In this document: positions 1 through 64,000 of the stretch, piece after piece
Numbering within the stretch: the stretch's first letter is position 1
Layout: each line of letters opens with the position of its first letter
From: Mycoplasmatota bacterium
Lineage (GTDB): Bacteria; Bacillota_I; Bacilli_A; RF39; UBA660
Reading direction: 5' to 3'
Assembly: GCA_022771205.1 (NCBI GenBank)
Contig: JALFCF010000005.1
Location: 90,399 to 154,398 of the forward strand
Length of the DNA stretch: 64,000 nt
The notes under the pieces: model-generated
The model's database searches: none
The model's input: the letters and a program-made list of their open reading frames with translations, nothing else
What the model was told of the DNA's origin: nothing
Made by a program: the position numbers and the translations under genes

Positions 1-214
1 TGCCTAATACTCCATAACCACATCCCATATCCAGAATTTTGCCTCCAACCTCTTCTTGCGGGATTACTTCAAGAAGAAGTCTACTGCCAAAATCCAAACC
101 GTCTTTCGAAAACACACCATTATCGGTTAAAAATTTAAAATGTTGATTTAAAACCACACATGTGGTTTCTTTTATATCGCTAGGTAACTGCTCGTTCGTA
201 AAATAATGCCCCAT
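1..214 (-). CDS. SAM-dependent methyltransferase, YbxB/RsmC-like (3' part beyond window edge)
   Basis: ATG at 214..212 behind an AGAGGGG SD. The translation [50 protein letters not shown]...[13 protein letters not shown] carries the VFS-x-D-x-G and DxGCGxG motifs of the small methyltransferase that follows rplL in Bacillus. It is absent from the ORF track because there is no in-window stop. Confidence 0.5.
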
Positions 215-344
215 CTTATCCCCTCTAAACAAAAAAGAAGGAGAAAACTTGTACATTCCAATAAGTTTTCTCCCTTTCGTAAACATATAATACACGAAAT
301 GTGATGTTTTGTCAAATAATTTTTTAAATTTTGACAAAATTTTA

Positions 345-1058
345 CTAATAATTTCCTGTTTCCTGCAATAACGTTGCTAAATCATAAAGGTTTCCATCTT
401 CATCCTGTGCTAATATAGTAACACTACTACCCATTTGTGATAAAGAATTAGCAGAATAAAATTTAACAATATTTGAAATTCCAGATAAAGTTCCATATGA
501 TTTTAAATTTTCATGATCAGTAGAATAAGCTTTTTTTAATGGTAAATATTGAACAGTACCGTCTTCCAACAAAAATAACAATGTATCACCAGAAACATCT
601 TGTCCAATACCACCAAAGAAAATATCAACTACCTTCTGTTCAAATACTATCTCATGTGGCTCATAAGTATAATCATCATTAGAAGTAACCCAACCAAGTC
701 TATAATTTTGACTAATCAAATAATGATTAATAGATACAGTAACTTTGGTCTGACTACTATCTAAATAAATATTAGTACCGGAAGCATGAGATGGAACAGT
801 TAATGTATAGCCTTCAGCTGAAGCATTTACAACTTTACTAGAATCAAAAATATAATTATTTTTTTCTATTTCAGATGTTGTCTGATCAGATATTTTATTT
901 TTGCTATCCTTACTTTGAACTTTAGCAGATTCAAAAATTAAAATTTTTTGTGAATATAAAACATAAAAAATTCCACAAGATAATACTATTCCTATAAAAA
1001 CGCCTATAATTCCATACAAAAATATATGATTTTTTTTCTTTTGATTATCTACTTCCAT
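345..1058 (-). CDS. hypothetical membrane-anchored (N-terminal TM) extracytoplasmic protein
   Basis: ORF with ATG at 1058 behind an AGGAG SD. A single hydrophobic helix ([24 protein letters not shown]) is followed by a Ser/Thr-rich soluble domain. I recognise no family. Confidence 0.45.
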
Positions 1059-1105
1059 AAACACACTCCTATTCTATAAATAGAATAACATAAATGCCAA
1101 AATTT

Positions 1106-1570
1106 TTATATAGCTTTTTTACAATAATATTCCAAAATTTTTATCAAAAAATTCCATGGACCAATTTTTCTAGTAATACATTTATAATCATCATTAACCA
1201 TATTAAGAATATCATTCAAACTAAAGAATTTAACTTCAGAAACTTCTTCGGTTTGTAACACAATTTCAGATAAATCAACATTTTTAGTAATAATATAGCA
1301 TTCATTAAAATGTTTATTAATATAAGCACTACTAGTATCAATGGAAGTAGAACCAACTAAATATTTAATCTCATCATCACTAACTTCAAGCCTAAGTTCT
1401 TCCCTAACTTCTCTAATTAGCGCTTCTCTACCAAATTCTCCAGTCAAAACATGACCACCAACTGTAACATCCCACATATCAGGCCACCGTTTCTTATTAC
1501 AACTACGCCTTTGCAACAATATATCACCTTCATTATTAATGATAAAAGCATATACTGCTCTATGCCACAA
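1106..1570 (-). CDS. NUDIX hydrolase (YfcD-like); conserved N-terminus interrupted by an in-frame TAA, so possibly a pseudogene
   Basis: The Nudix box GGHVLTGEFGREALIREVREELRLE is present. The ORF as tracked starts at TTG. The upstream in-frame sequence encodes M-E-stop-KFDVLNEWGEFTGKIATKSQCHKEGLWHRAV, which is the conserved family N-terminus. Confidence 0.6.
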   Translation of the reverse strand: MWHRAVYAFIINNEGDILLQRRSCNKKRWPDMWDVTVGGHVLTGEFGREALIREVREELRLEVSDDEIKYLVGSTSIDTSSAYINKHFNECYIITKNVDLSEIVLQTEEVSEVKFFSLNDILNMVNDDYKCITRKIGPWNFLIKILEYYCKKAI

Positions 1571-1696
1571 TCCTTCTTTATGACATTGACTTTTTGTTGC
1601 AATTTTACCAGTAAATTCTCCCCATTCATTTAATACATCAAATTTTTATTCCATAATACCATCTCTATAATTAATACAATTTTAACATAAGCAGTC

Positions 1697-1725
1697 AAAA
1701 AAAAAGAAGTTAATTACTTAACTTC
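1697..1725 (-). terminator. intrinsic terminator after rplL
   Basis: Hairpin GAAGTTAA-TTAC-TTAACTTC overlapping the rplL stop codon, followed on the minus strand by a 9-nt U run. Confidence 0.5.
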
Positions 1726-2082
1726 TACAGTAGCTCCAGCTTCTTCAAGCTTAGCTTTAATTTCATCAGCTTCAGTAGTAGAAATGTTTTCTTTAACAGC
1801 ACCATTGTTGTCAACGATATCTTTAGATTCTTTTAATCCTAATCCAGTGATTTCTTTAACAACTTTGATAACAGCAACTTTAGCAGCTCCAGCATCAGCG
1901 ATAGATACTGTAACAGTACTTGGTGCAGCATCAGCAGCAGCTCCAGCAGCAGGTGCAGCAACAGCTACAGCAGATGGATCAACACCAAATTCTTCTTTCA
2001 TTGCATCTACTAATTCTTTAATTTCTAATAAATTCATTTCTTTTAAACTACTGATAAAATCTTCTTTAGTTAATTTAGCCAT
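1714..2082 (-). CDS. rplL: 50S ribosomal protein L7/L12
   Basis: [34 protein letters not shown]..., a typical L7/L12 with an Ala-rich hinge. Confidence 0.92.
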
Positions 2083-2116
2083 TTTATTTCCTCCTTATTT
2101 TATATTTACTTTATTA

Positions 2117-2611
2117 TTAATTCTCTTCTTTTTGTTGACTATATAAGTCTAAAGCGATTGCTAAATCTCTTGGAATAGCCATCATACCACCAGCAAGCAT
2201 AGTAAGTAATCCTTCTCTTGATGGTATAGTAGCATATTCAGCTAATTTAGCTTGATCTGCTTTTTCTCCATCTACAATCCCTACTTTTAAAACTAATGCT
2301 GGATGATCTTTAGCAAACTCTGACAATACCTTAATTGGTGCAATTTGATCTTCACCAAAAGCAAATGCACTAGGTCCGTTTAATGATTCATTTAAATCAA
2401 TATCTAAATCATTAAATGCACGAGCCATCAAAGTATTTTTATATACTTTATAATCTGAATTAGATTCTCTTAATTTAACACGTAATTCTTTTGCTTCACT
2501 ATCAGTAATACCACGATAATCGAATAAGACAATAGTTTTAGCATTTTGAACACGTTCCTTAATTTCATCTATAACTACTTGCTTTTGCTTTAAGATTGCT
2601 TCACTTGCCAT
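2117..2611 (-). CDS. rplJ: 50S ribosomal protein L10
   Basis: L10 homology. Start corrected to ATG at 2611 (MASEAILKQKQ...) behind an AAGGAGG SD; the 17 codons before it in the ORF track are leader read-through. Confidence 0.85.
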   Translation of the reverse strand: MASEAILKQKQVVIDEIKERVQNAKTIVLFDYRGITDSEAKELRVKLRESNSDYKVYKNTLMARAFNDLDIDLNESLNGPSAFAFGEDQIAPIKVLSEFAKDHPALVLKVGIVDGEKADQAKLAEYATIPSREGLLTMLAGGMMAIPRDLAIALDLYSQQKEEN

Positions 2612-2769
2612 CAAAACACCTCCTTCATATTTAGGGATGCCATAAAAAAGGTTCTCGAGCAACCGAGAACCTTCTTATATTCACTTAAGATTAAGTCCTC
2701 GGTAGGATTTATTTTTGTACCTACTGTCTATGGCACCTACAAATTGTCTTTATTATACCCTATAACTTA
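2612..2769 (-). promoter_or_regulatory. rplJ (L10) leader with attenuator-like hairpin
   Basis: 158-nt untranslated gap between rplA and rplJ contains the hairpin GGTTCTCGGTTGCTCGAGAACC followed by a U run. Its position matches the autoregulatory L10(L12)4 leader of Firmicutes. Confidence 0.4.
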
Positions 2770-3465
2770 CTATTTGTCAAAATTATTTTCAACTTTAATT
2801 CCAGGACCCATAGTTGAAGCTATAGAAATACTCTTAACATAATCACCTTTTACTGTTGCTGGCTTAACTCTTAAAATAGCTGATACGAAAGCATTTAAGT
2901 TTTCCATCAAATCTTCTTCAGAGAATGAAACCTTACCAATAACTCCGTGAATAATTCCGAAACTATCAGCACGATATTCAACACGTCCAGCTTTAACTTC
3001 TTGAACAGCTTTAGCAACATCTAAAGTAACAGTTCCAGTTTTAGGGTTAGGCATTAATCCTTTTGGTCCTAAAACTCTACCTAATTTACCAAGAAGAGGC
3101 ATCATATCAGGAGTAGCAATCATAGTATCAAAATCGAACCAATTTTCTTTTTCGATTTTTTCTAACATATCAACATCTCCAACATAATCAGCACCAGCTT
3201 CTTTTGCTTGATTAGCCTTTTCTCCTTTTGCAATAACTAAAACTTTTGTAGTTTTACCAGTTCCTTTAGGAAGTACAATAGCACCTCTTAATTGTTGGTC
3301 AGCTTTTTTAGTATCAATATTTAATCTGATAGCAACTTCAACTGTACCATCAAAAGAACTAGTAGAAGTTTCTTTAACTAACTTAACAGCTTCTTCTTTA
3401 GTATATGCTTTATTACGTTCTACTTTAGACATAGCTTCTGTATATTTCTTACTTCTCTTTTTCAT
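2770..3465 (-). CDS. rplA: 50S ribosomal protein L1
   Basis: [26 protein letters not shown]..., L1 family. Confidence 0.9.
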
Positions 3466-3532
3466 CTTTATTCCTCCTTACGTGGTAATAGCGGTTAAAA
3501 CCTTCCACATAGGTATAACCTACATAGAACAA

Positions 3533-3970
3533 TTACTTATCTGTATAACCAGGGATTGAAATACCCATATTTTTAGCAGTACCAGCAACAATCTTCATTG
3601 CAGCTTCTACATCATAAGCATTTAAATCTGGTAATTTGATCTCAGCAATTTCTCTTAATTGATCTTCAGTTAATGTAGCAACAACTTCATTAGCTCCTTT
3701 AACTGCACCTTTATTGATTTTTGCATATTTTTTAAGTAAAAATGCAACTGGTGGAGTTTTAATTACAAAATCAAAACTTCTATCATCATAAATTGAAATT
3801 TCTACTGGTAAAATATCTCCCATCTTATCTCTAGTAGCATCATTATACTTAGTACAAAAATCTTGTAAATTAATTCCTGCAGGTCCTAAAACTGTTCCAA
3901 CTGGTGGAGCTGGTGTAGCTTTTCCTGCTGGGATTTGTAATTTAATCTTCTTTATTGCTTCCTTTGCCAC
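3533..3970 (-). CDS. rplK: 50S ribosomal protein L11
   Basis: L11 homology (KLQIPAGKATPAPPVGTVLGPAGIN). Start set to the second GTG at 3970, 9 nt after AGGAGG; the first GTG abuts the SD. Confidence 0.88.
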   Translation of the reverse strand: MAKEAIKKIKLQIPAGKATPAPPVGTVLGPAGINLQDFCTKYNDATRDKMGDILPVEISIYDDRSFDFVIKTPPVAFLLKKYAKINKGAVKGANEVVATLTEDQLREIAEIKLPDLNAYDVEAAMKIVAGTAKNMGISIPGYTDK

Positions 3971-4122
3971 GAAAAACACCTCCTATAATTTTAGTTTTCG
4001 CGAGTGGTCCAAATAGCTTGATTCCCGCTTTCATAAATGCAAACCATGCTTCCCACTAAATCTATATTAATTTCAATATAGCCCCTAAATAATAACATAT
4101 AAATTATATTTTTGCAACTATT

Positions 4123-4656
4123 TTATGCTTTTTGAATTTGATTTAATTCAACTTCTACAGAAGTCTCTTGTCCAAACAAATCAACAAGCAACATAACTTT
4201 TTGATTTGGAACATCAACACTATCAATCTTACCAAACATTCCATTAAATGGTCCGTCAACAATTTTAACAGTAGCACCCTCTACTAAATCAGTATCAACA
4301 TCCATACGACTAATTCCCATATTACCAAGAATTTTATCAACTTCATATGGTTGTAAAGGAGTAGGCTTAGCACCTTTACCACTAGATCCAATGAATCCTG
4401 TTACACCAGGTGTATTACGAACAACATACCAAGCTTCATCTGTCATAACCATTTCAACCAGAATATAACCAGGAAACATCTTTTTTACTTTTTCTTTACG
4501 TACACCATCTTTATCTTCAATGACTTTTTCTTCAGGAATAACAACTCTAAAAATATAATCTTGCATATCCATAGATTCAGCACGCATTTCCAATTTTTCT
4601 TTTACCTTATTCTCATGTCCAGAATAAGTATTAACAACATACCATTGTTTATCCAT
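4123..4656 (-). CDS. nusG: transcription termination/antitermination factor NusG
   Basis: NGN and KOW domains (WYVVNTYSGHENKVKEKLE ... GATVKIVDGPFNGMFGKI). Confidence 0.9.
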   Translation of the reverse strand: MDKQWYVVNTYSGHENKVKEKLEMRAESMDMQDYIFRVVIPEEKVIEDKDGVRKEKVKKMFPGYILVEMVMTDEAWYVVRNTPGVTGFIGSSGKGAKPTPLQPYEVDKILGNMGISRMDVDTDLVEGATVKIVDGPFNGMFGKIDSVDVPNQKVMLLVDLFGQETSVEVELNQIQKA

Positions 4657-4670
4657 AATTAAAACTCCTT

Positions 4671-5009
4671 TTATCTAAATAATGATTGAACTAATGCAAA
4701 AATAATATCAATGACGTAAAAAAATAAAGAACAAAAAACGATAAATAAAACAGTAGCAACAGAATATTTAAGCATATCTTTTTTTGTTGGCCAATGAACT
4801 TTTTTTGTTTCTGATTTCACACCATGGCAAAAAATACGAAATCTTACCCATAAGCTTTTCTTTTCTTCAGAAGAAGATTTAACCAAAGTATCTTTATGGT
4901 TTTCTTTTTTCTTACTATTTTTGCTTTGCTTGTTTTTTTCATTTTTATGAAACTGAGTTTCATCAATTTTATAGTTTTCTACTTCTTTTCTTTTTCTAAC
5001 TTCAGCCAT
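4671..5009 (-). CDS. secE: preprotein translocase subunit SecE with Lys/Glu-rich N-terminal extension
   Basis: C-terminal KKVHWPTKKDMLKYSVATVLFIVFCSLFFYVIDIIF matches the SecE TM core. Its position upstream of nusG is the expected one. Confidence 0.65.
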   Translation of the reverse strand: MAEVRKRKEVENYKIDETQFHKNEKNKQSKNSKKKENHKDTLVKSSSEEKKSLWVRFRIFCHGVKSETKKVHWPTKKDMLKYSVATVLFIVFCSLFFYVIDIIFALVQSLFR

Positions 5010-5110
5010 ATTTCACCATTCCTATTTTTTATCAAAATAAAAACACTTTCCGTGTTCACCATTAAAATAGCATAAACACTAGAAAATGTCAACAATTAAA
5101 TAAAATTATA

Positions 5111-5953
5111 TTATCTAAATAAATAAGATAAAAACAAAATAACAAAACCTAATACAAACACTAATATTGGATAGATTAAAGCCCTAGCAAAAGCAGCTTC
5201 TTTTTTTACTAAACTAGCATAAATAAGTTCATTAGCCTCTTCATTTTGTGGAAGAAAATCTTCTGCAGTATAAGCAGAACCATTAGTCTTAACTAATCTT
5301 TTTCCACTACTATTATTTTCTCCAGAAGAAACTTCTTTTTCTAAATTTTGTAAATCTCTTTTCTTACGTTCACCAACATAAGCACTATAATAAACAGATG
5401 CACCCTTTTCAATGATGCCAGAATAATACGGAACATCTTCGAGAGGCAAAAAAATTGTAAATTGTTGAAAATTATCCTTAATAGCAGGTATTGTATTCAT
5501 TGTAAAATGTTGCAAACATTTGGCATAAAGACCAATATGTAAAACAGATGCCATAAAGATATTATCACGAACAACTTGCTTCTGTTGAGAAATATCATAT
5601 GGTAATGGTGCTAATTCCTGAAATTGAATTTGTCTAATTGAATGATTTAATAATGATATTCTATCAAGAGCAAAAGAGGAGATATAATACCCTTGATCAT
5701 GAATATATTTCATAGCAATATCCATATTAACAAACAAATTCTGTAACTGATTATTAGTACGATAACTCTGCAACCATTCATTCAAAGTAATTGAATCAAT
5801 CTCTTTATGACGAAATGGAATAATTTTTGATGACTTTAAATTTTTGAAACTATCATCTGAAGAAAAAGATTGATCACCATTTACCCCATCAAAATAAGGA
5901 ACAGTTGGAATCTGTTCTTTTGTATTTACTCGCAATTGCTCCTGTCCTATCAT
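5111..5953 (-). CDS. hypothetical protein with C-terminal TM anchor, immediately downstream of sigH
   Basis: 280-aa ORF that ends in the hydrophobic helix LIYPILVFVLGFVILFLSYLF. It occupies the slot where Bacillus has yacP/rpmGB. I recognise no family. Confidence 0.5.
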   Translation of the reverse strand: MIGQEQLRVNTKEQIPTVPYFDGVNGDQSFSSDDSFKNLKSSKIIPFRHKEIDSITLNEWLQSYRTNNQLQNLFVNMDIAMKYIHDQGYYISSFALDRISLLNHSIRQIQFQELAPLPYDISQQKQVVRDNIFMASVLHIGLYAKCLQHFTMNTIPAIKDNFQQFTIFLPLEDVPYYSGIIEKGASVYYSAYVGERKKRDLQNLEKEVSSGENNSSGKRLVKTNGSAYTAEDFLPQNEEANELIYASLVKKEAAFARALIYPILVFVLGFVILFLSYLFR

Positions 5954-5997
5954 ATTCTATTCACCTATTATCATTTTAAAACAAACATACATTTTTT

Positions 5998-6597
5998 TCA
6001 ATTTAAATTATAGTTTTCTATTACTTTTTTCAAAAATTTTCGAGCTTTACAAATTTTAGATTCAACAGAAGAAAGATTTAAATCTAAAAGTTCTGCAATT
6101 TCCTTATTAGAAAAACCATTATATCTCATTTCAAAAACACATCTAGTTTCTAGATCTAACATATAAGACGATAAAAAAATACACTCGATTAATTCCTTAG
6201 AAGTAGAATTACAAAATTCTCCAAAAAAAGTATGATCTGGAATAATATTTAAAGAATAATCACTATCAGAAATAGAAAAATTTAAATTTTGATGTTTTAG
6301 TGCAGAAAGGGATCTACAATAAGTTCTAATAGTTCTTTCAATACATACAGTAGCAAATGTATAAAATATAGTATTATTATCATTACGATAATTAACGATT
6401 GCACTATTTAATCCAATATATCCCTCTTGTATCAAATCTTGATATTCCGCACCACATCGACTAGCAAAATTAAAATATTTACTAGCAATTGATTTAATGA
6501 TAGGTAAATACTTTTGATATAAAATATCATAACTGACATCCATATTTTCACTAATCAAATATAATAACTCATAATCATTAACATTTTTATAATCCAA
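5998..6597 (-). CDS. sigH: SigH-like sigma-70 family factor (region 2 + region 4)
   Basis: YQDLIQEGYIGLNSAIVNY (region 2) and IAELLDLNLSSVESKICKARKFLKK (region 4 HTH). It sits in the conserved cysS-mrnC-rlmB-sigH-secE-nusG position. Confidence 0.7.
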   Translation of the reverse strand: MDYKNVNDYELLYLISENMDVSYDILYQKYLPIIKSIASKYFNFASRCGAEYQDLIQEGYIGLNSAIVNYRNDNNTIFYTFATVCIERTIRTYCRSLSALKHQNLNFSISDSDYSLNIIPDHTFFGEFCNSTSKELIECIFLSSYMLDLETRCVFEMRYNGFSNKEIAELLDLNLSSVESKICKARKFLKKVIENYNLN

Positions 6598-6605
6598 AAT
6601 AACCT

Positions 6606-7304
6606 CTACTTTCTATTTCGGATTACCTCATATATCATAATTCCACTAGCAACAGATGCATTTAAGCTATTAGTTCTCCCATACATTGGAATTTTTGCAA
6701 TAAAGTCACACTTTTTTCTTACTAAATTTGAAATTCCAGAACCCTCATTACCGATAACTAAAGCTATTTTCCCAGAATAATCGATAGTACGATAATCAGC
6801 ACTATCTTCTAATGCTGTTCCAACTACCCAGAAGTTTTGCTTTTTCAAATAATCAATAGTAGAAGATAAATTTGCAACCTGAGAAATTTTCATAGAATCA
6901 AGAGTTCCTACACTAGTCTTCATCACAGTAGCAGTAACGCCTACTTGCCTATCTTTTGGAATAATAATACCATCCACTCCAGCAGCTTCACAGGTTCTAA
7001 TGATTGCACCAAAATTATGTGGGTCTTCTAAATGATCTAAAATCACCAAAAAAGAAGCTTCTTCATTGACAATAGACATTAATGGATAATACTGGTAATC
7101 TCGAACATATAAAATTATACCTTGATGAACACCTTCTGCCAAACGATCAATTTCCTTTTTTGACTTAATAAAAACAGGTATTTTACTACTTTCTAATAAA
7201 GAAAGAATTTTTTTGTCATCAAATCCATCTTGCAATAACACTTTTTGAACCTTTTTAGGATTTTTTAACATTTCTAAAGCAACATTTCTACCATATACTA
7301 ACAT
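6606..7304 (-). CDS. rlmB: 23S rRNA (Gm2251) 2'-O-methyltransferase, TrmH/SpoU family
   Basis: MLVYGRNVALEMLKN N-terminus and the SpoU methylase motifs (VLDHLEDPHNFGAIIRT, LVIGNEGSGIS). Confidence 0.75.
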   Translation of the reverse strand: MLVYGRNVALEMLKNPKKVQKVLLQDGFDDKKILSLLESSKIPVFIKSKKEIDRLAEGVHQGIILYVRDYQYYPLMSIVNEEASFLVILDHLEDPHNFGAIIRTCEAAGVDGIIIPKDRQVGVTATVMKTSVGTLDSMKISQVANLSSTIDYLKKQNFWVVGTALEDSADYRTIDYSGKIALVIGNEGSGISNLVRKKCDFIAKIPMYGRTNSLNASVASGIMIYEVIRNRK

Positions 7305-7711
7305 ATATTATCCTCCAAAATAAAATTCATAATTTCATCAATTCTTTCTTTATTATTTTCCATATCCAGATAGCCAATTAATGCTTCTAATCCAGTTGCA
7401 TATTTATAAGTTACAATATCACAACTTTTTGGATGAGATGTAGTTTTATAATTTCTAGCCCTTTTTACAATACTTATCTCTCCATCTGATAAAAAGTTAG
7501 AATTCATCATTTTTTTCAAAAAAGTTGCTTGACTTTTAGCACTAACGTATTTTACAGCTTGTTTCTGTAATTCATCTACATGAGTATATCCTCGACCAAT
7601 CAAAAACTTGCGCACATAATTTTCATAAATAGTATCACCAAGATAAGCAAGTACTAAAGAATTAACACCTATTGTATTCAAAATAATCACCACCACTAAT
7701 ATAAAAATCAT
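7298..7711 (-). CDS. mrnC: Mini-ribonuclease 3
   Basis: NSLVLAYLGDTIYENYVRKFL RNase III-like signature; about 137 aa; located between cysS and rlmB. Confidence 0.7.
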   Translation of the reverse strand: MIFILVVVIILNTIGVNSLVLAYLGDTIYENYVRKFLIGRGYTHVDELQKQAVKYVSAKSQATFLKKMMNSNFLSDGEISIVKRARNYKTTSHPKSCDIVTYKYATGLEALIGYLDMENNKERIDEIMNFILEDNIC

Positions 7712-7795
7712 ATAAAAAACATCACTTCAAACTGTTTATAACAACAAAAGAAATATTCTTTAATCATCCAAATAAGGCATACTCCTTATGCCTTA

Positions 7796-9184
7796 TTATA
7801 GAAGTTCATACGTAGTTCCTTCTCTACTATCTACTAAACGAATTCCCTCTTGTAACAAATTATCTCGAATAGCATCCGCTAAAGAAAAATCTTTATTTTT
7901 TTTAGCCTCTGCTCTTTTTTCAATTTGCTCTAATATATATTTTTCATTGGCTGCTGACTTTTTTACTTGAATCAAATCCAAAGATAATACTTGATCAAAT
8001 TTTTTAATTATAGCAAGTTTACTTTTACCAGAAAGATTGTTATCTTTTAAAGCTTCATACAAAACAGAAAGTGCATTAGCAGTATTCAAGTCATCTTCTA
8101 GCTCTAAAACAAACTTATCACAATAGCTAGCTATTAAAATATCATTTCGCTCTCCATCATCATTTATAGAAGAAATACGGTTACGTAATTTCTTCAAAGT
8201 AGTATAAGCTTGATCTAAAGCTTCATAAGAAAAAACTAATTGTTTTCTATAATGAGAATTTAAACACATAAAACGAAAAGCTAATGGATCATAACCTTTA
8301 TCTTTTAATGCAGTAACAGTTAAAATTGCTCCATGAGACTTGCTCATCTTTCCTGTTTCATCTAGTAAATGTTCATTATGAAACCAATATTTACACCAAG
8401 GATGCCCCAAATAAGCTTCACTTTGTGCTATTTCATTAGTATGATGTGGAAAAATATTGTCAACACCACCACCATGAATATCAAGATACTCACCTAAATA
8501 TTTAATGGAAATACCACTACATTCAATATGCCAACCAGGATATCCTCGTCCCCAGGGAGAATCCCATAATAACTCATGATTTTCAAACTTGCTAGTAGTA
8601 AACCATAAAACAAAATCCGCTTGATTTTTCTTGTTGTTATCTTCTTCTACACCTTCCCTAGCTCCAACAACCATATTATCTTCTTGATGATTTGTTAATA
8701 CATAATAATCAGGCAACTTTGTAGTATCAAAATAAACATTTCCACCAGATAAATAAGCATATTTTTTTTCTATCAAAGTAGAAATAATTTTAATATATTC
8801 ATCAATGTTTTGTGTAGCAGGCGAAACAATCTCTGGCATTTTACAATTGACTAATTTAAAATCTTCAAAAAACGCATCAGTATAAAATTTTGCTATTTCT
8901 AGAGCAGATTTATGTTCTCTTTTTCTAGCAACTTCCATCTTATCTTCACCAGAATCTGAATCACTAGTCAAATGTCCAACATCTGTAATATTCATAGCGC
9001 GAACTACATCATAACCAAGAAGACGTAAAGTTTTGTCCAACACATCATGACCTATATAATTACGAATATTTCCAATATGAGCATAATGATAAACGGTAGG
9101 CCCACATGTATACATTTTTACTTTTCCCTCTTCATAAGGAACAAAATCTTCTATTTTTCTAGTTAAAGTATTATAAAGTTTCAT
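7796..9184 (-). CDS. cysS: cysteine--tRNA ligase
   Basis: Class I HIGH (HIGN) and KMSKS motifs, Cys-binding CGPTVY. Confidence 0.92.
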   Translation of the reverse strand: MKLYNTLTRKIEDFVPYEEGKVKMYTCGPTVYHYAHIGNIRNYIGHDVLDKTLRLLGYDVVRAMNITDVGHLTSDSDSGEDKMEVARKREHKSALEIAKFYTDAFFEDFKLVNCKMPEIVSPATQNIDEYIKIISTLIEKKYAYLSGGNVYFDTTKLPDYYVLTNHQEDNMVVGAREGVEEDNNKKNQADFVLWFTTSKFENHELLWDSPWGRGYPGWHIECSGISIKYLGEYLDIHGGGVDNIFPHHTNEIAQSEAYLGHPWCKYWFHNEHLLDETGKMSKSHGAILTVTALKDKGYDPLAFRFMCLNSHYRKQLVFSYEALDQAYTTLKKLRNRISSINDDGERNDILIASYCDKFVLELEDDLNTANALSVLYEALKDNNLSGKSKLAIIKKFDQVLSLDLIQVKKSAANEKYILEQIEKRAEAKKNKDFSLADAIRDNLLQEGIRLVDSREGTTYELL

Positions 9185-9236
9185 AAAATCACCTACTACT
9201 AGTATATCATACAGAAAATAGAAAAAACACAGTATT

Positions 9237-11462
9237 TTACTGATAAACTGTATTCAAATCAATATATTCTAATAATTTATCAACCTTTCTCGCACCAAAA
9301 TTAGAGTAATCACAATTATCTTTCACGTATTTACATATTTTTTTCTTCCTATCCAATTCAAGTTTAGGAAATTTTTGTTCTACTTTTTGCATAATTATTT
9401 TATTAATAGTGGCTGCCGAAAAAGGTAAAAAATGTAAAACCAAGTCTATGCGATTAACAAGTTCCGAACCAAAAAATTCCCTTAAATCATTTTCAATCAA
9501 ATCTTTACTATTCTCTAAAAAACCAATTCCTTCTCTATTACTTCCCAAATTAGAAGTCATAAAGATAATAACATTAGAAAAATCCACAGAATCTCCATAA
9601 GATGTAGTCATAACCCCATCGTCTAAAACTTGTAAAAAAAGCTTTAAAACACTTGGATTTGCTTTTTCTATTTCATCTAATAGCAAAACAGCATAAGAGT
9701 GTATTTTTATTCTTTCCAAAATTGTATTCCTATCATCATAACCAACATAACCAGGAGGAGAACCAATTATTTTAGATATAGAAGTAGCATCTTTATACTC
9801 ACTCATATCTAATTTTATAAAAGCTTCTTTCGGATAAAGTAAATCGGCAAATTTACGTACTAATAAAGTTTTACCTAACCCACTTTTCCCAACAATAAGA
9901 AAACATTTCGACGCTTTTTTATTTAAGTTTTTACAAAATACAGATTTAGTCAAACTAGTAATAGCTTCTTCCTGCCCAACAACTGTTTTCTGTAACTCCC
10001 TCTTTAAAGATTCAGAATTTAATGACAAAATTTTTTTAATAGGTATCTTAGTTTTAGAATAAATAACATCATAAACAGTATCTATAGATAAAATTGGTTT
10101 AATATTACTTTGTGTTTGAATCAGAAGATTATTAATTTTGGATTGTAAAAAAGCCTCTCTTTCCCGTAAATATGTAGCTCTTTTAAAATCATGATCAACA
10201 ATAGATTTATTTTTTTCATCAATCAAATTGGTAAGCTCTAATTGAAGATTGTGAATTTTTTCATTTTCTAATGTATTCATACTAATTGTCTTTGAACAAG
10301 ATTCGTCTAATAAATCCAATGCTTTATCTGGTTGTTTTCCACTAGATATATATCTTTCTGATAAATCAGCTATAGAAAATAAAATTTCATCGGTTAATAT
10401 AACACCATGATAATTTTCATATATTTCCTTGACATTCAATAAAATAGATTTTACATTTTCTAAATCTGCCTCCATAACAATTACTTTTTGAAATCTACGA
10501 TCAAAAGCTTTATCACCTTCCAAAAACTTCATATATTCATGTTTCGTAGTTGCTCCGATTACCTTAATTTTACCTCTAGCTAAATATGGTTTTAAAATAT
10601 TGGAAGCATCTATTGCTCCTTCAGCTCCCCCAGCACCAATAATAGTATGAATTTCATCTATAAATAAAATGATATTAGAAACACTCTCTAATTCATCTAT
10701 CATCTTATTAATTCTCTCCTCAAACTCTCCACGATATTTAGTACCTGCAACTAAAGAAGAAATAGAAACACTTAAAACCCTCATATTTTTAAGTTCATTA
10801 GGAACTAAACCTAAAACTATTCTTCTGGCTAATTCCTCTACTAAAGCAGTTTTACCTACTCCCGCATCACCTATAAGTAAAGGATTACTTTTTTTTCTTC
10901 GAAGTAAAATTTCAATAATATTACAAATTTCTTCATCTCTTCCAATCACAGGATCAAAGTCGCCATTTTTTGCTGCTTGTGTAAAATCAGTAGAAAACTC
11001 TTCTATAGTTAATTTACTAAACGTATTTTTTCCTTCACATACAAGATGACTAGAAAATTGTTCATATAAATTATCTAAATCTATATTCATTCCCATCATA
11101 ATTCTATTCGCAACACCTTCTCCTTCTTCTAACAGCGACAAAAATAATTGTTCCACAGTAACATCCTTATTTTCATCTTTACTATCTAAAATAGCATTTT
11201 CAATAATCTTTTTTAATAAAGGAGTATATAGAAACCATTTAGAAATTTTTCTTCCAACTCCTATAACTTCTATAAGCTTATTTTTAAATGATGAATAAGT
11301 AATACCATTTTGTTCTAAAAAAGATAAAAATTTTTTATCAGAATAATGCAAAATAGACAACAATAAATGCTCACTACTAACATAAGGATGCTTTAATTCT
11401 TGCATCTCTTTTTTGGACATAATTAATATTTTTTGGGCTTCTTCCGTGAATTTCGAAAACAT
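9237..11462 (-). CDS. clpC: ATP-dependent Clp protease ATP-binding subunit ClpC-like (Clp-N repeats + two AAA+ modules)
   Basis: Start corrected to MFSKFTEEAQKIL (ATG at 11462 behind an AGGAGA SD). D1 Walker A is GDAGVGKT; D2 is GKSGLGKT; sensor motifs are present. No ctsR/mcsA/mcsB lies upstream. Confidence 0.8.
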   Translation of the reverse strand: MFSKFTEEAQKILIMSKKEMQELKHPYVSSEHLLLSILHYSDKKFLSFLEQNGITYSSFKNKLIEVIGVGRKISKWFLYTPLLKKIIENAILDSKDENKDVTVEQLFLSLLEEGEGVANRIMMGMNIDLDNLYEQFSSHLVCEGKNTFSKLTIEEFSTDFTQAAKNGDFDPVIGRDEEICNIIEILLRRKKSNPLLIGDAGVGKTALVEELARRIVLGLVPNELKNMRVLSVSISSLVAGTKYRGEFEERINKMIDELESVSNIILFIDEIHTIIGAGGAEGAIDASNILKPYLARGKIKVIGATTKHEYMKFLEGDKAFDRRFQKVIVMEADLENVKSILLNVKEIYENYHGVILTDEILFSIADLSERYISSGKQPDKALDLLDESCSKTISMNTLENEKIHNLQLELTNLIDEKNKSIVDHDFKRATYLREREAFLQSKINNLLIQTQSNIKPILSIDTVYDVIYSKTKIPIKKILSLNSESLKRELQKTVVGQEEAITSLTKSVFCKNLNKKASKCFLIVGKSGLGKTLLVRKFADLLYPKEAFIKLDMSEYKDATSISKIIGSPPGYVGYDDRNTILERIKIHSYAVLLLDEIEKANPSVLKLFLQVLDDGVMTTSYGDSVDFSNVIIFMTSNLGSNREGIGFLENSKDLIENDLREFFGSELVNRIDLVLHFLPFSAATINKIIMQKVEQKFPKLELDRKKKICKYVKDNCDYSNFGARKVDKLLEYIDLNTVYQ

Positions 11463-11537
11463 AATATCATCTCCTATATTTATTGTAAAAATAAGAAGAA
11501 AGAGTTTCAAGAAATAAAGTACCCAAAAAATAGACAA

Positions 11538-11562
11538 AAAAAGAGCCCTTAGACTCTTCTTA
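11538..11562 (-). terminator. intrinsic terminator after the transporter gene
   Basis: On the minus strand, AAGAG-TCTAAGGG-CTCTT hairpin followed by TTTTTTT. Confidence 0.4.
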
Positions 11563-13086
11563 CTAAATTAAAATTAAAATTGTAAATACGATTAATAATA
11601 CAACTAATAATTCTAAAACTAATTTCCAAATTGCTTTAAACCATTTAGAATATGGAATCTTTAAATAAGATAACATACCCATTAAAATCAAACTAGTTGG
11701 GGCAACTAACATAGTTAAACCATAAGCTGCTTGATATACAACTGCCATAATTGGATAATTATCAGCATTTGTAACAAGACTAGATAAATATGGTAAAGAA
11801 CTTTGGAAAGCATAAGCGATATCTCCATTAAAGAATGCAGATAAAATTGCTACTATAAAAGTAGTAAATACATTAAATCCATCTGTAATTCCTAAAATAG
11901 CTTTATAAATTACTAATTGGAATGGATGATAAGTTGTAATTACTAAAATAGTATAAATCATAATAGCAATAACAGCTGGTCCTAACGCACGCTTAGCACC
12001 TTGAACAAAACCATCTAGTACCTCGTCAAATTTAACTTTATAAATCAAAGCTAAAATAAACATAAATACCATTAATACGACAACCATATCGACTAAAGTC
12101 CAAGATCCAAATGCATTAACTGTTCCTAACAATTTGCCAAATAAAGCAAATCCAAACACTTCAAATCCAGTAACAGCAGTAGTAGCATCATCCATAGCAT
12201 TAAGTCCAAATGCACCAGACCAAGAAATAAATGCTAATACTAAAATAATGAAGATAATTGATAAAACAATAGCTAATGGCCAAACAATATGTTTCTTACC
12301 AGCTACTATCGTAGGAACATATAAATCCTCTTCTGAATCTTCTGCTGTAACTACAACTACTTCTTCTTCTCTTACAGCTGCTTTTGTATTTTTTGAAGAT
12401 TTAGCCTTAGTAGTTTTAGCAGGTTTTTTCTCTTCTTTTGCAGTAACTTTTTTTACTTTTGCTTTTTTCTCACTCTTTTGTTGTTTTCTAATATATAAAA
12501 CTGTATTTACAATCAACAGTACTACTCCTAAAAATAATACAATACATTTAGGCAACATTCCATTAGTAAATTCAGTTCCTAAAATACTTGAAAAAATACC
12601 AGTATTATTATATCCAAAAGTAGTACCTAGCATACCCATCATAGTAGAACCAACTATAGCAAGTGCTGCTACAATCTTATCAAATCCCATAAGTAAAATT
12701 AAAGATACTAACATAGGATAAAATATAATTAATCCAAGTTGTAAACCACAAATAGATGTAAGAAGAGCAATAATTACCATCATAATAGATAAAACAACTA
12801 CTTCTTTACCTTTAAATGCAGATCTTAATTTATCCAACATCGTACGATATGCACCAATTTTATTTAACACACCGTAAAATCCACCAACAGCTAATATAAA
12901 GGCTGCAATATAGCCAAAATATGATACTGCAGTAACAGGATAATTGAATAAATCAAAAAGTCCCATCTGAACGCGTCCTTGATCAACGTAACTACCTGAA
13001 TAATAAGCAGCTGGTAAAATCCAAGTAAGTAACATTAATACTAATAATGTAACAAGAACGACTTTAAATGTATTATGTTTCTTCAT
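11563..13086 (-). CDS. polytopic membrane transporter, YfcC/DcuC-like anion permease
   Basis: At least 10 predicted TM helices. Start corrected to ATG at 13086 (MKKHNTFKVV) behind GGGAGG. Contains a roughly 55-aa Lys-rich hydrophilic insertion. Confidence 0.45.
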   Translation of the reverse strand: MKKHNTFKVVLVTLLVLMLLTWILPAAYYSGSYVDQGRVQMGLFDLFNYPVTAVSYFGYIAAFILAVGGFYGVLNKIGAYRTMLDKLRSAFKGKEVVVLSIMMVIIALLTSICGLQLGLIIFYPMLVSLILLMGFDKIVAALAIVGSTMMGMLGTTFGYNNTGIFSSILGTEFTNGMLPKCIVLFLGVVLLIVNTVLYIRKQQKSEKKAKVKKVTAKEEKKPAKTTKAKSSKNTKAAVREEEVVVVTAEDSEEDLYVPTIVAGKKHIVWPLAIVLSIIFIILVLAFISWSGAFGLNAMDDATTAVTGFEVFGFALFGKLLGTVNAFGSWTLVDMVVVLMVFMFILALIYKVKFDEVLDGFVQGAKRALGPAVIAIMIYTILVITTYHPFQLVIYKAILGITDGFNVFTTFIVAILSAFFNGDIAYAFQSSLPYLSSLVTNADNYPIMAVVYQAAYGLTMLVAPTSLILMGMLSYLKIPYSKWFKAIWKLVLELLVVLLIVFTILILI

Positions 13087-13186
13087 AATTAACCTCCCAT
13101 TATCATTATACTGACATAGAAAATTTTTTACAAGCATTTGACTTCTTTTTTTATGAAAATTTCGTGAAAAGCAAAGAAAAAAGACT

Positions 13187-14668
13187 CTACATAGAGTCTT
13201 CTTCTTGCTCATTAAGTGGTCTCATCAAAGGAAATAAAATTACATCCTTAATATTTTGAGAATTAGTTAAAAGCTGAACAACACGATCAATTCCCATTCC
13301 CCAACCACTGATTGGAGGCATACCACATTCCATAGCAGAAATATAATCATGATCCATTGGCATAGCTTCTTCATCACCTTGTGCCTTTAATTTTGCTTGT
13401 TCTTCTAAACGTCTAGCCTGTTCTTGAGGATCAACAAGTTCTGAATAAGCATTAATGATTTCGGCTCCATTAATAACCAATTGAAAACGATCAGTAATAG
13501 TTGGATCATCATCATTAGCACGTGCTAATGGACTCAAACTAATTGGATGTTCTGTAAGGAATATTGGATTAACAATATGTACTCTAGCCACTTTTTTATA
13601 CAATTGATCAACTAAATTACCATAACCTAAATTTTCCAAAGGAGTTTCGCTATCTATTTCAATCTTTTCTTCTTTTATTTTATCCAATAATTTCTCCTTA
13701 GTATCATAAACTTTTATATCAATATCACTATAGCGTAAAATTAAATCTCGAAAACTAACAGCTTCCCACTCGCCGCTCAAATCTACTTCTTTGTCACCTA
13801 CAGTAATAGTCAAAGTACCAAATAATTTCATAATAATTGATTGAAGCATTTCTCTTAAAAATTTCATATTATCTTTATAATTATAGTAAGCTGCATACCC
13901 TTCAATCATAGTAAAATCCTGTAAATGAGTAGCATCTATACCCTCATTTCTAAAACATCTTGCTATTTCAAAGACTTTAGTAAATCCACCAACAACTGCA
14001 CGTTTTAAATATGTTTCAGGAGCAATTCTTAAATATAAATCTATATCTAAAGCATTATGATGAGTAATAAAAGGTTTTGCTGCTGCACCACTTGCCTTAT
14101 TATTTAAAATAGGAGTTTCAATTTCTACATAACCAGCAGCATCTAAATAATTTCTAATTTCATGAATGAAACGACTCCTAAATAAGAATTTTTTCTTAGA
14201 ATCATCATTCATAATTAAATCTAAATATCTTTCACGATAAATTGTCTCAACATCCTCTACACCATGAAACTTCTCTGGTAACGGCTTCAAAGCTTTACCT
14301 AAAAACATAATACTATTAGCACGTACTGTCTTCTCACCAGTATGAGTTGTAAAGGTTTCACCTTCTACACCAATAAAATCTCCAATATCATAATTAGCTT
14401 TAAAATCTTTATAAGCTTCTTCACCAATCATATCTAGTTTAACAGAAATTTGTATTTTTCCATGAATATCTCCAATGGTTAAGAAACTCATTTTTCCCAT
14501 CTTTCTCATTAAAATAATACGACCAGCAACCTTAACACCAGTAACTCCATCCTCTAACCTACTTGCATCACTAATTTCATAATTAACCTCAAATCTTTCA
14601 GGATAAGGTTGTTTAATATTCTTTAACTTTTCTCTTCTAACAACTTCTTGTTCACTTAACTCTCGCAT
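13187..14668 (-). CDS. lysS: lysine--tRNA ligase (class II)
   Basis: Class II motifs and OB-fold N-domain. Start set to MRELSEQE (ATG at 14668 behind AAGGAG). Confidence 0.92.
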   Translation of the reverse strand: MRELSEQEVVRREKLKNIKQPYPERFEVNYEISDASRLEDGVTGVKVAGRIILMRKMGKMSFLTIGDIHGKIQISVKLDMIGEEAYKDFKANYDIGDFIGVEGETFTTHTGEKTVRANSIMFLGKALKPLPEKFHGVEDVETIYRERYLDLIMNDDSKKKFLFRSRFIHEIRNYLDAAGYVEIETPILNNKASGAAAKPFITHHNALDIDLYLRIAPETYLKRAVVGGFTKVFEIARCFRNEGIDATHLQDFTMIEGYAAYYNYKDNMKFLREMLQSIIMKLFGTLTITVGDKEVDLSGEWEAVSFRDLILRYSDIDIKVYDTKEKLLDKIKEEKIEIDSETPLENLGYGNLVDQLYKKVARVHIVNPIFLTEHPISLSPLARANDDDPTITDRFQLVINGAEIINAYSELVDPQEQARRLEEQAKLKAQGDEEAMPMDHDYISAMECGMPPISGWGMGIDRVVQLLTNSQNIKDVILFPLMRPLNEQEEDSM

Positions 14669-15366
14669 GTTTCCATCTCCTTTACTAAACCACATCTAAC
14701 TACATCAGTATGAGCAACCATGTCATGAATTCCTTGACTTTTTTTACTAAACATCACCATAAATCCACTAATGGCAATAATAGCAAATTGTATCATACTT
14801 AAAATACCAGCTCCATAAAAATATATTGTTGCACTAGTAAATAATAAAATACCAAAACTTACCATATCAACTAAAATCGAATTGATAATTAATGATCTAA
14901 AAATCATCTGATTCATACCAAGATTACCATCTTGACTACTTACTTTAATACGCAATAATTTCTTACCAATAGTTTGTCCATTGTTTTTAACTTGAAAAAC
15001 AACAAAATATAAAATATTTAAAAATATAGTAATTAAAGAAAGGACTCCTTGCTTTCTAGCCATCTCATAACTAATACTAATACTATCACTAGTATACTCA
15101 TTAATACTAATTTTTTGAGTCATATAATCCTCAACAACTTGTGTACTAGACTCATTAAGCTTATTAATAGAATCTAAATCTAAAAAAGGATAAGAAATCA
15201 AAGATGCAACCATCGATACTATAAAAACATCTAATATAAATGCTGCTAATCTTTGAATAAAAAAGGCTTTTTCAACAGTTTCAATTTTATTACTTTTTTT
15301 AGGTTTACTTTCCTTTTTTTGTTCTTCTATCACGGAAGCCTCTTCAACTTTTTTACTTTTTGCCAT
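14656..15366 (-). CDS. RDD-family-like membrane protein with Lys-rich N-terminus
   Basis: Three or four TM helices after a charged N-terminus. Lies between dusB and lysS. Family assignment is tentative. Confidence 0.4.
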
Positions 15367-16339
15367 CCAATTCCTCCTTAAATGTATTTAATATAGAAAT
15401 TATATCACGAATTTTAGTAGTTTGATAGATTTTATTTTTTACTATAGTTCCACCAGGAACTCCTTTTAAATACCACCCAATATGATTCCTTATTTCCAAA
15501 GTAGCAATATGTTCATTCTTAAGATTACTTAAATAATCTAAATGATGTAAAATCATAGCTATTTTATCATTCACAGAAACATTAGAATCATAATCACCAT
15601 TGTCTAAAAAAGAAATAGTATTCTGTATAAGCCAAGGATTTCCTAAAACTCCACGTCCTATCATAATAGCATCACAACTAGTTTGCTCTAACATTTTTTT
15701 AGCATCTTCTGGTGTCTTTATATCTCCATTTCCAATAACAGGTATAGAAACTGCTTCTTTTACTAATTTAATAATAGACCAATCAGCCTTACCACTATAC
15801 CCTTGACTGCGAGTCCGAGGATGAATACAAATAGCCGAAGCACCAGCTGACTCTATTACTTTGGCAACTTCTACTGCATTAATATGATTTTGATCCCATC
15901 CGCTACGAATTTTAACAGTAACCGGAATAGGAACAGATTGAACAACAGCAGAAACAATCTCATAAATTTTTTCTGGACTTTTAAGCAAAGCTGAGCCTGC
16001 CTGAGCACGAACTGCAACCTTAGGAACAGGGCATCCCATATTGATATCAATAATATCAGGATGCATATTTTCATATATATATTTAGCTGCCTGAACAAAA
16101 GATTCCTTATCACTACCAAAAATCTGTTGCACTAAAGGTCTTTCATATTCAGTCATATATAGCATATCTAAAGTTTTTTGATTCTGAAAAGCAATTGCCT
16201 TATCACTAACCATTTCAGCATAGATAAGTCCGCATCCCATCTCTTTACATATACGTCTAAAAGCAGAATTACAAATTCCTGCCATAGGAGCAAGGACAAC
16301 TTGATTTTTAATTGTAATATTCCCAATTTTCCATTCCAT
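15353..16339 (-). CDS. dusB: tRNA-dihydrouridine synthase B
   Basis: [22 protein letters not shown] ... DIINMGCP, the Dus TIM-barrel motifs. Confidence 0.85.
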
Positions 16340-16395
16340 ATATCCAACTCCTTTTTGTAACGCTTAATATATCACAAGAACAAAAAAAAAGAAAG

Positions 16396-16830
16396 CTATT
16401 TTCCTTCTTTTAAATTGTTTTTTAATAAATCTCGAATATCTTCTAATATCAAAACTTCTTCCGTTTTCTTAGAATCCTCTTTCTTTTCTTCTTTTCTTTT
16501 AAATTTACTAAATATCTTAATCATAATAAAAATAGAAAGAGAAATAATCAAAAAATCAACGATAGATTGAACAAATAATCCATAGTCAACACTAGAACTA
16601 CCTATTTTTAATGATAAATCACTAAAATTAAGTCCACCTAAAACAACACCAATTACAGGCATCAAAAGATCTTGTACTAAACTAGTTACAATTTTACTAA
16701 ATGCACTTCCAATAATAACACCGACAGCCATATCAATGACATTGCCCCTAGAAATAAACTTTTTAAACTCACTTGCTTCCTTCTTAATTTTTTCAATTTC
16801 TTTTGTTTCTTTTATATCTATTTTTTTCAT
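16396..16830 (-). CDS. mscL: large-conductance mechanosensitive channel
   Basis: FKKFISRGNVIDMAVGVIIGSAF MscL signature. Start set to ATG at 16830. Confidence 0.8.
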   Translation of the reverse strand: MKKIDIKETKEIEKIKKEASEFKKFISRGNVIDMAVGVIIGSAFSKIVTSLVQDLLMPVIGVVLGGLNFSDLSLKIGSSSVDYGLFVQSIVDFLIISLSIFIMIKIFSKFKRKEEKKEDSKKTEEVLILEDIRDLLKNNLKEGK

Positions 16831-16877
16831 ATTACTGCACTCCCTATAAAAATTATAACACAAAAAAAAGAAGCAAA

Positions 16878-18860
16878 CTAATTATTTGCTTCATCTAATT
16901 CTTTCAATAATTCTGCTTTATTCATTTTAGAATAACCCTTAATTCCTTTATCTTTAGCAATTTCTTTTAGCTTAGTAACAGACATTTTTTCATAACTAGT
17001 TTCATCTGTTTCTTCAGGCATATGACCGTTTTTTACTAAATAATCAATTTGCTCTTTTGTTAAAGTTTCATATTCTAACAATGTATTAGCAATAAGTTCA
17101 AGTAAATCTTTGTTTTTATTAATAATTTCTTTTGCTTGTTTATGACAATTATTAATTATTTTTCTCATTTCCATATCAATCTCATTGGCCACTTCATTAG
17201 AAAAATGTTGAGCTTTGTTATAATCACGTCCTAAGAAAACACTACCTTCTTGTTGTTCAAACTGAAGAGGTCCTAAATCACTCATACCATATTCAGTAAC
17301 CATAGATCTTGCAATTTTAGTAGCTTTTTCAAAATCATTATGAGCTCCTGTTGTAATCTCTCCAAAAATAATTTCCTCAGCAGAACGTCCACCTAAAAGT
17401 CCAGTAATTTCTTCTAATAAATCTGTCTTAGTAGAACATAATTTTTCTTCACTAGGAACCATCATGTTATAGCCACCAGCAGATCCACGTGGAATAATAG
17501 TAACTTTTTGAACATCATTAGCATGAGCCAACTTCAATCCAATAACGGCATGTCCAGCTTCATGATAAGCGACTAAACGACGATCACTTTCACTATATTT
17601 ATGAGACGTTTTAGCAGGTCCCATAAGAACACGATCGGTTGCTTCATCAATTTCACTCATAGTAATTTTGTCTTTATTACGACGAACAGCTAAAAGAGCT
17701 GCTTCATTAAGTAAATTTTCAAGATCTGCCCCACTAAAACCAGGAGTACGTTTAGCCAAATTACTTAATGTAATACCATCAGCTAAGATTTTGTTCTTAG
17801 CATGAACAGCTAAAATTTCTTCACGTCCTTTTACATCTGGCAAATTAACAGTAACTTGTCTATCAAAACGACCTGGACGTAATAAAGCTGGATCCAATAC
17901 ATCCGGACGGTTAGTAGCTGCTATAATAATAATTCCTTCATTAGCTCCAAACCCATCCATTTCAGTAAGTAACTGATTTAGTGTTTGTTCACGTTCATCA
18001 TGTCCTCCACCTAATCCAGTACCACGCTGACGACCAACAGCATCAATTTCATCAATAAAAATTAAACATGGTGCATTTCTTTTTGCTTGTTGAAACATAT
18101 CACGAACACGACTAGCACCTACACCAACAAATAATTCTACAAAATCAGAACCACTAATAAAGTAGAAAGGAACATTAGCTTCACCAGCGACAGCTTTAGC
18201 AAGCAAAGTTTTTCCAGTACCTGGAGGACCAAATAATAACACACCTTTAGGAATTCTAGCTCCAAGCTTTTGAAATTTTTTTGGATTTTTCAAAAAATCA
18301 ATTAATTCCTTTACCTCTTCTTTTTCTTCTTTTAAACCAGCAACATCTTTAAATGTTACTTTATTAGAATCACTATTTAATCTCGCTTTACTTTTTCCAA
18401 AATCCATAGAACTCTTATTACCAGCCATTTGTCTACTAAAGAAGAAGAAAGCAAAACCAATTATCAAGACAAATGGTAAAACATTGAAAACTAATAACCA
18501 AAAAGATGAAGAATCTGGATCAGCTTCTGCCTCTAATTGAAAACCTCTTTCTTCGCTTGCATTAACAATTTTCTTCATAACTTCATCACTAAGTGGTAAA
18601 CGAGCAAAAAAAGTTTCATTATTATCATAATCTTTCAAACTTCCACGAACTTCATAAGTATAAGCACTACCACGAGCAGTAATTTGTACTTCTTCAACAT
18701 TACCCTTATTTAACTCTGACATAAATTCATTATAAGTTAAAATATTTACATCATTATTCATAACATTAACAACATAAAAAACTCCAAGCATAATTAATGC
18801 CAAGAATAAATAGGGTAATAATCCTTTTTTGATAGTTTTTTTATCTATTGTTTTATTCAC
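16878..18860 (-). CDS. ftsH: ATP-dependent zinc metalloprotease FtsH with Rho-N/SAP-like C-terminal tail
   Basis: AAA+ module (GPPGTGKT), HEAGH zinc site, two N-terminal TM helices. C-terminus [28 protein letters not shown] resembles the Rho N-terminal helix-hairpin. Confidence 0.9.
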
Positions 18861-18872
18861 TATATTTCCTCC

Positions 18873-20183
18873 TTAACTATATCTTAATATTATATCATAC
18901 TTTTCTGTCTTTTTCTTATCATATTTAGACTTTTTTAAACCAGGAAGCCAAACAACTACACCCTTAGAATCAACAACAACCGGCCAAAGATCTCTTTCTG
19001 AAGATGACACTTTCTTATCTATAAATATATCCTTAATTTTTTTCGTACCATTTCCCTTAATAGACATTCGATCTCCAAATTTTCTAGTTCGAACAGTAAG
19101 TGGCAAATTAATTTCTGAACTTAACAAACGGCAAGTATCATTACCACTACCTACCAAATCTGCCACCTCTTCAATAACGTGATGATTAGGCAAAAGAACA
19201 TATTTAGAAAGTTCTACTTCATAAGTAGTAATTTCAGTTGTAACTTTTTTCAATTCTAGTTCTTGATAAGTCTTAGTTGCAATAACTTCATTAGGCAAAT
19301 TAACAAAAGCATTTGCTCTATTACTATATATTAAATTTAATAAAAGTTCAATATGTTTATCATTAATTAATATCAAATCATCCTGATAGAAATCATTCAT
19401 CATATAATATAAAATTTCTTTTTGAATAAAAGAATCTAATTCCTTAAAAATATCTATTTTTAAAATATTATTATTAATCACTTTCTTTAAAGCTTTATCT
19501 CGTTCATGTTCAATAAATTGATTAGCCTCATTCAAAACTGTACTAAATTTTAAATATTTTAGATGAATATTACAATCTTCTTCTTTCAAAAAAGGAAGAA
19601 CATATTTACGATAACGATTTCTAGTATATTTATCTTTAGCATTAGAATCATCAATATAGTACATAATATGATTCTTTTTGTCATAATCTTCTAGTTCTTG
19701 CTTAGTATAAGATAACAAAGGTCGAACAATCTTATATTCCCCTTTATCTACTATCTTTTTAAAACCACTATACCCATTCAAATTGGAACCACGAGTAATA
19801 CGCATTAAAACTGTCTCCACCAAGTCATCACCATGATGAGCTGTCATTAAATAATTAGCATGATATTTATAAACTACTTTTTCAAAAAAATCATAGCGAA
19901 TATTTCTAGCTTCATTATGAAAGTTATCGTCTCCATACTCTGTTATCATCATACATTCAAACATAACTTTCTTTTTTTCACAATAATTTCTTAAATATTC
20001 TTCCTCTTGGACACTTTGCTTACGCAAATTATGATTTACATGGGCAACTATTAAATTTAAAGAATATTTCTCTCGAATTCTTAATAACATATCAATCAAC
20101 GCCATAGAATCAGGACCTGCAGAACATCCAACAACAATAGTATCTTCTTTATGAAAAACAAAATTATCTTCTATTGACAACAT
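18873..20183 (-). CDS. tilS: tRNA(Ile)-lysidine synthetase
   Basis: SGGPDS-type PP-loop (CSAGPDS). Confidence 0.8.
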   Translation of the reverse strand: MLSIEDNFVFHKEDTIVVGCSAGPDSMALIDMLLRIREKYSLNLIVAHVNHNLRKQSVQEEEYLRNYCEKKKVMFECMMITEYGDDNFHNEARNIRYDFFEKVVYKYHANYLMTAHHGDDLVETVLMRITRGSNLNGYSGFKKIVDKGEYKIVRPLLSYTKQELEDYDKKNHIMYYIDDSNAKDKYTRNRYRKYVLPFLKEEDCNIHLKYLKFSTVLNEANQFIEHERDKALKKVINNNILKIDIFKELDSFIQKEILYYMMNDFYQDDLILINDKHIELLLNLIYSNRANAFVNLPNEVIATKTYQELELKKVTTEITTYEVELSKYVLLPNHHVIEEVADLVGSGNDTCRLLSSEINLPLTVRTRKFGDRMSIKGNGTKKIKDIFIDKKVSSSERDLWPVVVDSKGVVVWLPGLKKSKYDKKKTEKYDIILRYS

Positions 20184-20224
20184 AAAATACCTCCTTTAGT
20201 AAACTCAGAAAAAAAGAAACTTCT

Positions 20225-20524
20225 TTATTCTTCAGGAATTTTCAAAATAAATTCTCCATCTTTAGAATAAAGATATTTCTCTCTAGCATATCTAGCTATA
20301 TAATCCGGATCTTGCAGTTTATTAGCATCAACCTTTAATTTTTTCTCTTTATTTTTTAAAGAAATCAATTCTTTTTCCAATTCTTTTTTTTCTTGATATT
20401 TATCATAAATTTCTATCCAATACTTACCAATAGTAAAAGTAGTAATACCTATAACAAAGACAGAGGTTAATCCTAAAAAAAGCATTCTTCTACGCCTTTT
20501 TGTTTTCGCCTTAGATTTAGCCAT
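20225..20524 (-). CDS. divIC: septum formation initiator family (DivIC/FtsB-like)
   Basis: Basic N-terminus, single TM, then a coiled coil (ELEKELISLKNKEKKL). Position yabP-yabQ-divIC. Start ATG at 20524 behind GGTGG. Confidence 0.55.
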   Translation of the reverse strand: MAKSKAKTKRRRRMLFLGLTSVFVIGITTFTIGKYWIEIYDKYQEKKELEKELISLKNKEKKLKVDANKLQDPDYIARYAREKYLYSKDGEFILKIPEE

Positions 20525-20608
20525 ATTACCACCTACTCTTTCACAATAAATTATAAACCAGATTAAAGTATAGAGCAACAATACCCCAAAAAAAAGAGAA
20601 ATTTGACA

Positions 20609-20884
20609 CTATTTTTTACGAAATTTTTTAAAAAAAGAAAAAGTAGTATAAAACCCTAAAAATAAAAGAAAATAAAAATAAACATGAACAATCCCATTAT
20701 TTATCATCTGCAATACTAAAAAATATAACAGCGCCATATCCAATAAGAATAACAAAGTAATAATAACTTGAATTATTTTGTTTCTATAAAACAAAAATTG
20801 ATAATGAAGATTAAATAAAAAAGAAAAGAAAACACCATACAAAAAAGAAAAAAGAAAAGAAATAATTTGTATTTTTAAATTCAT
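20609..20884 (-). CDS. yabQ: YabQ-like small membrane protein (spore cortex/coat associated)
   Basis: 91 aa with 3 TM helices. Start overlaps the yabP stop (ATGA). Assigned by position and topology only. Confidence 0.45.
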   Translation of the reverse strand: MNLKIQIISFLFSFLYGVFFSFLFNLHYQFLFYRNKIIQVIITLLFLLDMALLYFLVLQMINNGIVHVYFYFLLFLGFYTTFSFFKKFRKK

Positions 20885-21171
20885 TATTTAAACAAACGAT
20901 TAAATATACTATTTTCTTTATCTTTTTTTACATCTTCAATATAGGTCATACTATAAATAAGCCCCTTAATAGAAACATTACCTTGCATAGTGTCTAATTT
21001 TATTAACTCTAATCCTTCTCCTTTAATCATTAAGAAACCCATAATAGTATCCAAAAGAAATTGCTCATTATCAAAATTCTCTATTTTCTTAACACCAGTA
21101 ATAACTAAATTTTTTCTTTCTAATAGACTAATACCATGATTGTAATTGTTGATTGTATCTTGTTTATCCAT
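20884..21171 (-). CDS. yabP: sporulation protein YabP
   Basis: LVITGVKKIENFDNEQFLLDTIMGFLMIKGEGLELIKLD..GNVSIKG matches the YabP family. Confidence 0.65.
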   Translation of the reverse strand: MDKQDTINNYNHGISLLERKNLVITGVKKIENFDNEQFLLDTIMGFLMIKGEGLELIKLDTMQGNVSIKGLIYSMTYIEDVKKDKENSIFNRLFK

Positions 21172-21231
21172 AAAATCCTCCTGATAAATAATATGCTAAA
21201 TTAAAAAAATTATACAAAAAAAGAAGACTTA

Positions 21232-21510
21232 CTAGTCTTCATTTTCAGTTGGCTCTTCAGCTTTTTCATAAGCATCTAAAATTGCTTCTTCAAACATTGC
21301 TCTCACTTCTGGATTAATTGGATGAGCAACATCACGATAACCACCAGTAGCTGTCTTTCGGCTAGGCATAGCTATGAATAGTCCGTTGTCTCCATCAATG
21401 ATTCGAATATCATGTACTGCAAAACTATCATCTAATAATACAGAAGCAATACCCTTCATACGAGATCCTTCCTTATTAATTTTGCGTACATTTACAGATG
21501 TAATTTTCAT
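21232..21510 (-). CDS. spoVG: septation/sporulation regulator SpoVG
   Basis: MKITSVNVRKINKEGSRMKGIASVLLDDSFAVHDIRIIDGDNGLFIAMPSRK, a near-canonical SpoVG. Confidence 0.88.
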   Translation of the reverse strand: MKITSVNVRKINKEGSRMKGIASVLLDDSFAVHDIRIIDGDNGLFIAMPSRKTATGGYRDVAHPINPEVRAMFEEAILDAYEKAEEPTENED

Positions 21511-21604
21511 GTAATATTCCTCCCTCTTAAAGTATTACACTTTACACTTTAATTCTATAATAATTCCTAAAAAATTGCAATGATTTTTACACTTTAGAAA
21601 GAGT
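21511..21604 (-). promoter_or_regulatory. spoVG upstream region with sigma-A-like promoter and three copies of TAAAGTGTAA
   Basis: On the minus strand: TTGCAA, a 17-nt spacer, then TAGAAT. The 10-mer TTACACTTTA (plus-strand notation) occurs at 21535-44, 21542-51 and 21587-96. Confidence 0.3.
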
Positions 21605-21817
21605 TTAAGGTAAAATTTCTAAACTTTGAGTCAAAATATCACTATAACTAAATGTTTTTATTTTATTATTTTCAGTTTCAATAGTAAATATTGCTGGATA
21701 TAAATCAACAATCACACCATGAAATTCATCTACTTGATTTCGTGAACCATGAAAGCGAAAAGAGCACTTTATACCTTGATTTTGTTCTACAACTTTCTTT
21801 ATATTATCAATCATCAT
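21605..21817 (-). CDS. veg: Veg-family small protein
   Basis: FRFHGSRNQVDEFHGVIVDLYPAIFTIE...FSYSDILT resembles Veg. Confidence 0.65.
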   Translation of the reverse strand: MMIDNIKKVVEQNQGIKCSFRFHGSRNQVDEFHGVIVDLYPAIFTIETENNKIKTFSYSDILTQSLEILP

Positions 21818-22578
21818 CTTGGATACCCCACATACATAGTACCATTAGTGATAATTCCTCCCATTCCATCTTTACCATACTTTGTTTTTTCTAAGATGTG
21901 AATTAAATCTATGCTTTTATTTCTATCTGCTAATGCTAAAGAACAGGCTAAAATTGCTGGATCCAACGCATGAATATTAATTCTTTTAGGACTTGAAGCA
22001 AAATTAGCACCTGCTTTTATTAATTCTTCATAATTAGACTGACAAGCCCCCGCTATAATAATTAACTTATCTTGACTTTTTTCATATTTCCTAGCTTCTC
22101 TTACAGCTTCAATAAAATTCAAAGAGTTTTGATAATCTCCTCTATTTTTCTTTAAATAAGCATCATGACCAGTTATCACAACTATATCAGGCTGAAATTC
22201 ATCTAATAATCCATGAATTTTTCTAGGTATTTCTATCTCAGAAACAGTAAGACCATTAGCTTTTACGTTCATTTCCTTATAAAAATTCATACATCTTTTT
22301 AAATAATCACTATCCCCATCAATATGTAAAATCTTACCAGGTAAATAAAAATACTGACTCCTATCCATTTCTAAACTTCTTAAACTTTTTTCCACTATCT
22401 GTTTGTCAGAATCCAAAGAAACATTAGTCTTAACTAAATCAGATAACAAACTATCTGCATAAAGTCTTAAATCAGCACCTTTTAAAAATGCAATATTTCC
22501 ATCAATAGAAACTATTTTAAAAACGATATCATGATTATGAGAAATCCTTGTAACATAATCACCTTCATGAAAATCCAT
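21814..22578 (-). CDS. yabG: sporulation-specific protease YabG
   Basis: N-terminus MDFHEGDYVTRISHNHDIVFKIVSIDGNIAFLKG..LRLYADS is YabG-like. Located between ksgA and veg. Confidence 0.65.
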   Translation of the reverse strand: MDFHEGDYVTRISHNHDIVFKIVSIDGNIAFLKGADLRLYADSLLSDLVKTNVSLDSDKQIVEKSLRSLEMDRSQYFYLPGKILHIDGDSDYLKRCMNFYKEMNVKANGLTVSEIEIPRKIHGLLDEFQPDIVVITGHDAYLKKNRGDYQNSLNFIEAVREARKYEKSQDKLIIIAGACQSNYEELIKAGANFASSPKRINIHALDPAILACSLALADRNKSIDLIHILEKTKYGKDGMGGIITNGTMYVGYPR

Positions 22579-22623
22579 ACTATCATCTCCACTAGATTAT
22601 ATGCAAAAAAAAAAAGAAATATT

Positions 22624-23424
22624 CTAACCAGCTAACGCATTAGCAATAGCTACAAATATTTCAACAGATAATTGTTCAGCACGAACAGTTAAATCATAAT
22701 CATAATCTTGAAGTACTGAACGAATAATATTTAAATCGTATTTCTTTAAATTATTTCGCAAATTTTTTCTTTTAAATTGAAAACTATCTCTAACTACTTT
22801 AAAAAATAAATCTCTATCTTTTAAATTTAACACCACATCTTTTTTTGTAAAAGATATAACTACACTATCTACATTAGGTTCAGGAACAAACTCTTTTCTA
22901 GAAACCAAAAATTCCTTTTTAACATCATAAAAATAAGATAGAAAGACACTAATAGAACCATATTCTCTGCTTCCAGGAGAAGCACAAAATCTATTTCCTA
23001 CTTCTTTTTGAACCATCATACATATCTTTTTAAAATTTAAATTACTATTAACAATCTTCATAATAATAGGTGTAGTTATATAATAAGGAACATTACTAAT
23101 AAAATATAAATTACTATAAGAAAACCTAGATATATCATATTCCAAAGAACTATTTAAAAAATCTTGAAATAGTATATCAACGTTAGAAAATTCACTCAAT
23201 TTATTAGTTAACTCTACCTTCAAATCTTCATCTATTTCATAAGCTAGCACATGTCCTGCCCTTTTAGCAAGTTCCTGAGTTAAAATAGCACCACCAGGAC
23301 CAACTTCTATTACTAAATCATCCTTAGTTAAAGAACAAACATCAGCTATTCGTTCCACAACTACTTTTCGTTTTAAAAAATTTTGACCAAATTTTTTCTT
23401 AAATGTTACATCATAATGTTCCAT
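22624..23424 (-). CDS. rsmA: 16S rRNA (adenine1518/1519-N6)-dimethyltransferase
   Basis: KKKFGQNFL motif. Start set to ATG at 23424; the track start is a TTG. Confidence 0.85.
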   Translation of the reverse strand: MEHYDVTFKKKFGQNFLKRKVVVERIADVCSLTKDDLVIEVGPGGAILTQELAKRAGHVLAYEIDEDLKVELTNKLSEFSNVDILFQDFLNSSLEYDISRFSYSNLYFISNVPYYITTPIIMKIVNSNLNFKKICMMVQKEVGNRFCASPGSREYGSISVFLSYFYDVKKEFLVSRKEFVPEPNVDSVVISFTKKDVVLNLKDRDLFFKVVRDSFQFKRKNLRNNLKKYDLNIIRSVLQDYDYDLTVRAEQLSVEIFVAIANALAG

Positions 23425-23472
23425 AATATCACCACACAAAATATACCACAATAAAAAAAGAAAGACAATAAA

Positions 23473-24159
23473 TTAAATAATTTCAATGTCTTCGTCACTT
23501 AACAAGCTCTTTTTCAATTTTCTGATTTTGATTAATTTACGTACCCTAATTACTTCTGTCATAATTAAATATAAAACAGGTAAAGCAATACAAAGAATCC
23601 ATCCAAAATAAGTAGATAAAAACCATCTAACATAACCCAACTTTGGAATTCTAAATAAAACTTTCCCATAAACGTTTTCTTCTCTAACCAAAATAGCATC
23701 AGCAACATTATTGTTGTCACCTTTAGTACGATACAATAAAGTTCCATCATTAGCTTCCACTATACCTATAATTCGATGAGTAACAACTTTCCCAGCATAA
23801 TAGGAATCTGTAGATAAATAACTAATAATATCACCTTGTTTTAACTTTTTTGGTGAAACTCTAGCAATAATAATGGCATCTTGAACATTAATTGTAGGAA
23901 CCATACTTGGACTTACTATAACATACGCATCAAACAGAGGTGGTTTATTTTCCCCAGAACGTAGATTATATAATAAATCTACAAAATAGAAAATGAAAAA
24001 AAGAAAAATAAGGGCTAATAAAAGAAAAACAACATACAAAAACACTTTAGTTACAAAATGAAAAAAGAATTGTATGACTTCTTTTATAGAAACAACATCA
24101 TCATGATTTGTATCAAAATATTGTTTCATAATAAGCCTCCTATCTATCATTATCTCCAT
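23473..24159 (-). CDS. sipW: ER/archaeal-type signal peptidase I (S26B, SipW-like) with extra N- and C-terminal TM segments
   Basis: VSPSMVPTI catalytic Ser region and THRIIG...TKGDNNNVAD, a Sec11/SipW-type motif. C-terminal TM helix. Confidence 0.65.
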   Translation of the reverse strand: MEIMIDRRLIMKQYFDTNHDDVVSIKEVIQFFFHFVTKVFLYVVFLLLALIFLFFIFYFVDLLYNLRSGENKPPLFDAYVIVSPSMVPTINVQDAIIIARVSPKKLKQGDIISYLSTDSYYAGKVVTHRIIGIVEANDGTLLYRTKGDNNNVADAILVREENVYGKVLFRIPKLGYVRWFLSTYFGWILCIALPVLYLIMTEVIRVRKLIKIRKLKKSLLSDEDIEII

Positions 24160-24221
24160 GATAACACGTGAAAATCAAAAAAACTAGTTTTAAGCAGAAA
24201 AAAAAGAAGAGTTGACATCCT

Positions 24222-24845
24222 CTACATAGCTTTTGCTACAACATTCAATTTAATATTAAAATCACGACTAATAGAGTCAATTACAGTATCCTGAGCAACC
24301 CACATACGCAATCTAAAACTATCTTTTATTTCTTTATCATGACTTGTCATATTAGATAACGTTCCCGAATATAATATCATACTTCCCTTCTTGCTACCCA
24401 AAAAACTATTATTCTCTAACGGAATAAAAGGCTGTGGATTTTGAGTAATTAATGTAGATTTATATGCATTATCTTCGTACTTTTCCAAATAAAATCTTAC
24501 ATCAGAATTAGAAAGAGTCGGTTTATCAGTTTTAATTTTTTCTACATAAATTTCATAATTAAGCGTTGTTTGTGCAGAAAGCATAGATTGTACTTCAAAA
24601 TCATAGACATTATTATCATCTAACATCATTCCATCTACATCAGAAGCAGGCATAGCATTTTCCATAGATAAAGCACCGTTTTCATTTTTCAATTTTAAAG
24701 ATATAGTTCCAGTAGAAATACCATTTATTTGAGAATCTTCAAAAACTGTAACAAAAGTAGCATAAGATACACCAACAAATGCAATAATTAAAACAGCAAT
24801 GCTAATAATAGATAATAAGATTTGTTTTGACTCAGTTTGTATCAT
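24222..24845 (-). CDS. TasA/camelysin-like secreted protein with SipW-cognate signal peptide (paralog 1)
   Basis: Start ATG at 24845 behind GGAGG. After the signal peptide and SYA, TFVTVFEDSQINGISTGTISLKL matches the A-x-F-x-D-x-E-x-S...GTLDL SipW-cognate motif. C-terminal FRLRMW block. Confidence 0.55.
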   Translation of the reverse strand: MIQTESKQILLSIISIAVLIIAFVGVSYATFVTVFEDSQINGISTGTISLKLKNENGALSMENAMPASDVDGMMLDDNNVYDFEVQSMLSAQTTLNYEIYVEKIKTDKPTLSNSDVRFYLEKYEDNAYKSTLITQNPQPFIPLENNSFLGSKKGSMILYSGTLSNMTSHDKEIKDSFRLRMWVAQDTVIDSISRDFNIKLNVVAKAM

Positions 24846-24916
24846 AAAAAAGCCTCCATATACTCCATGTATATTATGATATATATCACTCAAAACATAA
24901 AAGACTTCAAAGAAGT

Positions 24917-25510
24917 CTAATTTGCTTGTCCAAACACTTTAACTTTAACAGAATAAACTCCAGAAGGATCTACTACAGCACCTTCTCTAATCCACATTCT
25001 CAATCTATAATTAACTACCTTTTCAGATGAAAGTGTTACTTTATCTACAACCATAGATTTAGCTGGACTACCTAAAGATGTCTTTTTCTTACTTGGCATA
25101 AAGATTTTGGGATCATCAACCTTAGCATAACTACCACTATTCTGTTTTTCTAAATAGATTACAACATCATTATCAGAAATAGTAGATTCTGAATCTTTGA
25201 TTAAAGCAATTTCGTATTGTACTGACGAATCTTCATCAAGTTGAGAAGAAACTGCAAAATCAAAATAACTACCTTCTGTTCGTAAAGCTTTACCAACTTC
25301 ATTAGACATAGGAGTCAAATTTGCAAGTTTAAAATCAGCAGTTGATGTTTTATAATTCATTGTAACAACACTATTTTTAATGACTTCATTAACATTATTC
25401 TTTTGATGTTTAAAAAACATTATAAACGAAAAAATAACAACTAAAATTAAAATTACACTAATCCCTAAAATTATAAATAAAATATTCTTTGTTTTATAAC
25501 TATTATCCAT
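24917..25510 (-). CDS. diverged TasA-like paralog 2 (N-terminal TM anchor)
   Basis: Shares the ...L-x-N-x-x-P/MS..VG, YEI, V-x-x-YLE and YRLRMW blocks with paralog 1. Follows it after a 23-nt gap. Confidence 0.45.
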   Translation of the reverse strand: MDNSYKTKNILFIILGISVILILVVIFSFIMFFKHQKNNVNEVIKNSVVTMNYKTSTADFKLANLTPMSNEVGKALRTEGSYFDFAVSSQLDEDSSVQYEIALIKDSESTISDNDVVIYLEKQNSGSYAKVDDPKIFMPSKKKTSLGSPAKSMVVDKVTLSSEKVVNYRLRMWIREGAVVDPSGVYSVKVKVFGQAN

Positions 25511-25518
25511 ATTTCCTC

Positions 25519-26121
25519 CTAATCCATTATTCGAACATAAAGATTTACTTTAAAATTACGTATTTCTGTAGTAATAGGATAAGTATCAGCCAACCACATA
25601 CGTAACCTAAAAGTTTTCACTTCATTCTCTTTTAACGTCCCTGAATAAATTTTTTTACCAGCAGGATTTGTTCTGGCAACTTTCAAATCATGATAAGTAG
25701 GAATTTTATCTCGATAATCATCGAATGGTAAATCATTATGACCATCTGTTAAATAAACTTTTACATAATCGCTAGGAAGTTCCAAAGAAACTCCAGTTTG
25801 AATAGCGTAAATTTCATAATCAATAGATTTCATCCCATCAAAATTAGCAGAAACAGTAAATTCACTATAACCATATTTTGTCTGATTAGGAGTAAAAGTT
25901 AACTGTTTACCAACAACATCTGTAATCGGCATAGAATTATCTACTACAAGATCAGATGAATTATCAGAATAAGACAAAATTAATGTTGCATTTTTAATAT
26001 CTTGCTTATTATTATAGAAATAAAGAAATAAGCAAAATATTAAAGAAAAAATAGCAATCAAAACTAAAACAACTGAAATAAAAAGTGTATTGTTATGAGT
26101 TAATTTTTTCAAATGTTTCAT
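25519..26121 (-). CDS. diverged TasA-like paralog 3 (N-terminal TM anchor)
   Basis: Shares the DNSMPITDVVG, YEIY, VKVYL and FRLRMW blocks with paralogs 1 and 2. Separated from paralog 2 by an 8-nt gap. Confidence 0.45.
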   Translation of the reverse strand: MKHLKKLTHNNTLFISVVLVLIAIFSLIFCLFLYFYNNKQDIKNATLILSYSDNSSDLVVDNSMPITDVVGKQLTFTPNQTKYGYSEFTVSANFDGMKSIDYEIYAIQTGVSLELPSDYVKVYLTDGHNDLPFDDYRDKIPTYHDLKVARTNPAGKKIYSGTLKENEVKTFRLRMWLADTYPITTEIRNFKVNLYVRIMD

Positions 26122-26177
26122 ATAGCAACCCCTATCTTATAGTATTAAGGATACACTATTTTGATAACTTTTTCAAC

Positions 26178-26930
26178 TTAATCTAAATTAAAAACTTTTT
26201 TAGCAGTAGAAGTAGTAATTTCAGCCACCTCAGAAACAGTGATTTTTTTTAGATTAGCAATTTCTAATGCAATAAGCGGAATATATTTAGAACTATTTTG
26301 TTTACCACGATAAGGTGTAGGTGTTAAATAAGGACTATCAGTTTCTAAAACAATATCATTTATAGAAATTTGCTCAACAACATTTTTTAAATTACTATTC
26401 TTAAACGTTACAACACCACCAATACCTAATACAAATCCCATTTTTATATACTCTCGTGCAGTTTCTAGACTACCACTAAAGCAATGAATAACTCCAGTAA
26501 CACGATATTTTTTTAAGCATTGAATGGTATCATAGGTAGCATCTCTACTATGAATAACAACTGGTAATTCATATTTTTCTGCTAATTTCAATTGCTTTTC
26601 AAATAATGACAATTGCTCACATCTTGATTCCTTTCCGTAATGATAATCCAATCCGATTTCACCTACACCAACAACCTTATCTGAATGCAATTGCTTTTCT
26701 AATAAATTAAGATCTTTATCTGATGTAATAGTTGATTCAGAAGGATGATACCCTATTGTTACATAAACATCAGAATATTTATTACTATATTCCAAAGACT
26801 CTACTATACTATTCCTAGTACATCCTGAAATAATAATAGGACTAACTCCTTCTTTTCTATCATCTTGCAAAACCTGTTCAATATCTTCATAATCTTCCTT
26901 TGATAAATGACAATGTGTATCTATAAACAT
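26178..26930 (-). CDS. tatD: TatD-family metal-dependent DNase/hydrolase
   Basis: MFIDTHCHL...GEIGLDYHY...HSRDA...HCFSG motifs. Start ATG at 26930 behind GGAGG. Confidence 0.8.
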   Translation of the reverse strand: MFIDTHCHLSKEDYEDIEQVLQDDRKEGVSPIIISGCTRNSIVESLEYSNKYSDVYVTIGYHPSESTITSDKDLNLLEKQLHSDKVVGVGEIGLDYHYGKESRCEQLSLFEKQLKLAEKYELPVVIHSRDATYDTIQCLKKYRVTGVIHCFSGSLETAREYIKMGFVLGIGGVVTFKNSNLKNVVEQISINDIVLETDSPYLTPTPYRGKQNSSKYIPLIALEIANLKKITVSEVAEITTSTAKKVFNLD

Positions 26931-26958
26931 AAAATACCTCCAAAATAAAAATATCACA

Positions 26959-27132
26959 TTAATGATATTTTTTCCACTGACAATATTTCATACTAAAAGA
27001 ATATATTAATATAAAAAACAAATAACAAATATCTAAAATATTTTTGGTAACACTTATGTAAATAATCATAAAAAAAGTTCCAATAAAGAATACCAAATTC
27101 ACTGTAAAAAACTGCATAACACTTTTTGACAT
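26959..27132 (-). CDS. possible 57-aa small hydrophobic protein
   Basis: ATG at 27132, 7 nt after AAGGA. MSKSVMQFFTVNLVFFIGTFFMIIYISVTKNILDICYLFFILIYSFSMKYCQWKKYH. Below the ORF-track length cutoff. No homology recognised. Confidence 0.25.
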   Translation of the reverse strand: MSKSVMQFFTVNLVFFIGTFFMIIYISVTKNILDICYLFFILIYSFSMKYCQWKKYH

Positions 27133-27227
27133 AATTTTATCCTTTCTTACAGCAACTTCCTTTTCACTATAACATAATTAAAAAAAGAAAAAAAACAATA
27201 TGTTCTTTTCTTTTTTTATTTGACAAA

Positions 27228-28769
27228 TTATTTTACATGTTCTTCGAAAAATTTATCACGATCTATTCTTTGAAATAATACACTAGGTGTATTTAAATGA
27301 TATTCATTAGAAGCGTTATATGAAGGAACAACATCTGAAATATTTAGTTGTTTTCTAATCTCGTTACTGGTACCTGGCATAAAAGGTTCTAAATAAAGTG
27401 AGCAAACTCTAATAGCTTCTAATAAATGATAAATAACATTTTGCAATCTTTTACTTTTATTTGCATCTTTAGCAAGTACCCATGGAGTAGTCTCATCAAT
27501 ATATTTATTAGTAAAACGTAATACATTAAATATTTCAGTAATAGCTTCACTAATTTGTAACATTTCCATCTTATTATCTACTAACTGTTCTAAATCTTTC
27601 AATTTGTTTTCTAATTCAAAATCAATTTCTTCAACTTCCTCAGAACTTTTTACTACTCCATCAAAATATTTATTACCCATAGAAATAGATCTTTGAACTA
27701 AATTTCCCAACACATTAGCCAATTCACCATTTATATGATCAATTAATAAATCATAAGTAATATTTCCATCACTTGAAAAAGGTATTTCATGAAGTAAATA
27801 ATAGCGAACAGCATCTACACCAAATAAATTGACTAATTCATCTGCATAAATAACATTTCCCTTTGATTTACTCATCTTATCATTGTTCATCAATAACCAC
27901 GGATGACCAAATATCTTTTTTGGAAGAGGTAAATTTAAAGACCATAAGAAACAAGGCCAATAAATTGAATGAAAACGAACAATATCTTTGCCAATAACTT
28001 GTAAATCTGCAGGCCATAATTTTTTAAATTGATCACTAACTTCATCAATATCATAACCGATATTAGTAATATAATTAGTAAGGGCATCTAACCACACATA
28101 AACAACATGATTAGAATCAAATTCAACAGGTATTCCCCATTTAAATGATGTTCGTGAAACACACAAATCCTGCAATCCTGGTTTAATAAAATTATTCAAC
28201 ATTTCATTCTTTCTTGCTTCTGGCTGAATAAAATCAGGATGAGTTTCAATATAATCTTCCAATTTTTTTTGATATTTACTTAATCTGAAGAAATAAGATT
28301 CTTCTTTTGCTTCTTTTACCTCTCTACCACAATCAGGACATTTTCCATCAATAAGCTGAGATTCAGTCCAAAAAGATTCACAGGGTGTACAATAAAGCCC
28401 AGTGTATTCACCTTTATAGATATCACCTTGATCATACATTTTCTTAAAAATATGTTGAACTATTTTTTTATGATGTGTATCAGTTGTTCTCACAAACTTA
28501 TCATAACTAGTATTCATTAAATCCCAAATACGTTTAACCTCAGCAGCTTGAATATCAACAAACTCTTGAGGACTAAGACCTGCATCACGAGCTTTATCTT
28601 CAATTTTTTGTCCATGTTCATCAGTACCAGTTTGAAAATAAACATCATATCCCTTAAATCTTTTATATCTAGCTATAGCATCAGCCAAAACAATTTCATA
28701 AGTATTTCCTATATGTGGTTTTCCAGATGTATAAGCTATCGCGGTTGTTAAATAAAACTTCTTATTCAT
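27228..28769 (-). CDS. metS: methionine--tRNA ligase (short form, no C-terminal tRNA-binding domain)
   Basis: HIGN (AYTSGKPHIGNTYE) and KMSKS motifs; zinc knuckle CPDCG. Confidence 0.92.
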   Translation of the reverse strand: MNKKFYLTTAIAYTSGKPHIGNTYEIVLADAIARYKRFKGYDVYFQTGTDEHGQKIEDKARDAGLSPQEFVDIQAAEVKRIWDLMNTSYDKFVRTTDTHHKKIVQHIFKKMYDQGDIYKGEYTGLYCTPCESFWTESQLIDGKCPDCGREVKEAKEESYFFRLSKYQKKLEDYIETHPDFIQPEARKNEMLNNFIKPGLQDLCVSRTSFKWGIPVEFDSNHVVYVWLDALTNYITNIGYDIDEVSDQFKKLWPADLQVIGKDIVRFHSIYWPCFLWSLNLPLPKKIFGHPWLLMNNDKMSKSKGNVIYADELVNLFGVDAVRYYLLHEIPFSSDGNITYDLLIDHINGELANVLGNLVQRSISMGNKYFDGVVKSSEEVEEIDFELENKLKDLEQLVDNKMEMLQISEAITEIFNVLRFTNKYIDETTPWVLAKDANKSKRLQNVIYHLLEAIRVCSLYLEPFMPGTSNEIRKQLNISDVVPSYNASNEYHLNTPSVLFQRIDRDKFFEEHVK

Positions 28770-28774
28770 AATAT

Positions 28775-29025
28775 CCCTCCTAAAAAAAAACTATTATAAA
28801 TATAAGGACGAAAACTCGCGGTACCACCTTATTTTATAATAGTAAATATTATACGCTTAAATAGTTAACGCCTATCTACGATTACACCTACATATCGATG
28901 CAATAGTTCAGAAGCCATATCATATAAAATGTTCATATCCATTTCCACCACCAGGACTCTCTATAACAAACATTGCTTATAAGACTCTTCCTCAAAACAA
29001 TCAATATGGCTAGAGTATAACACAA
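28775..29025 (-). promoter_or_regulatory. T-box riboswitch leader of metS
   Basis: Minus strand contains AAGGTGGTACCGCGAG (reverse complement of 28815..28830), which matches the T-box consensus AGGGUGGNACCGCG, about 45 nt upstream of the metS SD. The variable N is U, complementary to an A73 discriminator. Confidence 0.55.
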
Positions 29026-29031
29026 AACTAA

Positions 29032-29574
29032 TTATTCTTCAATATGTTTTCCTAAAAATTTAGAAACAACATCTGCCATTTTTTCTTCTACTTGACCAAC
29101 ATTTTGTTCTGAAATAATTAAAACTAATCCAATAGCATCGCCATTCATAATAACGGGAGAAATAATATAAGAATATTGTTCCATTTCAGAATCAAGAAAT
29201 TCAATATTATGTAGTTCCTTCTCAACAACTTTCACACGATCTTTCATAATAATTTCTAAAGATTTAGAAATAGGTTTACCTAAATACTTCTTTTTTAAAT
29301 TTCCGCTAGCTGCAATAAAATTATCACGATCAGTAATAAATACATTTTGCCCTATAACAGAATTAACAATATCTACTAACTGTTTAGAAATTTCATCCAT
29401 ATCTGTCATCTTAGAAAATTTCTTCAAAGCAATCATTTCTCTATCAACAAAAATTTCTAAAGACTCACCATCCCTGATTCTGAGAGTACGGCGAATTTCT
29501 TTTGGAATAACAATTCTTCCTAAATCATCTACTCTTCTAACTACACCTGTTGATTTCATATAATTATTCCTCAC
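29032..29574 (-). CDS. spoVT: stage V sporulation protein T-like regulator (AbrB-type N-domain + GAF-like)
   Basis: GVVRRVDDLGRIVIPKEIRRTLRIRDGESLEIF is the AbrB/SpoVT swapped-hairpin domain; a C-terminal domain of about 120 aa follows. Located downstream of mfd as in Bacillus. Confidence 0.7.
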   Translation of the reverse strand: MRNNYMKSTGVVRRVDDLGRIVIPKEIRRTLRIRDGESLEIFVDREMIALKKFSKMTDMDEISKQLVDIVNSVIGQNVFITDRDNFIAASGNLKKKYLGKPISKSLEIIMKDRVKVVEKELHNIEFLDSEMEQYSYIISPVIMNGDAIGLVLIISEQNVGQVEEKMADVVSKFLGKHIEE

Positions 29575-29728
29575 TTTCCCATACTACTATTATTTCTACT
29601 TTTTTTAAATTTATACCGCTTTTCATAATTTATTATAATCAATATTCCCAAAATTTCCCTTGGTAAATATTTCCATATAAAACAAAAGAAAAAAAAAGAA
29701 GACTTTTTGTTCGCCTTCTTCAATTATT

Positions 29729-30391
29729 TTATTTATCTTCATTTAACAAATAAGAATTCATCTTAGTAAATAAAAATCTTTCTCCTTGCTCTCGAACTCC
29801 ATTAATTAAAGTAGTATCTTTAACAATTACCTTAAAATCAATACTTTCTAAAAGCTGTTTCAAATAAGTAGAACTGACAAATTTTATCATTTCATTAGAG
29901 ATTGCACTAACATCTTTTTTTTCTATTTTTTTTGTAAATAAAAGATTTACATTTTTGACAATTTTTTTATCAATAACTTCACTAATATCCGCTTTCATAG
30001 TTTTCTTTAATTTGCGATTTAATGGAATAAAATCTTTTTTATTAAACTTAATAACATCACTTTCCTTCTTAGGAGAAAAAGAAATAATATTTTTTTGTAA
30101 TTCTTCTATCCTTATTTTCTTCCAAGAAGGAATATATGTAATAATTTTTTTCCTATAGTTTTCTAAAATTTTATCTAATGCATCAGCTTGAATTATTGTC
30201 CTATGACGTTTAGCTAATTCTAAAAATTTACATTTAATAATATCCATAGAATCAAGTGGAGGTTTTTTTAATAAAAATAAAACATCATCATCAAATAAAG
30301 AAATAGTATTATTTTTTAGTGTTTCTAAAACTGCATTTTTATAATTTTCAAAATGTTTTTGTTTAAAATCCTCAATTGTCTCTTGATTCAT
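29729..30391 (-). CDS. hypothetical Lys-rich cytoplasmic protein between mfd and spoVT
   Basis: 220-aa ORF with no TM or signal peptide and no recognisable motif. Confidence 0.45.
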   Translation of the reverse strand: MNQETIEDFKQKHFENYKNAVLETLKNNTISLFDDDVLFLLKKPPLDSMDIIKCKFLELAKRHRTIIQADALDKILENYRKKIITYIPSWKKIRIEELQKNIISFSPKKESDVIKFNKKDFIPLNRKLKKTMKADISEVIDKKIVKNVNLLFTKKIEKKDVSAISNEMIKFVSSTYLKQLLESIDFKVIVKDTTLINGVREQGERFLFTKMNSYLLNEDK

Positions 30392-30445
30392 ACTACCACA
30401 TCCTAATATTGTAAGTTTAACAAAAGCAACTTCTTCTAGTCAAGA

Positions 30446-33400
30446 TTATGTGAAGAATTTATGATAAATTAAATCCAACAAAGAAACTAGATAATAAATA
30501 GGATGTTTCTCCAATTTGATAATATCTAAAATAATTACCAAATTAGAACCTCTACTCAAAAATCTAAATGATGGACTAATATCATAAGAATCCATAAACA
30601 ATTCATCTACTTTAAACTTAGAAACAACGTCGCTAGGAAATACAAGTTCAATAGAATTCTTAGTTTGAGATACACGTTTAATTCTCACTTGTTTAGCTAA
30701 CTTTTCAAACCATTCCTCATACATATAAATAAGCATATCATCAGTTACTCTTCCAAATCTATCTTCTAATTCAACTTTAACATCTTCTAGTTTTTCAGCA
30801 GAATCAATTTCATTAATTTTACGATGAATTTCAATTTTTAAATCATCTTCTGAAACATAATGATCATCAATATGCGTAGTAACATTCAATAGTGGTTTAC
30901 TATCAATTTCTTCTTCCTCTATTGGTAACTTAAGATTCTTTTTACGAGCAACTTCTTCATTTAACAATCTTAAATACAAATCAATGCCGACAGAATCAAT
31001 AAATCCAGCCTGTTCACTACCTAAAATATCTCCAGCACCGCGAATAGATAAATCACGAGTAGCAATACTAAAACCGCTACCAAGTGCAGTAAACTCTTTA
31101 ATTACATTAAGTCTCTTAATAGCAGATTCAGTTAATACTTTAGCAGGATGATACATCAAATAAGCATAAGCAAACTTGTCACTTCGTCCAACTCGACCAC
31201 GTATCTGATAAAGCTGACTAAGACCAAATCTATCAGCATCCATAATAATCAAAGTATTAACATTAGGAATATCAATACCTGTTTCAATAATTGTCGTACA
31301 AACTAAAATATCATATTCGTGATTAATAAAATCTAAAATTCTATTTTCTAAATCATTTTTATTCATTTGTCCATGAGCAGTTATAATCCTAGCCTCTGGA
31401 ATTAAATTTTGAATACGATATTTTTCTTCTTCAATAGACTCTACTTTATTATACAAAATAAATACTTGACCATCACGAGATAATTCTTTATAAATAGCAT
31501 CTTTTAATATTTGATTATTCTCTTCAATTACGTAAGTTTGAACAGGATAACGATTAACAGGTGGAGTTTCAATCAACGATAAACTGCGAATTCCAACTAA
31601 TGACATCTGTAATGTCCTAGGAATAGGTGTAGCAGTTAACGTTAACACATCAACATTGGTCTTATATTTTTTTATCTTTTCCTTATGAACAACACCAAAC
31701 CGTTGTTCTTCATCAATAACTAAGAGTCCCAAATTTTTAGGCTTAATATCATCACTTAATAAACGGTGTGTCCCAAAAACCAAATCAATAGTACCATTAG
31801 AAATTCCATCAATGATTCTTTTAACTTCTTTAGGAGAAGTAAATCTATTTAAAAGTCCAATGGATACAGGAAAATCTTTAAAACGTTCTAAAGCATTTTC
31901 ATAATGCTGATTTGACAATATAGTAGTAGGACATAAGAAAAGTACTTGTTTAGAATCTAAAATTGCTTTAAATGCTGCAACAAAAGCAACTTCTGTTTTT
32001 CCAAAGCCTACATCACCACACAATAAACGGTCCATTGGTGTCTTTTTCTCCATATCCTCTTTAATTTGTACTATTGCCCTTTTTTGATCTGGAGTAAGTT
32101 CATACGGAAATTCTGCTTCGAAATCTAACAACATATCACAATCAGGAGAAAACGCAAATCCTTGCCGTGCTTCACGTTCTGCATAAAGTTGTAGTAAGTC
32201 ATCAGCCATATCTTGAACTTTCTTTTTTACTCTATTTTTCGTCTTCTCCCATTCATTACCACCAAGCTTATTAATTTTAGGAGCATAACCTTCTTTACCA
32301 GTATACTTACTTAACAAATCTATTTTTTCAACTGGTATATACAACTTATCTTCTCCATAATATAAAACTTCCAAATAATCTTTTTTTACACCAGATAAAC
32401 TAAGAGTTTTGATACCATTATAAACTCCAATACCATGAATATTATGAACAACATAATCTCCAACAGATAATTTATTAATATCAGAAATACTAGAAGCATA
32501 TTTAAACTTAGTACGATATTTCTTTTGTTTTTCCTTTACTAAAAACAACTCATTAGCGGTCAAAAACACATAATTTTGATATATAAAACCCGCTTTCAAA
32601 GGAGCAGAAACTAAATTAACTTCATTAGAAACAATATGATCAAAATCAGCTTCTACAATTTTCATATTAAGAAATTTCATAACACTAAATATTTGATATT
32701 TTTTTAGACATAACACAACAGTTTTTCCATCACCAATAGCATGACGAATAAACTGGTTAATAGAGTCAGAATTTTCATTAAAATTATTTATGGTATGAAC
32801 ATCCAAATCTAATATATTATTAGAATGATAATGATCAATATTCATATAATAAATAGGAAAAGATGGATGAATATCTAACAAATCAAACATATATTTCCCA
32901 TTAAATTCTATATCTTTCGTACTATGATAAGTTAAAGCCTCTTCCATAATTTGAGAAAAGCTAACTTTTAACTGTTCATAATCCTTAAAAAAAGTAATAG
33001 AATCTCCCAAATAATCAGAAATTGAAGAAACATCTTCATAAAAAGGGAGAAATTTCTGCTTAGAAGAATTTTCTTCAACTGTTTTTGATGTCAAAAACTC
33101 AGAACAAGGATGTATTAAGATTGAAGAAATATTAGATAAAGATTTCTGAGTATCACAGTCAAAATAACGTATAGAATCTATTTCATCGTCAAAGAATTCA
33201 ACACGAACAGCATTTTCACACTCGACAGGAAAAACATCAATAATAAAGCCTCTAACAGCAAATTCACCAGTTTTATTAACAATAGTATCACGAGTATAAC
33301 CAGCTTGAACTAATTTTTCCACCAATTCTTGTGGGTTAATTGTATTTCCAACGTTTAATTCTATAAAGAACTGTTGATAATTTTGTTTTGTTGGTAAAAA

Positions 33401-33736
33401 CCTCAAATATCCCATCAAATTAGTAACAACAATGTGAGGATATTCTAAAACTTTATTAATTGTTTCTAAACGATTATAACGAAGTTCCGGACTAACTGCT
33501 AAAGCTTCACTAGTTAAAAAATCGTCCATAGGAAACAAACTAACATTATCTGTATAGTTAGTCAAAGAAGAATACAATTGGTTTGCCTCATATAAAGAAT
33601 TAACAACAACTAAAATATTTTTCTTTTCTCTTTGCAAAGTAGAATATAATAGAACACAAAAAAACTCATCGGTAACACCTGTAATACCCATGTTCTTTTT
33701 TAATTCTATAGTTCCAATTTGCTCAAAAACATTCAT
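30446..33736 (-). CDS. mfd: transcription-repair coupling factor
   Basis: UvrB-homology N-domain, RNAP-interacting domain, superfamily-2 helicase motifs (GDVGFGKTEVA, DEEQRFG), TRG motif. Confidence 0.92.
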   Translation of the reverse strand: MNVFEQIGTIELKKNMGITGVTDEFFCVLLYSTLQREKKNILVVVNSLYEANQLYSSLTNYTDNVSLFPMDDFLTSEALAVSPELRYNRLETINKVLEYPHIVVTNLMGYLRFLPTKQNYQQFFIELNVGNTINPQELVEKLVQAGYTRDTIVNKTGEFAVRGFIIDVFPVECENAVRVEFFDDEIDSIRYFDCDTQKSLSNISSILIHPCSEFLTSKTVEENSSKQKFLPFYEDVSSISDYLGDSITFFKDYEQLKVSFSQIMEEALTYHSTKDIEFNGKYMFDLLDIHPSFPIYYMNIDHYHSNNILDLDVHTINNFNENSDSINQFIRHAIGDGKTVVLCLKKYQIFSVMKFLNMKIVEADFDHIVSNEVNLVSAPLKAGFIYQNYVFLTANELFLVKEKQKKYRTKFKYASSISDINKLSVGDYVVHNIHGIGVYNGIKTLSLSGVKKDYLEVLYYGEDKLYIPVEKIDLLSKYTGKEGYAPKINKLGGNEWEKTKNRVKKKVQDMADDLLQLYAEREARQGFAFSPDCDMLLDFEAEFPYELTPDQKRAIVQIKEDMEKKTPMDRLLCGDVGFGKTEVAFVAAFKAILDSKQVLFLCPTTILSNQHYENALERFKDFPVSIGLLNRFTSPKEVKRIIDGISNGTIDLVFGTHRLLSDDIKPKNLGLLVIDEEQRFGVVHKEKIKKYKTNVDVLTLTATPIPRTLQMSLVGIRSLSLIETPPVNRYPVQTYVIEENNQILKDAIYKELSRDGQVFILYNKVESIEEEKYRIQNLIPEARIITAHGQMNKNDLENRILDFINHEYDILVCTTIIETGIDIPNVNTLIIMDADRFGLSQLYQIRGRVGRSDKFAYAYLMYHPAKVLTESAIKRLNVIKEFTALGSGFSIATRDLSIRGAGDILGSEQAGFIDSVGIDLYLRLLNEEVARKKNLKLPIEEEEIDSKPLLNVTTHIDDHYVSEDDLKIEIHRKINEIDSAEKLEDVKVELEDRFGRVTDDMLIYMYEEWFEKLAKQVRIKRVSQTKNSIELVFPSDVVSKFKVDELFMDSYDISPSFRFLSRGSNLVIILDIIKLEKHPIYYLVSLLDLIYHKFFT

Positions 33737-33740
33737 AAAA

Positions 33741-34310
33741 TCACCTATTTTTACGATTATAGCGATTCATTAAAGATAAAAAATCTAATACAAAATAATC
33801 ATCAAGAACCTCAACCAAAGAATTAAATAATTCTTCTAATTGCTTTTCTTCTTCTCTAGAAAATCGACCTAAAACATAATCTTTAGTCTCTCGTGATTTA
33901 TCATTAGAAATTCCTATCTTCAATCGCTTATACTGTTGAGTATGAACACATGACTCAATATTGCGTAATCCATTATGTCCACCACAAGAACCTTTGTCTT
34001 TTAACTTAAAATTACCAACATTCAAATCTAAGTCATCTGAAATAATTAATAAATCAGAAACATCTACTTTAAAAAAGTTAATAAACTGTGAAACAACAGT
34101 ACCAGATAAATTCATATAAGATTGAGGTTTCAAAAATATAACTTTCTCTCCATTTAAATTAATCTCACAATAAAGACCTTGAAACTTATTTTTCCAAGTT
34201 ACAATAATATTTTTGTAATTTAAATAATAATCTAAAAAAGAAAAACCAACATTATGTCGAGTACCCTCATATTCTCTACCTGGATTACCTAATCCTACAA
34301 TAATCTTCAT
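33741..34310 (-). CDS. pth: peptidyl-tRNA hydrolase
   Basis: MKIIVGLGNPGREYEGTRHNVGF, canonical Pth. Confidence 0.92.
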   Translation of the reverse strand: MKIIVGLGNPGREYEGTRHNVGFSFLDYYLNYKNIIVTWKNKFQGLYCEINLNGEKVIFLKPQSYMNLSGTVVSQFINFFKVDVSDLLIISDDLDLNVGNFKLKDKGSCGGHNGLRNIESCVHTQQYKRLKIGISNDKSRETKDYVLGRFSREEEKQLEELFNSLVEVLDDYFVLDFLSLMNRYNRKNR

Positions 34311-34330
34311 AACATCACCTCTAACTAAAA

Positions 34331-34350
34331 ATTATTTCCCGGGAAATAAT
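34331..34350. repeat. perfect 20-bp palindrome ATTATTTCCCGGGAAATAAT abutting the rsmI stop, with flanking A/T runs
   Basis: Read directly. A near-identical copy (ATTATTTCCTGGGAAATAAT) lies at 41389..41408 and a half copy at 41376..41385. Confidence 0.6.
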
Positions 34351-35193
34351 TTATTTTTTATTCTCATGATATTCTTTATATACAATGGACTTAGCTATTC
34401 CTCTTTCTTTGGCAACAGTTTTAATAGCATCTTTCTCACTAATGCCATCATCCAAATAAAGATTAATATGCTCTAAAATAGACATACTAGAATAATCAAT
34501 ATCATCATGATTACCATCAACTACTACTACAAACTCTCCCTTTAACTCTGAAACAATAGGAATAAGTTCTTGTATTGTGCCACGACAAATTTCTTCATGC
34601 AACTTAGAAATTTCTCGATGAATACTAATATTACGATTACCAAAAATTTCTAACATATACCTCATAGTTTTTTCTATGCGATGTGGAGCCTCATAAAAAA
34701 CTAATGTATAAGGTAATTTACTTAAACTCATAAGTTCTCTTTTAATTTTAGATTCTTTTGTCTGTAAAAAACCATAAAATAAAAATGGAGAAGGTGAAAG
34801 TCCAGAAGAAGTTAAGGCAGGAACAAAAGCAGTTGCCCCAGGAAGAGCAATAACATTTAAATGATTAGCTATAACAGCTTTAGAAACCACATATCCTGGA
34901 TCACTAACAATTGGAGAGCCTTGATCAGTAATTAGTCCAATATTTTTACCTTTTTTTAATTCAGAAATAATATATTCCTTTATTTTATCTTCATTATATT
35001 CATGACAACTAACCAATCTCTTTTTTATATTAAAATGATTTAATAATTTACTACTCTCCCTCGTATCTTCACATAAAATAAAGTCTACCATTTCCAATAC
35101 TTTAAGTGCACGAACTGTAATATCATCCAAATTTCCAATCGGGGTTGGAATCAAATATAAACTGGCACTACCATCATAACTACTCTGTCTCAT
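34351..35193 (-). CDS. rsmI: 16S rRNA (cytidine1402-2'-O)-methyltransferase
   Basis: Tetrapyrrole-methylase fold (LYLIPTPIGNLDDITVRAL). Start ATG at 35193 behind GGAGG. Confidence 0.8.
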   Translation of the reverse strand: MRQSSYDGSASLYLIPTPIGNLDDITVRALKVLEMVDFILCEDTRESSKLLNHFNIKKRLVSCHEYNEDKIKEYIISELKKGKNIGLITDQGSPIVSDPGYVVSKAVIANHLNVIALPGATAFVPALTSSGLSPSPFLFYGFLQTKESKIKRELMSLSKLPYTLVFYEAPHRIEKTMRYMLEIFGNRNISIHREISKLHEEICRGTIQELIPIVSELKGEFVVVVDGNHDDIDYSSMSILEHINLYLDDGISEKDAIKTVAKERGIAKSIVYKEYHENKK

Positions 35194-35920
35194 TCTTAAC
35201 CTCCAATAAAAACTTTTCATATTCAGCTGTTTTAACACCATTATCTGTATACATGATAAATGGTTTTTCTACTTTCAAACCAGATTTTCCATTTTTAGTT
35301 CCCTCCAATAAAACTAAAGTAGAAGATTTATTAATCATTTCATGAACAAATTGAATTCTTTTAGGTTCAATATGATATTTACGAAATAGATCAAAAATTT
35401 CTAATAATCTATCAGTACGATGAACAATAGCAAAATTACCATTATTTTTTAGTAATCTAGAAGCAACATGAATAACATCTTCCAATGATATACACACTTC
35501 ATGCCTAGCAATCATTTTTTCTTTTCGTTCATTAAAAAAATTTTTATCATTAACTTTAAAATATGGTGGATTACAAGTAATAACATCATATCTTTCAATC
35601 GTCTTAGGCATAACATAATCTTTCATATCACAATTTATAATAGAAATTTGAGATTCAAGTTTATTATATTGAACAGACTTTTCAGCTAAGTTAGCTAAAG
35701 GTTGTTGAATTTCAACACCAACAATAGGCTTATTAGTACGAATCGATAAAATAAGTGGTATTACTCCATTACCAGTACCTAAATCAAGAATATTTTTATC
35801 TCGTAACCGAATAGTAACAAAATTTGAAAGCATGACACTATCTAAAGAAAATGAAAAAAAATCTGTATTTTGATAAATCTTACGATTAGGATAACCTAAA
35901 ATGTCATTCAACACTTCCAT
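35180..35920 (-). CDS. SAM-dependent N6-adenine methyltransferase, YabB/TrmN6-like
   Basis: DLGTGNGVIPL SAM motif and NPPY catalytic motif (ITCNPPYF). Confidence 0.55.
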   Translation of the reverse strand: MEVLNDILGYPNRKIYQNTDFFSFSLDSVMLSNFVTIRLRDKNILDLGTGNGVIPLILSIRTNKPIVGVEIQQPLANLAEKSVQYNKLESQISIINCDMKDYVMPKTIERYDVITCNPPYFKVNDKNFFNERKEKMIARHEVCISLEDVIHVASRLLKNNGNFAIVHRTDRLLEIFDLFRKYHIEPKRIQFVHEMINKSSTLVLLEGTKNGKSGLKVEKPFIMYTDNGVKTAEYEKFLLEVKNETE

Positions 35921-36707
35921 GATACTCTTCCTTTTTCATCTCAACAATTCCTTTTTCTTTTAAATCAACTTGAAAAGTTCCTTTAAAAACATCTATTGAA
36001 GAAACCTTTCCTAAACCAGACTCAGTTTCTACAATGCTTCCCATCTTAGGATAACCTTTTTTTAATTCTGTATATAACTCATTTTCATACCCAAGACAAC
36101 ATAAAAGTCTACCACAAATACCATTAATTTTAGAAGGGTTTAAAGCCAAAAATTGATTTTTAGCCATATTAATAGATACACTATTAAAATCAGTCAAAAA
36201 AGTATGACAGCATAAGAACAAACCACAAGGTCCTAATCCACCTACCTTCTTAGCTTTATCACGTACACCAATTTGTCGAAGTTCAATACGAGTTTTATAT
36301 TTCTGAGCTAACTTCTTTGCCAACTCTCTAAAATCAACCCTATTATCCGCAACAAAAGAAAAAACCAACTGACTTTTATCAAAAGTATAATAACAATCTA
36401 CAAATCCCATATTCAAATTCAAATCCTTACTATACTTTCTAGCTGTCTCTAAAGCCTTTTTTGCTTTGTCATCATTTTCAGATAATATCACCATATCTTC
36501 ATCTGAAACTTTTCTAACAACTTTTCTAATAGAATCAGGTAAATTTTCTTCTTTTTCCATATATGATGCTTTTTTTATAATACCTAAATCAAGTCCAGAC
36601 TCAGTTTCTACAATAACTAAATCATTAATAACTAAATCAAATTCACTAGAATCGAAATATGCAAAAACTTTGGTAATAGGAAACATAACTTGAACAACTT
36701 TTTGCAT
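35904..36707 (-). CDS. ricT: PSP1-domain protein RicT/YaaT
   Basis: PSP1 C-terminal domain with a Cys cluster (GPCGLFLCC...GRLLCC). Located between holB and the yabB-like gene. Confidence 0.65.
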   Translation of the reverse strand: MQKVVQVMFPITKVFAYFDSSEFDLVINDLVIVETESGLDLGIIKKASYMEKEENLPDSIRKVVRKVSDEDMVILSENDDKAKKALETARKYSKDLNLNMGFVDCYYTFDKSQLVFSFVADNRVDFRELAKKLAQKYKTRIELRQIGVRDKAKKVGGLGPCGLFLCCHTFLTDFNSVSINMAKNQFLALNPSKINGICGRLLCCLGYENELYTELKKGYPKMGSIVETESGLGKVSSIDVFKGTFQVDLKEKGIVEMKKEEYHGSVE

Positions 36708-37568
36708 CTATTTCACCTCCACAAATCTAGAATAAATACAATCTAACCATAATTTATAATTTATATTATACACCAACTTAGGAATTTCTTCTTCAATTAT
36801 AGTAATATAAGATAAAAGTATATTGGCATTAACATTATCTAAAAAAGAAAAAATAGAACTATTTTTATTCCGAGATTTAGTAGATAAATAATTAATCAAA
36901 ATTTTCTCAACAGCAAAGAAAATCTCTCTTGCTGTCTCTTTATCTGACAATATCGAATCATAAATTTCTTTATAATGAATAAACAAATCTTCAGGATGAA
37001 TAAGATATCTCATAAAAACTATAATCTTATCATCAACAATTTCCGTTTCAGAATCATCCAAAAGAGATAAAACTTGACATCTAGACAAAATTGTATCCAA
37101 AATTTGATAACGATTACTAGTAAGTAATATAGCAATAACCCCTTCTTCTGGTTCCTCTAAAAATTTCAAAATAGTATTTGCTGAAGAAGGATTCAATTTC
37201 TCCGCATTTTTAATAATATAAACTCTTCTCTTACCAATTAAAGACTTATTTTGATATTCACCTTTCAAAGATAAAAGCTGATTCTTTTTTATTTGACTTC
37301 CCTCAGCCTCAATAATTTGTAAATCAGGAAAACTATTTTCATCTATTAGTTTGCAAGTATTACAACGATTACAGTTCAAATTTTCTACATCAGCAACCAT
37401 TTCTGAACATAAAATCATTTTAACAAACAATAAAACAAGAGGAAAATCTAAAGAGAAATCCCCCAATTCTATTAAATACGAATGAGATAACTTATTAGAT
37501 TGTATAATTTTCTCAATATAATTCACAAATTTTTCTTGTATATAAGTTAAATCATTCATAAACATCAC
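36708..37568 (-). CDS. holB: DNA polymerase III delta' subunit
   Basis: Degenerate AAA+ clamp-loader fold. Position upstream of ricT as in Bacillus. Confidence 0.6.
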   Translation of the reverse strand: MMFMNDLTYIQEKFVNYIEKIIQSNKLSHSYLIELGDFSLDFPLVLLFVKMILCSEMVADVENLNCNRCNTCKLIDENSFPDLQIIEAEGSQIKKNQLLSLKGEYQNKSLIGKRRVYIIKNAEKLNPSSANTILKFLEEPEEGVIAILLTSNRYQILDTILSRCQVLSLLDDSETEIVDDKIIVFMRYLIHPEDLFIHYKEIYDSILSDKETAREIFFAVEKILINYLSTKSRNKNSSIFSFLDNVNANILLSYITIIEEEIPKLVYNINYKLWLDCIYSRFVEVK

Positions 37569-37571
37569 CTA

Positions 37572-37757
37572 TTATAAAACTAAAATTCTAAATAGCACCA
37601 ATGCAATTAGTGCTGGTGTTCCAAAAAAAGATACAGAAAATAAGGTTATGAAGTTAATTGGTAAAATCATATTAAAATTAACAGCAATCAAATTATAACC
37701 GTATAAAAGAAAACCACTTATAACAATGCGTTTAACAATTGTCACTATTTTTTTCAT
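37572..37757 (-). CDS. bofA: BofA-like small membrane protein (pro-sigma-K processing inhibitor family)
   Basis: 61 aa with 2 TM helices. C-terminal LIAVNFNMILPINFITLFSVSFFGTPALIALV resembles BofA. Located next to recR as in Bacillus. Confidence 0.45.
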   Translation of the reverse strand: MKKIVTIVKRIVISGFLLYGYNLIAVNFNMILPINFITLFSVSFFGTPALIALVLFRILVL

Positions 37758-37798
37758 ATTATTATCTCCTCGATAAAAAATATGAAAAAAAGCTACTT

Positions 37799-38395
37799 TT
37801 ATTCTATTTCTTTTCTATCGTGTAAAGCTCTCTCTAAAGTAAGGCTATCAACATATTCCATATCAGCACCCATAGGAACACCACTAGCAAGTCGAGTAAC
37901 CTTTACTCCCATTCCCTCCAAAACGCGTTTAATATATAGAGCTGTAGTTTCACCTTCAATACTAGGACGAAAAGCAAAAATAATTTCCTTAAATTGTTCT
38001 TCTTTAATTCGATCAATCAACTTATCTAATCCAATATCCTCAGGATTTATACCATCAAGAGGAGAAATTAGTCCATCTAAAACATGAAACATACCATGAA
38101 ACATACCTAATTTTTCAAATAAAAATACATTCTTTGTATCTTCTACAACACACAAAGTAGTTTTATCTCGACCTACATCAGAACAAATAAAACAAACATC
38201 TGTATCAGTAAATGTATTACATATCGGGCAAGGATGAATATTTTTTTTCACATGGACCAAACTTTCAGAAAAAAGATCAATCTGTTCATCCTCTAAATCC
38301 AAAACAGAAAATGCTAAACGTTCAGCAGTTTTTTCACCAATACCAGGCAAATATTTAAAAGATTCAATTAAGTTTTTAATACTCTCTGGATACAT
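37799..38395 (-). CDS. recR: recombination protein RecR
   Basis: HhH N-terminus, C4 zinc finger (CPICNTFTDTDVCFIC), Toprim. Confidence 0.92.
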   Translation of the reverse strand: MYPESIKNLIESFKYLPGIGEKTAERLAFSVLDLEDEQIDLFSESLVHVKKNIHPCPICNTFTDTDVCFICSDVGRDKTTLCVVEDTKNVFLFEKLGMFHGMFHVLDGLISPLDGINPEDIGLDKLIDRIKEEQFKEIIFAFRPSIEGETTALYIKRVLEGMGVKVTRLASGVPMGADMEYVDSLTLERALHDRKEIE

Positions 38396-38403
38396 AAATC
38401 AGA

Positions 38404-38700
38404 TTAAAATAACCCCGGTATATTACCAAATTTTCCCATTTTCTTTTCTGTTTCAGAATCAATTTTTTTCATAGCTTCATTCACTGCTACCATAATCATA
38501 TCTTCTAACATTTCTAAATCTTCACTATCCAAAATATTAGATTTATCAATATCTACTTTAACAATTTCCTTTGTACCTTTTAAGGTAACTTTTACTAACG
38601 AACTTTCACCAACAAATTCTTTAGAATCAATTTCTTCCTTTACACTCATCATATCCTTTTGTAATTTTTGTGCTTGTTTCATCATTGCTTGTATATTCAT
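38404..38700 (-). CDS. ybaB: nucleoid-associated protein YbaB/EbfC
   Basis: MNIQAMMKQAQKLQKDMMSVKEE... Start ATG at 38700 behind AGGAGA. Confidence 0.8.
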   Translation of the reverse strand: MNIQAMMKQAQKLQKDMMSVKEEIDSKEFVGESSLVKVTLKGTKEIVKVDIDKSNILDSEDLEMLEDMIMVAVNEAMKKIDSETEKKMGKFGNIPGLF

Positions 38701-38713
38701 AATTATTCTCCTT

Positions 38714-40441
38714 TTAATCAAATTCTACGATATCGCCAAATATAGAAGCGGCATCATTAGATATTATATCATTAGTTTCTTCTTTTTTAAACTCTTTCTC
38801 TGGTTCCACTTTAATTTCATAATGCTCACCATTTTTCAAATGATTAATATACTCAGACTTTAGTTCAGTCCACTGTTTATCTGTAATAATAGCAAACCTT
38901 TTAGTAGAACCAGTCAATTTATTATAAACATTTTCTAATTGTTCTAGATGTTCTAAATTCTGTTGTACTATAGAATCGTATTCATAACTCAAAACAATTA
39001 TATCATCGCTGGCAACTCTAAACTTAGAATTTAAAATTTCACATACCAAATATCCAATCTGCTGATCAAAAGTATAATCATTTAAAAGGTCAAAATTTTG
39101 CATTTCTTGCGTTAATATCTGCTTATTAGCTAAAGCAAAAGCATTATTAATTCGAACATCCATAATTTCTTTCAAATTTAAAATACCATTACTATCATTT
39201 GAAAGAAAAGGTGTACCATGCTCTGGAGGAATAATTTCATCAAAGGAATTATTTTTTTCAACAATAGTGTCATCAGCAGAAATATCAATATTAATAATAG
39301 ATTCTTCAGTAGAAACAGAAGTTATAGTATTATTTTTTGAAATAAAATTTTCCTTATTATTACTAGAAAAAGAATTATCATTTTCTGATATCATAACAGT
39401 ATTACCACTAATAGAAGACATAAAATTTAGTAGCAATATTTCAATATAAATTTTAGGATTACTGCTTTTTTTGATATCGAACATTTTTTCGTTAATAATA
39501 GTTATTAATTTTTCCACAAGAGTAATATCATAATCACAATTTATGGAATTAACATAGTAATTAACCAATAAATCTCTCAAATAATACATAAACTGAGAAG
39601 TAATCTGAATTAAATTTTTTCCACAATTATTAAAATAAACAATTTGAGATAACACATCTTTAAAATTACAATTAAATATGCAATCAGAAAACATTTTTAA
39701 ATCTTTTTTAGTAATTAGTCCATTTAGTTCAGTATAAATATCCATTGTAATTAAATCATCTGTATAAGAACTCAATTTATCAAGCATTCCTAAAGAATCG
39801 CGCATTCCTCCATCAGCAGCAACAGCAATTTCTCTTAATACTTCATTATCAATTTTAATATTTTCACAATTACATACATATTCCAACCGTTGAATCAACA
39901 TATCTATAGAAATTCTTTGAAAAGAAAAGCATTGACAACGAGAAATAATCGTTTCTGGAACTTTTTGAGGATCTGTTGTAGCCAAAATAAAAATAGCATG
40001 TTCAGGTGGTTCCTCCAACGTTTTCAACAAAGCATTAAATGCTCCTATTGAAAGCATATGAACCTCATCAATAATATAAACTTTATACTTTAATTCAGCA
40101 GGTACCAAATTAATCTTATTACGCAATTCACGAATTTCATCTACACCATTATTAGAAGCAGCGTCAATTTCCAAAATATCTACGCATTCCTTTTCACTCG
40201 CAATCAAACAATTTTTACATTTTCCACAAGGGTTACCATCAATCGGTTCCAAGCAATTAACTGCTTTTGCAAATATTTTAGACAAAGATGTTTTACCAGT
40301 ACCTCTAGAGCCAAAAAACATATAAGCATGACAAAATTTACGTTGTTCGATAGAATTTTTCAAGACTTTAACTATTGAAGATTGTCCAACTACATCATCA
40401 AAAGTTTGTGGCCTATACTTTCTATATAAAGCTTGATACAT
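38714..40441 (-). CDS. dnaX: DNA polymerase III subunit tau/gamma
   Basis: YRPQTFDDVVGQ, Walker A GSRGTGKTS, zinc module CGKCKNC. Start ATG at 40441 behind GGAGGTG. Confidence 0.88.
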   Translation of the reverse strand: MYQALYRKYRPQTFDDVVGQSSIVKVLKNSIEQRKFCHAYMFFGSRGTGKTSLSKIFAKAVNCLEPIDGNPCGKCKNCLIASEKECVDILEIDAASNNGVDEIRELRNKINLVPAELKYKVYIIDEVHMLSIGAFNALLKTLEEPPEHAIFILATTDPQKVPETIISRCQCFSFQRISIDMLIQRLEYVCNCENIKIDNEVLREIAVAADGGMRDSLGMLDKLSSYTDDLITMDIYTELNGLITKKDLKMFSDCIFNCNFKDVLSQIVYFNNCGKNLIQITSQFMYYLRDLLVNYYVNSINCDYDITLVEKLITIINEKMFDIKKSSNPKIYIEILLLNFMSSISGNTVMISENDNSFSSNNKENFISKNNTITSVSTEESIINIDISADDTIVEKNNSFDEIIPPEHGTPFLSNDSNGILNLKEIMDVRINNAFALANKQILTQEMQNFDLLNDYTFDQQIGYLVCEILNSKFRVASDDIIVLSYEYDSIVQQNLEHLEQLENVYNKLTGSTKRFAIITDKQWTELKSEYINHLKNGEHYEIKVEPEKEFKKEETNDIISNDAASIFGDIVEFD

Positions 40442-40494
40442 ATGTGCACCTCCAATAAACATCTATATTATATCATAAAAAAAGAAGAATATAT

Positions 40495-40944
40495 TTAACT
40501 ATTTCTTCTATTTCTAAAAAACTCTTTCATAATTCTATCTACTTTTTCCACAGCCAAGTCATTAATAATAGAAACACCAGCATTATTTTTATCAGATTTT
40601 AAAATTTGTAAAACTATTTCACTATTTTTAGAATCAGAATTAGATAATCCACAATAAATGTGACTAACTCTAGCTTGTTTTAATGCACTAGCACACATAG
40701 GACATGGTTCTAAAGTAATATACGCATCACATTGTTCCAATCTCCAATTATTTATTTTAGATGATGCTTCTTCTATAGCTAAAATTTCCGCATGTTTAGT
40801 AGCAGAATTCATTTGTTCTTTCATATTATGAGTTAAAGCTAACACATGGTTATTTTTAACAATTACACATCCAACCGGCACTTCTCCTTGTTCAAAAGCC
40901 TTTTTTGCCTCTTCTAAAGCCATATCCATATATTTTAAATTCAT
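40495..40944 (-). CDS. tadA: tRNA-specific adenosine deaminase
   Basis: HAEILAI ... PCPMCASAL CDA zinc motifs. Confidence 0.88.
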   Translation of the reverse strand: MNLKYMDMALEEAKKAFEQGEVPVGCVIVKNNHVLALTHNMKEQMNSATKHAEILAIEEASSKINNWRLEQCDAYITLEPCPMCASALKQARVSHIYCGLSNSDSKNSEIVLQILKSDKNNAGVSIINDLAVEKVDRIMKEFFRNRRNS

Positions 40945-40957
40945 AAATCACCTCAAA

Positions 40958-41045
40958 ATAAAAGCGCACATAAAAGTTAATCATTAAGGCTGCTACTTCC
41001 CAGTCCTGACCTGTTTCTGACACTTTTATTGCGCTACAACCATTT
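40958..41045 (-). ncRNA. ffs: signal recognition particle RNA, small (4.5S-like) type; ends approximate
   Basis: Minus strand reads GUAGCGCAAUAAAAGUGUCAGAAACAGGUCAGGACUGGGAAGUAGCAGCCUUAAUGAUUAACUUUUAUGUGCGCU. It contains the domain IV motif AGGUCAGG...GGAAG.AGCAGCC, closed by the helix GCGCAAUAAAAGU/ACUUUUAUGUGCGC. Confidence 0.7.
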
Positions 41046-41095
41046 TAATATAAAGAAACAAATTTGTAAATAATATTTTTAATTATCTATATTAT

Positions 41096-41116
41096 ATGTT
41101 CCACGTGAAACTTTTT
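41096..41116. repeat. copy 1 of the 21-bp motif ATGTTCCACGTGAAACTTTTT (CACGTG-centred palindrome)
   Basis: Read directly. Identical to copy 2. Confidence 0.7.
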
Positions 41117-41207
41117 AGATACATAAAAAAAACGAAATCTCCGATAATGATTCTTTTAACATATTTTTCTTTTTACTAAATTCACCATATAAAACAGAAT
41201 CAAAACA

Positions 41208-41228
41208 ATGTTCCACGTGAAACTTTTT
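41208..41228. repeat. copy 2 of ATGTTCCACGTGAAACTTTTT
   Basis: Read directly. 112 bp after copy 1. Confidence 0.7.
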
Positions 41229-41432
41229 TTTAAATATATATGTGTTTATATTATTATTGAACTAATATAAAACACTATTAAAAACAATAAAATCAAATTC
41301 ATTATTTCAATATCATTAATATATAAATTTTATATATGTTAAGTAGAACAAAATCATAATAAAAGCACCATAAAAATTATTTCCCAAAATTATTTCCTGG
41401 GAAATAATCTAATTAATAACAAAAAGAAATAT

Positions 41433-41453
41433 ATGTTTCACGTGAAACTCTTC
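41433..41453. repeat. copy 3, ATGTTTCACGTGAAACTCTTC (perfect 14-bp palindrome GTTTCACGTGAAAC)
   Basis: Read directly. A degenerate fourth copy (ATGTTAAGTAGAAC) lies at about 41336..41349. Confidence 0.65.
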
Positions 41454-41771
41454 AAATAAATTAATATAAAAAACCATAACACTAGTAAAAAATACCCACA
41501 TAACATACTACCTTTCTTTGAAAATTATTTCTATAAATATTAATTATATATATATATATACGTAAAATTTATGCTTGAAAACAGAAAAAAACATGACTTG
41601 CGTTTTATATTTGTTGTTTCAAAAAACTTTTTTCCACAGGTGATAGAAGCAAAATTGAATAAATAAAAAAACAAACATTAAAAATATATTGATATATAAG
41701 GAATCTAAAACGCAAAATAAAAGAAGTAAAATTTTTACTTCTTTTATTCTAAATAACCATTATAAATCAAA

Positions 41772-44282
41772 CTATTTACTAATTTCGTTGGTTTGCGTAT
41801 TTTCTTCGTTTGAAATATTTTTTTCCACAGATGATTGTTCCTCGTTTTCACTGTTTTCTTCTGTATCATCTTCTTTATCCACAATAGCAACAGTAGAAAC
41901 CTTTTGATCATCTTTCAAATTAATCAATCTAATTCCTTGAGTTGCTCGTTTCAAAGTAGATACTTGTTCTAATGGTAATTTAATGATAACACCACTATCT
42001 GTCATAATCATTAAATCACTTTCATTCTCTGGATTAACGCATTTCAAAGCAACCATCATACCATTTTTATCTGTAATATTAAGTGCTTTAACTCCTTTGC
42101 TACCACGATGAGTTAAACGATACTCATCTATTTCTGATTTTTTACCATAACCATTCTCTGTAACAATCAAAATCAATTGATTTTGCTTAAGTACTTCAGC
42201 ACCAATAACCTTACTATCATCTAGTTCAATTCCTTTAACTCCTGAAGCAGTACGTCCCATTACGCGAACTTCATCCTCATTAAATCGAACCATTCTACCA
42301 TTATTAGATCCTATTGCAATCTCATCATTACCAGTAGTAACACCGACATAAATTAATTCGTCATCCTCTTTTAAAGTAATTGCAATTTTACCACTCTTAC
42401 GTATATTATCAAACTCAGATAATTCTGTACGCTTAATAATACCATTTTTAGTGACAAAAACTAAATACTTATGTTCTTCATTATCTGCAGATAAAGAAAT
42501 AATAGAACTAACATTTTCATCTTTTTCTAATTGTAATAAATTGATAATTGGTAATCCCTTAGATTGCCTACTAAATTCAGGAACTTCATAACCCTTCATT
42601 CTATAAATTCTACCCTTATTTGAGAAGAATAATATATAATCATGAGTCTTCATAGAAACCAATTGTTCCACAAAATCTTCTTCATTCGTAGCCATACCCT
42701 TAACACCTACACCACCACGGTTTTGAGTTTTATAAGTATCAGCCTTCAAACGCTTAATATAACCTTTATGAGTCAAAGTAACAATTATATCCTCAACAGG
42801 AATTAATGACTCGTCTTCAATATATTCTATAGCCGTCATATCAATGTTTGTACGACGTTCATCACCATATTTATTCTTAATTTCAGTCATCTCATCCTTA
42901 ATAATTTGTAATACTTTAGGTTCACTTGCCAAAATAGACTTCAATTCTTCAATTTCAGCAAGTAATTCTTGCAACTCATTCTCAATCTTATCTCTTTCTA
43001 ATCCCGTCAAACGACGTAATTTCATCTCTAAAATAGCTTGAGCTTGCGCTTCTGACAATTTGTAATTATTTCTAAGACCTAACATTGCCTCTTCATCATT
43101 TTTAGCAGACTTAATTAATTGAATAATATCATCTATGTGATCTAAAGCAATTTTCAATCCTTCTAAAATATGAGCTCTAGCCTCATCTTTTGCTAAATCA
43201 AACTTTGTACGACGAATAATTATTTCCTTTTGATAATCAATATATTTAGAAATAATATCCTTTAATCCCAATGTCTTTGGAACACCTTGGTCTAACATTA
43301 AGAAAATAATTCCATAATTTGTTTGAAACGCAGTATGCTTATATAAATTATTAAGCACAACTTGTGGATTAGCATCTTTTTTAAGAGTAATAGTAATTTT
43401 AATACCATCTTTTAAATCAGTATGATAATCAGTAATACCATCAATTACCTTATTATGAACAAGTTCAGCCACTTTATTTTTTAATTCTAATGTATTTATA
43501 CCATAAGGAACTTCATCAACGATAATATAATGTCTACCATTTTTCTCTTCTATTCTAGCCTTACTACGAATAGTTATACTTCCTCTACCTGTTTCATAAG
43601 CTTTCTTAATACCACTATTACCTAAAATAGTAGCCCCGGTTGGAAAATCAGGTCCCTTAATATACTGCATTAACCCATCCACATCAATATCTGGATTATC
43701 AATATAAGCAATACATCCATCAATAACTTCCTTCAAATTATGAGGAGGTATATTGGTAGCCATACCAACAGCTATCCCCATAGTTCCATTAACTAAAATA
43801 TTAGGAAATCTAGAAGGTAATATTTCAGGTTCCTTTTCAGATTCGTCAAAGTTAGAAATAAAATTAACAGTATCTTTATTAATATTTCTAAGTAATTCCA
43901 ATGATATTTTAGATAAACGAGACTCTGTATAACGCATTGCAGCAGCCCCATAACCTTCAATATTACCAAAATTACCATGACCATCAACTAACATATAACG
44001 ATAAGAAAAATCTTGTGCCATACGAACCATAGCTTCATATATACTAGAGTCACCATGAGGGTGATATTTTCCCATGACATCTCCAACTATTCTAGCGCTC
44101 TTCTTATGGGGTTTGTCAGGTGTATAACCTGATTCATACATCGAATACAAAATTCGTCTGTGAACAGGCTTTAAACCATCTCTAAGATCAGGTAAAGCAC
44201 GAGATACAATAACACTCATCGAATATTCAAGAAAAGAGTCCTTTACTTCATTAACTATATTATTCTGTTCCAATCTATCCAT
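41772..44282 (-). CDS. gyrA: DNA gyrase subunit A
   Basis: [24 protein letters not shown] and the active-site Tyr region. Acidic C-terminal tail. Confidence 0.95.
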
Positions 44283-44295
44283 CTTTTCCTACCTC

Positions 44296-46233
<1,938 letters not shown>

Positions 46234-47343
46234 CTACTTTCTCTCAACTTTACCATTTTTCACATTGTATATATAAGCATCCGTTAAATACTTTTTATTT
46301 ATATTTTTCAAATCAGTAGTTGTAATTACACTCTGAATACCTGTATGAATTAATTTTAAAAGTCGATTTCTCTTTTTTAAATCTAATTCACTAAATATAT
46401 CATCCAAAAGAAGGACAGGTTTAGTACTTAACATACTTTCGAATATAGGAATTTCTGACAATTTATAAGCAAGGACAGCAGTCTTTTGCTGACCTTGAGA
46501 CCCAAAAAACTTCAAATTTTTATCGGACAAGAAAAAAGAAAAATCATCCCTATGCGGTCCAACAAGTGTCATACCATAATTTAACTCTTTTTTATAATTC
46601 TTTTTATAGTAATGTTTCAAAGTTTTACGAATAGTTTCACCATCATAATCAGAAAATTCTATATTTGGTTCATATCTAACCAATAACCCGACTTCCCCAT
46701 TAATATCTTTATAATAAGTATTTATAGATTCATTAATTAAATCTAAGTATTCTTTGCGCTTCTGATAAATAAAAGTAGCTTTTTCGATTAATTTATCAGT
46801 AATAATATCCAAATAACTAGAATCAGCTATAGAATTTTGAAATAAAACTTTCAAATACTCATTTCTAGTTCTAAGCAATTTATTATACTCATTATAAATA
46901 TTTAAATAAATTTTAGAAATTTGCGAAAGCTGTATGTTTAATAGGTTGCGTCGTACATTTGGAGATCCTTTTATAATTTCCAAATCATCAGGTGAAAATA
47001 CAATAATATTCAAATTAGAAATATAATCAGCAACTTTGCGAATCTCTGTTTGGTTTACAAATAATTTTTTCTCATTATCAACTATTTCTACTTCTAATTT
47101 AGATATTATTTTTTCTTTCTGAATAACTCCTTTAATTTTTGCTTTCTTTTTATTGAACATAATAACATTAGGATGTACGCCTAAACGATGAGATTTAGTA
47201 AGTGCCAAAAAAGTTATTGCCTCTAAAATATTTGTCTTACCTTGCGCATTATCTCCTACAAATATGTTCATTCCCACACCTAATTTAATAGATAAAGTAG
47301 AATAATTTCTAAAATTTAATAAATTTAATTTAGTGATTTTCAA
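46234..47343 (-). CDS. recF: DNA replication and repair protein RecF
   Basis: Walker A GDNAQGKTN and ABC signature; position dnaN-x-recF-gyrB. Confidence 0.9.
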   Translation of the reverse strand: MKITKLNLLNFRNYSTLSIKLGVGMNIFVGDNAQGKTNILEAITFLALTKSHRLGVHPNVIMFNKKKAKIKGVIQKEKIISKLEVEIVDNEKKLFVNQTEIRKVADYISNLNIIVFSPDDLEIIKGSPNVRRNLLNIQLSQISKIYLNIYNEYNKLLRTRNEYLKVLFQNSIADSSYLDIITDKLIEKATFIYQKRKEYLDLINESINTYYKDINGEVGLLVRYEPNIEFSDYDGETIRKTLKHYYKKNYKKELNYGMTLVGPHRDDFSFFLSDKNLKFFGSQGQQKTAVLAYKLSEIPIFESMLSTKPVLLLDDIFSELDLKKRNRLLKLIHTGIQSVITTTDLKNINKKYLTDAYIYNVKNGKVERK

Positions 47344-47466
47344 TCAGACTTAAAAAAAAGACCCATATAATCACCTATCCCCTACTTCGGTATTCCTATA
47401 CATACATATATATTATAGCATAAAATAACCAAATAAGATAGGAAAAAGTGATTTTATAGATACTTT

Positions 47467-47916
47467 TTATAGGTTAGATTTTCTTTTTCTCATCATAAAA
47501 TCTAATCTAGACGCTCTAGATATTTGATTTTCTAAAGTTCGATAAGAAACTGGAACAATAATTTCTTTATTATTATCAAATATAACCTTAGTATTAACAC
47601 TATCTACCTTTTCAAAAAATTTAATTCTTTTTAAAGAAATCCAAATACAATCTTGAGACTTTGGAGAAGTAGTAGGAAAAACAATCAAATTATCTGTATC
47701 TTCTACAATTACAGGTACTTTATATTCAGCTCCTAATATTGATTTAGCACTATCTTTTCTTCCTTCATAAGTACTACCAAAATACTTACAACTATCTTCC
47801 ATTATTTCAAATGGACTCTGATTAACCAAAAAGCGATCTTCATCCTCATATACTAAGCTTTGATTAATTTCATTTGGCATAATTGCCAAAGTTCCTTTAT
47901 TAATTTCATATTCCAT
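47467..47916 (-). CDS. comK: ComK-family transcription factor homolog
   Basis: YEINKGTLAIMPNEI...SCKYFGSTYEGRKDSAKSILGAEYKVPVIVEDTDNLIVFPTTSPKSQDCIWISL...VSYRTLENQ. This parallels B. subtilis ComK (SYEVNGATIAVLP...SCRFFGSSYAGRKAGT...FLFPTLSS...QCGWIS...ISYNSFENQ). Start ATG at 47916 behind AGGAGGGGG. Confidence 0.6.
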   Translation of the reverse strand: MEYEINKGTLAIMPNEINQSLVYEDEDRFLVNQSPFEIMEDSCKYFGSTYEGRKDSAKSILGAEYKVPVIVEDTDNLIVFPTTSPKSQDCIWISLKRIKFFEKVDSVNTKVIFDNNKEIIVPVSYRTLENQISRASRLDFMMRKRKSNL

Positions 47917-48046
47917 AAAATTTCCCCCTCCTAAACATGAAATTGTCCCTAGAATACTAAATTCAATTGTCATATTTTGTCATTTTATAAAATTTGCTCA
48001 ATAAAATTATCAAAAATAAAAGAATCCACAATATTTGTGGATTCTT

Positions 48047-49174
48047 TTAATATGTACGAATAGGTAAAACTAATTGAGTTAAAGTTTCATCTTCACTAGA
48101 CTTAATTAATATTGGTTTAATTTCTCCAACAAAATGAATATCAACAGTTTCAGTGGAAAAACTCTTTAATGCTTCCATCATATATTTTGCACTAAATGAA
48201 ATTTTTATATCTTCACTATTATTTTTCAGTATAGGCATTTTTTCTTCTACTCGACCAATTTCTACAGAAGAACTTTTTAACACCAATATATCGCCCTTAG
48301 TTTCCAATGTAACGATGTTTTTCTCTTTATCACTAGTTAATATACTAACTCTATCAATCACGTCGTAGAAAGCATTTAAATTAGTACTAACAACTAAATA
48401 AGAATCATCTGGTAACAAATTAGATGTATTAGGATAAGTTCCATTAATTAAACGAGACTCAAATTTTAAATTACCAGTCTTAAATAAAATTTTATTATTA
48501 AAGATGTGTAATTCAATATCACCATCTTCATCATCAATAATTCTAGAAAATTCTAAAATATTATGACTAGGAATAACTATATTATAATTCTCTTCACTGG
48601 CACCATCTAATTTTATTACCTTTCTTGCTAAACGGTAAGAGTCAGTAGAATTACACTCTAATACATCCCCTACTATATTAAAGTTAATACCAGTTAAAAC
48701 AGGTTTACTTTCTTCATTAGAAGAAGCAAAAGCAGTTTGATTTACAATATCCTTAAAAACAGAAGCTTTAATATGAACTTTTTTCTTACTTTCTTCTAAA
48801 CCGATATTAGGATATTCACTTTCACTAATACCATTTAAATTAAATTCACTGTTTTCTGTGTAAATTAATATTTTTAATTCATCAATAACTTCTATATTAA
48901 TATATTTATCTGGTAACTTACGTACAATATCTAATATATACTTTCCCTGAATAATAATACTACCCTCTTGTTCAACTTTAAAATCCTCCTCATTGGTAGA
49001 TTCAATCATAGTTTGAATAGTAATATCATTATCACTAGCAGTTAAAGTTAACTTTTTCTTTTTTAGTTCAAACTTAATACCAGCTAAAACTGGAATAAGA
49101 TTTTTAGTTGAAATAGCCTTAGATACCTTATTAAGTGCATTTAATAATAAATCCTTTTTAATTGTTAATTTCAT
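48047..49174 (-). CDS. dnaN: DNA polymerase III beta sliding clamp
   Basis: Three-domain beta clamp; MKLTIKKDLLLNALNKVSKAIS. Confidence 0.9.
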   Translation of the reverse strand: MKLTIKKDLLLNALNKVSKAISTKNLIPVLAGIKFELKKKKLTLTASDNDITIQTMIESTNEEDFKVEQEGSIIIQGKYILDIVRKLPDKYINIEVIDELKILIYTENSEFNLNGISESEYPNIGLEESKKKVHIKASVFKDIVNQTAFASSNEESKPVLTGINFNIVGDVLECNSTDSYRLARKVIKLDGASEENYNIVIPSHNILEFSRIIDDEDGDIELHIFNNKILFKTGNLKFESRLINGTYPNTSNLLPDDSYLVVSTNLNAFYDVIDRVSILTSDKEKNIVTLETKGDILVLKSSSVEIGRVEEKMPILKNNSEDIKISFSAKYMMEALKSFSTETVDIHFVGEIKPILIKSSEDETLTQLVLPIRTY

Positions 49175-49306
49175 TTATATTCCTTCTTTCTTTTTTTGTT
49201 TTTATTATTATTACTGTGGAAAAAGTGAAAAACTATAATTTTAATAAGTTCTACAATGATTTTAACATATTTTATCTTGTGGAAAAAGAAAAGTTTTTCA
49301 TTTTTT
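49175..49306. promoter_or_regulatory. oriC part 2 (dnaA-dnaN spacer): DnaA boxes plus an AT-rich unwinding region
   Basis: TGTGGAAAA (= TTTTCCACA) at 49214-49224 and 49276-49287. T/A tracts at 49180-49210 and 49291-49306. Confidence 0.55.
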
Positions 49307-50695
49307 TTACACAACCCCTATATCTTTTTTTAATTTTTCAATGATATTTGCTAAATCTTTGTTAACTTTTATTTCTCTTTCAATCTTCTCGACAGAATGC
49401 ATTACTGTAGTATGATCTTTTCCACCAAATTCAGTACCAATTTTAGGGAATGACTCATTTGTCATAATTCTACAGAGGTACATTGCAATCTGACGTGGAA
49501 AAGAAATATTAGAACTTCTCTTCTTACTTCGAATATCTTCAACAGAAATCTGAAAGTATTCAGATACAATTTTTTGAATACGCTGAACGTCGTTCTTTTC
49601 CCCCATTCCTTTACTAATAAAGTCTTTTAGTGCTTCAATAGCTAAGTCTAAAGTAATTTCGGCACCTCCCATGATTGTAGAATATGCAATTAATCTAGTA
49701 ATAGATCCTTCTAATTGTCTAACATCAGTACCAATATTCGAAGCTATATATTCGACAACATCATCTGGAATTTCTGTTTCAAAGTTACCAGCGATAATCT
49801 TTTTCTTTAAAATTTCCGTTCGAAGAGTAAAATCTGGAGGGAAAATATTTACTGTTAATCCCCAACAAAATCGAGTACGAAGACGATCTTCAAGCAATTT
49901 TAAGTCATCAGGAGACCTATCAGAAGATATAATTATTTGTTTACTATCATTATATAAGCTATTAAATGTGTGAAAAAATTCCTGCTGTGTTTGTGTAGCT
50001 CCGCCTAGAAATTGAATATCATCAATAATTAATACATCAATGTTTCTATATTTATTTTTAAAGAAATCCACATAATTAAAATTTGTACCTTTATCATCTT
50101 TTTTGTTAATTCCAATAAAATCTTGAATAAATTGATCAGATGTAACATAAAGAACACGACGATTACTGTTTTCAGTAATATAATTTCCTATCGCATGCAT
50201 TAAATGAGTCTTACCTAATCCACTATTACCATAAATAAATAGTGGGTTGTACATATTTCCTGGATTTTCAGCAACAGATAATGCAGCAGCATGAGCAAAC
50301 TTGTTACTATTTCCTACAATAAAATTATCAAAAGTATATTTGCTCTTCAAATTTGATTGTGCTTGATTATGTGGAACTCCGAAGTTCTCATTATTATTTT
50401 GAATATCCCCCTGCTCTATTTCAATAGTTTTTTCTTCCTCTTCAACAATTTCTTCTTTCAGTAAGAACACTAATTCAAAATTAGTACCAGTAATATTATT
50501 TAAATGATTCAATATAAGATCTGAATAATTATCTGCTAAATGTTTCTTATGTATCGGCATTGGTACAATAATATAGGCTTTACCACCATCAAGTTTATGC
50601 AATTCAGTATCTTTAAACCAAGTATCAAAAGAAAGAGAGGTCAAATCGTCTTTAACTTCTGTTAGAAATTTAGACCACAAAATATCTACATTCAT
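49307..50695 (-). CDS. dnaA: chromosomal replication initiator DnaA
   Basis: AAA+ (GNSGLGKTHL), DnaA signature, C-terminal HTH. Start ATG at 50695 (MNVDILWSKF). The 39 upstream codons in the track read through the DnaA-box array. Confidence 0.95.
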   Translation of the reverse strand: MNVDILWSKFLTEVKDDLTSLSFDTWFKDTELHKLDGGKAYIIVPMPIHKKHLADNYSDLILNHLNNITGTNFELVFLLKEEIVEEEEKTIEIEQGDIQNNNENFGVPHNQAQSNLKSKYTFDNFIVGNSNKFAHAAALSVAENPGNMYNPLFIYGNSGLGKTHLMHAIGNYITENSNRRVLYVTSDQFIQDFIGINKKDDKGTNFNYVDFFKNKYRNIDVLIIDDIQFLGGATQTQQEFFHTFNSLYNDSKQIIISSDRSPDDLKLLEDRLRTRFCWGLTVNIFPPDFTLRTEILKKKIIAGNFETEIPDDVVEYIASNIGTDVRQLEGSITRLIAYSTIMGGAEITLDLAIEALKDFISKGMGEKNDVQRIQKIVSEYFQISVEDIRSKKRSSNISFPRQIAMYLCRIMTNESFPKIGTEFGGKDHTTVMHSVEKIEREIKVNKDLANIIEKLKKDIGVV

Positions 50696-50790
50696 TCGAC
50701 CATCTCCCCACAAGTAAAAATTATACCAATAGTTTAGCTCAAATTGTGAAAAAAAGAAAGAAAAAAACACAAAAAAAAAGAAATCACAAG

Positions 50791-50922
50791 CTATCCACAA
50801 AATATTCCACAAAAAAAGTTAAATAAAATAAAGATAAAAATAGCATTTCCACAGTTTCCACAGATTTTTTATAACAACCGTGTAAAACCAAATCCACAGC
50901 ACTGTGGATATTGTGGAAACAA
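50791..50922. promoter_or_regulatory. oriC part 1 (upstream of dnaA): cluster of about 7 DnaA boxes
   Basis: Both orientations are present: tATCCACAa, TTCCACAa, tTTCCACAg x2, aATCCACAg, TGTGGATAt and TGTGGAAAc, all within 130 bp. Confidence 0.65.
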
Positions 50923-50950
50923 TAAAAAGCCTTAAATTTGTAAGTTATGA

Positions 50951-50980
50951 TTGACAAAACAAAGATATTATTATTATAAT
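50951..50980 (+). promoter_or_regulatory. sigma-A-type promoter for rpmH
   Basis: TTGACA (50951-56), a 17-18 nt spacer, then TATAAT (50975-80). Confidence 0.5.
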
Positions 50981-51012
50981 AATGTAGATTTATGTCTGGA
51001 GGTGGAGAGAAG

Positions 51013-51135
51013 ATGAAAAGAACATATCAACCAAACAATCGTAAAAAATCAAAAAGATTAGGATTTTTCGCACGTAAGAAAACAAATATTTTAAATCGTC
51101 GTCGTCGCAAAGGACGTAAAAACCTTTGTAAATAA
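51013..51135 (+). CDS. rpmH: 50S ribosomal protein L34
   Basis: MKRTYQPNNRKKSKRLGFFARKKTNILNRRRRKGRKNLCK, a canonical L34 behind a GGTGGAGAGA SD. Below the ORF-track size cutoff. Confidence 0.92.
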   Translation: MKRTYQPNNRKKSKRLGFFARKKTNILNRRRRKGRKNLCK

Positions 51136-51183
51136 TTTACCGCTGCTAAAACAGTGGTTTTTTACTTATAAAGAGGTGATAAG

Positions 51184-51519
51184 GTGAAAAAATTATTTAT
51201 TGTAAAGCACAAATATGATTTTGATAAAATTATTAATAAAAAAGATAGGAAAAAGAATGATATCTTTATCATCTATTCTGAAAATAACAACTTGCCTTAT
51301 GCTAGATATGGAATATCAGTAGGTAAAAAGTTGGGAAATGCAGTATATAGAAATAGAAAGAAAAGACAAATACGTTCCATAATCGATAATTTAGAAAAAG
51401 ACTATATAAAAAAGAAAGATTATATTATAATATTAAGAGAGAAGGGAAAGTATTTAGAATATCAAGAACTAAATCATAAATTAAAGTCCCTTTTAATTGA
51501 AAGAAAGGACCAAAAATGA
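51184..51519 (+). CDS. rnpA: ribonuclease P protein component
   Basis: GTG start behind AAGAGGTGA. Basic RNase P protein (ARYGISVGKKLGNAVYRNRKKRQIR). Confidence 0.85.
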   Translation: MKKLFIVKHKYDFDKIINKKDRKKNDIFIIYSENNNLPYARYGISVGKKLGNAVYRNRKKRQIRSIIDNLEKDYIKKKDYIIILREKGKYLEYQELNHKLKSLLIERKDQK

Positions 51520-52448
51520 GAAAGAAAAATAAAATTAAAATATTGATTGTACTGCTACTATTATTAATTACAACAGGATGTACAACAACGTTAGTTGATG
51601 AAAATAAAAAGCCAGTACAAAATAAAACGACAGGACAAAATTTAACAGAAAATATTATATGCCAACCAACAGATAAGGAAAATAGAAAATTATATAAAGA
51701 AAATGATGTAAAAATCGATAAGTTACCAACTTGCGATGATTTCAAAATAACATCTGGGAAATATGAAGGCTTATGGACTAGTATTTTTGTAAAACCATTA
51801 GCATTTATTCTTTTATGGCTAGGTAGAATCGTAGGTAACTATGCTATATCATTAATAATTATCAGTATTCTTATTAGATTGATTAGTTTTCCACTTACTA
51901 AAAAAACAGCATTGCAATCAGAAATGATGCAAAAGGCACAACCTGAAATTGAAAAAATAACAAAGAAGTATAAAGATAAACAAGATCAGGAATCAATGAT
52001 GAGACAAAGCCAAGAGATGATGATGATTTATAAAAAATATAATATTAGCCCTATGTCAGGATGTATTTTTGCAATGCTACAGTTTCCTCTATTTATTGCT
52101 TTCTTTGAAGCAATTCAAAGAACACCAGCTCTTTTTGAAGGAAAATTCTTAGGATTACAATTAGGAACAACACCAATGGTAGGTATAACTACTGGAACTT
52201 TTATTGCATATATTATTTTGATATTATTAATTGCTGGAACAACATTCTATTCATTTAAAATGAATTTATCTAATACAAATATGGATCCAAGTATGAAGAT
52301 GATGCCAATTATGATGAGTTCAATTATTATAATTACAGCTTTGTTCATGCCATCAGCATTAGGAATTTATTGGGTAACATCAAATCTATTGACTATTGCC
52401 CAAAATATTGTAGTAAAAAGGAGCAAAGAAGTACATGGAAAAGCATAG
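51516..52448 (+). CDS. yidC: membrane protein insertase YidC/SpoIIIJ (lipoprotein form)
   Basis: Lipobox LITTGC and the 60-kDa IMP core. Overlaps the rnpA stop (ATGA). Confidence 0.85.
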   Translation: MRKKNKIKILIVLLLLLITTGCTTTLVDENKKPVQNKTTGQNLTENIICQPTDKENRKLYKENDVKIDKLPTCDDFKITSGKYEGLWTSIFVKPLAFILLWLGRIVGNYAISLIIISILIRLISFPLTKKTALQSEMMQKAQPEIEKITKKYKDKQDQESMMRQSQEMMMIYKKYNISPMSGCIFAMLQFPLFIAFFEAIQRTPALFEGKFLGLQLGTTPMVGITTGTFIAYIILILLIAGTTFYSFKMNLSNTNMDPSMKMMPIMMSSIIIITALFMPSALGIYWVTSNLLTIAQNIVVKRSKEVHGKA

Positions 52449-53052
52449 ATTCATTGGAAAGACTAAAGAAGAAGCAATTGAAAATGCAAAAATTGGATTA
52501 CAAGAGTTAGAAGAAAATCTAATAATAAAGGAAATAGAATCAACAAAAGGTGGATTATTTAAAAGTAAAAAAGTAGAGATAGAAGTAGTTGAAAAAAGAG
52601 AAATTGTGAAAGAAATTAAAAACTATTTAAATAAATTATTAAGAGATTTAGGATTTACCATTAATATTGAAGTAAAAATGAATGAAGATGTTCCAACTTA
52701 TACAGTATATTCAGATAATGATTCATTATTGATAGGTAAAAATGGAAAAAATCTTCATGCGTTATCAATTATAGTAAATCAATATGTCAAAAAAGAAGTT
52801 GGAGAAAATTATAAGTTCCTAATAGATGTAAATGCGTATAAAGAAAAGCATGAAAAATCATTGGTAAGATTAGCAAAAAAAGTAGCTAGAGAAGTTGCAA
52901 CAACTAAAATCGCTGCTAAGATGGATTCTATGAATTCTTATGAAAGAAGAATTATTCATAATGCATTAACTAATAATAAAAAAGTATATACAGAAAGCGA
53001 AGGCGAAGAACCAAATCGCTATGTTGTAATCAAACCAAAAGAGGAGGAATAA
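52435..53052 (+). CDS. jag: Jag/KhpB RNA-binding protein (Jag-N, KH, R3H)
   Basis: KH and R3H motifs (SMNSYERRIIHNAL). Follows yidC as in Firmicutes. Confidence 0.75.
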   Translation: MEKHRFIGKTKEEAIENAKIGLQELEENLIIKEIESTKGGLFKSKKVEIEVVEKREIVKEIKNYLNKLLRDLGFTINIEVKMNEDVPTYTVYSDNDSLLIGKNGKNLHALSIIVNQYVKKEVGENYKFLIDVNAYKEKHEKSLVRLAKKVAREVATTKIAAKMDSMNSYERRIIHNALTNNKKVYTESEGEEPNRYVVIKPKEEE

Positions 53053-53070
53053 CTCTTCTTTTTATTTTTA

Positions 53071-53099
53071 TTAAATAAATTAAAATAATGTGCTATAAT
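53071..53099 (+). promoter_or_regulatory. putative extended -10 promoter for mnmE
   Basis: TGCTATAAT at 53091-53099, with a weak TTAAAT -35. Confidence 0.3.
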
Positions 53100-53125
53100 A
53101 TACGAAGAAAAAGGGAAGTGATACC

Positions 53126-54481
53126 ATGAATGATACAATAGTAGCTATATCTACAGCTTTAGGAGTGGGTGCTATTTCTATTGTTAGATTAAGTGGAAAA
53201 GAAGCAATCAAAATAGTTAATAGTTGTTTTAAAGGAAAAGATTTATCAAAAGTAAAAAGCCACACAATTAATTATGGTCACATTATAGACAAAGATGAAA
53301 TAATAGATGAAGTTCTTGTTTCAATTATGAAAGAGCCAAAAACTTATACGACAGAAGACGTAGTAGAAATTAACTGTCACGGTGGTGTGATTTCTACTAA
53401 ACGTATTTTAGAAACAATGTTAACTCATGGTGCTCGTCTGGCAGAACCAGGAGAATTTACTAAAAGGGCTTTTCTAAATGGGAGAATAGATTTAGTAAAA
53501 AGCGAAGCAGTTATGGATATTATTGATAGTAAAAGTGAAGAAGCCAATAAAATAGCTTTATCTCAACTAAGTGGTTCAACATCAAATATGATCAAAAAGT
53601 TTAGAGAAAGTTTAAAGCAATTATTAGCTAGCATAGAAGTAAATATAGATTATCCAGAATATTATGACATTGAAGTTGTCACAAAAGAAAAAATAAGTAA
53701 ATCAATTGAAGAGATGAAAAAAGATTTAGAAAAAGTAATTAATGAATCAAAAAATACAACTCTAATTAAAGAAGGTATAAAAACAGTAATTGTAGGAAGA
53801 CCTAATGTAGGAAAAAGTAGTATTTTAAATAAGCTTCTAGAACAAGAAAAGGCAATCGTAACAGATATAGCGGGAACCACAAGAGATATAGTAGAAGGAG
53901 AAATCAGTTTAGATGGTATTTTATTAAACATTATAGATACAGCAGGAATTAGAAGTACTGATGATATTGTAGAAAAAATTGGTGTAGAAAAGAGTCTTTC
54001 TATGATTGATGCTGCTGATTTAGTGGTAGTAGTACTCAACAATAATGAAGAGTTAACTGCAGAAGATCAGGAAATACTAGAAAAAACAAAAGCAAAAGAA
54101 AGAATTATAGTAATTAATAAAAATGATTTAAGTAAAAAGTTGGATATTTCTAGATATAATTTAAAAAATGTTGTAGAAACAAATGCTAACACTACTGATG
54201 GTATCAAAAATTTAAAGAAAAAAATTATAGAATTGTTTCAACTTGAAACTATCAAAACAAAAGATTATACATATCTAACAAATGCCAGACAAATAGCTTT
54301 AGCAAAAAAAGCATACCAAAGTTTAACAGAAGCAGAAGCAGGAATAAATAATGATTTACCAATAGATATGGTAGAAATAGATTTAAAAAACACTTTTGAT
54401 TTCTTAGGAGAAATTATTGGAGAAACATATAGTGAAGAAATTTTAGATCATCTATTTGCTAATTTCTGTGTGGGAAAATAG
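53126..54481 (+). CDS. mnmE: tRNA modification GTPase MnmE
   Basis: G-domain GRPNVGKSS, DTAGIR, NKND; C-terminal CxGK (CVGK). Confidence 0.92.
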   Translation: MNDTIVAISTALGVGAISIVRLSGKEAIKIVNSCFKGKDLSKVKSHTINYGHIIDKDEIIDEVLVSIMKEPKTYTTEDVVEINCHGGVISTKRILETMLTHGARLAEPGEFTKRAFLNGRIDLVKSEAVMDIIDSKSEEANKIALSQLSGSTSNMIKKFRESLKQLLASIEVNIDYPEYYDIEVVTKEKISKSIEEMKKDLEKVINESKNTTLIKEGIKTVIVGRPNVGKSSILNKLLEQEKAIVTDIAGTTRDIVEGEISLDGILLNIIDTAGIRSTDDIVEKIGVEKSLSMIDAADLVVVVLNNNEELTAEDQEILEKTKAKERIIVINKNDLSKKLDISRYNLKNVVETNANTTDGIKNLKKKIIELFQLETIKTKDYTYLTNARQIALAKKAYQSLTEAEAGINNDLPIDMVEIDLKNTFDFLGEIIGETYSEEILDHLFANFCVGK

Positions 54482-54491
54482 GAGTGATTAT

Positions 54492-56345
54492 ATGAAATAT
54501 GAAATAATAGTAGTAGGTGGAGGTCACGCTGGATGTGAAGCAGCTTTGGCATCTGCACGAAAAGGACATAAAACATTATTAGTAACATCTAATATCAAAA
54601 ATATTGCAGATATGCCTTGCAACCCATCAATAGGAGGCCCAGCAAAAGGTATAGTAGTTCGAGAAATAGATGCTTTAGGTGGCGAAATGGGAAGAAATGC
54701 AGATAAAGGTGCTCTACAAACAAAAATGTTAAATACAAAAAAAGGGCCAGCTGTTCAAGCTTTACGTTTTCAAGCCGATAAGATAACTTACCCAAAAGAA
54801 ATGTTAAATACATTAAAAAATACAGAAAATTTAGATATAAAAGAAGCAATGGTAGAAAAATTAATAGTAATTGAAAATAAAGTAGCAGGTGTTGAGTTAG
54901 AAGATGGTGAAAAAATAGAATCTGAAGCAGTAATCTTAACAACAGGTACTTATTTAAAAGCTGTCGTATTGGCTGGTTCAACTCGCAAATCAAGCGGACC
55001 TCATGGAGAAAAAGAATCAAAGTTTCTAAGTGATAATTTAAAAGATTTAGGATTTACTATCAAAAGATTAAAAACAGGTACTCCTCAAAGAATTGATAAA
55101 AATACAATAGATTATTCTAAAACACAAGAAGAAAAAGGAGATTCAGTACCACGTACATTTTCTTTTGATAATATTGTGTATAAAGAGCCAAAAGATCAAA
55201 TATCTTGTCATTTGATTTATACAACTCCAAAAACACATGAAATAATAAGAGAACATTTGAATGAATCTAGTATGTATGGTGGTTATGTTGAAGGTGTAGG
55301 TCCAAGATATTGTCCATCTATAGAAGATAAGGTCGTAAGGTTTAGCGATAAAGAACGTCACCAGTTATTTTTAGAACCAGAAAGTCTTTATTATGACGAT
55401 ATTTATCTTCAAGGTTTTTCTACTAGTATGCCAAATGAAATTCAAGATATAATGGTACATAGTTTGCCAGGATTAGAGAAGGCAAAAATATTAAAATACG
55501 GTTATGCAATAGAATACGATGCTATAGACTCTAAACAATTAAAAAGATCATTAGAAACAAAAATAATAGAAAATTTATATACTGCTGGACAAATTAATGG
55601 AACAAGTGGATATGAAGAAGCTGCAGGACAAGGATTAATTGCTGGAATTAATGCCTCTTTAAAACTAGAGGGAAAAGAACCGTTGATTTTAAAAAGAAAT
55701 GAATCATATATTGGTGTATTAATAGATGATTTAGTAACAAAAGGTGTTAAGGATCCATATCGTTTATTAACATCTCGTGCAGAATACAGACTATTATTAA
55801 GAAATGATAATGCAGATCTAAGATTAAGAGACTACGGATATAAAGTTGGATTAATATCTGAAGAAAGATATGGTAAGTTTACAACAAAAAAACAAAACAT
55901 CTATAAAATAACAGAACTATTAAATCAAACACGGATTACTCCTAAAAAAGAAACAAATGAATATATAGAAAAAATTCCATCAACTCCATTAAAAGATGGA
56001 CTTTCCTTATATGATTTTTTGAAAAGACCAGAAGTATCAATGGAAAATATAAAACACTTTTTAGATTTAGATTATTCAAATGAAGAATTAGAGCAAGTAG
56101 AAATCAATGCAAAATATGAAGGATACATAAAAAAAGCTAATAAAGAAGCAGAAAAAATGTTAGCGTTAGAGGAAAAAATAATCCCAGATAATATAGATTA
56201 TGAAAAAGTACCTAATTTAGCCAGTGAGGCACGACAAAAGCTTACAGAAATAAAACCAACAACTATAGGGCAAGCTTCTAGAATTAGCGGAGTAAACCCA
56301 GCGGATATTTCAATATTGATGGTTTATTTAAGAAGGAATGGATAA
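54492..56345 (+). CDS. mnmG: tRNA uridine 5-carboxymethylaminomethyl modification enzyme MnmG
   Basis: FAD-binding VVGGGHAGCEAA. Start ATG at 54492 behind GGAGTGA. Confidence 0.92.
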   Translation: MKYEIIVVGGGHAGCEAALASARKGHKTLLVTSNIKNIADMPCNPSIGGPAKGIVVREIDALGGEMGRNADKGALQTKMLNTKKGPAVQALRFQADKITYPKEMLNTLKNTENLDIKEAMVEKLIVIENKVAGVELEDGEKIESEAVILTTGTYLKAVVLAGSTRKSSGPHGEKESKFLSDNLKDLGFTIKRLKTGTPQRIDKNTIDYSKTQEEKGDSVPRTFSFDNIVYKEPKDQISCHLIYTTPKTHEIIREHLNESSMYGGYVEGVGPRYCPSIEDKVVRFSDKERHQLFLEPESLYYDDIYLQGFSTSMPNEIQDIMVHSLPGLEKAKILKYGYAIEYDAIDSKQLKRSLETKIIENLYTAGQINGTSGYEEAAGQGLIAGINASLKLEGKEPLILKRNESYIGVLIDDLVTKGVKDPYRLLTSRAEYRLLLRNDNADLRLRDYGYKVGLISEERYGKFTTKKQNIYKITELLNQTRITPKKETNEYIEKIPSTPLKDGLSLYDFLKRPEVSMENIKHFLDLDYSNEELEQVEINAKYEGYIKKANKEAEKMLALEEKIIPDNIDYEKVPNLASEARQKLTEIKPTTIGQASRISGVNPADISILMVYLRRNG

Positions 56346-56346
56346 T

Positions 56347-56988
56347 ATGACAGAACAAGAATTTATAGATTCAATTAAAGAATTAGGTATAGAACCAACA
56401 GACAAACAATTATACCAGTTAAGTAAGTTCTACGAACTATTAATAGAATGGAATCAAAAAATAAACTTAACTCGAATTACAGATAAAAAAGAAGTTTATT
56501 TAAAACATTTTTATGATAGTCTTACAATATCAAAAGAATTGGATTTAAATAAGATTAATACTCTTTGTGATGTAGGAACAGGAGCAGGATTTCCAGGAAT
56601 TGTATTGAAAATTTTTTATCCAGATCTGAAAATAACTCTAATAGATTCATTATTAAAAAGAGTAAAATATTTAAATGAAATAATAAAAGAACTGAATTTA
56701 AAAGAAATAAAGGCTATTCACACAAGAGCTGAAGATTACAAAGAAACTTTTGATATCGTTACTGCAAGAGCAGTAGCAAATATAGAAAAATTATTAACAT
56801 ATACCATGCATTTAGTAAAAAAAGATGGGAAACTTATTGCGATGAAAGGAAATATAGATGAAGAAATAACAGAAGATGTTAGAAAAAGAATAGATAAAAA
56901 GTATAAACTAATAAAAATTAATAAGTTTTATTTACCAAAAGAAGAAAGTCATCGCAGTTTAGTTATTATAGGAAAAAAAGGGCTTTAG
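56347..56988 (+). CDS. rsmG: 16S rRNA (guanine527-N7)-methyltransferase
   Basis: GidB family (DVGTGAGFPGIVLKI). Start at the second ATG, 9 nt after AAGGA. Confidence 0.85.
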   Translation: MTEQEFIDSIKELGIEPTDKQLYQLSKFYELLIEWNQKINLTRITDKKEVYLKHFYDSLTISKELDLNKINTLCDVGTGAGFPGIVLKIFYPDLKITLIDSLLKRVKYLNEIIKELNLKEIKAIHTRAEDYKETFDIVTARAVANIEKLLTYTMHLVKKDGKLIAMKGNIDEEITEDVRKRIDKKYKLIKINKFYLPKEESHRSLVIIGKKGL

Positions 56989-57081
56989 CTCTTTTTATTT
57001 TCATTTTTCTTGAAAGTAAAATGAAAATAGTCTATAATGATAACATAGGATAACTGTAAGAATAAAAAGTGAGGGATGAGT

Positions 57082-58536
57082 ATGCAAGAACAAACTAAAG
57101 ATGAAGTTGTATACCTATATTTAGATGATATCATACCAAACAGATTTCAACCTCGCGAGGTTTTTGACGAAAGAGCTTTAAAAGAATTAGCTGTATCAAT
57201 TAAAGAACATGGAGTAATTCAGCCAATTATAGTAAGAAATGTTAATGGTAAGTATGAAATAATTGCTGGTGAAAGAAGATATAAAGCCTCTGCTATGGCG
57301 GGTTTAACAAAAATTCCCGCAATTATTAGAAATTTAGATGATAAAGAAAGTTCAAAAGTAGCATTGTTAGAAAATCTCCAAAGAAGAAATTTAAATCCGA
57401 TCGAAGAAGCTAGAACTTATCAAAAAATATTAGAACTTGATCAAATGACTCAAGAAGAATTGGCAAAAACAATGGGAAAAAGTCAATCAGCAGTTGCTAA
57501 TAAAATAAGACTATTAGGCCTTACAGATGAAGTACAAGATGCTTTATTGAAAGAACAAATATCAGAGCGTCATGCTAGAACATTATTAAATATATCAGAT
57601 GCAAAGAAGCAAAAAGAAATGCTAAAAAGGATAATAAATGAAAAAATGACGGTACGGCAATTAGAAGCAGAAATAAAAAGTATGTACCCTAAAGAGGAGG
57701 GGGAAACAGTGAGTAATACATCTACAGCAATCACATCAGCAGCTTTTGTAAATACTAGTCCATTGATGCCAACAGCAGATTTACCAGAAGATAAATCCAA
57801 TTATGGTCAAATAAAAATTGCACCACCCACTGGTACAGAAGAAGAATATCAACCAAGATTTATAAATTATGGAGAGATAAAAGATGATGATGAAGATGAT
57901 GATGAAGTACCAATTGGTGGAATTAATCCGGACAGTACTCAATCTATTCCTAATATAAAAGATATTAAGGAAAAAGCAGTTGACATTAATGCTCCACAGG
58001 CACAGCCAACAGCAGATTTAGACAGTTTATTAAATATTACAGCAGCATCCTCAGGAATTTCAAAACCAGATGAACATTATAAATTTATTACTCCAGCAGA
58101 AGAAATAGTAAAAACAGATGCAAGCAAAGCAAATAAAGCTAAGGTACAAGATTATTTTAAAACTCCCGATTTGATACCAGTAAATTTACCAAATGAAGTC
58201 CAATCTACTAAAGAAACAAACCAAGTTTCTTTATCTGAGATAGAAGCTAAATCAAAGCTGCAAAATAAATCAGCTGAATCAACAACCTTGCATGATTCAA
58301 GATATGATAAAAAGACTTTAAACAATACAAACTTAAATACAAACTTATTTGGCAATATCCAAAGAACAAATTTGAACGATAAGAAAAACAATCAATTTAC
58401 AGTACAACAATCTATAGATATGATTAGAAACTTAGTGGACGAATTAAATCGTCATGGAGTAAACGCAGATATTGATGAAATGAACTTTTCTAAATCATAT
58501 CAAATTATTATAAAATTAGATAAGACAGCAGAGTAA
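57082..58536 (+). CDS. noc: ParB/Noc-like nucleoid occlusion protein homolog with long low-complexity C-terminal extension
   Basis: ParB N-domain (IIAGERRYKAS) and HTH (QEELAKTMGKSQSAVANKIRLLGL) lie within the first ~200 aa. About 280 extra residues follow: Ser/Thr/Asn/Lys-rich with an acidic DDDEDDDE block and a short structured-looking C-terminus. Located in the rsmG-noc-soj-spo0J slot. Confidence 0.7.
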   Translation: MQEQTKDEVVYLYLDDIIPNRFQPREVFDERALKELAVSIKEHGVIQPIIVRNVNGKYEIIAGERRYKASAMAGLTKIPAIIRNLDDKESSKVALLENLQRRNLNPIEEARTYQKILELDQMTQEELAKTMGKSQSAVANKIRLLGLTDEVQDALLKEQISERHARTLLNISDAKKQKEMLKRIINEKMTVRQLEAEIKSMYPKEEGETVSNTSTAITSAAFVNTSPLMPTADLPEDKSNYGQIKIAPPTGTEEEYQPRFINYGEIKDDDEDDDEVPIGGINPDSTQSIPNIKDIKEKAVDINAPQAQPTADLDSLLNITAASSGISKPDEHYKFITPAEEIVKTDASKANKAKVQDYFKTPDLIPVNLPNEVQSTKETNQVSLSEIEAKSKLQNKSAESTTLHDSRYDKKTLNNTNLNTNLFGNIQRTNLNDKKNNQFTVQQSIDMIRNLVDELNRHGVNADIDEMNFSKSYQIIIKLDKTAE

Positions 58537-58540
58537 TAAG

Positions 58541-58566
58541 AGTAGATAAAAATCTACTTTTTTTTC
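58541..58566 (+). terminator. intrinsic terminator after noc
   Basis: AGTAGAT-AAAA-ATCTACT hairpin followed by T8. Confidence 0.5.
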
Positions 58567-58634
58567 GAAAAGCATTTAAAAAAGAATATTTATTTGATAC
58601 AATATATTAGTAAAAATGGAAACAGGTGATAAAT

Positions 58635-59420
58635 ATGGGAAAGGTGATATCTTTAGTAAATCAAAAAGGTGGAGTGGGAAAAACAACAACCAGTATCAAT
58701 CTTTCTGCATCATTAGCAGTACTAGGTAAAAAAGTATTATTAATCGATTTAGACCCGCAAGGGAATACAACAACAGGGGTTGGTATTAATAAAGGTGACA
58801 TAGAACGAAGTGTCTATGATGTTTTAATTGGAGAATGTAAAATATCAGAAGCAATGATTAAAACGAAATATAAAAATTTATATGTTCTACCAGCAACAAT
58901 TAACTTAGCTGGTTTAGATATAGAATTGGTAGAAAAAAGTAAACAAGAATCAGGATTTTTAAAAGGAGAACAATTAAAAATCCATTTGATTGATATAAAA
59001 GATAGCTTTGACTATATTATAATAGACTGTCCACCATCATTAGGCGTTATTACAACCAATGCTTTAACAGCCTCTAATTCGGTTATAATTCCAGTTCAAT
59101 GTGAATTCTTTGCATTAGAAGGAATTACTCAATTATTAAAAACTATTATGTTGGCACAGAAAAGTTTAAATCCAACATTGGATATAGAAGGTGTATTATT
59201 AACAATGTTAGATTCAAGAACTAACCTAGGATTTGAAGTCGTAGAAGATATCAGAAAATTTTTCAAAGAGAAGGTATACAACACAATAATTCCAAGACTA
59301 GTTCGATTGACAGAAGCACCTTCACATGGAGAACCAATTATTGCGTATGATCCTAAAAGTCGTGGAAGCGAAGCTTATTTAAATCTTGCAAAGGAAGTGA
59401 TTGAAAGAAATGGAAAATAA
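58635..59420 (+). CDS. soj: ParA-family ATPase Soj
   Basis: Deviant Walker A KGGVGKTTT. Start ATG at 58635 behind AGGTGA. Confidence 0.92.
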   Translation: MGKVISLVNQKGGVGKTTTSINLSASLAVLGKKVLLIDLDPQGNTTTGVGINKGDIERSVYDVLIGECKISEAMIKTKYKNLYVLPATINLAGLDIELVEKSKQESGFLKGEQLKIHLIDIKDSFDYIIIDCPPSLGVITTNALTASNSVIIPVQCEFFALEGITQLLKTIMLAQKSLNPTLDIEGVLLTMLDSRTNLGFEVVEDIRKFFKEKVYNTIIPRLVRLTEAPSHGEPIIAYDPKSRGSEAYLNLAKEVIERNGK

Positions 59421-60303
59421 TAAAAGAAGAGCTTTAGGAAGAGGCTTAGAAGAACTTTTTTATAACGAACCAATTGCTTACGATAAAATGGAAGAAAAAA
59501 TATTAACAGAAACTCCAAAAGAAGAAATAACGAATGTAAAAATATCCGAATTAAGAAGCAATCCATATCAACCAAGACAAGTATTTAAACAAGAAGCTCT
59601 ACAAGAATTATCAGATTCTATTAAAGAACATGGAGTTTTTCAGCCAATAATTATTAAGAAAAGTATTAAAGGGTATGAAATAATAGCTGGAGAGCGACGT
59701 GTAAAAGCATCACAAATGGCTGGACTTGATGAAATTCCTGCTATTATTAGAGATTTTACAGACGAAGAGATGATGGAGATTGCACTATTAGAAAATCTTC
59801 AAAGAGAAAACTTAAATCCAATTGAGGAATCTCGTGCTTATAAAAAATTGATAGAAACTTTAAATATTACACAAGAAGAGCTAGCAAAAAGATTAGGTAA
59901 AAGTAGAAGTTATATTACTAACATGATAGGACTACAAACATTACCTGCACCAATCCAAGATATGATTTCTGACAATAAAATGAGTATGGGTCATGCCAGA
60001 GTTCTAAGTAAATTAGAAAATGAAAATCAACAAAAAGAATTAGCAGATAAAATTATTGAAGATGGTATGAGTGTTCGAGAATTAGAAAATTTAACTAAAT
60101 CTTCAGACGAATACGAAAGAACTCATAAAATAAGAAAACACGTCAATACTCAAACTAATGAATATCAATATTTAGAAGATGAATTATGTGATAAACTTGG
60201 AACAAAAGTTAAAATAAAGTCAAATAAAATAGAGATTAGTTTTGTGAATGGAAACGACTTGAATCGCTTATTAGAAATTATGAATTTAGATACAAGGGGG
60301 TAA
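59410..60303 (+). CDS. spo0J: chromosome partitioning protein ParB/Spo0J
   Basis: GERRVKAS ParB box, HTH (QEELAKRLGKSRSYITNMIGL). Start ATG at 59410; the track start is a TTG. Confidence 0.88.
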   Translation: MENNKRRALGRGLEELFYNEPIAYDKMEEKILTETPKEEITNVKISELRSNPYQPRQVFKQEALQELSDSIKEHGVFQPIIIKKSIKGYEIIAGERRVKASQMAGLDEIPAIIRDFTDEEMMEIALLENLQRENLNPIEESRAYKKLIETLNITQEELAKRLGKSRSYITNMIGLQTLPAPIQDMISDNKMSMGHARVLSKLENENQQKELADKIIEDGMSVRELENLTKSSDEYERTHKIRKHVNTQTNEYQYLEDELCDKLGTKVKIKSNKIEISFVNGNDLNRLLEIMNLDTRG

Positions 60304-60309
60304 TATTGA

Positions 60310-61122
60310 TTGAAACTGTTTGATAGTATTACAATTGATTTAAAAGAGATTATATTCCCAGTGGTATATATAATAATAGGATTTATAATTTATAAAGTCT
60401 TAAAGAGATTAGTAAATAAAGTTATGTTAAATAACAAGAAAATGAAGAAACAGCATCTGCAAAGGGCTAATACTATAAGAATTGTTATTTTAAATGTAAT
60501 AAAATATTCTATAGTAGTATTAGTTTTATTAGCAATACTTGCTAATTTTGGAGTAAATGTAAAATCAATAGTAGCAGGACTTGGAATAACAACAGCTATT
60601 TTAGGTTTAGCATTTCAAGATTTAGCAAAAGATTTGATTGCTGGTATTTCCATCATAACAGAAAATCAATTTGAAGTTGGAGATATTGTTGAATATGATG
60701 GATTTATGGGAGAAGTTGTTTTTCTTGGGTTAAAAACTACAAGAATAAAAGATTATAGAGGGGCAGTAAAAATAATTGCTAATCATAAGTTAGATACAAT
60801 AATTAATTACAGTCTAAATAATTATTTAGCAATTGTAGATTTAAGAATATCCTATAATGAAAATCCAGATAAAGTGTCGACTGCACTAGAAGAAATAAAA
60901 CAAGAGCTAAACGGTAAAGTACCAAATGCAACAGGGGATATACAAATTTGGGGATTAGATGATTTTGAAGACTCTAACATGAGATATAGAGTCGTAGTTG
61001 AAACCAAGTCCCAAGAGCATTATGCTGCTCAAAGATTTTTACGCAGTGAATTTAAGAAAAGATTGGATAAAAGAAATATAAAGGTAACATGCCAACAGAT
61101 TGAGGTGACTCATGGAAAATAA
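60310..61122 (+). CDS. small-conductance mechanosensitive channel (MscS family)
   Basis: Three TM helices plus the MscS beta domain (GDIVEYDGFMGEVVFLGLKTTRIKDYRG). TTG start. Confidence 0.7.
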   Translation: MKLFDSITIDLKEIIFPVVYIIIGFIIYKVLKRLVNKVMLNNKKMKKQHLQRANTIRIVILNVIKYSIVVLVLLAILANFGVNVKSIVAGLGITTAILGLAFQDLAKDLIAGISIITENQFEVGDIVEYDGFMGEVVFLGLKTTRIKDYRGAVKIIANHKLDTIINYSLNNYLAIVDLRISYNENPDKVSTALEEIKQELNGKVPNATGDIQIWGLDDFEDSNMRYRVVVETKSQEHYAAQRFLRSEFKKRLDKRNIKVTCQQIEVTHGK

Positions 61123-61306
61123 TAATTATACTATCGGTACAAAGGTAGTAATGAAAAAGCCACATCCATGCGGAACAAATGAATGGGAAATTACTAGAGT
61201 AGGTGCTGATATAAAAATAAAATGTATCAATTGTGGAAGAACAGTATTAATACCTAGGATAGAATTTAATAAGAAATTAAAAAAGACAATTACACAGGAA
61301 GGATAA
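61112..61306 (+). CDS. DUF951-family small protein (YyzM-like)
   Basis: 64 aa with CGTNEW...CINCGR. Position after the spo0J region as in Bacillus. Confidence 0.55.
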   Translation: MENNNYTIGTKVVMKKPHPCGTNEWEITRVGADIKIKCINCGRTVLIPRIEFNKKLKKTITQEG

Positions 61307-61310
61307 AAAT

Positions 61311-62906
61311 ATGAAAGAAAAGAGAAAGTTAAAACTCAAAAAATTTTATTTTCATCCAATTACAGTATTCCTATTTTTAACCTTATTAATGATGATATTA
61401 AGTGGTATTTTATCTGTATTTGAAATGCAGGCAACATATAATACTATTAACCCAAATACCAATGATTTAGAACCAACATTAGTAGCGGTAAAAAATTTAT
61501 TTAGTTTTGATGGAATGAAATTTTTAATAGGAGATGCCACGACTAACTTTATTAGTTTTGCTCCATTGGGAACCTTATTACTAGCATTGATTGGAATAAC
61601 CATAGCAGAAGCTACAGGATTTATAGAAACACTATCTAAAAGATTTTTCAAAAAGATGCCAAAAGAAGTGTTTACATTTATTATAATTTTTATTGCAACT
61701 ATATCCTCTTTGATTAATGAAGTTGGGTATGCAATTTTAATTCCTCTAATAGCTCTAATCTATTTTATGAATGGCCGTAATCCAATACTAGGTATAGTAA
61801 CAGCTTTTTGTGGAGTAGCGTTTGGATATGGAGTAACCATATTTGTTGGATCTATGGAAGTTGCGCTAATGGATTATACTAGAACAGCAGCTTGGTTAGT
61901 AGATGATACGATGCACATTTCTTTAACTTCTAACTTATTTTTTATTCTAGCAACTTCAATATTAATTTCTATTATAGGAACAATAATTATTGAGAAGATT
62001 ATTGCTCCAAAAATTGGAAAATATAAAAAAGAAGAAGAGTTTGCAAAAACAGAACAATATAGAATAATCAATTTAGAAGAAGAAGAACAGAAAAGAATAG
62101 AAAAAGATAAGTATGAAAAACGAGGATTAAGATTTGCTTTAATCACTTGTATAATAGTAATTTTATTGTTTATATATATGTTAATTCCAGGATTACCATA
62201 TTCAGGAATGTTACTAGATATGAACGAAAATACATATTTAAACCAATTGTTTGGAACTAAGTCATATTTTCAATCAGGATTTACATATTTAGTGACTCTA
62301 TTATTAATAGTAACAGGATTAGCTTATGGTATTGGTGCTAAATCCATAAAAAATGATAAAAAACTATTAGAAGAAGTAGGAAATAAATTTAGTAAAACAG
62401 GATATATATTTGTTTTAATATTTGTAGTATCACAATTTATTGCTGTGTTTAAAGAAACTAATATAGGATTAATTATTACAGCATGGTTAGCAAATTTATT
62501 AGAACATTTAGAATTCAGTGGTATACCACTAATAGTAGTGACATTAATAATTATTGGTTTATCTAATTTATTTTTAACGAGTCCTACAACTAAATGGATG
62601 ATTTTTTCACCAATTGTTGTACCGATGTTTATGCAGGCAAATATATCTCCACAATTTGCTCAAATTGTAATGAGAATAGGAAACTCTATGACAAATGGTT
62701 TTACACCTATGTTAGCATCTTTTGTTATTTACATAGGATATCTTAATATATACAATTTAAATAAGAGTAAACCATATACAATAAAAAAATCTTTAAAATT
62801 AATTACTCCATATTTTTTAATTATTTTTGTTGTTTGGATTTTAATTGTTGTAGGATGGTATATTACAGGATTGCCTATTGGCCCAGGAGTTTTTCCAACA
62901 TTATAA
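61311..62906 (+). CDS. AbgT-family transporter
   Basis: NFISFAPLGTLLLALIGITIAEATGFIETLSKRF resembles the AbgT N-terminal signature. About 12 TM helices. Confidence 0.55.
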   Translation: MKEKRKLKLKKFYFHPITVFLFLTLLMMILSGILSVFEMQATYNTINPNTNDLEPTLVAVKNLFSFDGMKFLIGDATTNFISFAPLGTLLLALIGITIAEATGFIETLSKRFFKKMPKEVFTFIIIFIATISSLINEVGYAILIPLIALIYFMNGRNPILGIVTAFCGVAFGYGVTIFVGSMEVALMDYTRTAAWLVDDTMHISLTSNLFFILATSILISIIGTIIIEKIIAPKIGKYKKEEEFAKTEQYRIINLEEEEQKRIEKDKYEKRGLRFALITCIIVILLFIYMLIPGLPYSGMLLDMNENTYLNQLFGTKSYFQSGFTYLVTLLLIVTGLAYGIGAKSIKNDKKLLEEVGNKFSKTGYIFVLIFVVSQFIAVFKETNIGLIITAWLANLLEHLEFSGIPLIVVTLIIIGLSNLFLTSPTTKWMIFSPIVVPMFMQANISPQFAQIVMRIGNSMTNGFTPMLASFVIYIGYLNIYNLNKSKPYTIKKSLKLITPYFLIIFVVWILIVVGWYITGLPIGPGVFPTL

Positions 62907-62907
62907 A

Positions 62908-62927
62908 CACCATTTGGTGTTTTTTTC
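62908..62927 (+). terminator. intrinsic terminator after the abgT-like gene
   Basis: ACACC-ATTT-GGTGT hairpin followed by T6. Confidence 0.45.
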
Positions 62928-63055
62928 TTGTAAAAAATACCAAACCATATATAATAAGTTACAGATGAAATAAATTAGATTATAAAATATTATAATCATC
63001 ATTAGTCAAAAAATCATTCAATATGTTATAATAAGAAAAGAAAAGAGGTATAAAT

Positions 63056-64000
63056 ATGAGTTTAACAGCAGGAATTGTAGGTTTACCAAATGTGGGAAAA
63101 TCAACACTTTTTAACGCAATAACAAATCAAAAAATATTAGCAGAAAACTATCCTTTTGCAACAATAGAGCCGAATGTTGGAGTTGTTACAGTACCAGATG
63201 AAAGAATGGATAAACTAAAAGAGATGTATGATCCGAATAGATTTATACCAACAGCATATGAATTTACAGATATTGCTGGTTTGGTAAAGGGAGCATCACA
63301 AGGAGAAGGATTAGGAAATAAATTTTTATCGCATATTCGAGAAGTAGATGCTATAGTAGAAGTAGTACGTTGTTTTGATGACGGTAAAATTATTCATGTA
63401 GATGGTAATATTGATCCAATAAGAGATATAGAAACTATTAATTTAGAATTAGCAATTGCAGATTTAGATGTAATTAATAATAGATTAGAAAGAGTATCTA
63501 AAAAAGCACGTACAACAAAAAATAAGGATGATTTAGTAGAAGTAGATGCTTTAGAAAAAGCAAAAAAAGCATTGGAAGAAAACTGTGCATTAAGACAAGT
63601 TCCTTTTACAGAAGATGAATTAAAAGCTTTAAAATCGTATAGTTTCTTAACATTAAAACCCATTATCTATTTAGCAAATATTAAGGAAAGTGAGCTAGGT
63701 AATCCTGATAATGAATATGTACAGCAAGTAAAAGAGTATGCTCAAAAAGAAAATGCTAAAGTAGTAAGTTTATGTGCTAAAGTGGAAGAAGATTTAAGCG
63801 AGTTGACAAAAGAAGAAAAGGAAGAAATGTTAGAAGCACTAGGATTAGATGGCTCAGGTCTAGACAGATTAATTCAAGCAACATATGATATTTTAGGATT
63901 AGCAACATATTTTACAGTTGGAAAAGATGAAGTAAGAGCGTGGACATTTAAAAAAGGCATGAATGCTAAACAATGTGCGGGTATTATTCATACAGATTTT
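63056..64000 (+). CDS. ychF: ribosome-binding ATPase YchF (C-terminus beyond window)
   Basis: MSLTAGIVGLPNVGKSTLFNAIT; Obg-family G-motifs. ATG at 63056 behind AGAGG. No stop within the window. Confidence 0.9.
   Translation, partial: MSLTAGIVGLPNVGKSTLFNAITNQKILAENYPFATIEPNVGVVTVPDERMDKLKEMYDPNRFIPTAYEFTDIAGLVKGASQGEGLGNKFLSHIREVDAIVEVVRCFDDGKIIHVDGNIDPIRDIETINLELAIADLDVINNRLERVSKKARTTKNKDDLVEVDALEKAKKALEENCALRQVPFTEDELKALKSYSFLTLKPIIYLANIKESELGNPDNEYVQQVKEYAQKENAKVVSLCAKVEEDLSELTKEEKEEMLEALGLDGSGLDRLIQATYDILGLATYFTVGKDEVRAWTFKKGMNAKQCAGIIHTDF

Follow-up and report, generated by a model that had tools for sequence, protein, structure and literature searches.

Non-catalytic kinase C-lobes that stand alone are known from the KIND domain (kinase non-catalytic C-lobe domain) of metazoan Spir, PTPN13 and very-KIND, where they serve as protein-interaction modules. 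KIND domains occur in animals and their close relatives as parts of cytosolic multidomain proteins, and to our knowledge the architecture of a bare docking C-lobe has so far been associated with this animal domain. In Firmicutes, EssB/YukC of the type VIIb secretion system crosses the membrane once and carries a cytoplasmic, degenerate kinase fold with a scaffold function. EssB, which is encoded in T7SS loci, combines a complete, bilobal pseudokinase domain with an extracellular one. YabT of B. subtilis, encoded beside tilS, is a complete and active Ser/Thr kinase of the Hanks type, which has a transmembrane helix at the C-terminus and no sensor domain.

In Firmicutes, sporulation or competence is initiated by sigma factors of the SigH/ComX type, which are controlled post-translationally by proteolysis and adaptors. 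We know of no description of a dedicated anti-sigma factor for this class. Literature on bacterial KIND domains, pseudokinase anti-sigma factors, RF39 sigma factors and Spo0H anti-sigma factors was surveyed; it neither described the protein family presented here nor mentioned a bacterial C-lobe-only pseudokinase, a pseudokinase anti-sigma factor or a regulator encoded beside sigH.

The stretch of 64 kb analyzed here, referred to as the window, encodes a 280-aa protein (termed X in the following) directly downstream of a sigma factor gene in the position of sigH. X is very probably a tail-anchored, cytoplasm-facing, dead kinase C-lobe. It resembles KIND in consisting of an isolated C-lobe without N-lobe and catalytic residues, and KIND is its closest counterpart in architecture; nevertheless, X is bacterial, tail-anchored and without a Pfam match at E<=1, including KIND and Pkinase, so that the resemblance is an architectural one. 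With regard to the cellular setting, X is comparable to EssB/YukC as a membrane protein with a cytoplasmic degenerate kinase fold, but it comprises only the C-lobe, has no extracellular part, is located beside sigH and gives no Pfam YukC match. Likewise, it shares membrane anchoring and the missing sensor domain with YabT, whereas N-lobe and catalytic residues are absent; no kinase gene is found beside tilS in the window. The RsiW/RseA-type anti-sigma factors (class I ASD) offer a further parallel, namely a cytoplasmic domain N-terminal to one transmembrane helix, encoded right downstream of a sigma factor. Moreover, the alanine-containing motif at the membrane edge of X recalls the cryptic degrons which are exposed in RsiW/RseA-type anti-sigma factors after site-2 cleavage. 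In contrast to these proteins, X features no ASD or zinc-binding fold, virtually no extracytoplasmic segment and a promoter of its own, and the sigma factor beside it is of the SigH type instead of the ECF type.

The gene and its distribution

The open reading frame of X extends over positions 5111-5953 of the minus strand, with an ATG at 5953 according to the ORF call. A ribosome-binding site, AGGTGA (5961-5966, minus strand), is read directly from the sequence 7 nt before the ATG, and ATAGGTGA at this site is kept across related loci. Together with the homologues and the conserved family described below, this establishes the predicted frame as a real gene. The upstream gene (5998-6597, minus strand) encodes the proposed partner of X, a sigma-70 family factor of 199 aa that comprises regions 2 and 4; it starts 8 nt past the rlmB stop, a position matching that of sigH in B. 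subtilis. The distance to X was measured as 44 nt on the same strand, exactly as initially annotated. Downstream of X, a gap of 101 nt leads to secE (4671-5009, minus strand), followed by nusG, rplK, rplA, the L10 leader, rplJ and rplL. As this gap is too short to accommodate L33, and as tblastn with two L33 queries gave no match in the window and none in 72 related loci, the reported absence of L33 at this place is confirmed. An Rfam scan of positions 1-12000 detected the L10 leader alone (RF00557, 56 bits; 2635-2751, minus strand), which is located upstream of rplJ and ordinary; both intergenic regions around X were without a match. The SecE protein comprises 112 aa, with the Pfam SecE match at residues 60-111 and the first 59 residues forming a Lys/Glu-rich extension. 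GC and GC3 of X equal those of the neighboring genes, and horizontal acquisition was rejected due to this native composition. A second copy of X was not found within the window.

A search of 5.8 billion proteins yielded 112 homologues of X, down to 36% identity, all of them without a Pfam domain and without an informative name. Exhaustive HMMER searches of 1.84 billion cluster representatives extended the family to about 130 clusters at 50% identity, and scanning one genome per GTDB species located it in 72 species. All of these are represented by metagenome-assembled genomes of uncultured gut or rumen 'Bacilli', 'Tenericutes' or 'Mycoplasma sp. CAG', with Candidatus Faecimonas as the closest X-bearing relatives in this species scan. 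Faecimonas is listed as Bacilli incertae sedis in the NCBI taxonomy; in GTDB, this is the order RF39. In the searches made, no family member was found outside uncultured gut Bacilli related to Candidatus Faecimonas. Thus, X is a genuine, lineage-wide gene. In one cluster representative (P0134, 461 aa), the C-lobe domain of X forms the N-terminus, while linker and tail anchor are replaced by about 270 residues of unrelated sequence; a fusion and an assembly chimera are both conceivable.

The initial annotation regarded X as family-less. This holds true for Pfam (0 families at E<=1), NCBIfam and PADLOC, none of which gave a match, and for PDB sequences, since chain searches with the single sequence and with the profile produced chance matches only; PHROGs contributed two weak matches over linker and tail. 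At the fold level the designation no longer applies, as the protein-kinase C-lobe is recognized (see below). A defence-system or phage origin was considered and rejected, PADLOC being empty and the PHROGs matches limited to these two. When the 5.8-billion-protein set was searched with the profile, only three further distant members and no Pfam-annotated relatives were obtained, and therefore no link from X to full-length kinases emerged. The family merits a profile of its own in the domain databases.

Architecture and fold of the protein

Four segments can be distinguished in X. Residues 1-52 (5798-5953, minus strand) form a variable N-terminal extension that is predicted to be disordered (pLDDT <50 at residues 1-49). 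In most members, with lengths of 201-245 aa, this extension is missing or strongly shortened, and the protein usually starts 5-20 residues ahead of the following domain. Residues 53-210 (5324-5797, minus strand) constitute a protein-kinase C-lobe-like domain reaching from alphaE to alphaI, in which the catalytic residues are replaced. Residues 211-256 (5186-5323, minus strand) form a charged linker (pLDDT 56-84) with conserved juxtamembrane motifs in the family alignment, i.e., GK.LVK.NG, N237, Y245 and A254-F255 at the membrane edge, the latter being part of an xA[F/Y] motif present in 109/141 members. Residues 257-280 (5114-5185, minus strand) are the C-terminal transmembrane tail anchor: the hydrophobic helix spans about residues 257-279 and is followed by one Arg, and the model places a helix at residues 250-279. 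The single C-terminal transmembrane helix noted from the sequence at the outset was thus found again in X and throughout the family, the hydrophobic window running up to the last residue in 141/141 unique members. An N-terminal signal sequence was found in none of these 141, and the N-terminus of X is hydrophilic. Because of this hydrophobic C-terminal end and the missing signal sequence, X is considered tail-anchored with the remainder in the cytoplasm.

Structure prediction and remote homology searches, which had been suggested along with the initial annotation, led to the protein-kinase C-lobe fold. The predicted structure follows the topology alphaE, beta6-9 and alphaF-alphaI and superimposes on kinase C-lobes, and a fold search with the model returned kinases only. 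The relationship is visible by fold and, weakly, by profile-sequence alignment. For the latter, the X family was compared by hhalign to PKA and to PrkC of B. subtilis; the alignments were statistically weak with P = 0.04 for PKA and 0.01 for PrkC, the register being exactly as expected. The aligned segments are MDIAMKYIHDQGYYISSFALDRISLLN of X and a stretch of 26 letters of PKA. In this register, the catalytic R-D corresponds to S92-S93, Lys168 of PKA to A95 and Asn171 to R98, while the DFG Asp is replaced by E113, a Glu that is non-conserved in the family. Neither an HRDxKxxN catalytic loop nor a DFG motif is conserved in the family alignments. Furthermore, alphaF follows the last strand of the model after only about 4 residues, which means that activation segment and P+1 loop are gone.

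The kinase fold as such would be in line with kinase activity of X, be it on its own or, in a split kinase, together with an N-lobe encoded elsewhere. This is highly improbable. An N-lobe with Gly-rich loop, VAIK Lys and alphaC Glu is missing in X, the first 52 residues being disordered, variable and absent in most members; catalytic Asp, Lys and Asn as well as the DFG Asp are replaced, about 4 residues are left of the activation segment, and no Hanks kinase motif occurs in the 64-kb window. Due to the absence of an N-lobe, the replacement of HRD, Lys, Asn and DFG and the almost complete deletion of the activation segment, X is classified as a non-catalytic, C-lobe-only pseudokinase, which can neither bind ATP nor phosphorylate. 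Homology to an unrelated enzyme family had been named initially as an argument against a role as anti-sigma factor. Formally a resemblance to an enzyme family, the kinases, does exist, but every catalytic element of it is missing.

The invariant core of the family comprises the blocks LF.NMD.AMKYIH..GY...SF and FLP..DVPYY.G.I.RGA.VY, whereas the N-terminus is variable. The second block, the most conserved one, aligns to the alphaG region of kinases, a classical protein-docking surface. Stripped of catalysis, the C-lobe of X is most simply understood as a docking module. Whatever the function of X, the family shows that in bacteria, too, a protein kinase has been reduced to its C-lobe, presumably to serve in docking.

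Transcription units around the gene

At the junction of sigma gene and X, a promoter-like site of the sigma-A type is located at 5973-6001 (minus strand), consisting of TTGAAA, a spacer of 17 nt and TAAAAT with 10/12 consensus matches. The -35 element (6001-5996) includes the TGA stop codon of the sigma gene, and the -10 element (5978-5973) ends 19 nt ahead of the ATG of X. The pattern TTGNNN-17-TANN[AC]T recurs at this junction in 67/71 loci, compared to 3.6+/-1.8 in shuffled controls and 1/70 inside coding sequence. In roughly 30 of the more distant loci (about 32 by inspection), the -35 element TTGTCT is at the same time the 3' arm of a short hairpin that is followed by a T-run. This hairpin, AAGACA...TTGTCT, comes after the sigma stop codon (loci in the range L014-L072, e.g., L044, L047 and L061) and appears to be a terminator-like element. 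In the clade of the window itself, TTGAAA takes the place of the hairpin arm and the junction is free of a hairpin, so that read-through from rlmB-sigma into X is also conceivable there.

Downstream of X, a terminator-like hairpin with T-run was identified at 5032-5090 (minus strand), the hairpin itself reaching from 5090 to 5042 with a dG of -17.2 kcal/mol (RNAfold). Hairpin and TTTTTATTTT follow X in 61/65 loci with a mean dG of -18. A promoter-like site for secE (TTGACA, N14, TGc, TATTTT; 5064-5092, minus strand) is embedded in the 5' arm and loop of the hairpin and was likewise found in 61/65 loci. Transcripts from this site would be devoid of the 5' arm of the hairpin, with a 5-bp mini-hairpin AACAC-GGAAA-GTGTT remaining before the T-run; judging from this arrangement, the overlap of terminator and promoter could represent an attenuator or leader for secE-nusG.

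Given its own promoter and terminator, X is regarded as a compact transcription unit between the sigma operon and secE-nusG. The initial annotation saw in X a membrane-tethered protein co-transcribed with a sigma factor, i.e., the layout of a sigma/anti-sigma pair. The adjacency underlying this view is upheld (71/71 and 8/8 loci, see below). The co-transcription has to be revised: read-through may occur in the clade of the window, but the sigma-A-like promoter site in 67/71 loci and the hairpin in about 30 loci signify that the expression of both genes is not obligatorily coupled, in contrast to the stoichiometric co-transcription typical of classic sigma/anti-sigma operons, which speaks against the anti-sigma reading.

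The separate transcription unit with conserved promoter and strong terminator, as well as the terminator-like hairpin between both genes in about 30 more distant loci, are also what would be expected if X were an independent membrane scaffold. Its dead C-lobe would then dock another cytoplasmic partner, e.g., a Hanks kinase, a phosphatase or a division or sporulation protein, and the proximity to the sigma gene would reflect the inertia of a stable gene block. The evidence from gene order, which bears on this explanation in both directions, is given in the following.

Linkage and possible co-evolution with the sigma factor

Presence of X beside the sigma gene in relatives, proposed at the outset as a check, was determined in the related loci. 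Both genes are adjacent in 71/71 genome loci possessing the two of them and in 8/8 further metagenome contigs that were looked up for sigma or X homologues (22-45% identity). Even for the most divergent X members (22-24% identity) the pair is kept. Thus, X is an obligate neighbor of the SigH-type sigma factor in the loci examined. The gap between both genes amounts to 30-104 nt in 70/71 loci, and a gene inserted between them was found in none of the loci examined. The sigma gene follows rlmB in all loci, and the order cysS-mrnC-rlmB-sigma-X-secE-nusG-rplK is preserved in all 72 species loci as far as the contigs extend. Since gene order is strongly conserved over the entire cysS...rplL block, adjacency by itself supports a functional relationship only weakly, and this synteny in every locus suits the scaffold.

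Among the exceptions to this order, every insertion or rearrangement seen is on the secE side, which speaks against mere block inertia. In seven loci (L017, L039, L041, L049, L053, L058 and L069), the gap between X and secE is widened to 0.3-3.9 kb, and in one metagenome lineage (L079) a transposase lies between X and secE. Another metagenome lineage (L075, L076 and L082) features a sigma-X gap of 15 nt and continues with CofD instead of secE-nusG; in L075/L076, WhiA also follows the pair and CofD. The 211-aa neighbor of the sigma factor in this lineage matches the X family profile with E = 7e-31, which means that the sigma-X pair persists where CofD-WhiA replaces secE-nusG. Together with the fact that family members were found nowhere else, this argues for a specific association and against X as an independent scaffold.

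Some further details of these loci were recorded. In L075/L076 (4001-7177) and L082, the CofD protein is YvcK-like and genes for Zn_peptidase_2 and DUF1287 are inserted upstream; besides WhiA, ClpP is found downstream of the pair in L075/L076. In L053 (approximately 5674-6294) and L058 (approximately 6670-7299), a gene for a polytopic membrane protein of 206-209 aa is inserted right after X. By eye, its EExxxR, FxxxH and HxxxN motifs indicate a putative CPBP/Abi-type intramembrane protease, and this insert may be of interest in case X is subject to proteolytic control.

Sigma factor and X evolve by far the fastest within the block, and at matched rates: their mean Kimura distances amount to 1.16 and 1.01, respectively, compared to 0.10 for nusG. 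Their distance matrices correlate with r = 0.58, the best value of all gene pairs in the block. After regressing out cysS, nusG and rplK, a partial r of 0.45 remained, while the next-best pairs reached 0.38 and 0.36. The mirror-tree excess is modest, and it is supportive rather than decisive for co-evolution of the pair; a signal only modestly above background would be compatible with the scaffold as well. Binding of X to the sigma factor is nevertheless the best explanation, since the sigma factor is the only consistent genomic associate of X and the pair survives rearrangements which separate X from secE.

Identity of the sigma factor

The sigma factor contains the Pfam domains Sigma70_r2 and r4_2. 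Its best specific NCBIfam models are SigH with 62.6 and 61.2 bits, far below the respective cut-offs of 208 and 294.8. The earlier description as SigH-like is accordingly valid by position and best hit, but not by the curated threshold, about 62 bits being opposed to 208-295. With regard to its biological role, homologues of the sporulation proteins YabG peptidase (21814-22578, minus strand) and SpoVT (29032-29574, minus strand) are encoded in the window, as is a DivIC homologue (20225-20581, minus strand). In a genomic survey, RF39 bacteria were predicted to form spores with atypical regulation (PMC10868615). Based on these homologues and this survey, the sigma factor is probably a Spo0H-like transition-state or sporulation sigma factor and not a pure competence sigma factor.

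Possible modes of action

The preferred reading, which is put forward as tentative, is that X acts as an anti-sigma-like factor binding and sequestering the adjacent sigma factor at the membrane. The dead C-lobe would serve as a protein-docking module, as does the metazoan KIND domain, and its docking partner would be the adjacent sigma factor. X might thereby keep the sigma factor on the inner side of the membrane and out of reach of RNA polymerase until a signal releases it. Such a release could conceivably proceed by proteolysis at the conserved Ala-Phe of the membrane edge or by displacement through another partner. The step controlled in this way may be a SigH-dependent transition-state or sporulation-entry programme; sporulation entry is proposed because the organism carries YabG and SpoVT. 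Sequestration would be the most natural consequence of X binding the sigma factor at the membrane.

Several features of X run counter to a role as anti-sigma factor. Its fold is unlike any known anti-sigma domain and no anti-sigma Pfam family was matched; a recognizable anti-sigma domain of the class I ASD, RsbW/SpoIIAB or FlgM type was found neither with Pfam and NCBIfam nor by fold search. In addition, a tail-anchored protein is left without an extracytoplasmic sensor. In view of the evidence on both sides, the independent membrane scaffold introduced above is nearly as likely as the anti-sigma reading.

Binding to the sigma factor might also have a positive effect. X could act as a membrane stabilizer or adaptor that counteracts Clp-type proteolysis, or deliver the sigma factor to the polymerase, a role analogous to that of ComW for streptococcal ComX. 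This reading can draw on the same linkage and co-evolution as the anti-sigma reading, on the textbook control of SigH/ComX-type sigma factors by proteolysis and adaptors and on a clpC homologue located 3.3 kb upstream. Still, for a transcription factor, being tied to the membrane points more naturally to inhibition, and the Pfam scan revealed no similarity of X to ComW or MecA, which makes a positive partner rather unlikely.

Returning to sequestration by X, a stronger version appears somewhat doubtful at present. In this version, the SigH/ComX class would have in X its first anti-sigma factor, and one of a new structural class, i.e., a tail-anchored, kinase-derived C-lobe-only module resembling a bacterial KIND domain, by which the sigma factor initiating sporulation or competence would be sequestered at the membrane. 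The family would offer a concrete and testable anti-sigma candidate for this class in a widespread uncultured gut order.

A further cluster in the window

Apart from the X locus, the window contains three tandem paralogues of about 200 aa on the minus strand (24222-24893, 24917-25510 and 25519-26121), which are 27-32% identical. Each of them features an N-terminal anchor and the common FRLRMW motif, and a Pfam match was obtained for none. They adjoin a gene for a 228-aa protein with a signal-peptidase-I-like SPSMVPT motif (23473-24159, minus strand). As far as can be told from these motifs and their arrangement, the cluster at 23473-26121 (minus strand) looks like a SipW/TasA-type peptidase-plus-substrates cluster.

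Follow-up and report, generated by a model that had tools for sequence, protein, structure and literature searches.

A SipW-type signal peptidase and three paralogs with predicted jelly-roll domains form a candidate surface-fibre cassette in uncultured Bacilli

In a 64,000-nucleotide stretch of bacterial DNA (the window), tatD and ksgA are separated by four genes, all on the minus strand, which encode, in order, three proteins of about 200 residues (par3, par2 and par1) and a signal peptidase. What could such a set of genes be doing at this position, and how does it relate to the fibre operons in which a SipW peptidase is encoded beside its substrates? A first-pass annotation had proposed an extracellular fibre or matrix module, and this function remains our best reading of the locus. 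On balance, we lean towards a compact SipW-dependent system that would build a divergent, TasA-superfamily-like donor-strand surface fibre with built-in membrane anchors. The host is an uncultured, low-GC, sporulation-gene-bearing gut lineage of the class Bacilli, represented by metagenome-assembled genomes (MAGs) labelled Bacilli, Tenericutes or Mycoplasmatota.

Organization and conservation of the locus

The coordinates of the four genes were confirmed (Table 1), and the intergenic gaps of 8, 23 and 62 nt reported in the first-pass annotation are right for the longest open reading frames. All the motifs it quoted were recovered as well (SPSMVPT, THRIIG, TKGDNNN, A-TFVTVFEDSQINGISTGTISLKL, YEI, YL and RLRMW). 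The true starts of par1 and of the peptidase are probably later than those of the longest frames. The longest par1 frame (24222-24893) encodes 223 residues, and its likely start, ATG 24845, has a GGAGG Shine-Dalgarno sequence 7 nt upstream and gives the 207-residue length common to all homologs. Similarly, the likely peptidase start, ATG 24129, is found downstream of an AGGAGG Shine-Dalgarno sequence and gives a product of 218 residues. With these later starts, the gaps would become 8, 71 and 92 nt.

Table 1 Features of the cassette, with positions in the window
Feature	Position	Strand	Basis or remark
par3, anchor-type (a-type) paralog, 200 aa	25519..26121	-	ORF; family HMM E 3e-52
par2, second anchor-type paralog, 197 aa	24917..25510	-	ORF; family HMM E 3.9e-62
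par1, cleavable (C-type), putative major subunit, 207 aa	24222..24845	-	ORF reaches TTG 24893
SipW-type (ER/archaeal, S26B) signal peptidase I	23473..24159	-	ORF of 228 aa; profiles, PDB relatives
Promoter-like site TTGAAA, 17 nt spacer, TATCCT	26148..26176	-	Overlaps tatD stop codon, upstream of par3
Weak hairpin and T-run, par2-par1 gap	24902..24918	-	Overlaps par2 stop codon
Hairpin AGAGGA-TGTCAAC-TCTTCT and U-run, putative attenuator between par1 and sipW	24197..24223	-	Begins inside par1 stop codon

Pfam identified the flanking genes as TatD_DNase, RrnaAD (KsgA), YabG peptidase U57, Veg, SpoVG, SpoVT and MetG. A T-box leader was observed upstream of metG, and nearby open reading frames were named yabP and yabQ from gene order only. 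The placement of the cassette between tatD and ksgA held up, and in two relatives a YabE-like 3D-domain gene adjoins it. However, the cassette does not appear to be simply embedded in a housekeeping operon, as had been suggested: a conserved promoter-like site overlaps the tatD stop codon, and the cassette looks like a transcription unit of its own.

This promoter-like site was predicted from the sequence, with 9/12 in a consensus scan. The pattern TTG(A/C)AA followed by ...TAGTGTAT(T/C)CT was retained in 18/18 of the close orthologous loci listed, and at the corresponding position farther loci had a TTGAC/TTGAA-type box and then a TAnnCT-type box. A scan of 21500-29800 reported the hairpin in the par2-par1 gap as its sole terminator-like site. 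The hairpin between par1 and sipW was conserved: besides the window, 28/31 loci contained a hairpin with a T-run within ~15 nt of the stop codon of the last paralog preceding sipW. All five pairs (5/5) in the RNAalifold consensus showed compensatory changes, and the loop core TGTxAA, where x is A or C, was invariant in 25/25 sequences. Since the stems are weak (-3 to -7 kcal/mol), termination at this site would likely be partial.

Relatives carry the cassette at the same site, a possibility raised in the first-pass annotation, and the order a-a-C-SipW (two anchor-type paralogs, the cleavable one and the peptidase) was kept in 22 fetched species genomes, a count reached after correction of loci that had been misclassified. 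A peptidase of the TIGR02228 type adjoins the paralogs in the window and in 30 related loci, some on metagenome contigs and some in species genomes. In a distant clade, the order is C-C-C-(C)-SipW-a. Among the complete SipW-linked loci examined, every one had at least one a-type gene, and, with one exception at most, at least one C-type gene. Two extra membrane proteins encoded downstream of sipW in distant relatives were sought in the window, where none was found.

The peptidase is of the ER type (S26B) rather than the SipS type (S26A), as first proposed. It matched TIGR02228 with 101.8 bits (cutoff 51.85; residues 51-204), whereas the bacterial-type model TIGR02227 (21.2 bits, cutoff 47) and Pfam S26 (16.3, cutoff 22.9) stayed below their thresholds. 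Its closest solved sequences in the PDB were SEC11C and SEC11A, with no bacterial LepB among them. An N-terminal transmembrane (TM) region is followed by the catalytic domain (SPSM, THRI and GDNN, whose Ser, His and Asp we take, as in known S26B enzymes, to be the catalytic residues, in place of the Ser-Lys pair of bacterial-type enzymes) and a C-terminal TM helix. What had been described as extra TM segments at both ends is the ordinary SipW layout, for the Bacillus SipW model aligns over peptidase residues 49-217. By this profile alignment, the protein is a full-length homologue of Bacillus SipW but no equivalog: NF046067 scored 86.6 bits against a cutoff of 190, with model positions 10-177 of 189 aligned. 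The enzyme may also serve the organism as a general signal peptidase.

The paralogs, their family and their relation to TasA

The three small proteins are true paralogs, as had been proposed. Pairwise BLASTP E-values were 4e-22 for par1/par2, 8e-12 for par1/par3 and 2e-17 for par2/par3, with 27-32% identity across almost the full length, well beyond chance. In par1, a signal peptide reading ...IIAFVGVSYA↓TFVTVFEDSQINGISTGTISLKL... (the arrow marks the predicted cut) precedes the jelly-roll domain, and par1 is the only one of the three with SYA↓xF, in which xF follows a canonical small-x-small cleavage site. In par2, a TM helix precedes the jelly-roll domain; the S/T-x-A site is absent from the window protein, and SLA↓F is present in a few par2 orthologs. 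The K-rich N-terminus of par3 leads into one TM helix without a small-x-small site and then into a jelly-roll domain of ~160 residues, the N-terminal segment of par1 being absent. Its orthologs retain the uncleavable helix, with a Cys within the helix in 9/11. We considered and rejected par3 as a lipoprotein: the conserved Cys sits inside the helix, and a lipobox-like context was seen in some species only. The a-type paralogs lack ~10 residues precisely at the putative donor segment.

The likening of par2 and par3 to TapA did not stand, given that TapA is itself cut by SipW and is thought to give the first strand (PMC9674648). By analogy, a better counterpart would be TafF1/TafF2, the ‘TM helix + jelly roll’ anchors of haloarchaeal Tafi pili (PMC12337348).

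The three proteins belong to a large family: the search returned ~4,850 clusters (50% identity), and 2,167 of these had E ≤ 1e-10. All organism labels seen in it were those of uncultured Bacilli, Tenericutes or Mycoplasmatota MAGs, and no Pfam or NCBIfam family matched this jelly-roll domain in the 101 members scanned. The motif G-(V/I)-(S/T)-(Y/F)-A↓(A/V/I)-F-(T/S/N)-(Y/F)-(S/T)-K-x-G-x3-N-x-I-x-T-G-T-I-x-M-x-Y-x-E was present in 118/147 top family representatives. In many members, the domain stands at the N-terminus, ahead of Big_2, Flg_new, LRR (LRR_5) or DUF6273 passengers. Nearly all such long members (45/46) carry the cleavable motif, and a search of the 46 found no C-terminal TM helix or LPXTG. 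Many long members are dispersed in their genomes, with no sipW nearby.

Membership in the TasA/camelysin family, which the first-pass annotation had assumed, was not borne out by profile searches. PF12389 (Peptidase_M73) matched neither par1-3 nor any of the 101 family members, whereas the TasA homologs used as a control all carried it. Curated Pfam and NCBIfam families gave only noise on par1-3 (no PF12389 at E ≤ 1), and NF046066 was seen in 3/101 family members, with a best E of 0.0013, under any cutoff. TIGR04088, the model of the SipW-cognate signal peptide, did not match par1-3 and was found in 6/101 family members at sub-threshold E-values of 0.07-1 only. Of the proposal that a SipW-cognate motif marks par1 as a TasA/CalY/camelysin subunit, the cleavage site with its xF stood, in par1 only, but no family profile reached significance. 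Most BsaA/TasA-like proteins lie outside the M73 profile (PMC11580942).

HHalign comparison of the family with the TasA family (a 36-member alignment) gave E 1.7e-4 and a probability of 49% over 61 columns, which cover the signal peptide, the cleavage site and the first strands. Here, the family motif aligned with the TasA-family pattern WA↓AFND...N-x-F-x-x-G-T-L-D-L...N-L-K-P. When a single TasA sequence was used, the alignment was again confined to the N-terminal ~60 columns. With the signal peptides trimmed, the comparison with the TasA family was significant neither locally nor globally (E 0.11, probability 0.5%), so that no homology between the mature domains is claimed here at the level of sequence. 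What links the family to TasA in sequence is mostly the signal peptide. A search of the PDB sequences with the family profile returned no TasA-superfamily structure at E ≤ 10.

The structure model of mature par1 had a pLDDT of 90, with the conserved first 13 residues below 50 and left disordered; its predicted fold class is a jelly roll or beta-sandwich. Foldseek on the PDB returned generic jelly rolls, with TasA not among the matches. In fold comparison, generic beta-sandwiches matched with a Z nearly equal to that for TasA. In TasA, the donor strand comprises residues 28-38, immediately after the SipW cut (PMC9674648), and TasA-superfamily fibres are typically encoded beside a TIGR02228-type peptidase (bioRxiv 10.64898/2026.01.04.697558).

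A proposed mechanism and its alternatives

Gene order, synteny, paralogy, motif conservation, the fold class, the type of peptidase and the hairpin covariation were observed; cleavage, strand donation, polymerisation, anchoring and regulation are proposed. We propose that the hydrophobic N-terminal segment would export all three paralogs in an N-in/C-out orientation. The adjacent ER-type peptidase would cut par1 after ...GVSYA, freeing the conserved ~13-residue segment left disordered when the monomer is modelled. As in TasA and BsaA, this segment may then act as a donor strand, filling in the jelly roll of the following subunit, and par1 would thereby polymerise. With the same jelly roll, par2 and par3 would accept a strand; having neither a cleavage site nor a free N-terminal segment, they would not donate one, and would remain in the membrane, where they would anchor or terminate the fibre at its cell-proximal end. 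Proteins encoded outside the cassette that put the same cleavable domain ahead of Big_2, Flg_new, LRR_5 or DUF6273 passengers, and have no other anchor, could plug in as adhesive subunits. Transcription would begin at the conserved promoter-like site overlapping the tatD stop codon, and the conserved weak hairpin and U-run after par1 would reduce read-through to sipW-ksgA. A wider reading, possible though doubtful, extends this to the whole family, which would act in uncultured gut Bacilli as the module for polymerisation and attachment in a surface-display system that needs no sortase: the SipW-exposed strand would enter anchored par2/par3 or other subunits, the short major subunit would make the fibre, and dozens of adhesins with the same domain would plug in. 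The result would be a pilus of the TasA type that has its own membrane anchors and takes up exchangeable adhesive subunits.

The domain could instead be a non-polymerising N-terminal stalk or anchoring module. The paralogs would then be monomeric, secreted or membrane-tethered, and the peptidase a general, perhaps the sole, type I signal peptidase, placed by chance among housekeeping genes. This domain heads many long proteins with Big_2, LRR or Flg_new domains, dispersed away from sipW, which fits such a stalk, as do the TM helix retained by par2 and par3, the similar match to generic beta-sandwiches, the lack of a significant sequence link to TasA beyond the signal peptide, and the translation and housekeeping genes around the cassette. 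Nevertheless, we consider this unlikely. The domain-only, cleaved par1 is the most conserved member and has its own putative attenuator, yet it would have no obvious role as an unladen stalk, and cleavage would release the long members completely, because they have no other anchor. Moreover, cleavable and uncleavable paralogs are strictly paired with SipW even in distant clades, which suggests an interaction between them, and the conserved N-terminal 13-mer, left unmodelled, would suit a segment that takes on its fold only in trans.

The proteins might also be spore-associated, as part of a coat or appendage expressed in sporulation, and possibly still TasA-like, which would be compatible with the donor-strand fibre. 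TasA was originally reported as CotN, a protein associated with the spore coat, many TasA homologs are named ‘spore coat-associated protein N’ by their sources, and the neighbours of the cassette include yabG, spoVG and spoVT, with yabP and yabQ assigned by gene order only. However, this neighbourhood is a conserved origin-proximal synteny of Bacilli, and the adhesin-type passengers indicate adhesion at the cell surface. The promoter-like site, TTGAAA-17-TATCCT, looks like a sigma-A site and not like sporulation sigma sites, going by their consensus sequences. We regard a spore-associated role as improbable. Less probable still is that the proteins are type IV pilin-like subunits, whose hydrophobic N-terminal helix is kept as the filament core. 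The h-region is indeed conserved to an unusually high degree across the family, but that of the TasA-family signal peptide is conserved equally. The only PDB sequences matched by the family profile were archaeal type IV pilins (E 0.18 and 0.97), and Pilin_N was seen in 3/101 members (E ≥ 0.051); all these matches were non-significant and ran through the TM helix, and on the PDB matches we rejected the pilin reading. In addition, no N-terminus has a prepilin-peptidase motif (G↓F..E or K/R-G↓hydrophobic), the locus has no PilD, PilB or PilC gene, and the adjoining peptidase is of type I.

Significance and comparison with known systems

Should the family prove to be a divergent offshoot of the donor-strand fibre proteins TasA and BsaA, many ‘hypothetical’ surface proteins of the gut microbiome would gain a testable function. 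The proposed separation of a cleavable polymerising subunit from anchored uncleavable paralogs bears on how TasA-type fibres start, are oriented and attach to the cell. The adhesin fusions suggest a sortase-free display route, relevant to host colonisation by reduced-genome Bacilli.

Sortase-assembled Gram-positive pili comprise a major subunit, a basal anchor that stops elongation and adhesive subunits built on the common polymerisation module, and their membrane-tethered precursors are processed by a dedicated membrane peptidase. The proposed system would share this logic as a functional analogy only. Unlike sortase pili, the cassette has neither LPXTG nor a Cna-type pilin fold, its locus encodes no sortase, and its subunits would be linked by non-covalent strand insertion rather than isopeptide bonds. 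Certain lineages have been reported to lack sortases (PMC10868615); the display-module reading, if true, would explain the large surface proteins that such lineages show.

As in the tapA-sipW-tasA operon of B. subtilis, whose TasA forms fibres by donor-strand exchange, a dedicated ER-type SipW peptidase is encoded beside its putative substrates. The conserved signal peptide ends in small-x-A and is followed by AF and then N-x-hydrophobic-x-x-G-T-hydrophobic, as in TasA, and the N-terminal segment occupies the donor-strand position (PMC9674648). Unlike TasA, the paralogs have no significant match to PF12389 or TIGR04088, and their mature domain is ~60 residues shorter, with no detectable sequence similarity. 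The accessory proteins here are paralogs over their whole length and keep an uncleaved TM helix, whereas TapA is a cleaved strand donor. The cassette further differs from the Bacillus operon in its a-a-C-SipW order, its fixed site between tatD and ksgA and the adhesin passengers fused to members of the family.

The sipW-bsaA-bsaB-bsaC(-RSD) operon of C. perfringens likewise encodes SipW with more than one remote TasA-like paralog, and has a read-through terminator after the major subunit gene (PMC7395162, PMC11580942). In the BsaA model, growth takes place on membrane-tethered precursors (PMC11580942): the growing oligomer inserts its strand into subunits that their signal peptide still tethers, and SipW cuts these subunits afterwards. 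A similar course could apply here, as could membrane-associated oligomers without LPXTG (PMC7395162, PMC11580942). In contrast, sipW is last here and first there, the vWA protein and two-component system are absent from this locus, and it has paralogs that would be permanently anchored. An isopeptide triad (N-E-K) like that of BsaA was considered for par1 and is not claimed: although the window protein has an N (+12), the consensus E is missing from +25 and the consensus K from the GK position.

Haloarchaeal Tafi (Tat-fimbriae; TafE pilin, TafD peptidase, TafF1/TafF2 and a tip protein) also combine a TasA-superfamily pilin with a signal peptidase, and their loci encode proteins of a single TM helix and a jelly roll, the proposed anchors, as well as a larger tip or adhesin protein (PMC12337348). 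They differ in their domain of life and export route (Tat in many haloarchaea), and in that the anchors here are clear paralogs of the pilin, at the identity given above. Set beside these systems, what is new here is the conserved a-a-C-SipW order, the par1-only cleavage site with its disordered segment, the large unannotated family and the conserved promoter-like site and covarying hairpin that frame the cassette.

Layout, neighbourhood and conservation of the cassette

The first-pass annotation had described four co-oriented genes at 23473-26121, and four minus-strand ORFs indeed lie there, separated, for the longest ORFs, by the gaps of 8, 23 and 62 nt it had given. All the motifs it quoted were found, and the three tandem proteins of about 200 residues beside the peptidase gene (par1, par2 and par3) are paralogs, as claimed, with 27-32% identity (E 4e-22, 8e-12 and 2e-17). 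Based on Shine-Dalgarno sequences and homolog lengths, we placed the start of par1, and probably that of the peptidase, at the ATG codons listed below. Overall, the earlier observation of genes, coordinates, motifs and paralogy stands, but its interpretation is only partly supported.

Features of the window and of related loci (L-numbers, loci from other genomes in their own coordinates)
Feature	Position	Strand	Remarks
par3	25519-26121	minus	ORF
par2	24917-25510	minus	ORF
par1	24222-24893	minus	longest ORF; start placed at ATG 24845 (207 aa)
Peptidase	23473-24159	minus	longest ORF; probable start ATG 24129 (218 aa)
Hairpin and U-run	24197-24223 (hairpin/loop entry 24205-24223)	minus	begins within par1 stop codon
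veg	21605-21817	minus	two genes downstream of cassette
57-aa hydrophobic ORF	26959-27132	minus	between metG and tatD; no Pfam match
T-box leader RF00230	28801-29004	minus	upstream of metG
220-aa ORF (orf220)	29729-30391	minus	between mfd and spoVT; no Pfam match
dnaA, dnaN, gyrB, gyrA	41772-50812	minus	coding strand flips near 51 kb (~51000-51500)
Two post-sipW membrane proteins	L022 7336-8440; L024 9107-10253; L026 7819-8965; L040 2376-3613; L042 10828-11996		~229 aa and ~140-180 aa; no Pfam match
YabE-like gene	L024 4362-4982; L026 3075-3695		206 aa, 3D domain
Called gene matching the 57-aa ORF	L042 6148-6321		equal length and position
Interrupted cassette	L038 5935-7908		rabbit-gut MAG

The flanking genes encode TatD, KsgA/RsmA, YabG, Veg, SpoVG, SpoVT and MetG, in an origin-proximal window that also holds dnaA, dnaN, gyrB, gyrA, mfd and ftsH. 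Across the window, GC content stays at ~22-33%, and base composition shows no discontinuity at the cassette. The window probably also contains the replication origin, ~25 kb away from these genes. The T-box leader (101.4 bits, exceeding the gathering score) lies 5' of metG and therefore places the metG-tatD unit under tRNA-sensing control; the end of this unit coincides with the beginning of the cassette's own promoter-like site. Since the order ksgA-yabG-veg is usual in Bacilli, it is probably by chance that veg (Pfam "biofilm formation stimulator VEG") lies close to a TasA-like module. Two further ORFs also recur, the 57-aa one in a distant relative and the 220-aa one between mfd and spoVT in over 20 related loci.

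Close homologs were found only in metagenome assemblies and MAGs, labeled Mycoplasmatota bacterium or Candidatus Faecimonas, and none of them carries a Pfam domain. We scanned synteny using one genome per species, which returned 39 loci. Relatives, whose comparison had been suggested earlier, indeed carry the same insertion: 22 of the 39 retain the order tatD - a - a - C - sipW - ksgA - yabG - veg - spoVG, where C denotes a paralog with an S/T-Y/F-A cleavage site (par1 type) and a one with an uncleavable helix (par2/par3 type). A distant clade (L024, L026 and L042) is organized as tatD - C-C-C-(C) - sipW - a - two conserved membrane proteins - ksgA. These membrane proteins, which may be further assembly components, also lie 3' of sipW in L022 and L040; no homologs of them were found within the 64-kb window. 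Two relatives have a YabE-like gene interposed between tatD and the paralogs; this is where yabE lay ancestrally, and the window's lineage has lost it from the site. This synteny identifies the cassette site as the yabE/rnmV position of the Bacillus gene order, in agreement with the first-pass placement. The cassette is an old, vertically inherited feature of the lineage rather than a recent insertion. In L038, the tatD-adjacent cassette stops after one and a half paralogs and is followed by an ORF with an N-terminus that, on visual inspection only, recalls DNA cytosine methyltransferases, and by unrelated genes, which suggests an insertion or rearrangement at the site.

A consensus scan revealed a promoter-like TTGAAA-17-TATCCT site overlapping the tatD stop codon. 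This site and its surroundings, ...AAAATAGTGTAT(T/C)CT..., are kept in all 18 close loci listed, and distant loci show TTGAC/TTGAA-type followed by TAnnCT-type boxes at the equivalent position. The short hairpin after par1 has a counterpart in 28 of 31 loci, with compensatory changes at all five consensus pairs. As its stems are weak, we read it as a putative attenuator, which would hold the major-subunit message above sipW-ksgA read-through; it resembles the comparable terminator after bsaA in C. perfringens (PMC7395162). All 25 sequences aligned (the window and 24 loci) share the loop core TGT(A/C)AA. An invariant loop on a covarying stem is a constraint exceeding the needs of a plain terminator, and may represent a protein-binding or RNA-processing signal.

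Peptidase type and relation of the paralogs to TasA

With 101.8 bits, the peptidase exceeds the cutoff (51.85) of TIGR02228, which models archaeal/ER-type signal peptidase I, and falls below that of the bacterial-type TIGR02227 (21.2 versus 47). Its alignment to the equivalog model for Bacillus SipW spans almost the entire protein but scores below the cutoff (86.6 versus 190), and the solved proteins nearest to it in sequence are human SEC11C and SEC11A. These results make it SipW-like in type, as annotated, without making it an equivalog of the Bacillus enzyme. The hydrophobic segments at its N- and C-termini, previously considered extra, are the normal SipW layout.

Profiles did not support the assignment of the paralogs to the TasA/camelysin family. 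In these scans, par1, par2 and par3 matched neither Peptidase_M73 (PF12389) nor TIGR04088, nor any further curated model. In a set of 101 diverse family members, PF12389 was absent, TIGR04088 appeared in six (all E >= 0.07) and the TasA equivalog model in three (best E 0.0013); as a control, homologs from a B. subtilis TasA search all carry PF12389. Comparing the profile of the paralog family with that of a 36-member TasA/CalY alignment aligned 61 columns (E 1.7e-4, probability 49%), spanning the signal peptide, the cleavage site (SYA↓AF versus TWA↓AF), the strand N-x-(I/F)-x-x-G-T-(I/L)-x-(M/L) and N-(A/L)-x-P. Once both signal peptides were trimmed, 30 columns were left, at E 0.11. What the two families have in common in sequence appears to be essentially a SipW-type signal peptide and a short mature N-terminal motif. 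Membership in the TasA superfamily could not be demonstrated by sequence; the profile failure is compatible with it, since the M73 InterPro family holds only 632 of 2,172 BsaA-like proteins (PMC11580942).

Predicted cleaved and anchored paralogs in a large unannotated family

A first model of par1, including the signal peptide, reached pLDDT 79; mature par1, modeled on a 103-sequence alignment, reached pLDDT 90 and pTM 0.85. In the latter, some ten strands form a beta-sandwich, and only the first 13 residues fall below pLDDT 50. Foldseek matched it in the PDB to lectins, CBMs, FimG and a viral jelly roll; TasA was not among the best 50 matches. Proteins of the par1 type combine a strongly conserved signal peptide, as in the TasA family, with a canonical small-x-small site, a well-folded sandwich and a conserved segment of 13 N-terminal residues left unplaced in the monomer model. 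The predicted SipW-type cut would free this segment at the position of the TasA donor strand, residues 28-38, exactly the segment freed by SipW (PMC9674648).

In par2- and par3-type proteins, the sandwich is present and the cleavage site is absent, and par3 orthologs are short by ~10 residues exactly at the putative donor segment. Judged by their basic N-termini, they are predicted to be oriented N-in, domain-out. Such proteins could receive a strand but could not give one, the role proposed for TafF1/TafF2 of Tafi pili, which are described as "single TM helix + jelly roll" (PMC12337348). They would also fit the BsaA model, in which signal-peptide-tethered monomers take the strand of the growing oligomer before the SipW cut (PMC11580942). 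In 9 of 11 sequences of par3 orthologs, a Cys lies within the TM helix (...F/G-C-L-F/L-L-Y-F...); lipidation of par3 is doubtful, as a lipobox-like context (F-T/S/I-G-C) surrounds it only in some species.

Searching 1.84 billion representatives exhaustively with the family profile recovered 4,849 proteins at E <= 1e-3 (2,167 at E <= 1e-10 and 327 at E <= 1e-30). The motif G-(V/I)-(S/T)-(Y/F)-A↓(A/V/I)-F-(T/S/N)-(Y/F)-(S/T)-K-x-G-x3-N-x-I-x-T-G-T-I-x-M-x-Y-x-E occurs in 118 of the best 147 members, with F at +2, G at +8 and N at +12 conserved in 84%, 86% and 92%. Forty-six of these 147 exceed 320 aa and carry the domain N-terminally; ten were scanned against Pfam, revealing Big_2, Flg_new/InlB B-repeats, BspA-type LRR and a weak DUF6273 match as passengers, and no match in four. 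These long members are single, scattered in genomes and distant from sipW, and 45 of the 46 have the cleavable motif. With neither a C-terminal hydrophobic anchor nor an LPXTG-like motif in any of the 46, the cleaved ones would need some means of retention, which insertion into the cassette system would provide.

We lean slightly towards reading the cassette as encoding a divergent fibre that resembles the TasA superfamily, is processed by SipW and has membrane anchors of its own. The main rival, under which the domain does not polymerise but forms an N-terminal module of surface proteins, with a general ER-type peptidase serving it, would suit the scattered long members; we consider it rather unlikely, given the conserved donor-like segment of par1-type proteins. 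The significance of the system lies in the size of the family, its absent annotation and the clean genetic split between presumed polymerising and anchoring paralogs.

Functionally, the cassette would most resemble the TasA/TapA/SipW, BsaA/BsaB/SipW and Tafi loci. It differs from them in that its subunits are shorter and outside the M73 profile, its accessory role falls to uncleaved paralogs instead of to a strand donor that is itself cleaved, it is fixed in an origin-proximal housekeeping region, and its N-terminal module is also fused to many adhesin passengers.

Follow-up and report, generated by a model that had tools for sequence, protein, structure and literature searches.

A parS cluster in the gyrA-tadA spacer of an uncultured gut bacterium as a probable ParB loading region near the chromosomal origin

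Described partition loci and the layout of the spacer

The parS sites of B. subtilis are single sites scattered over hundreds of kilobases, mostly inside genes, and the consensus bound by its Spo0J/ParB protein is reportedly TGTTNCACGTGAAACA. The same organism has about 70 dispersed binding sites (NBS) for Noc, protein and sites being said to have been described in 2009; in the model organisms the NBS are scattered and lie away from the centromere. The sopC locus of the F plasmid consists of 12 repeats of 43 bp, each with a 16-bp SopB site, and clusters of DnaA boxes outside oriC are found in B. subtilis (DBCs) and in E. coli (datA). An idealised parS reads TGTTTCAC-GTGAAACA (Jalal et al. 2020, PMC7383237), and the parS and NBS consensus sequences used below were taken from that work; the NBS consensus, TATTTCCC-GGGAAATA, applies to Noc of both B. 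subtilis and S. aureus, the latter having NBS at 41 loci (PMC7383237; PMC5540599). In Streptomyces coelicolor and Listeria innocua 20–23 parS lie near oriC, and an N-terminal amphipathic membrane helix is considered the hallmark of Noc (review PMC7333895). This 2020 review counts the causes of the variation in parS number and of parS clustering among the open questions, and the way in which Noc holds back DnaA-dependent initiation in S. aureus is another such question (PMC5540599).

The locus described here is the spacer between gyrA and tadA within a 64 kb stretch of DNA (the window) from an uncultured, small-genome gut bacterium. It shares with B. subtilis the same 16-bp parS palindrome, copies 1 and 2 having the TGTTCCACGTGAAAC core of the spo0J site, as well as the origin-proximal position of the sites, a parA-parB pair near oriC and a ParB with the GERR CTP-binding motif and the R/G residues; it differs in having three sites in one spacer, none in parB, and a T at position 16. 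Likeness to the Noc-NBS systems of B. subtilis and S. aureus concerns the palindrome (one mismatch, with a perfect copy at 34333), the gene position before parA, the Q/K/R residues and GERR, whereas the NBS, here and in related genomes, gather next to parS, frequently in tandem units in which the two kinds of site alternate, and the Noc paralog of the window has a long low-complexity insert and no N-terminal amphipathic helix. As in S. coelicolor and L. innocua, there are several origin-proximal parS whose number varies among relatives, but they occupy one intergenic spacer of less than 2.5 kb and, in relatives, form regular head-to-tail units interleaved with the sites of a second protein of the ParB family. 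These units (37–136 bp, repeated 4–9 times, each with a ParB-family palindrome) recall sopC; unlike sopC, the locus is chromosomal, units carry two palindromes (parS and NBS), and the window copies are irregular and form no regular array. Finally, putative DnaA boxes occur near the origin, in intergenic DNA that is not part of oriC proper, as in the DBCs and datA, yet there are one to three of them here, near-consensus and not perfect.

The features of the window are collected in Table 1. No other part of the window goes as far without an ORF of at least 60 aa as the island within the spacer that carries the palindromes (744 bp); its GC content is 18.9% against 28.5% for the window, which confirms its description, in an earlier reading made from the sequence alone (the sequence-only reading), as the longest non-coding and an extremely AT-rich segment. 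The genes gyrA and tadA and the SRP RNA are all on the minus strand. Besides the SRP RNA, Rfam searches (at the gathering score and with E up to 1) detected no RNA element in the island, ARAGORN found no tRNA gene, in agreement with the earlier statement on this point, and no hidden small gene was recognised, the ORFs internal to the island being only 30–44 aa long. The promoter-like site of the SRP RNA is conserved in two relatives (L002 and L008), and the hairpin of the gyrA terminator folds with -16 kcal/mol (z = -5.95). An alignment with L001, L002 and L008 revealed no conservation outside the motif blocks; what else is conserved in the spacer is the terminator of gyrA and the promoter of the SRP RNA, the AT-rich rest being poorly conserved filler. 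The TA tract of the island, previously given as (TA)9 at 41548–41566, is (TA)8 at 41545–41560.

Table 1. Features of the gyrA-tadA spacer and of related loci in the window
Feature	Position	Strand	Remarks
Perfect NBS TATTTCCCGGGAAATA	34333–34348	no strand	between pth and rsmI-like gene
Small SRP RNA (ffs/scr)	40948–41045	-	Rfam RF00169, 54.6 bits vs gathering score 40
SRP RNA promoter-like site	41042–41070	-	TTTACA, 17 nt, TAAAAT; 10/12 consensus positions, best match of the region
parS-1 TGTTCCACGTGAAACT	41097–41112	no strand	1 mismatch (outermost base) vs TGTTNCACGTGAAACA
parS-2 TGTTCCACGTGAAACT	41209–41224	no strand	1 mismatch vs consensus; member of repeat family D1
Extra NBS half-site AAAATTATTTCC	41373–41384	no strand	direct repeat D13; 13 bp before full site
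NBS-like palindrome TATTTCCTGGGAAATA	41391–41406	no strand	core of 20-bp palindrome; starts 43 bp before parS-3
parS-3 TGTTTCACGTGAAACT	41434–41449	no strand	perfect palindromic 14-bp core
DnaA-box-like TTTTCCACA	41630–41638	+	1 mismatch; 134 bp after gyrA stop
gyrA intrinsic terminator hairpin	41716–41748	-	perfect 16+16 nt inverted repeat I12, then UUUUGCGUUU
Two more DnaA boxes in gyrA 3' end	41821–41883	+	TTTTCCACA at 41821, perfect TTATCCACA at 41875
dnaA	49307–50812	-	
Presumed oriC (dnaA-upstream spacer)	50813–51183	no strand	GC-skew switch; 9.4–9.7 kb from parS sites
Noc-like ParB paralog, 486 aa, putative NBS binder	57076–58536	+	best solved relatives are Noc
ParA/Soj ATPase	58626–59420	+	Pfam AAA_31 and CbiA/ParA
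ParB/Spo0J, putative binder of the three parS	59401–60303	+	Pfam ParB_N and HTH_ParB

Three parS sites and a ParB of matching type

The repeated palindrome reads ATGTTCCACGTGAAACT (ATGTTCCACGTGAAACTTTT) at 41096 and 41208 and ATGTTTCACGTGAAACT (ATGTTTCACGTGAAACTCTT) at 41433, with no further copy in the 64 kb window. The three near-identical copies were thus located correctly in the sequence-only reading, as was the perfect 14-bp palindrome in the core of copy 3, GTTTCACGTGAAAC at 41435–41448. The preceding (t)atatgtt, ascribed to every copy, does not extend to copy 2 (caATGTT, not atATGTT), and the degenerate fourth copy proposed at about 41336 (ATGTTAAGTAGAACA) is 2 bp short and lacks the CACGTG core; it is indistinguishable from chance, since it is not recovered even when 3 mismatches are allowed. 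Comparison of the motif with known Firmicute sites, which had been recommended, leads to parS, a match that had gone unrecognised: each of the three sites agrees with the consensus at 15 of 16 positions, the sole mismatch being the outermost base. Searching the 64 kb with TGTTNCACGTGAAACA and at most 2 mismatches retrieved three matches, all in the island, against 0.03 expected in shuffled sequence, and the observed count was reached in none of 100 shuffles. All three have T and not A at position 16, so that one half-site becomes AGTTTCAC. The copies are irregularly spaced (112 and 225 bp apart) and all fall within 353 bp of non-coding spacer.

The window also encodes the proteins expected for such sites. 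The ParB carries the GERR motif and an N-terminal KRRALGRGL peptide, among solved structures it is closest to B. subtilis Spo0J (6SDK, 219 bits), and its specificity residues R, M, T and G are of the parS type; in particular, GKSR...N...GHAR has R and G where the Caulobacter protein has R173 and G201. The gene order rsmG, Noc-like gene, parA, parB is the same as in Bacillus. The sign of the GC skew switches at about 51 kb, and the distance from the parS sites to this switch and to the dnaA start (Table 1) makes the sites origin-proximal. Since the sites are parS by sequence, lie about 9.5 kb from oriC, share the window with ParA and a parS-type ParB and are kept at the locus in relatives, the island is very probably a centromere-like ParB loading region of the chromosome. 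Following the established ParABS mechanism, each parS would be a nucleation site for ParB dimers, which would take up CTP and turn into closed clamps; these would then slide onto the flanking DNA and build the partition complex; this complex would stimulate ParA/Soj and load SMC, and it is proposed that the origin region would therefore be organised and segregated first. The site count covers the 64 kb window, and other, possibly stronger, parS may exist elsewhere in the genome.

One of the interpretations offered before was that the copies are operators of an unknown dimeric regulator. It holds in spirit but not as regards the word unknown, the motif being parS of ParB/Spo0J with a parS-type ParB encoded 18 kb away; what had been flagged is the standard bacterial centromere sequence. 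With this recognised, the unknown array can be annotated as a cluster of parS, which very probably marks the place of the centromere in an uncultured gut bacterium with a small genome. Taken literally, the operator interpretation would call for a dedicated transcription factor other than ParB that controls the SRP RNA or the tadA-dnaX operon. The -35 element of the SRP RNA promoter indeed has parS-1 about 25 bp upstream of it, L002 and L008 have a parS in the equivalent place before the ffs promoter, and, the identity of the sites being deduced from their sequence, another protein would be compatible as the binder. It is nevertheless highly unlikely that such a factor is responsible: the sequence equals the parS consensus in a window that encodes a parS-type ParB, no other candidate regulator gene is adjacent, and the up to 12 copies that are spread in tandem units over 2 kb in relatives are ill-suited to one promoter.

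Short intrinsic terminators or RNA hairpins were the other interpretation, put forward for copies 1 and 2 on the plus strand, where T5–T8 follow the palindromes. Plus-strand RNA folds of copies 1, 2 and 3 reach -0.6, 0 and -3.5 kcal/mol, respectively; the first two fold no better than shuffles, while the third is equalled by 10 of 200 shuffles, yet attains just this modest energy, and folding of both strands gave weak structures throughout for all three copies. The scan for consensus terminators returned none. As gyrA, the SRP RNA and tadA are all read from the minus strand, no gene or RNA read in the plus direction precedes the T-runs of that strand, and gyrA has a strong terminator of its own. 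Moreover, across 251 related sites the 18-bp palindrome is conserved and the T-run is not. The terminator interpretation is thus scarcely credible, and the reading of the palindromes as parS is retained.

A Noc-like paralog and candidate NBS and DnaA boxes

The palindrome TATTTCCTGGGAAATA of the island matches the NBS consensus TATTTCCCGGGAAATA at 15 of 16 positions, with the mismatch in the centre (CCTGGG for CCCGGG). The 20-bp palindrome in which it lies had been noticed before and is present at 41389–41408, but it is not perfect (18 of 20 positions, centre CTGG), and its likeness to a Noc-binding site had been overlooked. The CCTGGG variant recurs in the arrays of nine relatives (L002, L006, L008, L022, L031, L033, L041, L042 and L072), and the arrangement of an NBS with an additional GGGAAATAAT, which corresponds to the extra half-site of the island, is likewise found in L001, L002 and L008.

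The gene that directly precedes parA, some 15 kb away from the gyrA-tadA spacer, codes for a candidate binder. The structural matches of this ParB paralog place Noc (7NFU, 214.6 bits) ahead of ParB, and it carries the GERR motif. We call it Noc-like, not Noc, because its score against NCBIfam nucleoid_noc (TIGR04285) is 284.5 bits, below the cut-off of 315, with profile positions 1–203 of 255 covered. Specificity for NBS was assigned by the criterion of Q173, R201 and a permissive K at 179 or 184; in the paralog, GKSQ...NK...G...ERHAR yields Q, K, G and R, thus the NBS type, and 118 of the 120 Noc-like family members have the Q-K-x-R signature. The protein contains an insert of about 230 aa of low complexity. 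With its start set at the most upstream start codon of the ORF, an N-terminal amphipathic helix is absent: the alignment with 7NFU begins at chain residue 21, and just 18–20 or so polar residues precede PNRFQPR, in the window paralog and in the family alike. The long Noc-like protein could be matched to four relatives, three with NBS in the spacer (L027, L033 and L048) and one with none there (L034). This Noc-like paralog is predicted to load at the NBS-like palindrome of the island, and probably does so.

Concerning DnaA, the site at 41630 had been described as lone; there are further copies of TTTTCCACAG, at 40544 and 41821, as well as a perfect TTATCCACA within the 3' end of gyrA (41875). 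The surroundings of the 41821 box are duplicated in the spacer (repeat D3, 41610–41644 vs 41801–41835, 77%). Window-wide, DnaA-box-like 9-mers with at most 1 mismatch number 26 against 22.9 expected, i.e. chance level, and a DnaA-box cluster in the window was rejected on this count. Because the window count is at chance, the case for DnaA is drawn from the relatives. Their spacers contain 32 perfect DnaA boxes vs 0.66 expected, the interval from -100 to +200 relative to the gyrA stop is enriched in boxes that have the orientation of the 41630 site, and five close relatives (L001, L002, L003, L006 and L008) have a perfect TTATCCACA at the position and in the orientation of this site; in some relatives DnaA boxes directly abut parS or NBS. 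We tentatively suggest that DnaA may bind the near-consensus box of the island.

Because parS, NBS-like and DnaA-box-like sites all occur in it, the spacer appears to gather sites for three chromosome-maintenance proteins. It could be argued that the parS assignment is right and that the other two kinds of site are decayed or non-functional passengers in the window, leaving a simple three-site parS cluster. Such a view would fit the mismatch of the NBS in its central CCCGGG, the one mismatch of the DnaA box together with the chance-level frequency of such 9-mers, and a Noc-like protein that scores under the NCBIfam cut-off and has no canonical membrane helix. The recurrence of the CCTGGG variant in arrays of nine relatives, the module of NBS and extra half-site conserved in three of them, the perfect NBS elsewhere in the window and the near-universal Q-K-x-R signature of the Noc-like family speak against it, and on balance we find the passenger interpretation unlikely. 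A spacer with sites for all three proteins is the reading followed below.

Arrays in related genomes and a possible composite centre

The corresponding spacers were inspected in 80 relatives, picked by GyrA similarity alone. Their gyrA-tadA spacers (56 kb in total) contain 253 parS and 161 NBS, as compared to 11 parS and 25 NBS in the other 873 kb, which amounts to enrichments of roughly 360-fold and 100-fold, respectively. At least one parS is found in 53 of the 54 complete spacers (up to 12), and NBS in 46 of them. Often the sites belong to tandem units of 56–136 bp comprising one NBS and one parS each. L042, for instance, has an array of 8 units of 64 bp, whereas the arrays of L061, L062, L065, L071, L074–L077 and L080 contain parS only. 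The spacing from NBS to parS (start-to-start at least 21 bp, mostly 21–60 bp, in either order) revealed no fixed helical phasing. In short-read MAGs the lengths of the arrays are probably underestimated, because many of the relatives' contigs stop a few hundred bases past gyrA. An independent metagenome scan for NBS within 4–34 bp of parS recovered gyrA and/or tadA beside the sites in 110 of 120 contigs.

Conservation is limited to an 18-bp A-parS-T palindrome (251 sites) and to the NBS with AAA/TTT flanks, everything beyond being at background level, and every one of 416 sites is either a pure parS or a pure NBS, with no hybrid or intermediate among them. This bears on the notion that the palindromes are a generic dispersed repeat of the REP or MITE kind, or chance palindromes in AT-rich filler. 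Tandem amplification in relatives, the rapid turnover of unit length and an island identity of just 55–61% to the closest relatives might be expected from such elements. A motif core that stays invariant amid changing surroundings, the concentration in the spacers relative to the 873 kb of flanks, the confinement to the island within the window against a chance expectation of 0.03, and the lack of hybrid sites are not, and we consider this notion extremely improbable. Indeed, the two outcomes that the sequence-only reading had named as fatal to its proposal, a motif dispersed as a generic repeat and an island without conservation in relatives, did not occur: the motif is undispersed in the window and kept at the locus in relatives.

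The parS, the NBS and the DnaA box are each already known as kinds of site. Their composite, amplified layout fixed at one locus looks new, and a full-text search of a limited literature collection found no description of interleaved parS/NBS arrays. A tentative idea is that, in RF39-like uncultured gut Bacilli, the gyrA-ffs-tadA spacer might be a dedicated composite chromosome-organising centre. Located about 10 kb from oriC, its tandem units, each with one parS and one NBS and in some cases a DnaA box in the gap, would be loaded with clamps of ParB, with clamps of a Noc paralog that has a long linker and lacks the helix, and with DnaA, all next to one another. If this were true, segregation, the function of Noc and possibly the control of initiation would be physically linked in a single place, and the absence of hybrids in mixed arrays would result from selection for two orthogonal loaders that act jointly. 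One spacer concentrates ParB and Noc sites, and in a subset DnaA boxes, in 80 genomes and at least 110 metagenome contigs, often as composite tandem units; three kinds of site within 50 bp, with many natural variants of copy number and spacing, provide a defined substrate for studying the interplay of ParB, Noc and DnaA. The T at position 16 of the window parS is present in several close relatives as well.

Three predicted parS sites downstream of gyrA

The AT-rich island between gyrA and the small SRP RNA gene contains three copies of a CACGTG-centred palindrome, ATGTTCCACGTGAAACTTTT at 41096 and 41208 and ATGTTTCACGTGAAACTCTT at 41433, exactly where the sequence-only reading had placed them; the degenerate fourth copy that it proposed at 41336 is devoid of the CACGTG core and was not recovered even at three mismatches. 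Comparison of TGTT(C/T)CACGTGAAACT with the Firmicute consensus of parS, the binding site of ParB/Spo0J (TGTTNCACGTGAAACA), reveals a single mismatch, at the outermost base; the idealised parS of Jalal et al. is TGTTTCAC-GTGAAACA (PMC7383237). A search of the 64 kb at up to two mismatches returns these three sites and no others, against 0.03 expected from dinucleotide shuffles, none of which (0/100) reached the observed count. Since the GC skew switches sign at about 51 kb, beside dnaA (49307–50812), the sites lie 9.4–9.7 kb from the presumed oriC, a genomic setting that fits a putative centromere.

Every gene around the island is on the minus strand. The island had been described as the longest non-coding stretch and as extremely AT-rich, and both descriptions hold: no ORF reaches 60 aa over 744 bp, the longest such stretch in the window, and the GC content is 18.9% vs. 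28.5% for the window. Its TA tract, previously given as (TA)9 at 41548–41566, is corrected to (TA)8 at 41545–41560. Outside the motif blocks, identity to relatives is only 55–61%, although their GyrA is 94–96% identical. The promoter-like site of the SRP RNA is kept in two related loci (L002 and L008), with parS-1 just upstream. An Rfam search of the island (E up to 1) found no further RNA element besides the SRP RNA, and the whole 64-kb window, where two leaders are also matched, is free of tRNA genes. Sporulation-associated genes (YabP, SpoVG, Veg, YabG peptidase U57 and a weak YabQ, at 24.7 bits under the Pfam cut-off of 27) are found elsewhere in the window; this small-genome gut organism may form spores.

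The palindromes had also been read as hairpin terminators. This is excluded: folding is weak in all three copies and in copies 1 and 2 no better than in shuffles, the strand is wrong relative to the genes, and the T-run is unconserved. The site counts in the window, in shuffles and in relatives likewise exclude a dispersed repeat or a chance occurrence. A different regulator, for which the sites would form an operator array, is very unlikely and need not be invoked, given the exact parS match and the cognate ParB.

Features of the window and repeat arrays of related loci (L numbers)
Feature	Position	Strand	Details
L10 leader	2635–2751	-	Ribosomal protein L10; Rfam, 56.1 bits
Sporulation-associated genes	20609–22578	-	
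T-box leader	28801–29004	-	Rfam, 101.4 bits
Perfect NBS	34333–34348		TATTTCCCGGGAAATA; 40-bp gap between pth (33741–34310) and rsmI-like methylase gene (34351–35241)
tadA	40495–40944	-	After SRP RNA, followed by dnaX
Small SRP RNA	40948–41045	-	Rfam RF00169, 54.6 bits
Island	41046–41771		Between gyrA and SRP RNA
SRP RNA promoter-like site	41070–41042	-	TTTACA-17-TAAAAT; top promoter match, directly before SRP RNA
gyrA terminator	41716–41748		Perfect 16+16 nt inverted repeat; -16 kcal/mol, z = -5.95
gyrA	41772–44282	-	
gyrB	44296–46224	-	
ParB paralog	57076–58536	+	
ParA	58626–59420		
ParB	59401–60303		
Tandem array	L042:3813–4309		NBS + parS, 64 bp x 7.8
Tandem array	L073:8574–9233		NBS + parS, 75 bp x 8.8
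Tandem arrays	L022, L031, L036, L039, L057		NBS + parS, units of 56–136 bp
parS-only arrays	L071, L077, L065		37 bp x 7, 39 bp x 7 and 12 sites, respectively

ParB and its Noc-like paralog

Across oriC from the island the gene order is rsmG, ParB paralog, ParA, ParB. ParB carries an N-terminal KRRALGRGL peptide and a GERR motif, and its closest solved structure is B. subtilis Spo0J (6SDK, 219 bits), with Noc behind at 160 bits. Four positions determine specificity for parS vs. the Noc-binding site (NBS), which in Caulobacter are R173, T179, A184 and G201 in ParB vs. Q, K, K and R in Noc (PMC7383237); the corresponding residues are R, M, T and G in ParB and Q, K, G and R in the 486-aa paralog. 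Jalal et al. report that Q173, R201 and one permissive lysine suffice for NBS specificity (PMC7383237). The closest solved structures of the paralog are Noc (7NFU, 214.6 bits) and then ParB (180.7 bits), and the NCBIfam model nucleoid_noc scores it at 284.5 bits vs. 240.4 bits for ParB, missing the cut-off of 315. The paralog aligns with Noc only from residue 21 of the Noc chain onwards and therefore lacks the amphipathic membrane helix at the N-terminus; a low-complexity linker of about 230 aa lies between its DNA-binding part and a conserved tail at the C-terminus (EMNFSKSYQIIIKLDK). Judged from its sequence, the paralog is Noc-like in several respects, yet no canonical Noc. Proteins of this long form make up a conserved family, whose best 120 clusters measure 427–510 aa at 57–100% identity; 118 of these 120 have the NBS-type Q-K-x-R, and about 18 residues precede PNRFQPR in almost all of them.

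A candidate site for this paralog is TATTTCCTGGGAAATA (41391–41406), one mismatch from the NBS consensus TATTTCCC-GGGAAATA (PMC7383237). It forms the core of a 20-bp palindrome noted earlier, which is present, if imperfect, at 41389–41408. AAAATTATTTCC at 41373–41397 occurs twice, 13 bp apart, which places a third NBS half-site beside the full site; the module of NBS and GGGAAATAAT is also found in L001, L002 and L008.

On the model of the established ParABS and Noc systems (PMC7333895, PMC7383237), the three parS sites would serve as nucleation points for ParB dimers, which would then take up CTP, close into sliding clamps and build a partition complex that would act on ParA and recruit SMC, and the Noc-like paralog would load at NBS as ParB does at parS.

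Composite arrays in related genomes

A GyrA-based scan yielded 80 related loci, one genome per species, from uncultured gut "Bacilli/Tenericutes" MAGs, among them Candidatus Faecimonas (GyrA identity 94%), Ca. Onthousia and Clostridium sp. CAG:710, a clade that we take to be the RF39 lineage. At up to one mismatch, their gyrA-tadA spacers (56 kb in total) contain 253 parS vs. 11 in the remaining 873 kb (about 360-fold) and 161 NBS vs. 25 (about 100-fold). Among the 54 complete spacers, parS is present in 53, with 2–12 copies in most, and NBS in 46. Many genomes have regular tandem units of one NBS and one parS, so that the two alternate; a minority (L061, L062, L065, L071, L074–L077, L080) have parS-only arrays. 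Only the 18-bp A-parS-T palindrome and the NBS, the latter with its AAA/TTT flanks, are conserved, neighbouring positions being at background. The spacing between NBS and parS varies, mostly from 21 to 60 bp, in both orders, and 131 of 173 NBS have a parS at most 100 bp away. The 416 sites fitting a generic parS/NBS frame comprise 266 pure parS and 150 pure NBS, without any hybrid. The analyses as a whole establish the sequence identity, rarity, origin-proximity and conservation of the predicted sites, and that matching ParB and Noc-like proteins are encoded.

Many contigs of related MAGs (L010, L016, L023, L026, L030, L053, L056, L059, L060) run out 30–500 bp past the gyrA stop codon, within the repeat arrays or at their margin. 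Assemblies of short reads are probably interrupted or collapsed at this point, so array copy numbers are perhaps underestimated.

An independent scan of metagenome contigs for the exact pattern of an NBS within 4–34 bp of a parS, ignoring gene content, returned at least 120 contigs. Among the matches listed, gyrA lies beside the paired sites in 82 of 120 and tadA in 28 more, and close pairing is thus nearly exclusive to the gyrA-tadA locus; seven have other window genes, six of them only dnaX and one, L168 (1553–4008), parA-parB, the sole case in which the pair adjoins these two genes; three, all short, have no gene match. Full-length GyrA in the clade with close pairing is about 61–82% identical to that of the window.

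DnaA boxes and the novelty of the arrangement

The DnaA-box-like TTTTCCACA at 41630, 134 bp past the gyrA stop, had been called lone, which it is not: TTTTCCACAG occurs at 41821 and 40544, and the only perfect copy in the window, TTATCCACA, at 41875 inside gyrA. Five relatives (L001, L002, L003, L006, L008) have a perfect TTATCCACA at the same place and in the same orientation as the site at 41630. A 35-nt direct repeat (41610–41644 vs. 41801–41835, 77% identical; TTTTTTCCACAGGTGAT vs. TTTTTTTCCACAGATGAT) connects the surroundings of the site at 41630 with the 3'-terminal coding part of gyrA, and its CTGTGGA(A/T)AAA core is retained in both copies in L001, L002 and L008, the GyrA tail being otherwise variable. 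At the presumed oriC, the dnaA-dnaN spacer (49215–49286) and the region upstream of dnaA (50791–50911) each contain two DnaA boxes with at most one mismatch, none of them perfect.

By one count the relatives' spacers contain 33 perfect DnaA boxes, vs. 70 in the other 873 kb (about 7-fold), and by another 32, where a first-order Markov model predicts 0.66; gyrA-sense boxes show enrichment between -100 and +200 relative to the gyrA stop. Some boxes directly abut a parS (L018, L020, L021, L033, L034), others sit between NBS and parS, all three within about 50 bp, in L047 (8700–9540) and L064 (8480–8940), the latter packed as TATTTCCCGGGAAATAATTT-TTATCCACA-ATGTTTCACGTGAAACAT. That only parS is functional in the window, its imperfect NBS and DnaA box being decaying passengers, is in our view reasonably likely, if less so than not.

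The parS sites, NBS and DnaA boxes are individually well known, as are parS clusters near oriC, so the flagged motif is not itself novel. A full-text literature search found no description of a large uncultured clade with its centromere fixed in the gyrA-ffs-tadA spacer, of composite parS and NBS tandem units, sometimes with DnaA boxes, or of a helix-less, long-linker Noc-like family. The locus would thus present known kinds of site in a new arrangement, on an entirely computational basis: in model organisms NBS are dispersed, at 41 loci in S. aureus, whereas here they are clustered with parS in one spacer.

Follow-up and report, generated by a model that had tools for sequence, protein, structure and literature searches.

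A tail-less ComK-family gene between dnaN and recF at the replication origin of RF39-type gut Bacilli

Gene Order at the Origin

The window, the whole stretch of DNA analyzed here, is 64,000 nucleotides (64 kb) in length. On its minus strand lie dnaA (50695..49307), dnaN (49174..48047), a ComK-like gene, recF (47343..46234), gyrB (46224..44296) and gyrA, in that order. The dnaA gene was assigned from its open reading frame (ORF), with a likely start at MNVDILW. The upstream neighbor of the ComK-like gene, dnaN, was identified through its ORF, orthologs with DNA_pol3_beta domains and tblastn synteny. The downstream neighbor, recF, has a TTG start and no Shine–Dalgarno (SD) sequence of its own, and was identified through its ORF, orthologs with SMC_N/AAA_23 domains and synteny. 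The gyrB gene, assigned from its ORF and synteny, completes the dnaA-dnaN-ComK-recF-gyrB block. Just upstream of dnaA, at 50799-50918, there are seven DnaA-box-like heptamers (TGTGGAT/TGTGGAA, TTCCACA/ATCCACA). The GC skew changes sign at approximately 50.8-51 kb and the genes rnpA, yidC, jag and mnmE are oppositely oriented, which together place this segment at the replication origin.

In Bacillus, the usual occupant of the slot between dnaN and recF is yaaA, which codes for an S4-domain protein. The gaps that separate the ComK-like gene from dnaN and recF are only 130 and 123 bp, respectively, and thus leave no room for an S4/yaaA gene. A previous reading of the window, made from the sequence only, described the ComK-like gene as the sole gene between dnaN and recF, in a slot that normally holds a small S4 gene. 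The ORFs and the gap lengths bear this out, with the ComK-like gene occupying the yaaA position of other Firmicutes. The two genes share the same chromosomal slot and a similarly small size, but they belong to unrelated protein families. No S4 gene was found between dnaN and recF in the 91 loci examined.

One genome per GTDB species was scanned for related loci. The order dnaA-dnaN-ComK-recF-gyrB was present in all 80 of the species-level loci that reached both neighbors, and the ComK-like proteins of these loci are 61-92% identical to that of the window. The loci are labelled as uncultured gut “Bacilli”, “Tenericutes”, “Mycoplasma sp. CAG:877” and Candidatus Faecimonas MAGs, labels that point to an RF39-type group. 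Further look-ups extended to relatives of about 40% identity and returned the same order in 11 of 11 cases; one cluster of distant relatives (P0144) carries the name Candidatus Aphodocola sp./Clostridium sp. CAG:594. Five distant loci were compared directly with the window, with identities of 40-47% for the ComK-like protein, 46-53% for DnaN, 39-47% for RecF and 70-78% for GyrB. The ComK-like protein diverges at the pace of DnaN and RecF, as expected of a gene that is passed on vertically under housekeeping-level constraint. By these comparisons, its gene belongs to the core genes of RF39-type gut Bacilli, is inherited vertically and has a fixed place between dnaN and recF.

The comK gene of B. 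subtilis is located far from oriC, whereas the ComK-like gene is fixed at the origin between dnaN and recF. The sequence-only reading had considered a ComK gene at the origin to be unusual and had proposed a synteny comparison in related genomes. The position does differ from that of canonical comK. However, the comparison revealed no local oddity, as this position is the rule in the short subfamily described below, in every species and every look-up. In two of the loci, L004 (3276..4000) and L008, an insertion of approximately 720 bp lies between dnaN and the ComK-like gene and carries an interrupted P-loop ORF in antisense orientation (MTNIFILGLSRTGKSS...stop). An Rfam search of this insertion gave zero matches.

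The ComK-Like Gene and Its Family

The ComK-like gene resides at 47916..47467 on the minus strand and encodes a short-form ComK-family protein of 149 amino acids that consists of nothing but the ComK domain and lacks the C-terminal tail. The ORF listing also holds an alternative reading, 47467..47973, in which an upstream ATG at 47973 gives a product of 168 amino acids. The ATG at 47916 is the real start, since an SD sequence, AGGAGGGGG (47924..47932, minus strand), is located eight bases upstream and homologs share that methionine. All 24 aligned homologs (72-91% identity) begin at this residue, and a G-rich SD (AGGGGGA or similar) is kept in nearly all orthologous loci.

The Pfam profile PF06338 (ComK) matches the 149-amino acid protein with 160.8 bits (E 2.6e-47), far beyond chance and against a curated cut-off of 22.3 bits. 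The match spans positions 3-151 of the 152 in the profile and residues 2-146 of the protein. BLASTP gives 34% identity (E 1e-31) to a canonical 192-amino acid ComK over residues 3-138. Across 44 short and long ComK members, G52, K66 and P68 are invariant, while Y3, T9, E24, C43, G47, R53, F80, P81, S84, C90, W92, F113, Q131 and L138 are conserved in at least 90%. With the profile match and the family-wide conserved residues in place, the protein is a member of the ComK family. This agrees with the sequence-only reading, which had described a 149-amino acid ComK homolog with conservation over its whole length and had suggested the Pfam search as a check. A search of the NCBIfam models with the same protein gave zero matches. 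Among 25 aligned sequences there are 82 invariant columns, a sign of strong purifying conservation, and the homologs of the same length number more than 1000.

An AlphaFold2 model was built from 43 sequences and is compact, with a pLDDT of 94.1 and a pTM of 0.87. Its beta strands are accompanied by two short helices and, at the C-terminus, by a long helix that spans residues 125-148; the model superposes on solved LytTR domains. The protein is thus predicted to adopt a LytTR-like DNA-binding beta fold, and the model supports DNA binding. An unrelated fold, named in the sequence-only reading as the outcome that would count against the ComK assignment, is ruled out by the model. No solved structure was found among the sequence relatives. 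The resemblance between the ComK and LytTR folds has already been noted in a 2026 preprint (PMC13232269). LytTR regulators such as ComE of S. pneumoniae and AgrA of S. aureus show 6-10% identity to the window protein, which equates to no sequence similarity, and the likeness is one of fold only; the receiver domain of ComE and AgrA is absent from the window protein. LytTR proteins bind 9-bp direct repeats that are about 21 bp apart.

The Short Class and Canonical ComK

A search of 1.84 billion cluster representatives identified 1333 ComK-family clusters at E <= 0.001, and these form two length classes. In an alignment of both, the long class runs 25-45 residues beyond the end of the window protein and also has an N-terminal extension of approximately 8-12 residues and a 4-residue insertion relative to the short class. 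A neighbor-joining tree was made from 130 full-length representatives of 50%-identity clusters, drawn from the 1333, and places 83 short proteins apart from 47 long ones. As the tree is rough, the short class is likely, though not proven, to be monophyletic.

Two canonical ComKs of 192 amino acids have the Pfam domain at residues 10-158 and extend for another 34 residues beyond it. The window protein ends three residues past the domain, and the C-terminal tail of approximately 35 amino acids that marks the canonical activating ComK is missing from it. A 2026 preprint on B. subtilis ComK has reported that residues 158-192 form a disordered tail, which is needed for activation and for cooperativity between boxes (bioRxiv 10.64898/2026.03.17.710445). 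Tail-less B. subtilis ComK is still a dimer on one A/T box, but two-box cooperativity and function are lost (bioRxiv 10.64898/2026.03.17.710445). Earlier in vivo work found that the removal of 35 C-terminal residues abolished transcriptional activity (cited in bioRxiv 10.64898/2026.03.17.710445). The window protein, with a domain that ends at residue 146 of 149, is a natural tail-less ComK. It shares the same Pfam domain at full length with the 192-amino acid B. subtilis ComK, at approximately the 34% identity seen with a canonical member of that size, but has no equivalent of residues 158-192 or of the N-terminal extension of approximately 8-12 residues.

The closest experimentally studied relative with a C-terminal truncation that was found is ComK2 of B. 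cereus, which lies outside the short class. ComK2 is also naturally shortened and misses C-terminal residues linked to activation. This protein is 22 residues short at its C-terminus; on co-expression with B. subtilis ComK it reduces the expression of comG, and the authors propose a repressing role (PMC3128618). ComK2 is without only these 22 residues and coexists with a full-length ComK1, whereas the window type misses the whole tail and is present in a single copy, as a syntenic ortholog, in the loci examined.

Upstream Region and Promoter

An intrinsic terminator, consisting of a 15-pair stem followed by a T run, is located after dnaN (48017..48049, minus strand), with hairpins at the same place in orthologous loci. 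This indicates that the ComK-like gene is separated from the dnaA-dnaN unit. A promoter-like site, ATGACA-18-TAGTAT (47954..47983, minus strand), was found by a consensus scan, and its position fits the extended -10 (TGnTAnAAT) of orthologous loci. Transcription of the ComK-like gene would start near this site. The terminator after dnaN, the promoter-like site, the strong SD and a separate promoter for recF together indicate that the ComK-like gene is transcribed as a unit of its own.

The stem of the dnaN terminator (48017..48049) is made up of two inverted DnaA-box-like heptamers (ATCCACA ... TGTGGAT). DnaA boxes were considered as a conserved promoter element and rejected: no more than 14-21 of 79 promoters contain them, and their density is close to background.

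A tandem direct repeat, TGACA-N5-TGACA, is found at 47968..47982 on the minus strand. It is the sole match in the 64-kb window, against 0.10 expected, and represents a degenerate version of the TTYGACAAA repeats that are seen in orthologous loci. When 80 orthologous upstream regions were right-justified, two to five direct repeats on the same strand and in 10-bp phase were seen to abut the extended -10, followed by the G-rich SD. The unit consensus is TTYGACAAA, and versions in the orthologs include TTCGACA, TAGACA, TTGACA and TCTACA. The spaced pattern GAC-N7-GAC occurs at 4.4/kb upstream of the 80 orthologs compared to 0.036/kb elsewhere in the loci, a 120-fold enrichment. In these 80 loci only the coding strand carries it, at a distance of 65-100 nt before the ATG. 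Of the 80 promoters, 23 contain a perfect TTCGACA (2.9/kb vs 0.024/kb). None of the promoters of the window’s own subclade carries the perfect version; the repeats of this subclade are degenerate (TATGACA), with 5 of 7 matches to the 0A core.

The TTYGACAAA repeats are likened to Spo0A boxes because TTCGACA, read on the opposite strand, is TGTCGAA, the core of the Spo0A box. This core is flanked by A/T and is found at -75 and -78 of the C. difficile spo0A and sigH genes (PMC3485338). In B. subtilis, direct binding of Spo0A~P to several sites of the comK promoter has also been reported (PMC3297582). Control of the ComK-like promoter by Spo0A via the repeats may reasonably be proposed, and Spo0A~P would be the best candidate for the factor that recognizes them, as at B. 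subtilis PcomK. The promoter of the window gene may thus share Spo0A-type control with PcomK. The repeats could equally fit an OmpR/PhoB-type regulator, or the ComK-like protein itself, as the binder.

In most of the relatives at 61-78% identity (L018-L078), a hairpin is seen in the 5′-UTR just before the SD, approximately 10-45 nt upstream of the start. The stems vary yet stay complementary (GAAAAC/GUUUUC, GGAAAC/GUUUCC, GAAAGC/GCUUUC, AGACCU/AGGUCU). These hairpins were seen by folding each sequence singly, as their variable loop lengths misalign the arms in a joint alignment. The hairpin is absent from the window (47917..47953) and its subclade, where a conserved AATTTCATGTTTAGGAGGGGGAA is present instead.

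Search for K-Boxes

ComK is the textbook bistable competence switch, and its mechanism requires both the C-terminal tail and paired DNA boxes. The K-box is defined as two A4-N5-T4 boxes with a spacing of 8, 18 or 31 bp. At 8-bp spacing, with up to one mismatch, there are 0 matches in the 64-kb window. At 18-bp spacing, there is one chance-level match, which is distant from the gene, at 58549. The 79 dnaN-ComK and 80 ComK-recF intergenic regions hold one two-box match in total. The sequence-only reading had left the K-box for later inspection; no two-box pattern was found upstream of the ComK-like gene or of recF, and the window gene differs in this respect from B. subtilis comK.

A single A4-N5-T4 box, AAAATCACTTTTT (47443..47455), is located between the stop codon of the ComK-like gene and the recF promoter, at a place that is taken by a terminator hairpin in most other species. 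Single boxes number 20 in the window, which is indistinguishable from chance (16.3 +/- 3.8 in shuffles). Their apparent excess in orthologous intergenic regions falls on the terminator hairpins, which have A and T runs on either side. Nothing in these scans points to autoregulation of the Bacillus type, or directly to any binding site of the ComK-like protein.

The recF Promoter and Leader

All orthologs of the ComK-like gene end at the same point, and the recF promoter comes next. This separate promoter has an extended -10, TGCTATAAT (47412..47420, minus strand), which reads TGnTATAAT in almost every orthologous locus; in L087, the one exception, the G is replaced by T. Just downstream of the -10 is a leader element, TGTATAGGAATAC (GTAT-N4-ATAC; 47390..47402, minus strand), with one exact match in the window. 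This element is near-invariant, being conserved in the loci of 61-100% identity and recognizable in those of 40-47%. It is located at the predicted recF transcription start and resembles an operator rather than a structured RNA.

The recF leader as a whole, GTATGTATAGGAATACYGAAATAGGGGATAGGTGA (window 47340..47420, minus strand), is near-invariant after the TGnTATAAT promoter and is found at the same place in L001-L091. A structured RNA in this leader was considered and rejected, with zero Rfam matches and only a 4-bp hairpin, lacking covariation, from RNAalifold.

The leader also holds an upstream ORF of eight codons (MGLFFKSD; 47340..47366, minus strand), which has a strong SD and ends in a TGA that overlaps the TTG start of recF (TTGA). 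An ORF of 8-9 codons likewise overlaps the recF start in orthologous loci (ATGA or TTGA). This overlap of stop and start suggests that the upstream ORF and recF are translationally coupled.

Sigma Factor, ClpC and Sporulation Genes

A sigma factor gene with Sigma70_r2 and r4_2 domains is located at 5998..6597 on the minus strand, in the canonical sigH slot (cysS-mrnC-rlmB-sigma-...-secE-nusG) as judged from the Pfam matches of its neighbors. It lies between an rlmB-like methylase gene and secE-nusG-rplK, which is the position of sigH, with an L10 leader downstream. The SigH equivalog models of NCBIfam give at best 61-63 bits, below their cut-offs of 208-295. These models are nonetheless its best specific matches and align from end to end, while the generic sigma70-ECF superfamily model passes. 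The protein may be called SigH-like by position and best match only, and it is divergent.

The sequence-only reading had placed a SigH-like sigma in its conserved position, near the ComK-like gene. The position and the best match uphold the first part of this claim, although the SigH cut-offs are missed. The second part is true only in so far as the gene fills the canonical sigH slot, which is 41 kb away and represents general Firmicutes gene order. The proximity of the two genes reflects the origin-region order of Firmicutes compressed in a small genome, rather than a functional cluster.

A ClpC-like ATPase is encoded at 9237..11537. In Bacillus, ClpC is the protease partner that controls ComK, acting after translation and with MecA (MecA/ClpCP). 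None of the DNA-uptake genes (comE/F/G, dprA) was found among the window ORFs scanned against Pfam (most ORFs of at least 100 amino acids) or in the fetched origin-region loci. RF39 bacteria are predicted from their gene content to sporulate (PMC10868615), and the presence of Spo0A in RF39 is taken from this order-level prediction (PMC10868615). The window encodes SpoVT (29032..29574, minus strand), with an AbrB-like N-terminus and a SpoVT_C domain, and the YabG protease (21814..22578, minus strand), in a small genome of 28% GC. Both genes fit the published prediction of spore formation.

Proposed Function and Alternative Explanations

The explanation favored here, with a probability of roughly 0.55, is that the gene encodes a genuine short-type DNA-binding protein of the ComK family, which is tail-less, receives a Spo0A-like input and probably targets uptake and recombination genes. 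Extrapolation from tail-less B. subtilis ComK, at about 34% identity, suggests a dimer that would bind single A/T-rich sites and lack the cooperativity of a tetramer. The absence of the tail would make the tail-dependent two-box cooperativity and activation mechanism unusable. The protein may instead be a simple regulator or repressor that works as a dimer, or may achieve activation in some other way. Expression of its gene would be set by a factor that reads the same-strand TTYGACAAA repeats just upstream of the -10, for which Spo0A~P is the best candidate, and also by origin-proximal gene dosage, to which the pneumococcal comCDE genes are likewise exposed. The targets would most likely be genes of DNA uptake and recombination, and this is the weakest step of the explanation.

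It is unlikely that the protein is a canonical master activator of competence like B. subtilis ComK, which would activate comG/comE/comF jointly with the SigH-like sigma. The full-length ComK domain, the SigH-like sigma in the genome, the ClpC encoded at 9237..11537 and the Spo0A-box-like repeats upstream, as at B. subtilis PcomK, would all suit such a role. However, the tail needed for activation and cooperativity is absent across the whole short subfamily, and the autoregulatory two-box K-box is also absent (0 matches at 8 bp and one chance-level match at 18 bp in the window; 1 in 79 promoters). Furthermore, the truncated ComK2 of B. cereus, which is 22 amino acids shorter, lowers rather than raises comG expression. 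That the gene is a truncated comK pseudogene, or a chance ORF raised by annotation, has practically no probability left and is refuted by the conservation data. The product is shorter than canonical ComK and the longer reading of 168 amino acids exists, but the more than 1000 homologs of the same length, the 82 invariant columns among 25 sequences, the compact model of high confidence and the end point shared by the orthologs, with the recF promoter next, argue against this reading.

In another alternative, the protein has left competence control and serves in an origin-linked housekeeping role, for instance as a repressor or nucleoid-associated protein acting on replication or recombination genes (e.g., recF) or on the origin region. 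The gene is kept in every genome examined of a reduced-genome lineage and diverges at the pace of DnaN and RecF. It always adjoins recF, the promoter of which carries the operator-like, near-invariant GTAT-N4-ATAC, and DNA binding without activation is to be expected of a tail-less form. This role is nevertheless doubtful, since the argument is one of position, with no binding site tied to the protein, and the adjacency to recF may be plain inherited gene order. The gene also has its own promoter of regulated rather than constitutive appearance, with direct repeats and, in most subclades, the 5′-UTR hairpin.

Significance

The ComK family and shortened ComK paralogs are known already; the large short subfamily, its invariant origin position and the conserved promoter are new. 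In the literature searched, no description was found of a ComK gene between dnaN and recF, of ComK in RF39 or Erysipelotrichia, or of competence or comEC in RF39 that bears on this arrangement. It is tentatively proposed that the short ComKs form an unrecognized orthologous subfamily, fixed in the origin cluster of a whole order of uncultured, reduced-genome, spore-forming gut bacteria. Through these proteins, which lack the activation tail, DNA uptake and recombination would be made to depend on the copy number of the origin and the state of Spo0A. If true, this regulatory mechanism would be different from the Bacillus paradigm.

A large natural clade has kept only the DNA-binding core of ComK, as seen in at least 83 of 130 representatives and in all 80 of the related species genomes examined. 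What the ComK core does by itself could be learned from this clade, which amounts to a natural experiment. RF39 gut bacteria are abundant and uncultured, and the findings suggest that in them DNA uptake or recombination may be linked to signals of replication and sporulation. The dnaN-ComK-recF order also provides a simple genomic marker for the RF39-type lineage. The value of the finding is comparative and hypothesis-generating.

Other Genes in the Window

Several further ORFs of the window have no Pfam match. Four consecutive ORFs of 200, 197, 223 and 228 amino acids (23473..26121, minus strand) lie between tatD and rsmA (ksgA) and may be paralogs. An ORF of 220 amino acids (29729..30391, minus strand) is located between mfd and spoVT, and another of 239 amino acids is found at 345..1064 (minus strand). 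The interval between sigH and secE holds only rpmG in Bacillus. In the window, the SigH-like sigma and secE are separated by an ORF of 280 amino acids (5111..5953, minus strand), for which neither Pfam nor NCBIfam gave a match. A ParB-like protein of 486 amino acids is encoded at 57076..58536 on the plus strand, with ParB_N and HTH_ParB domains in its first 200 or so residues and no match in the C-terminal 280 or so. A similar ParB-like protein of 485 amino acids (L087, 1..732) adjoins dnaA in a distant relative.
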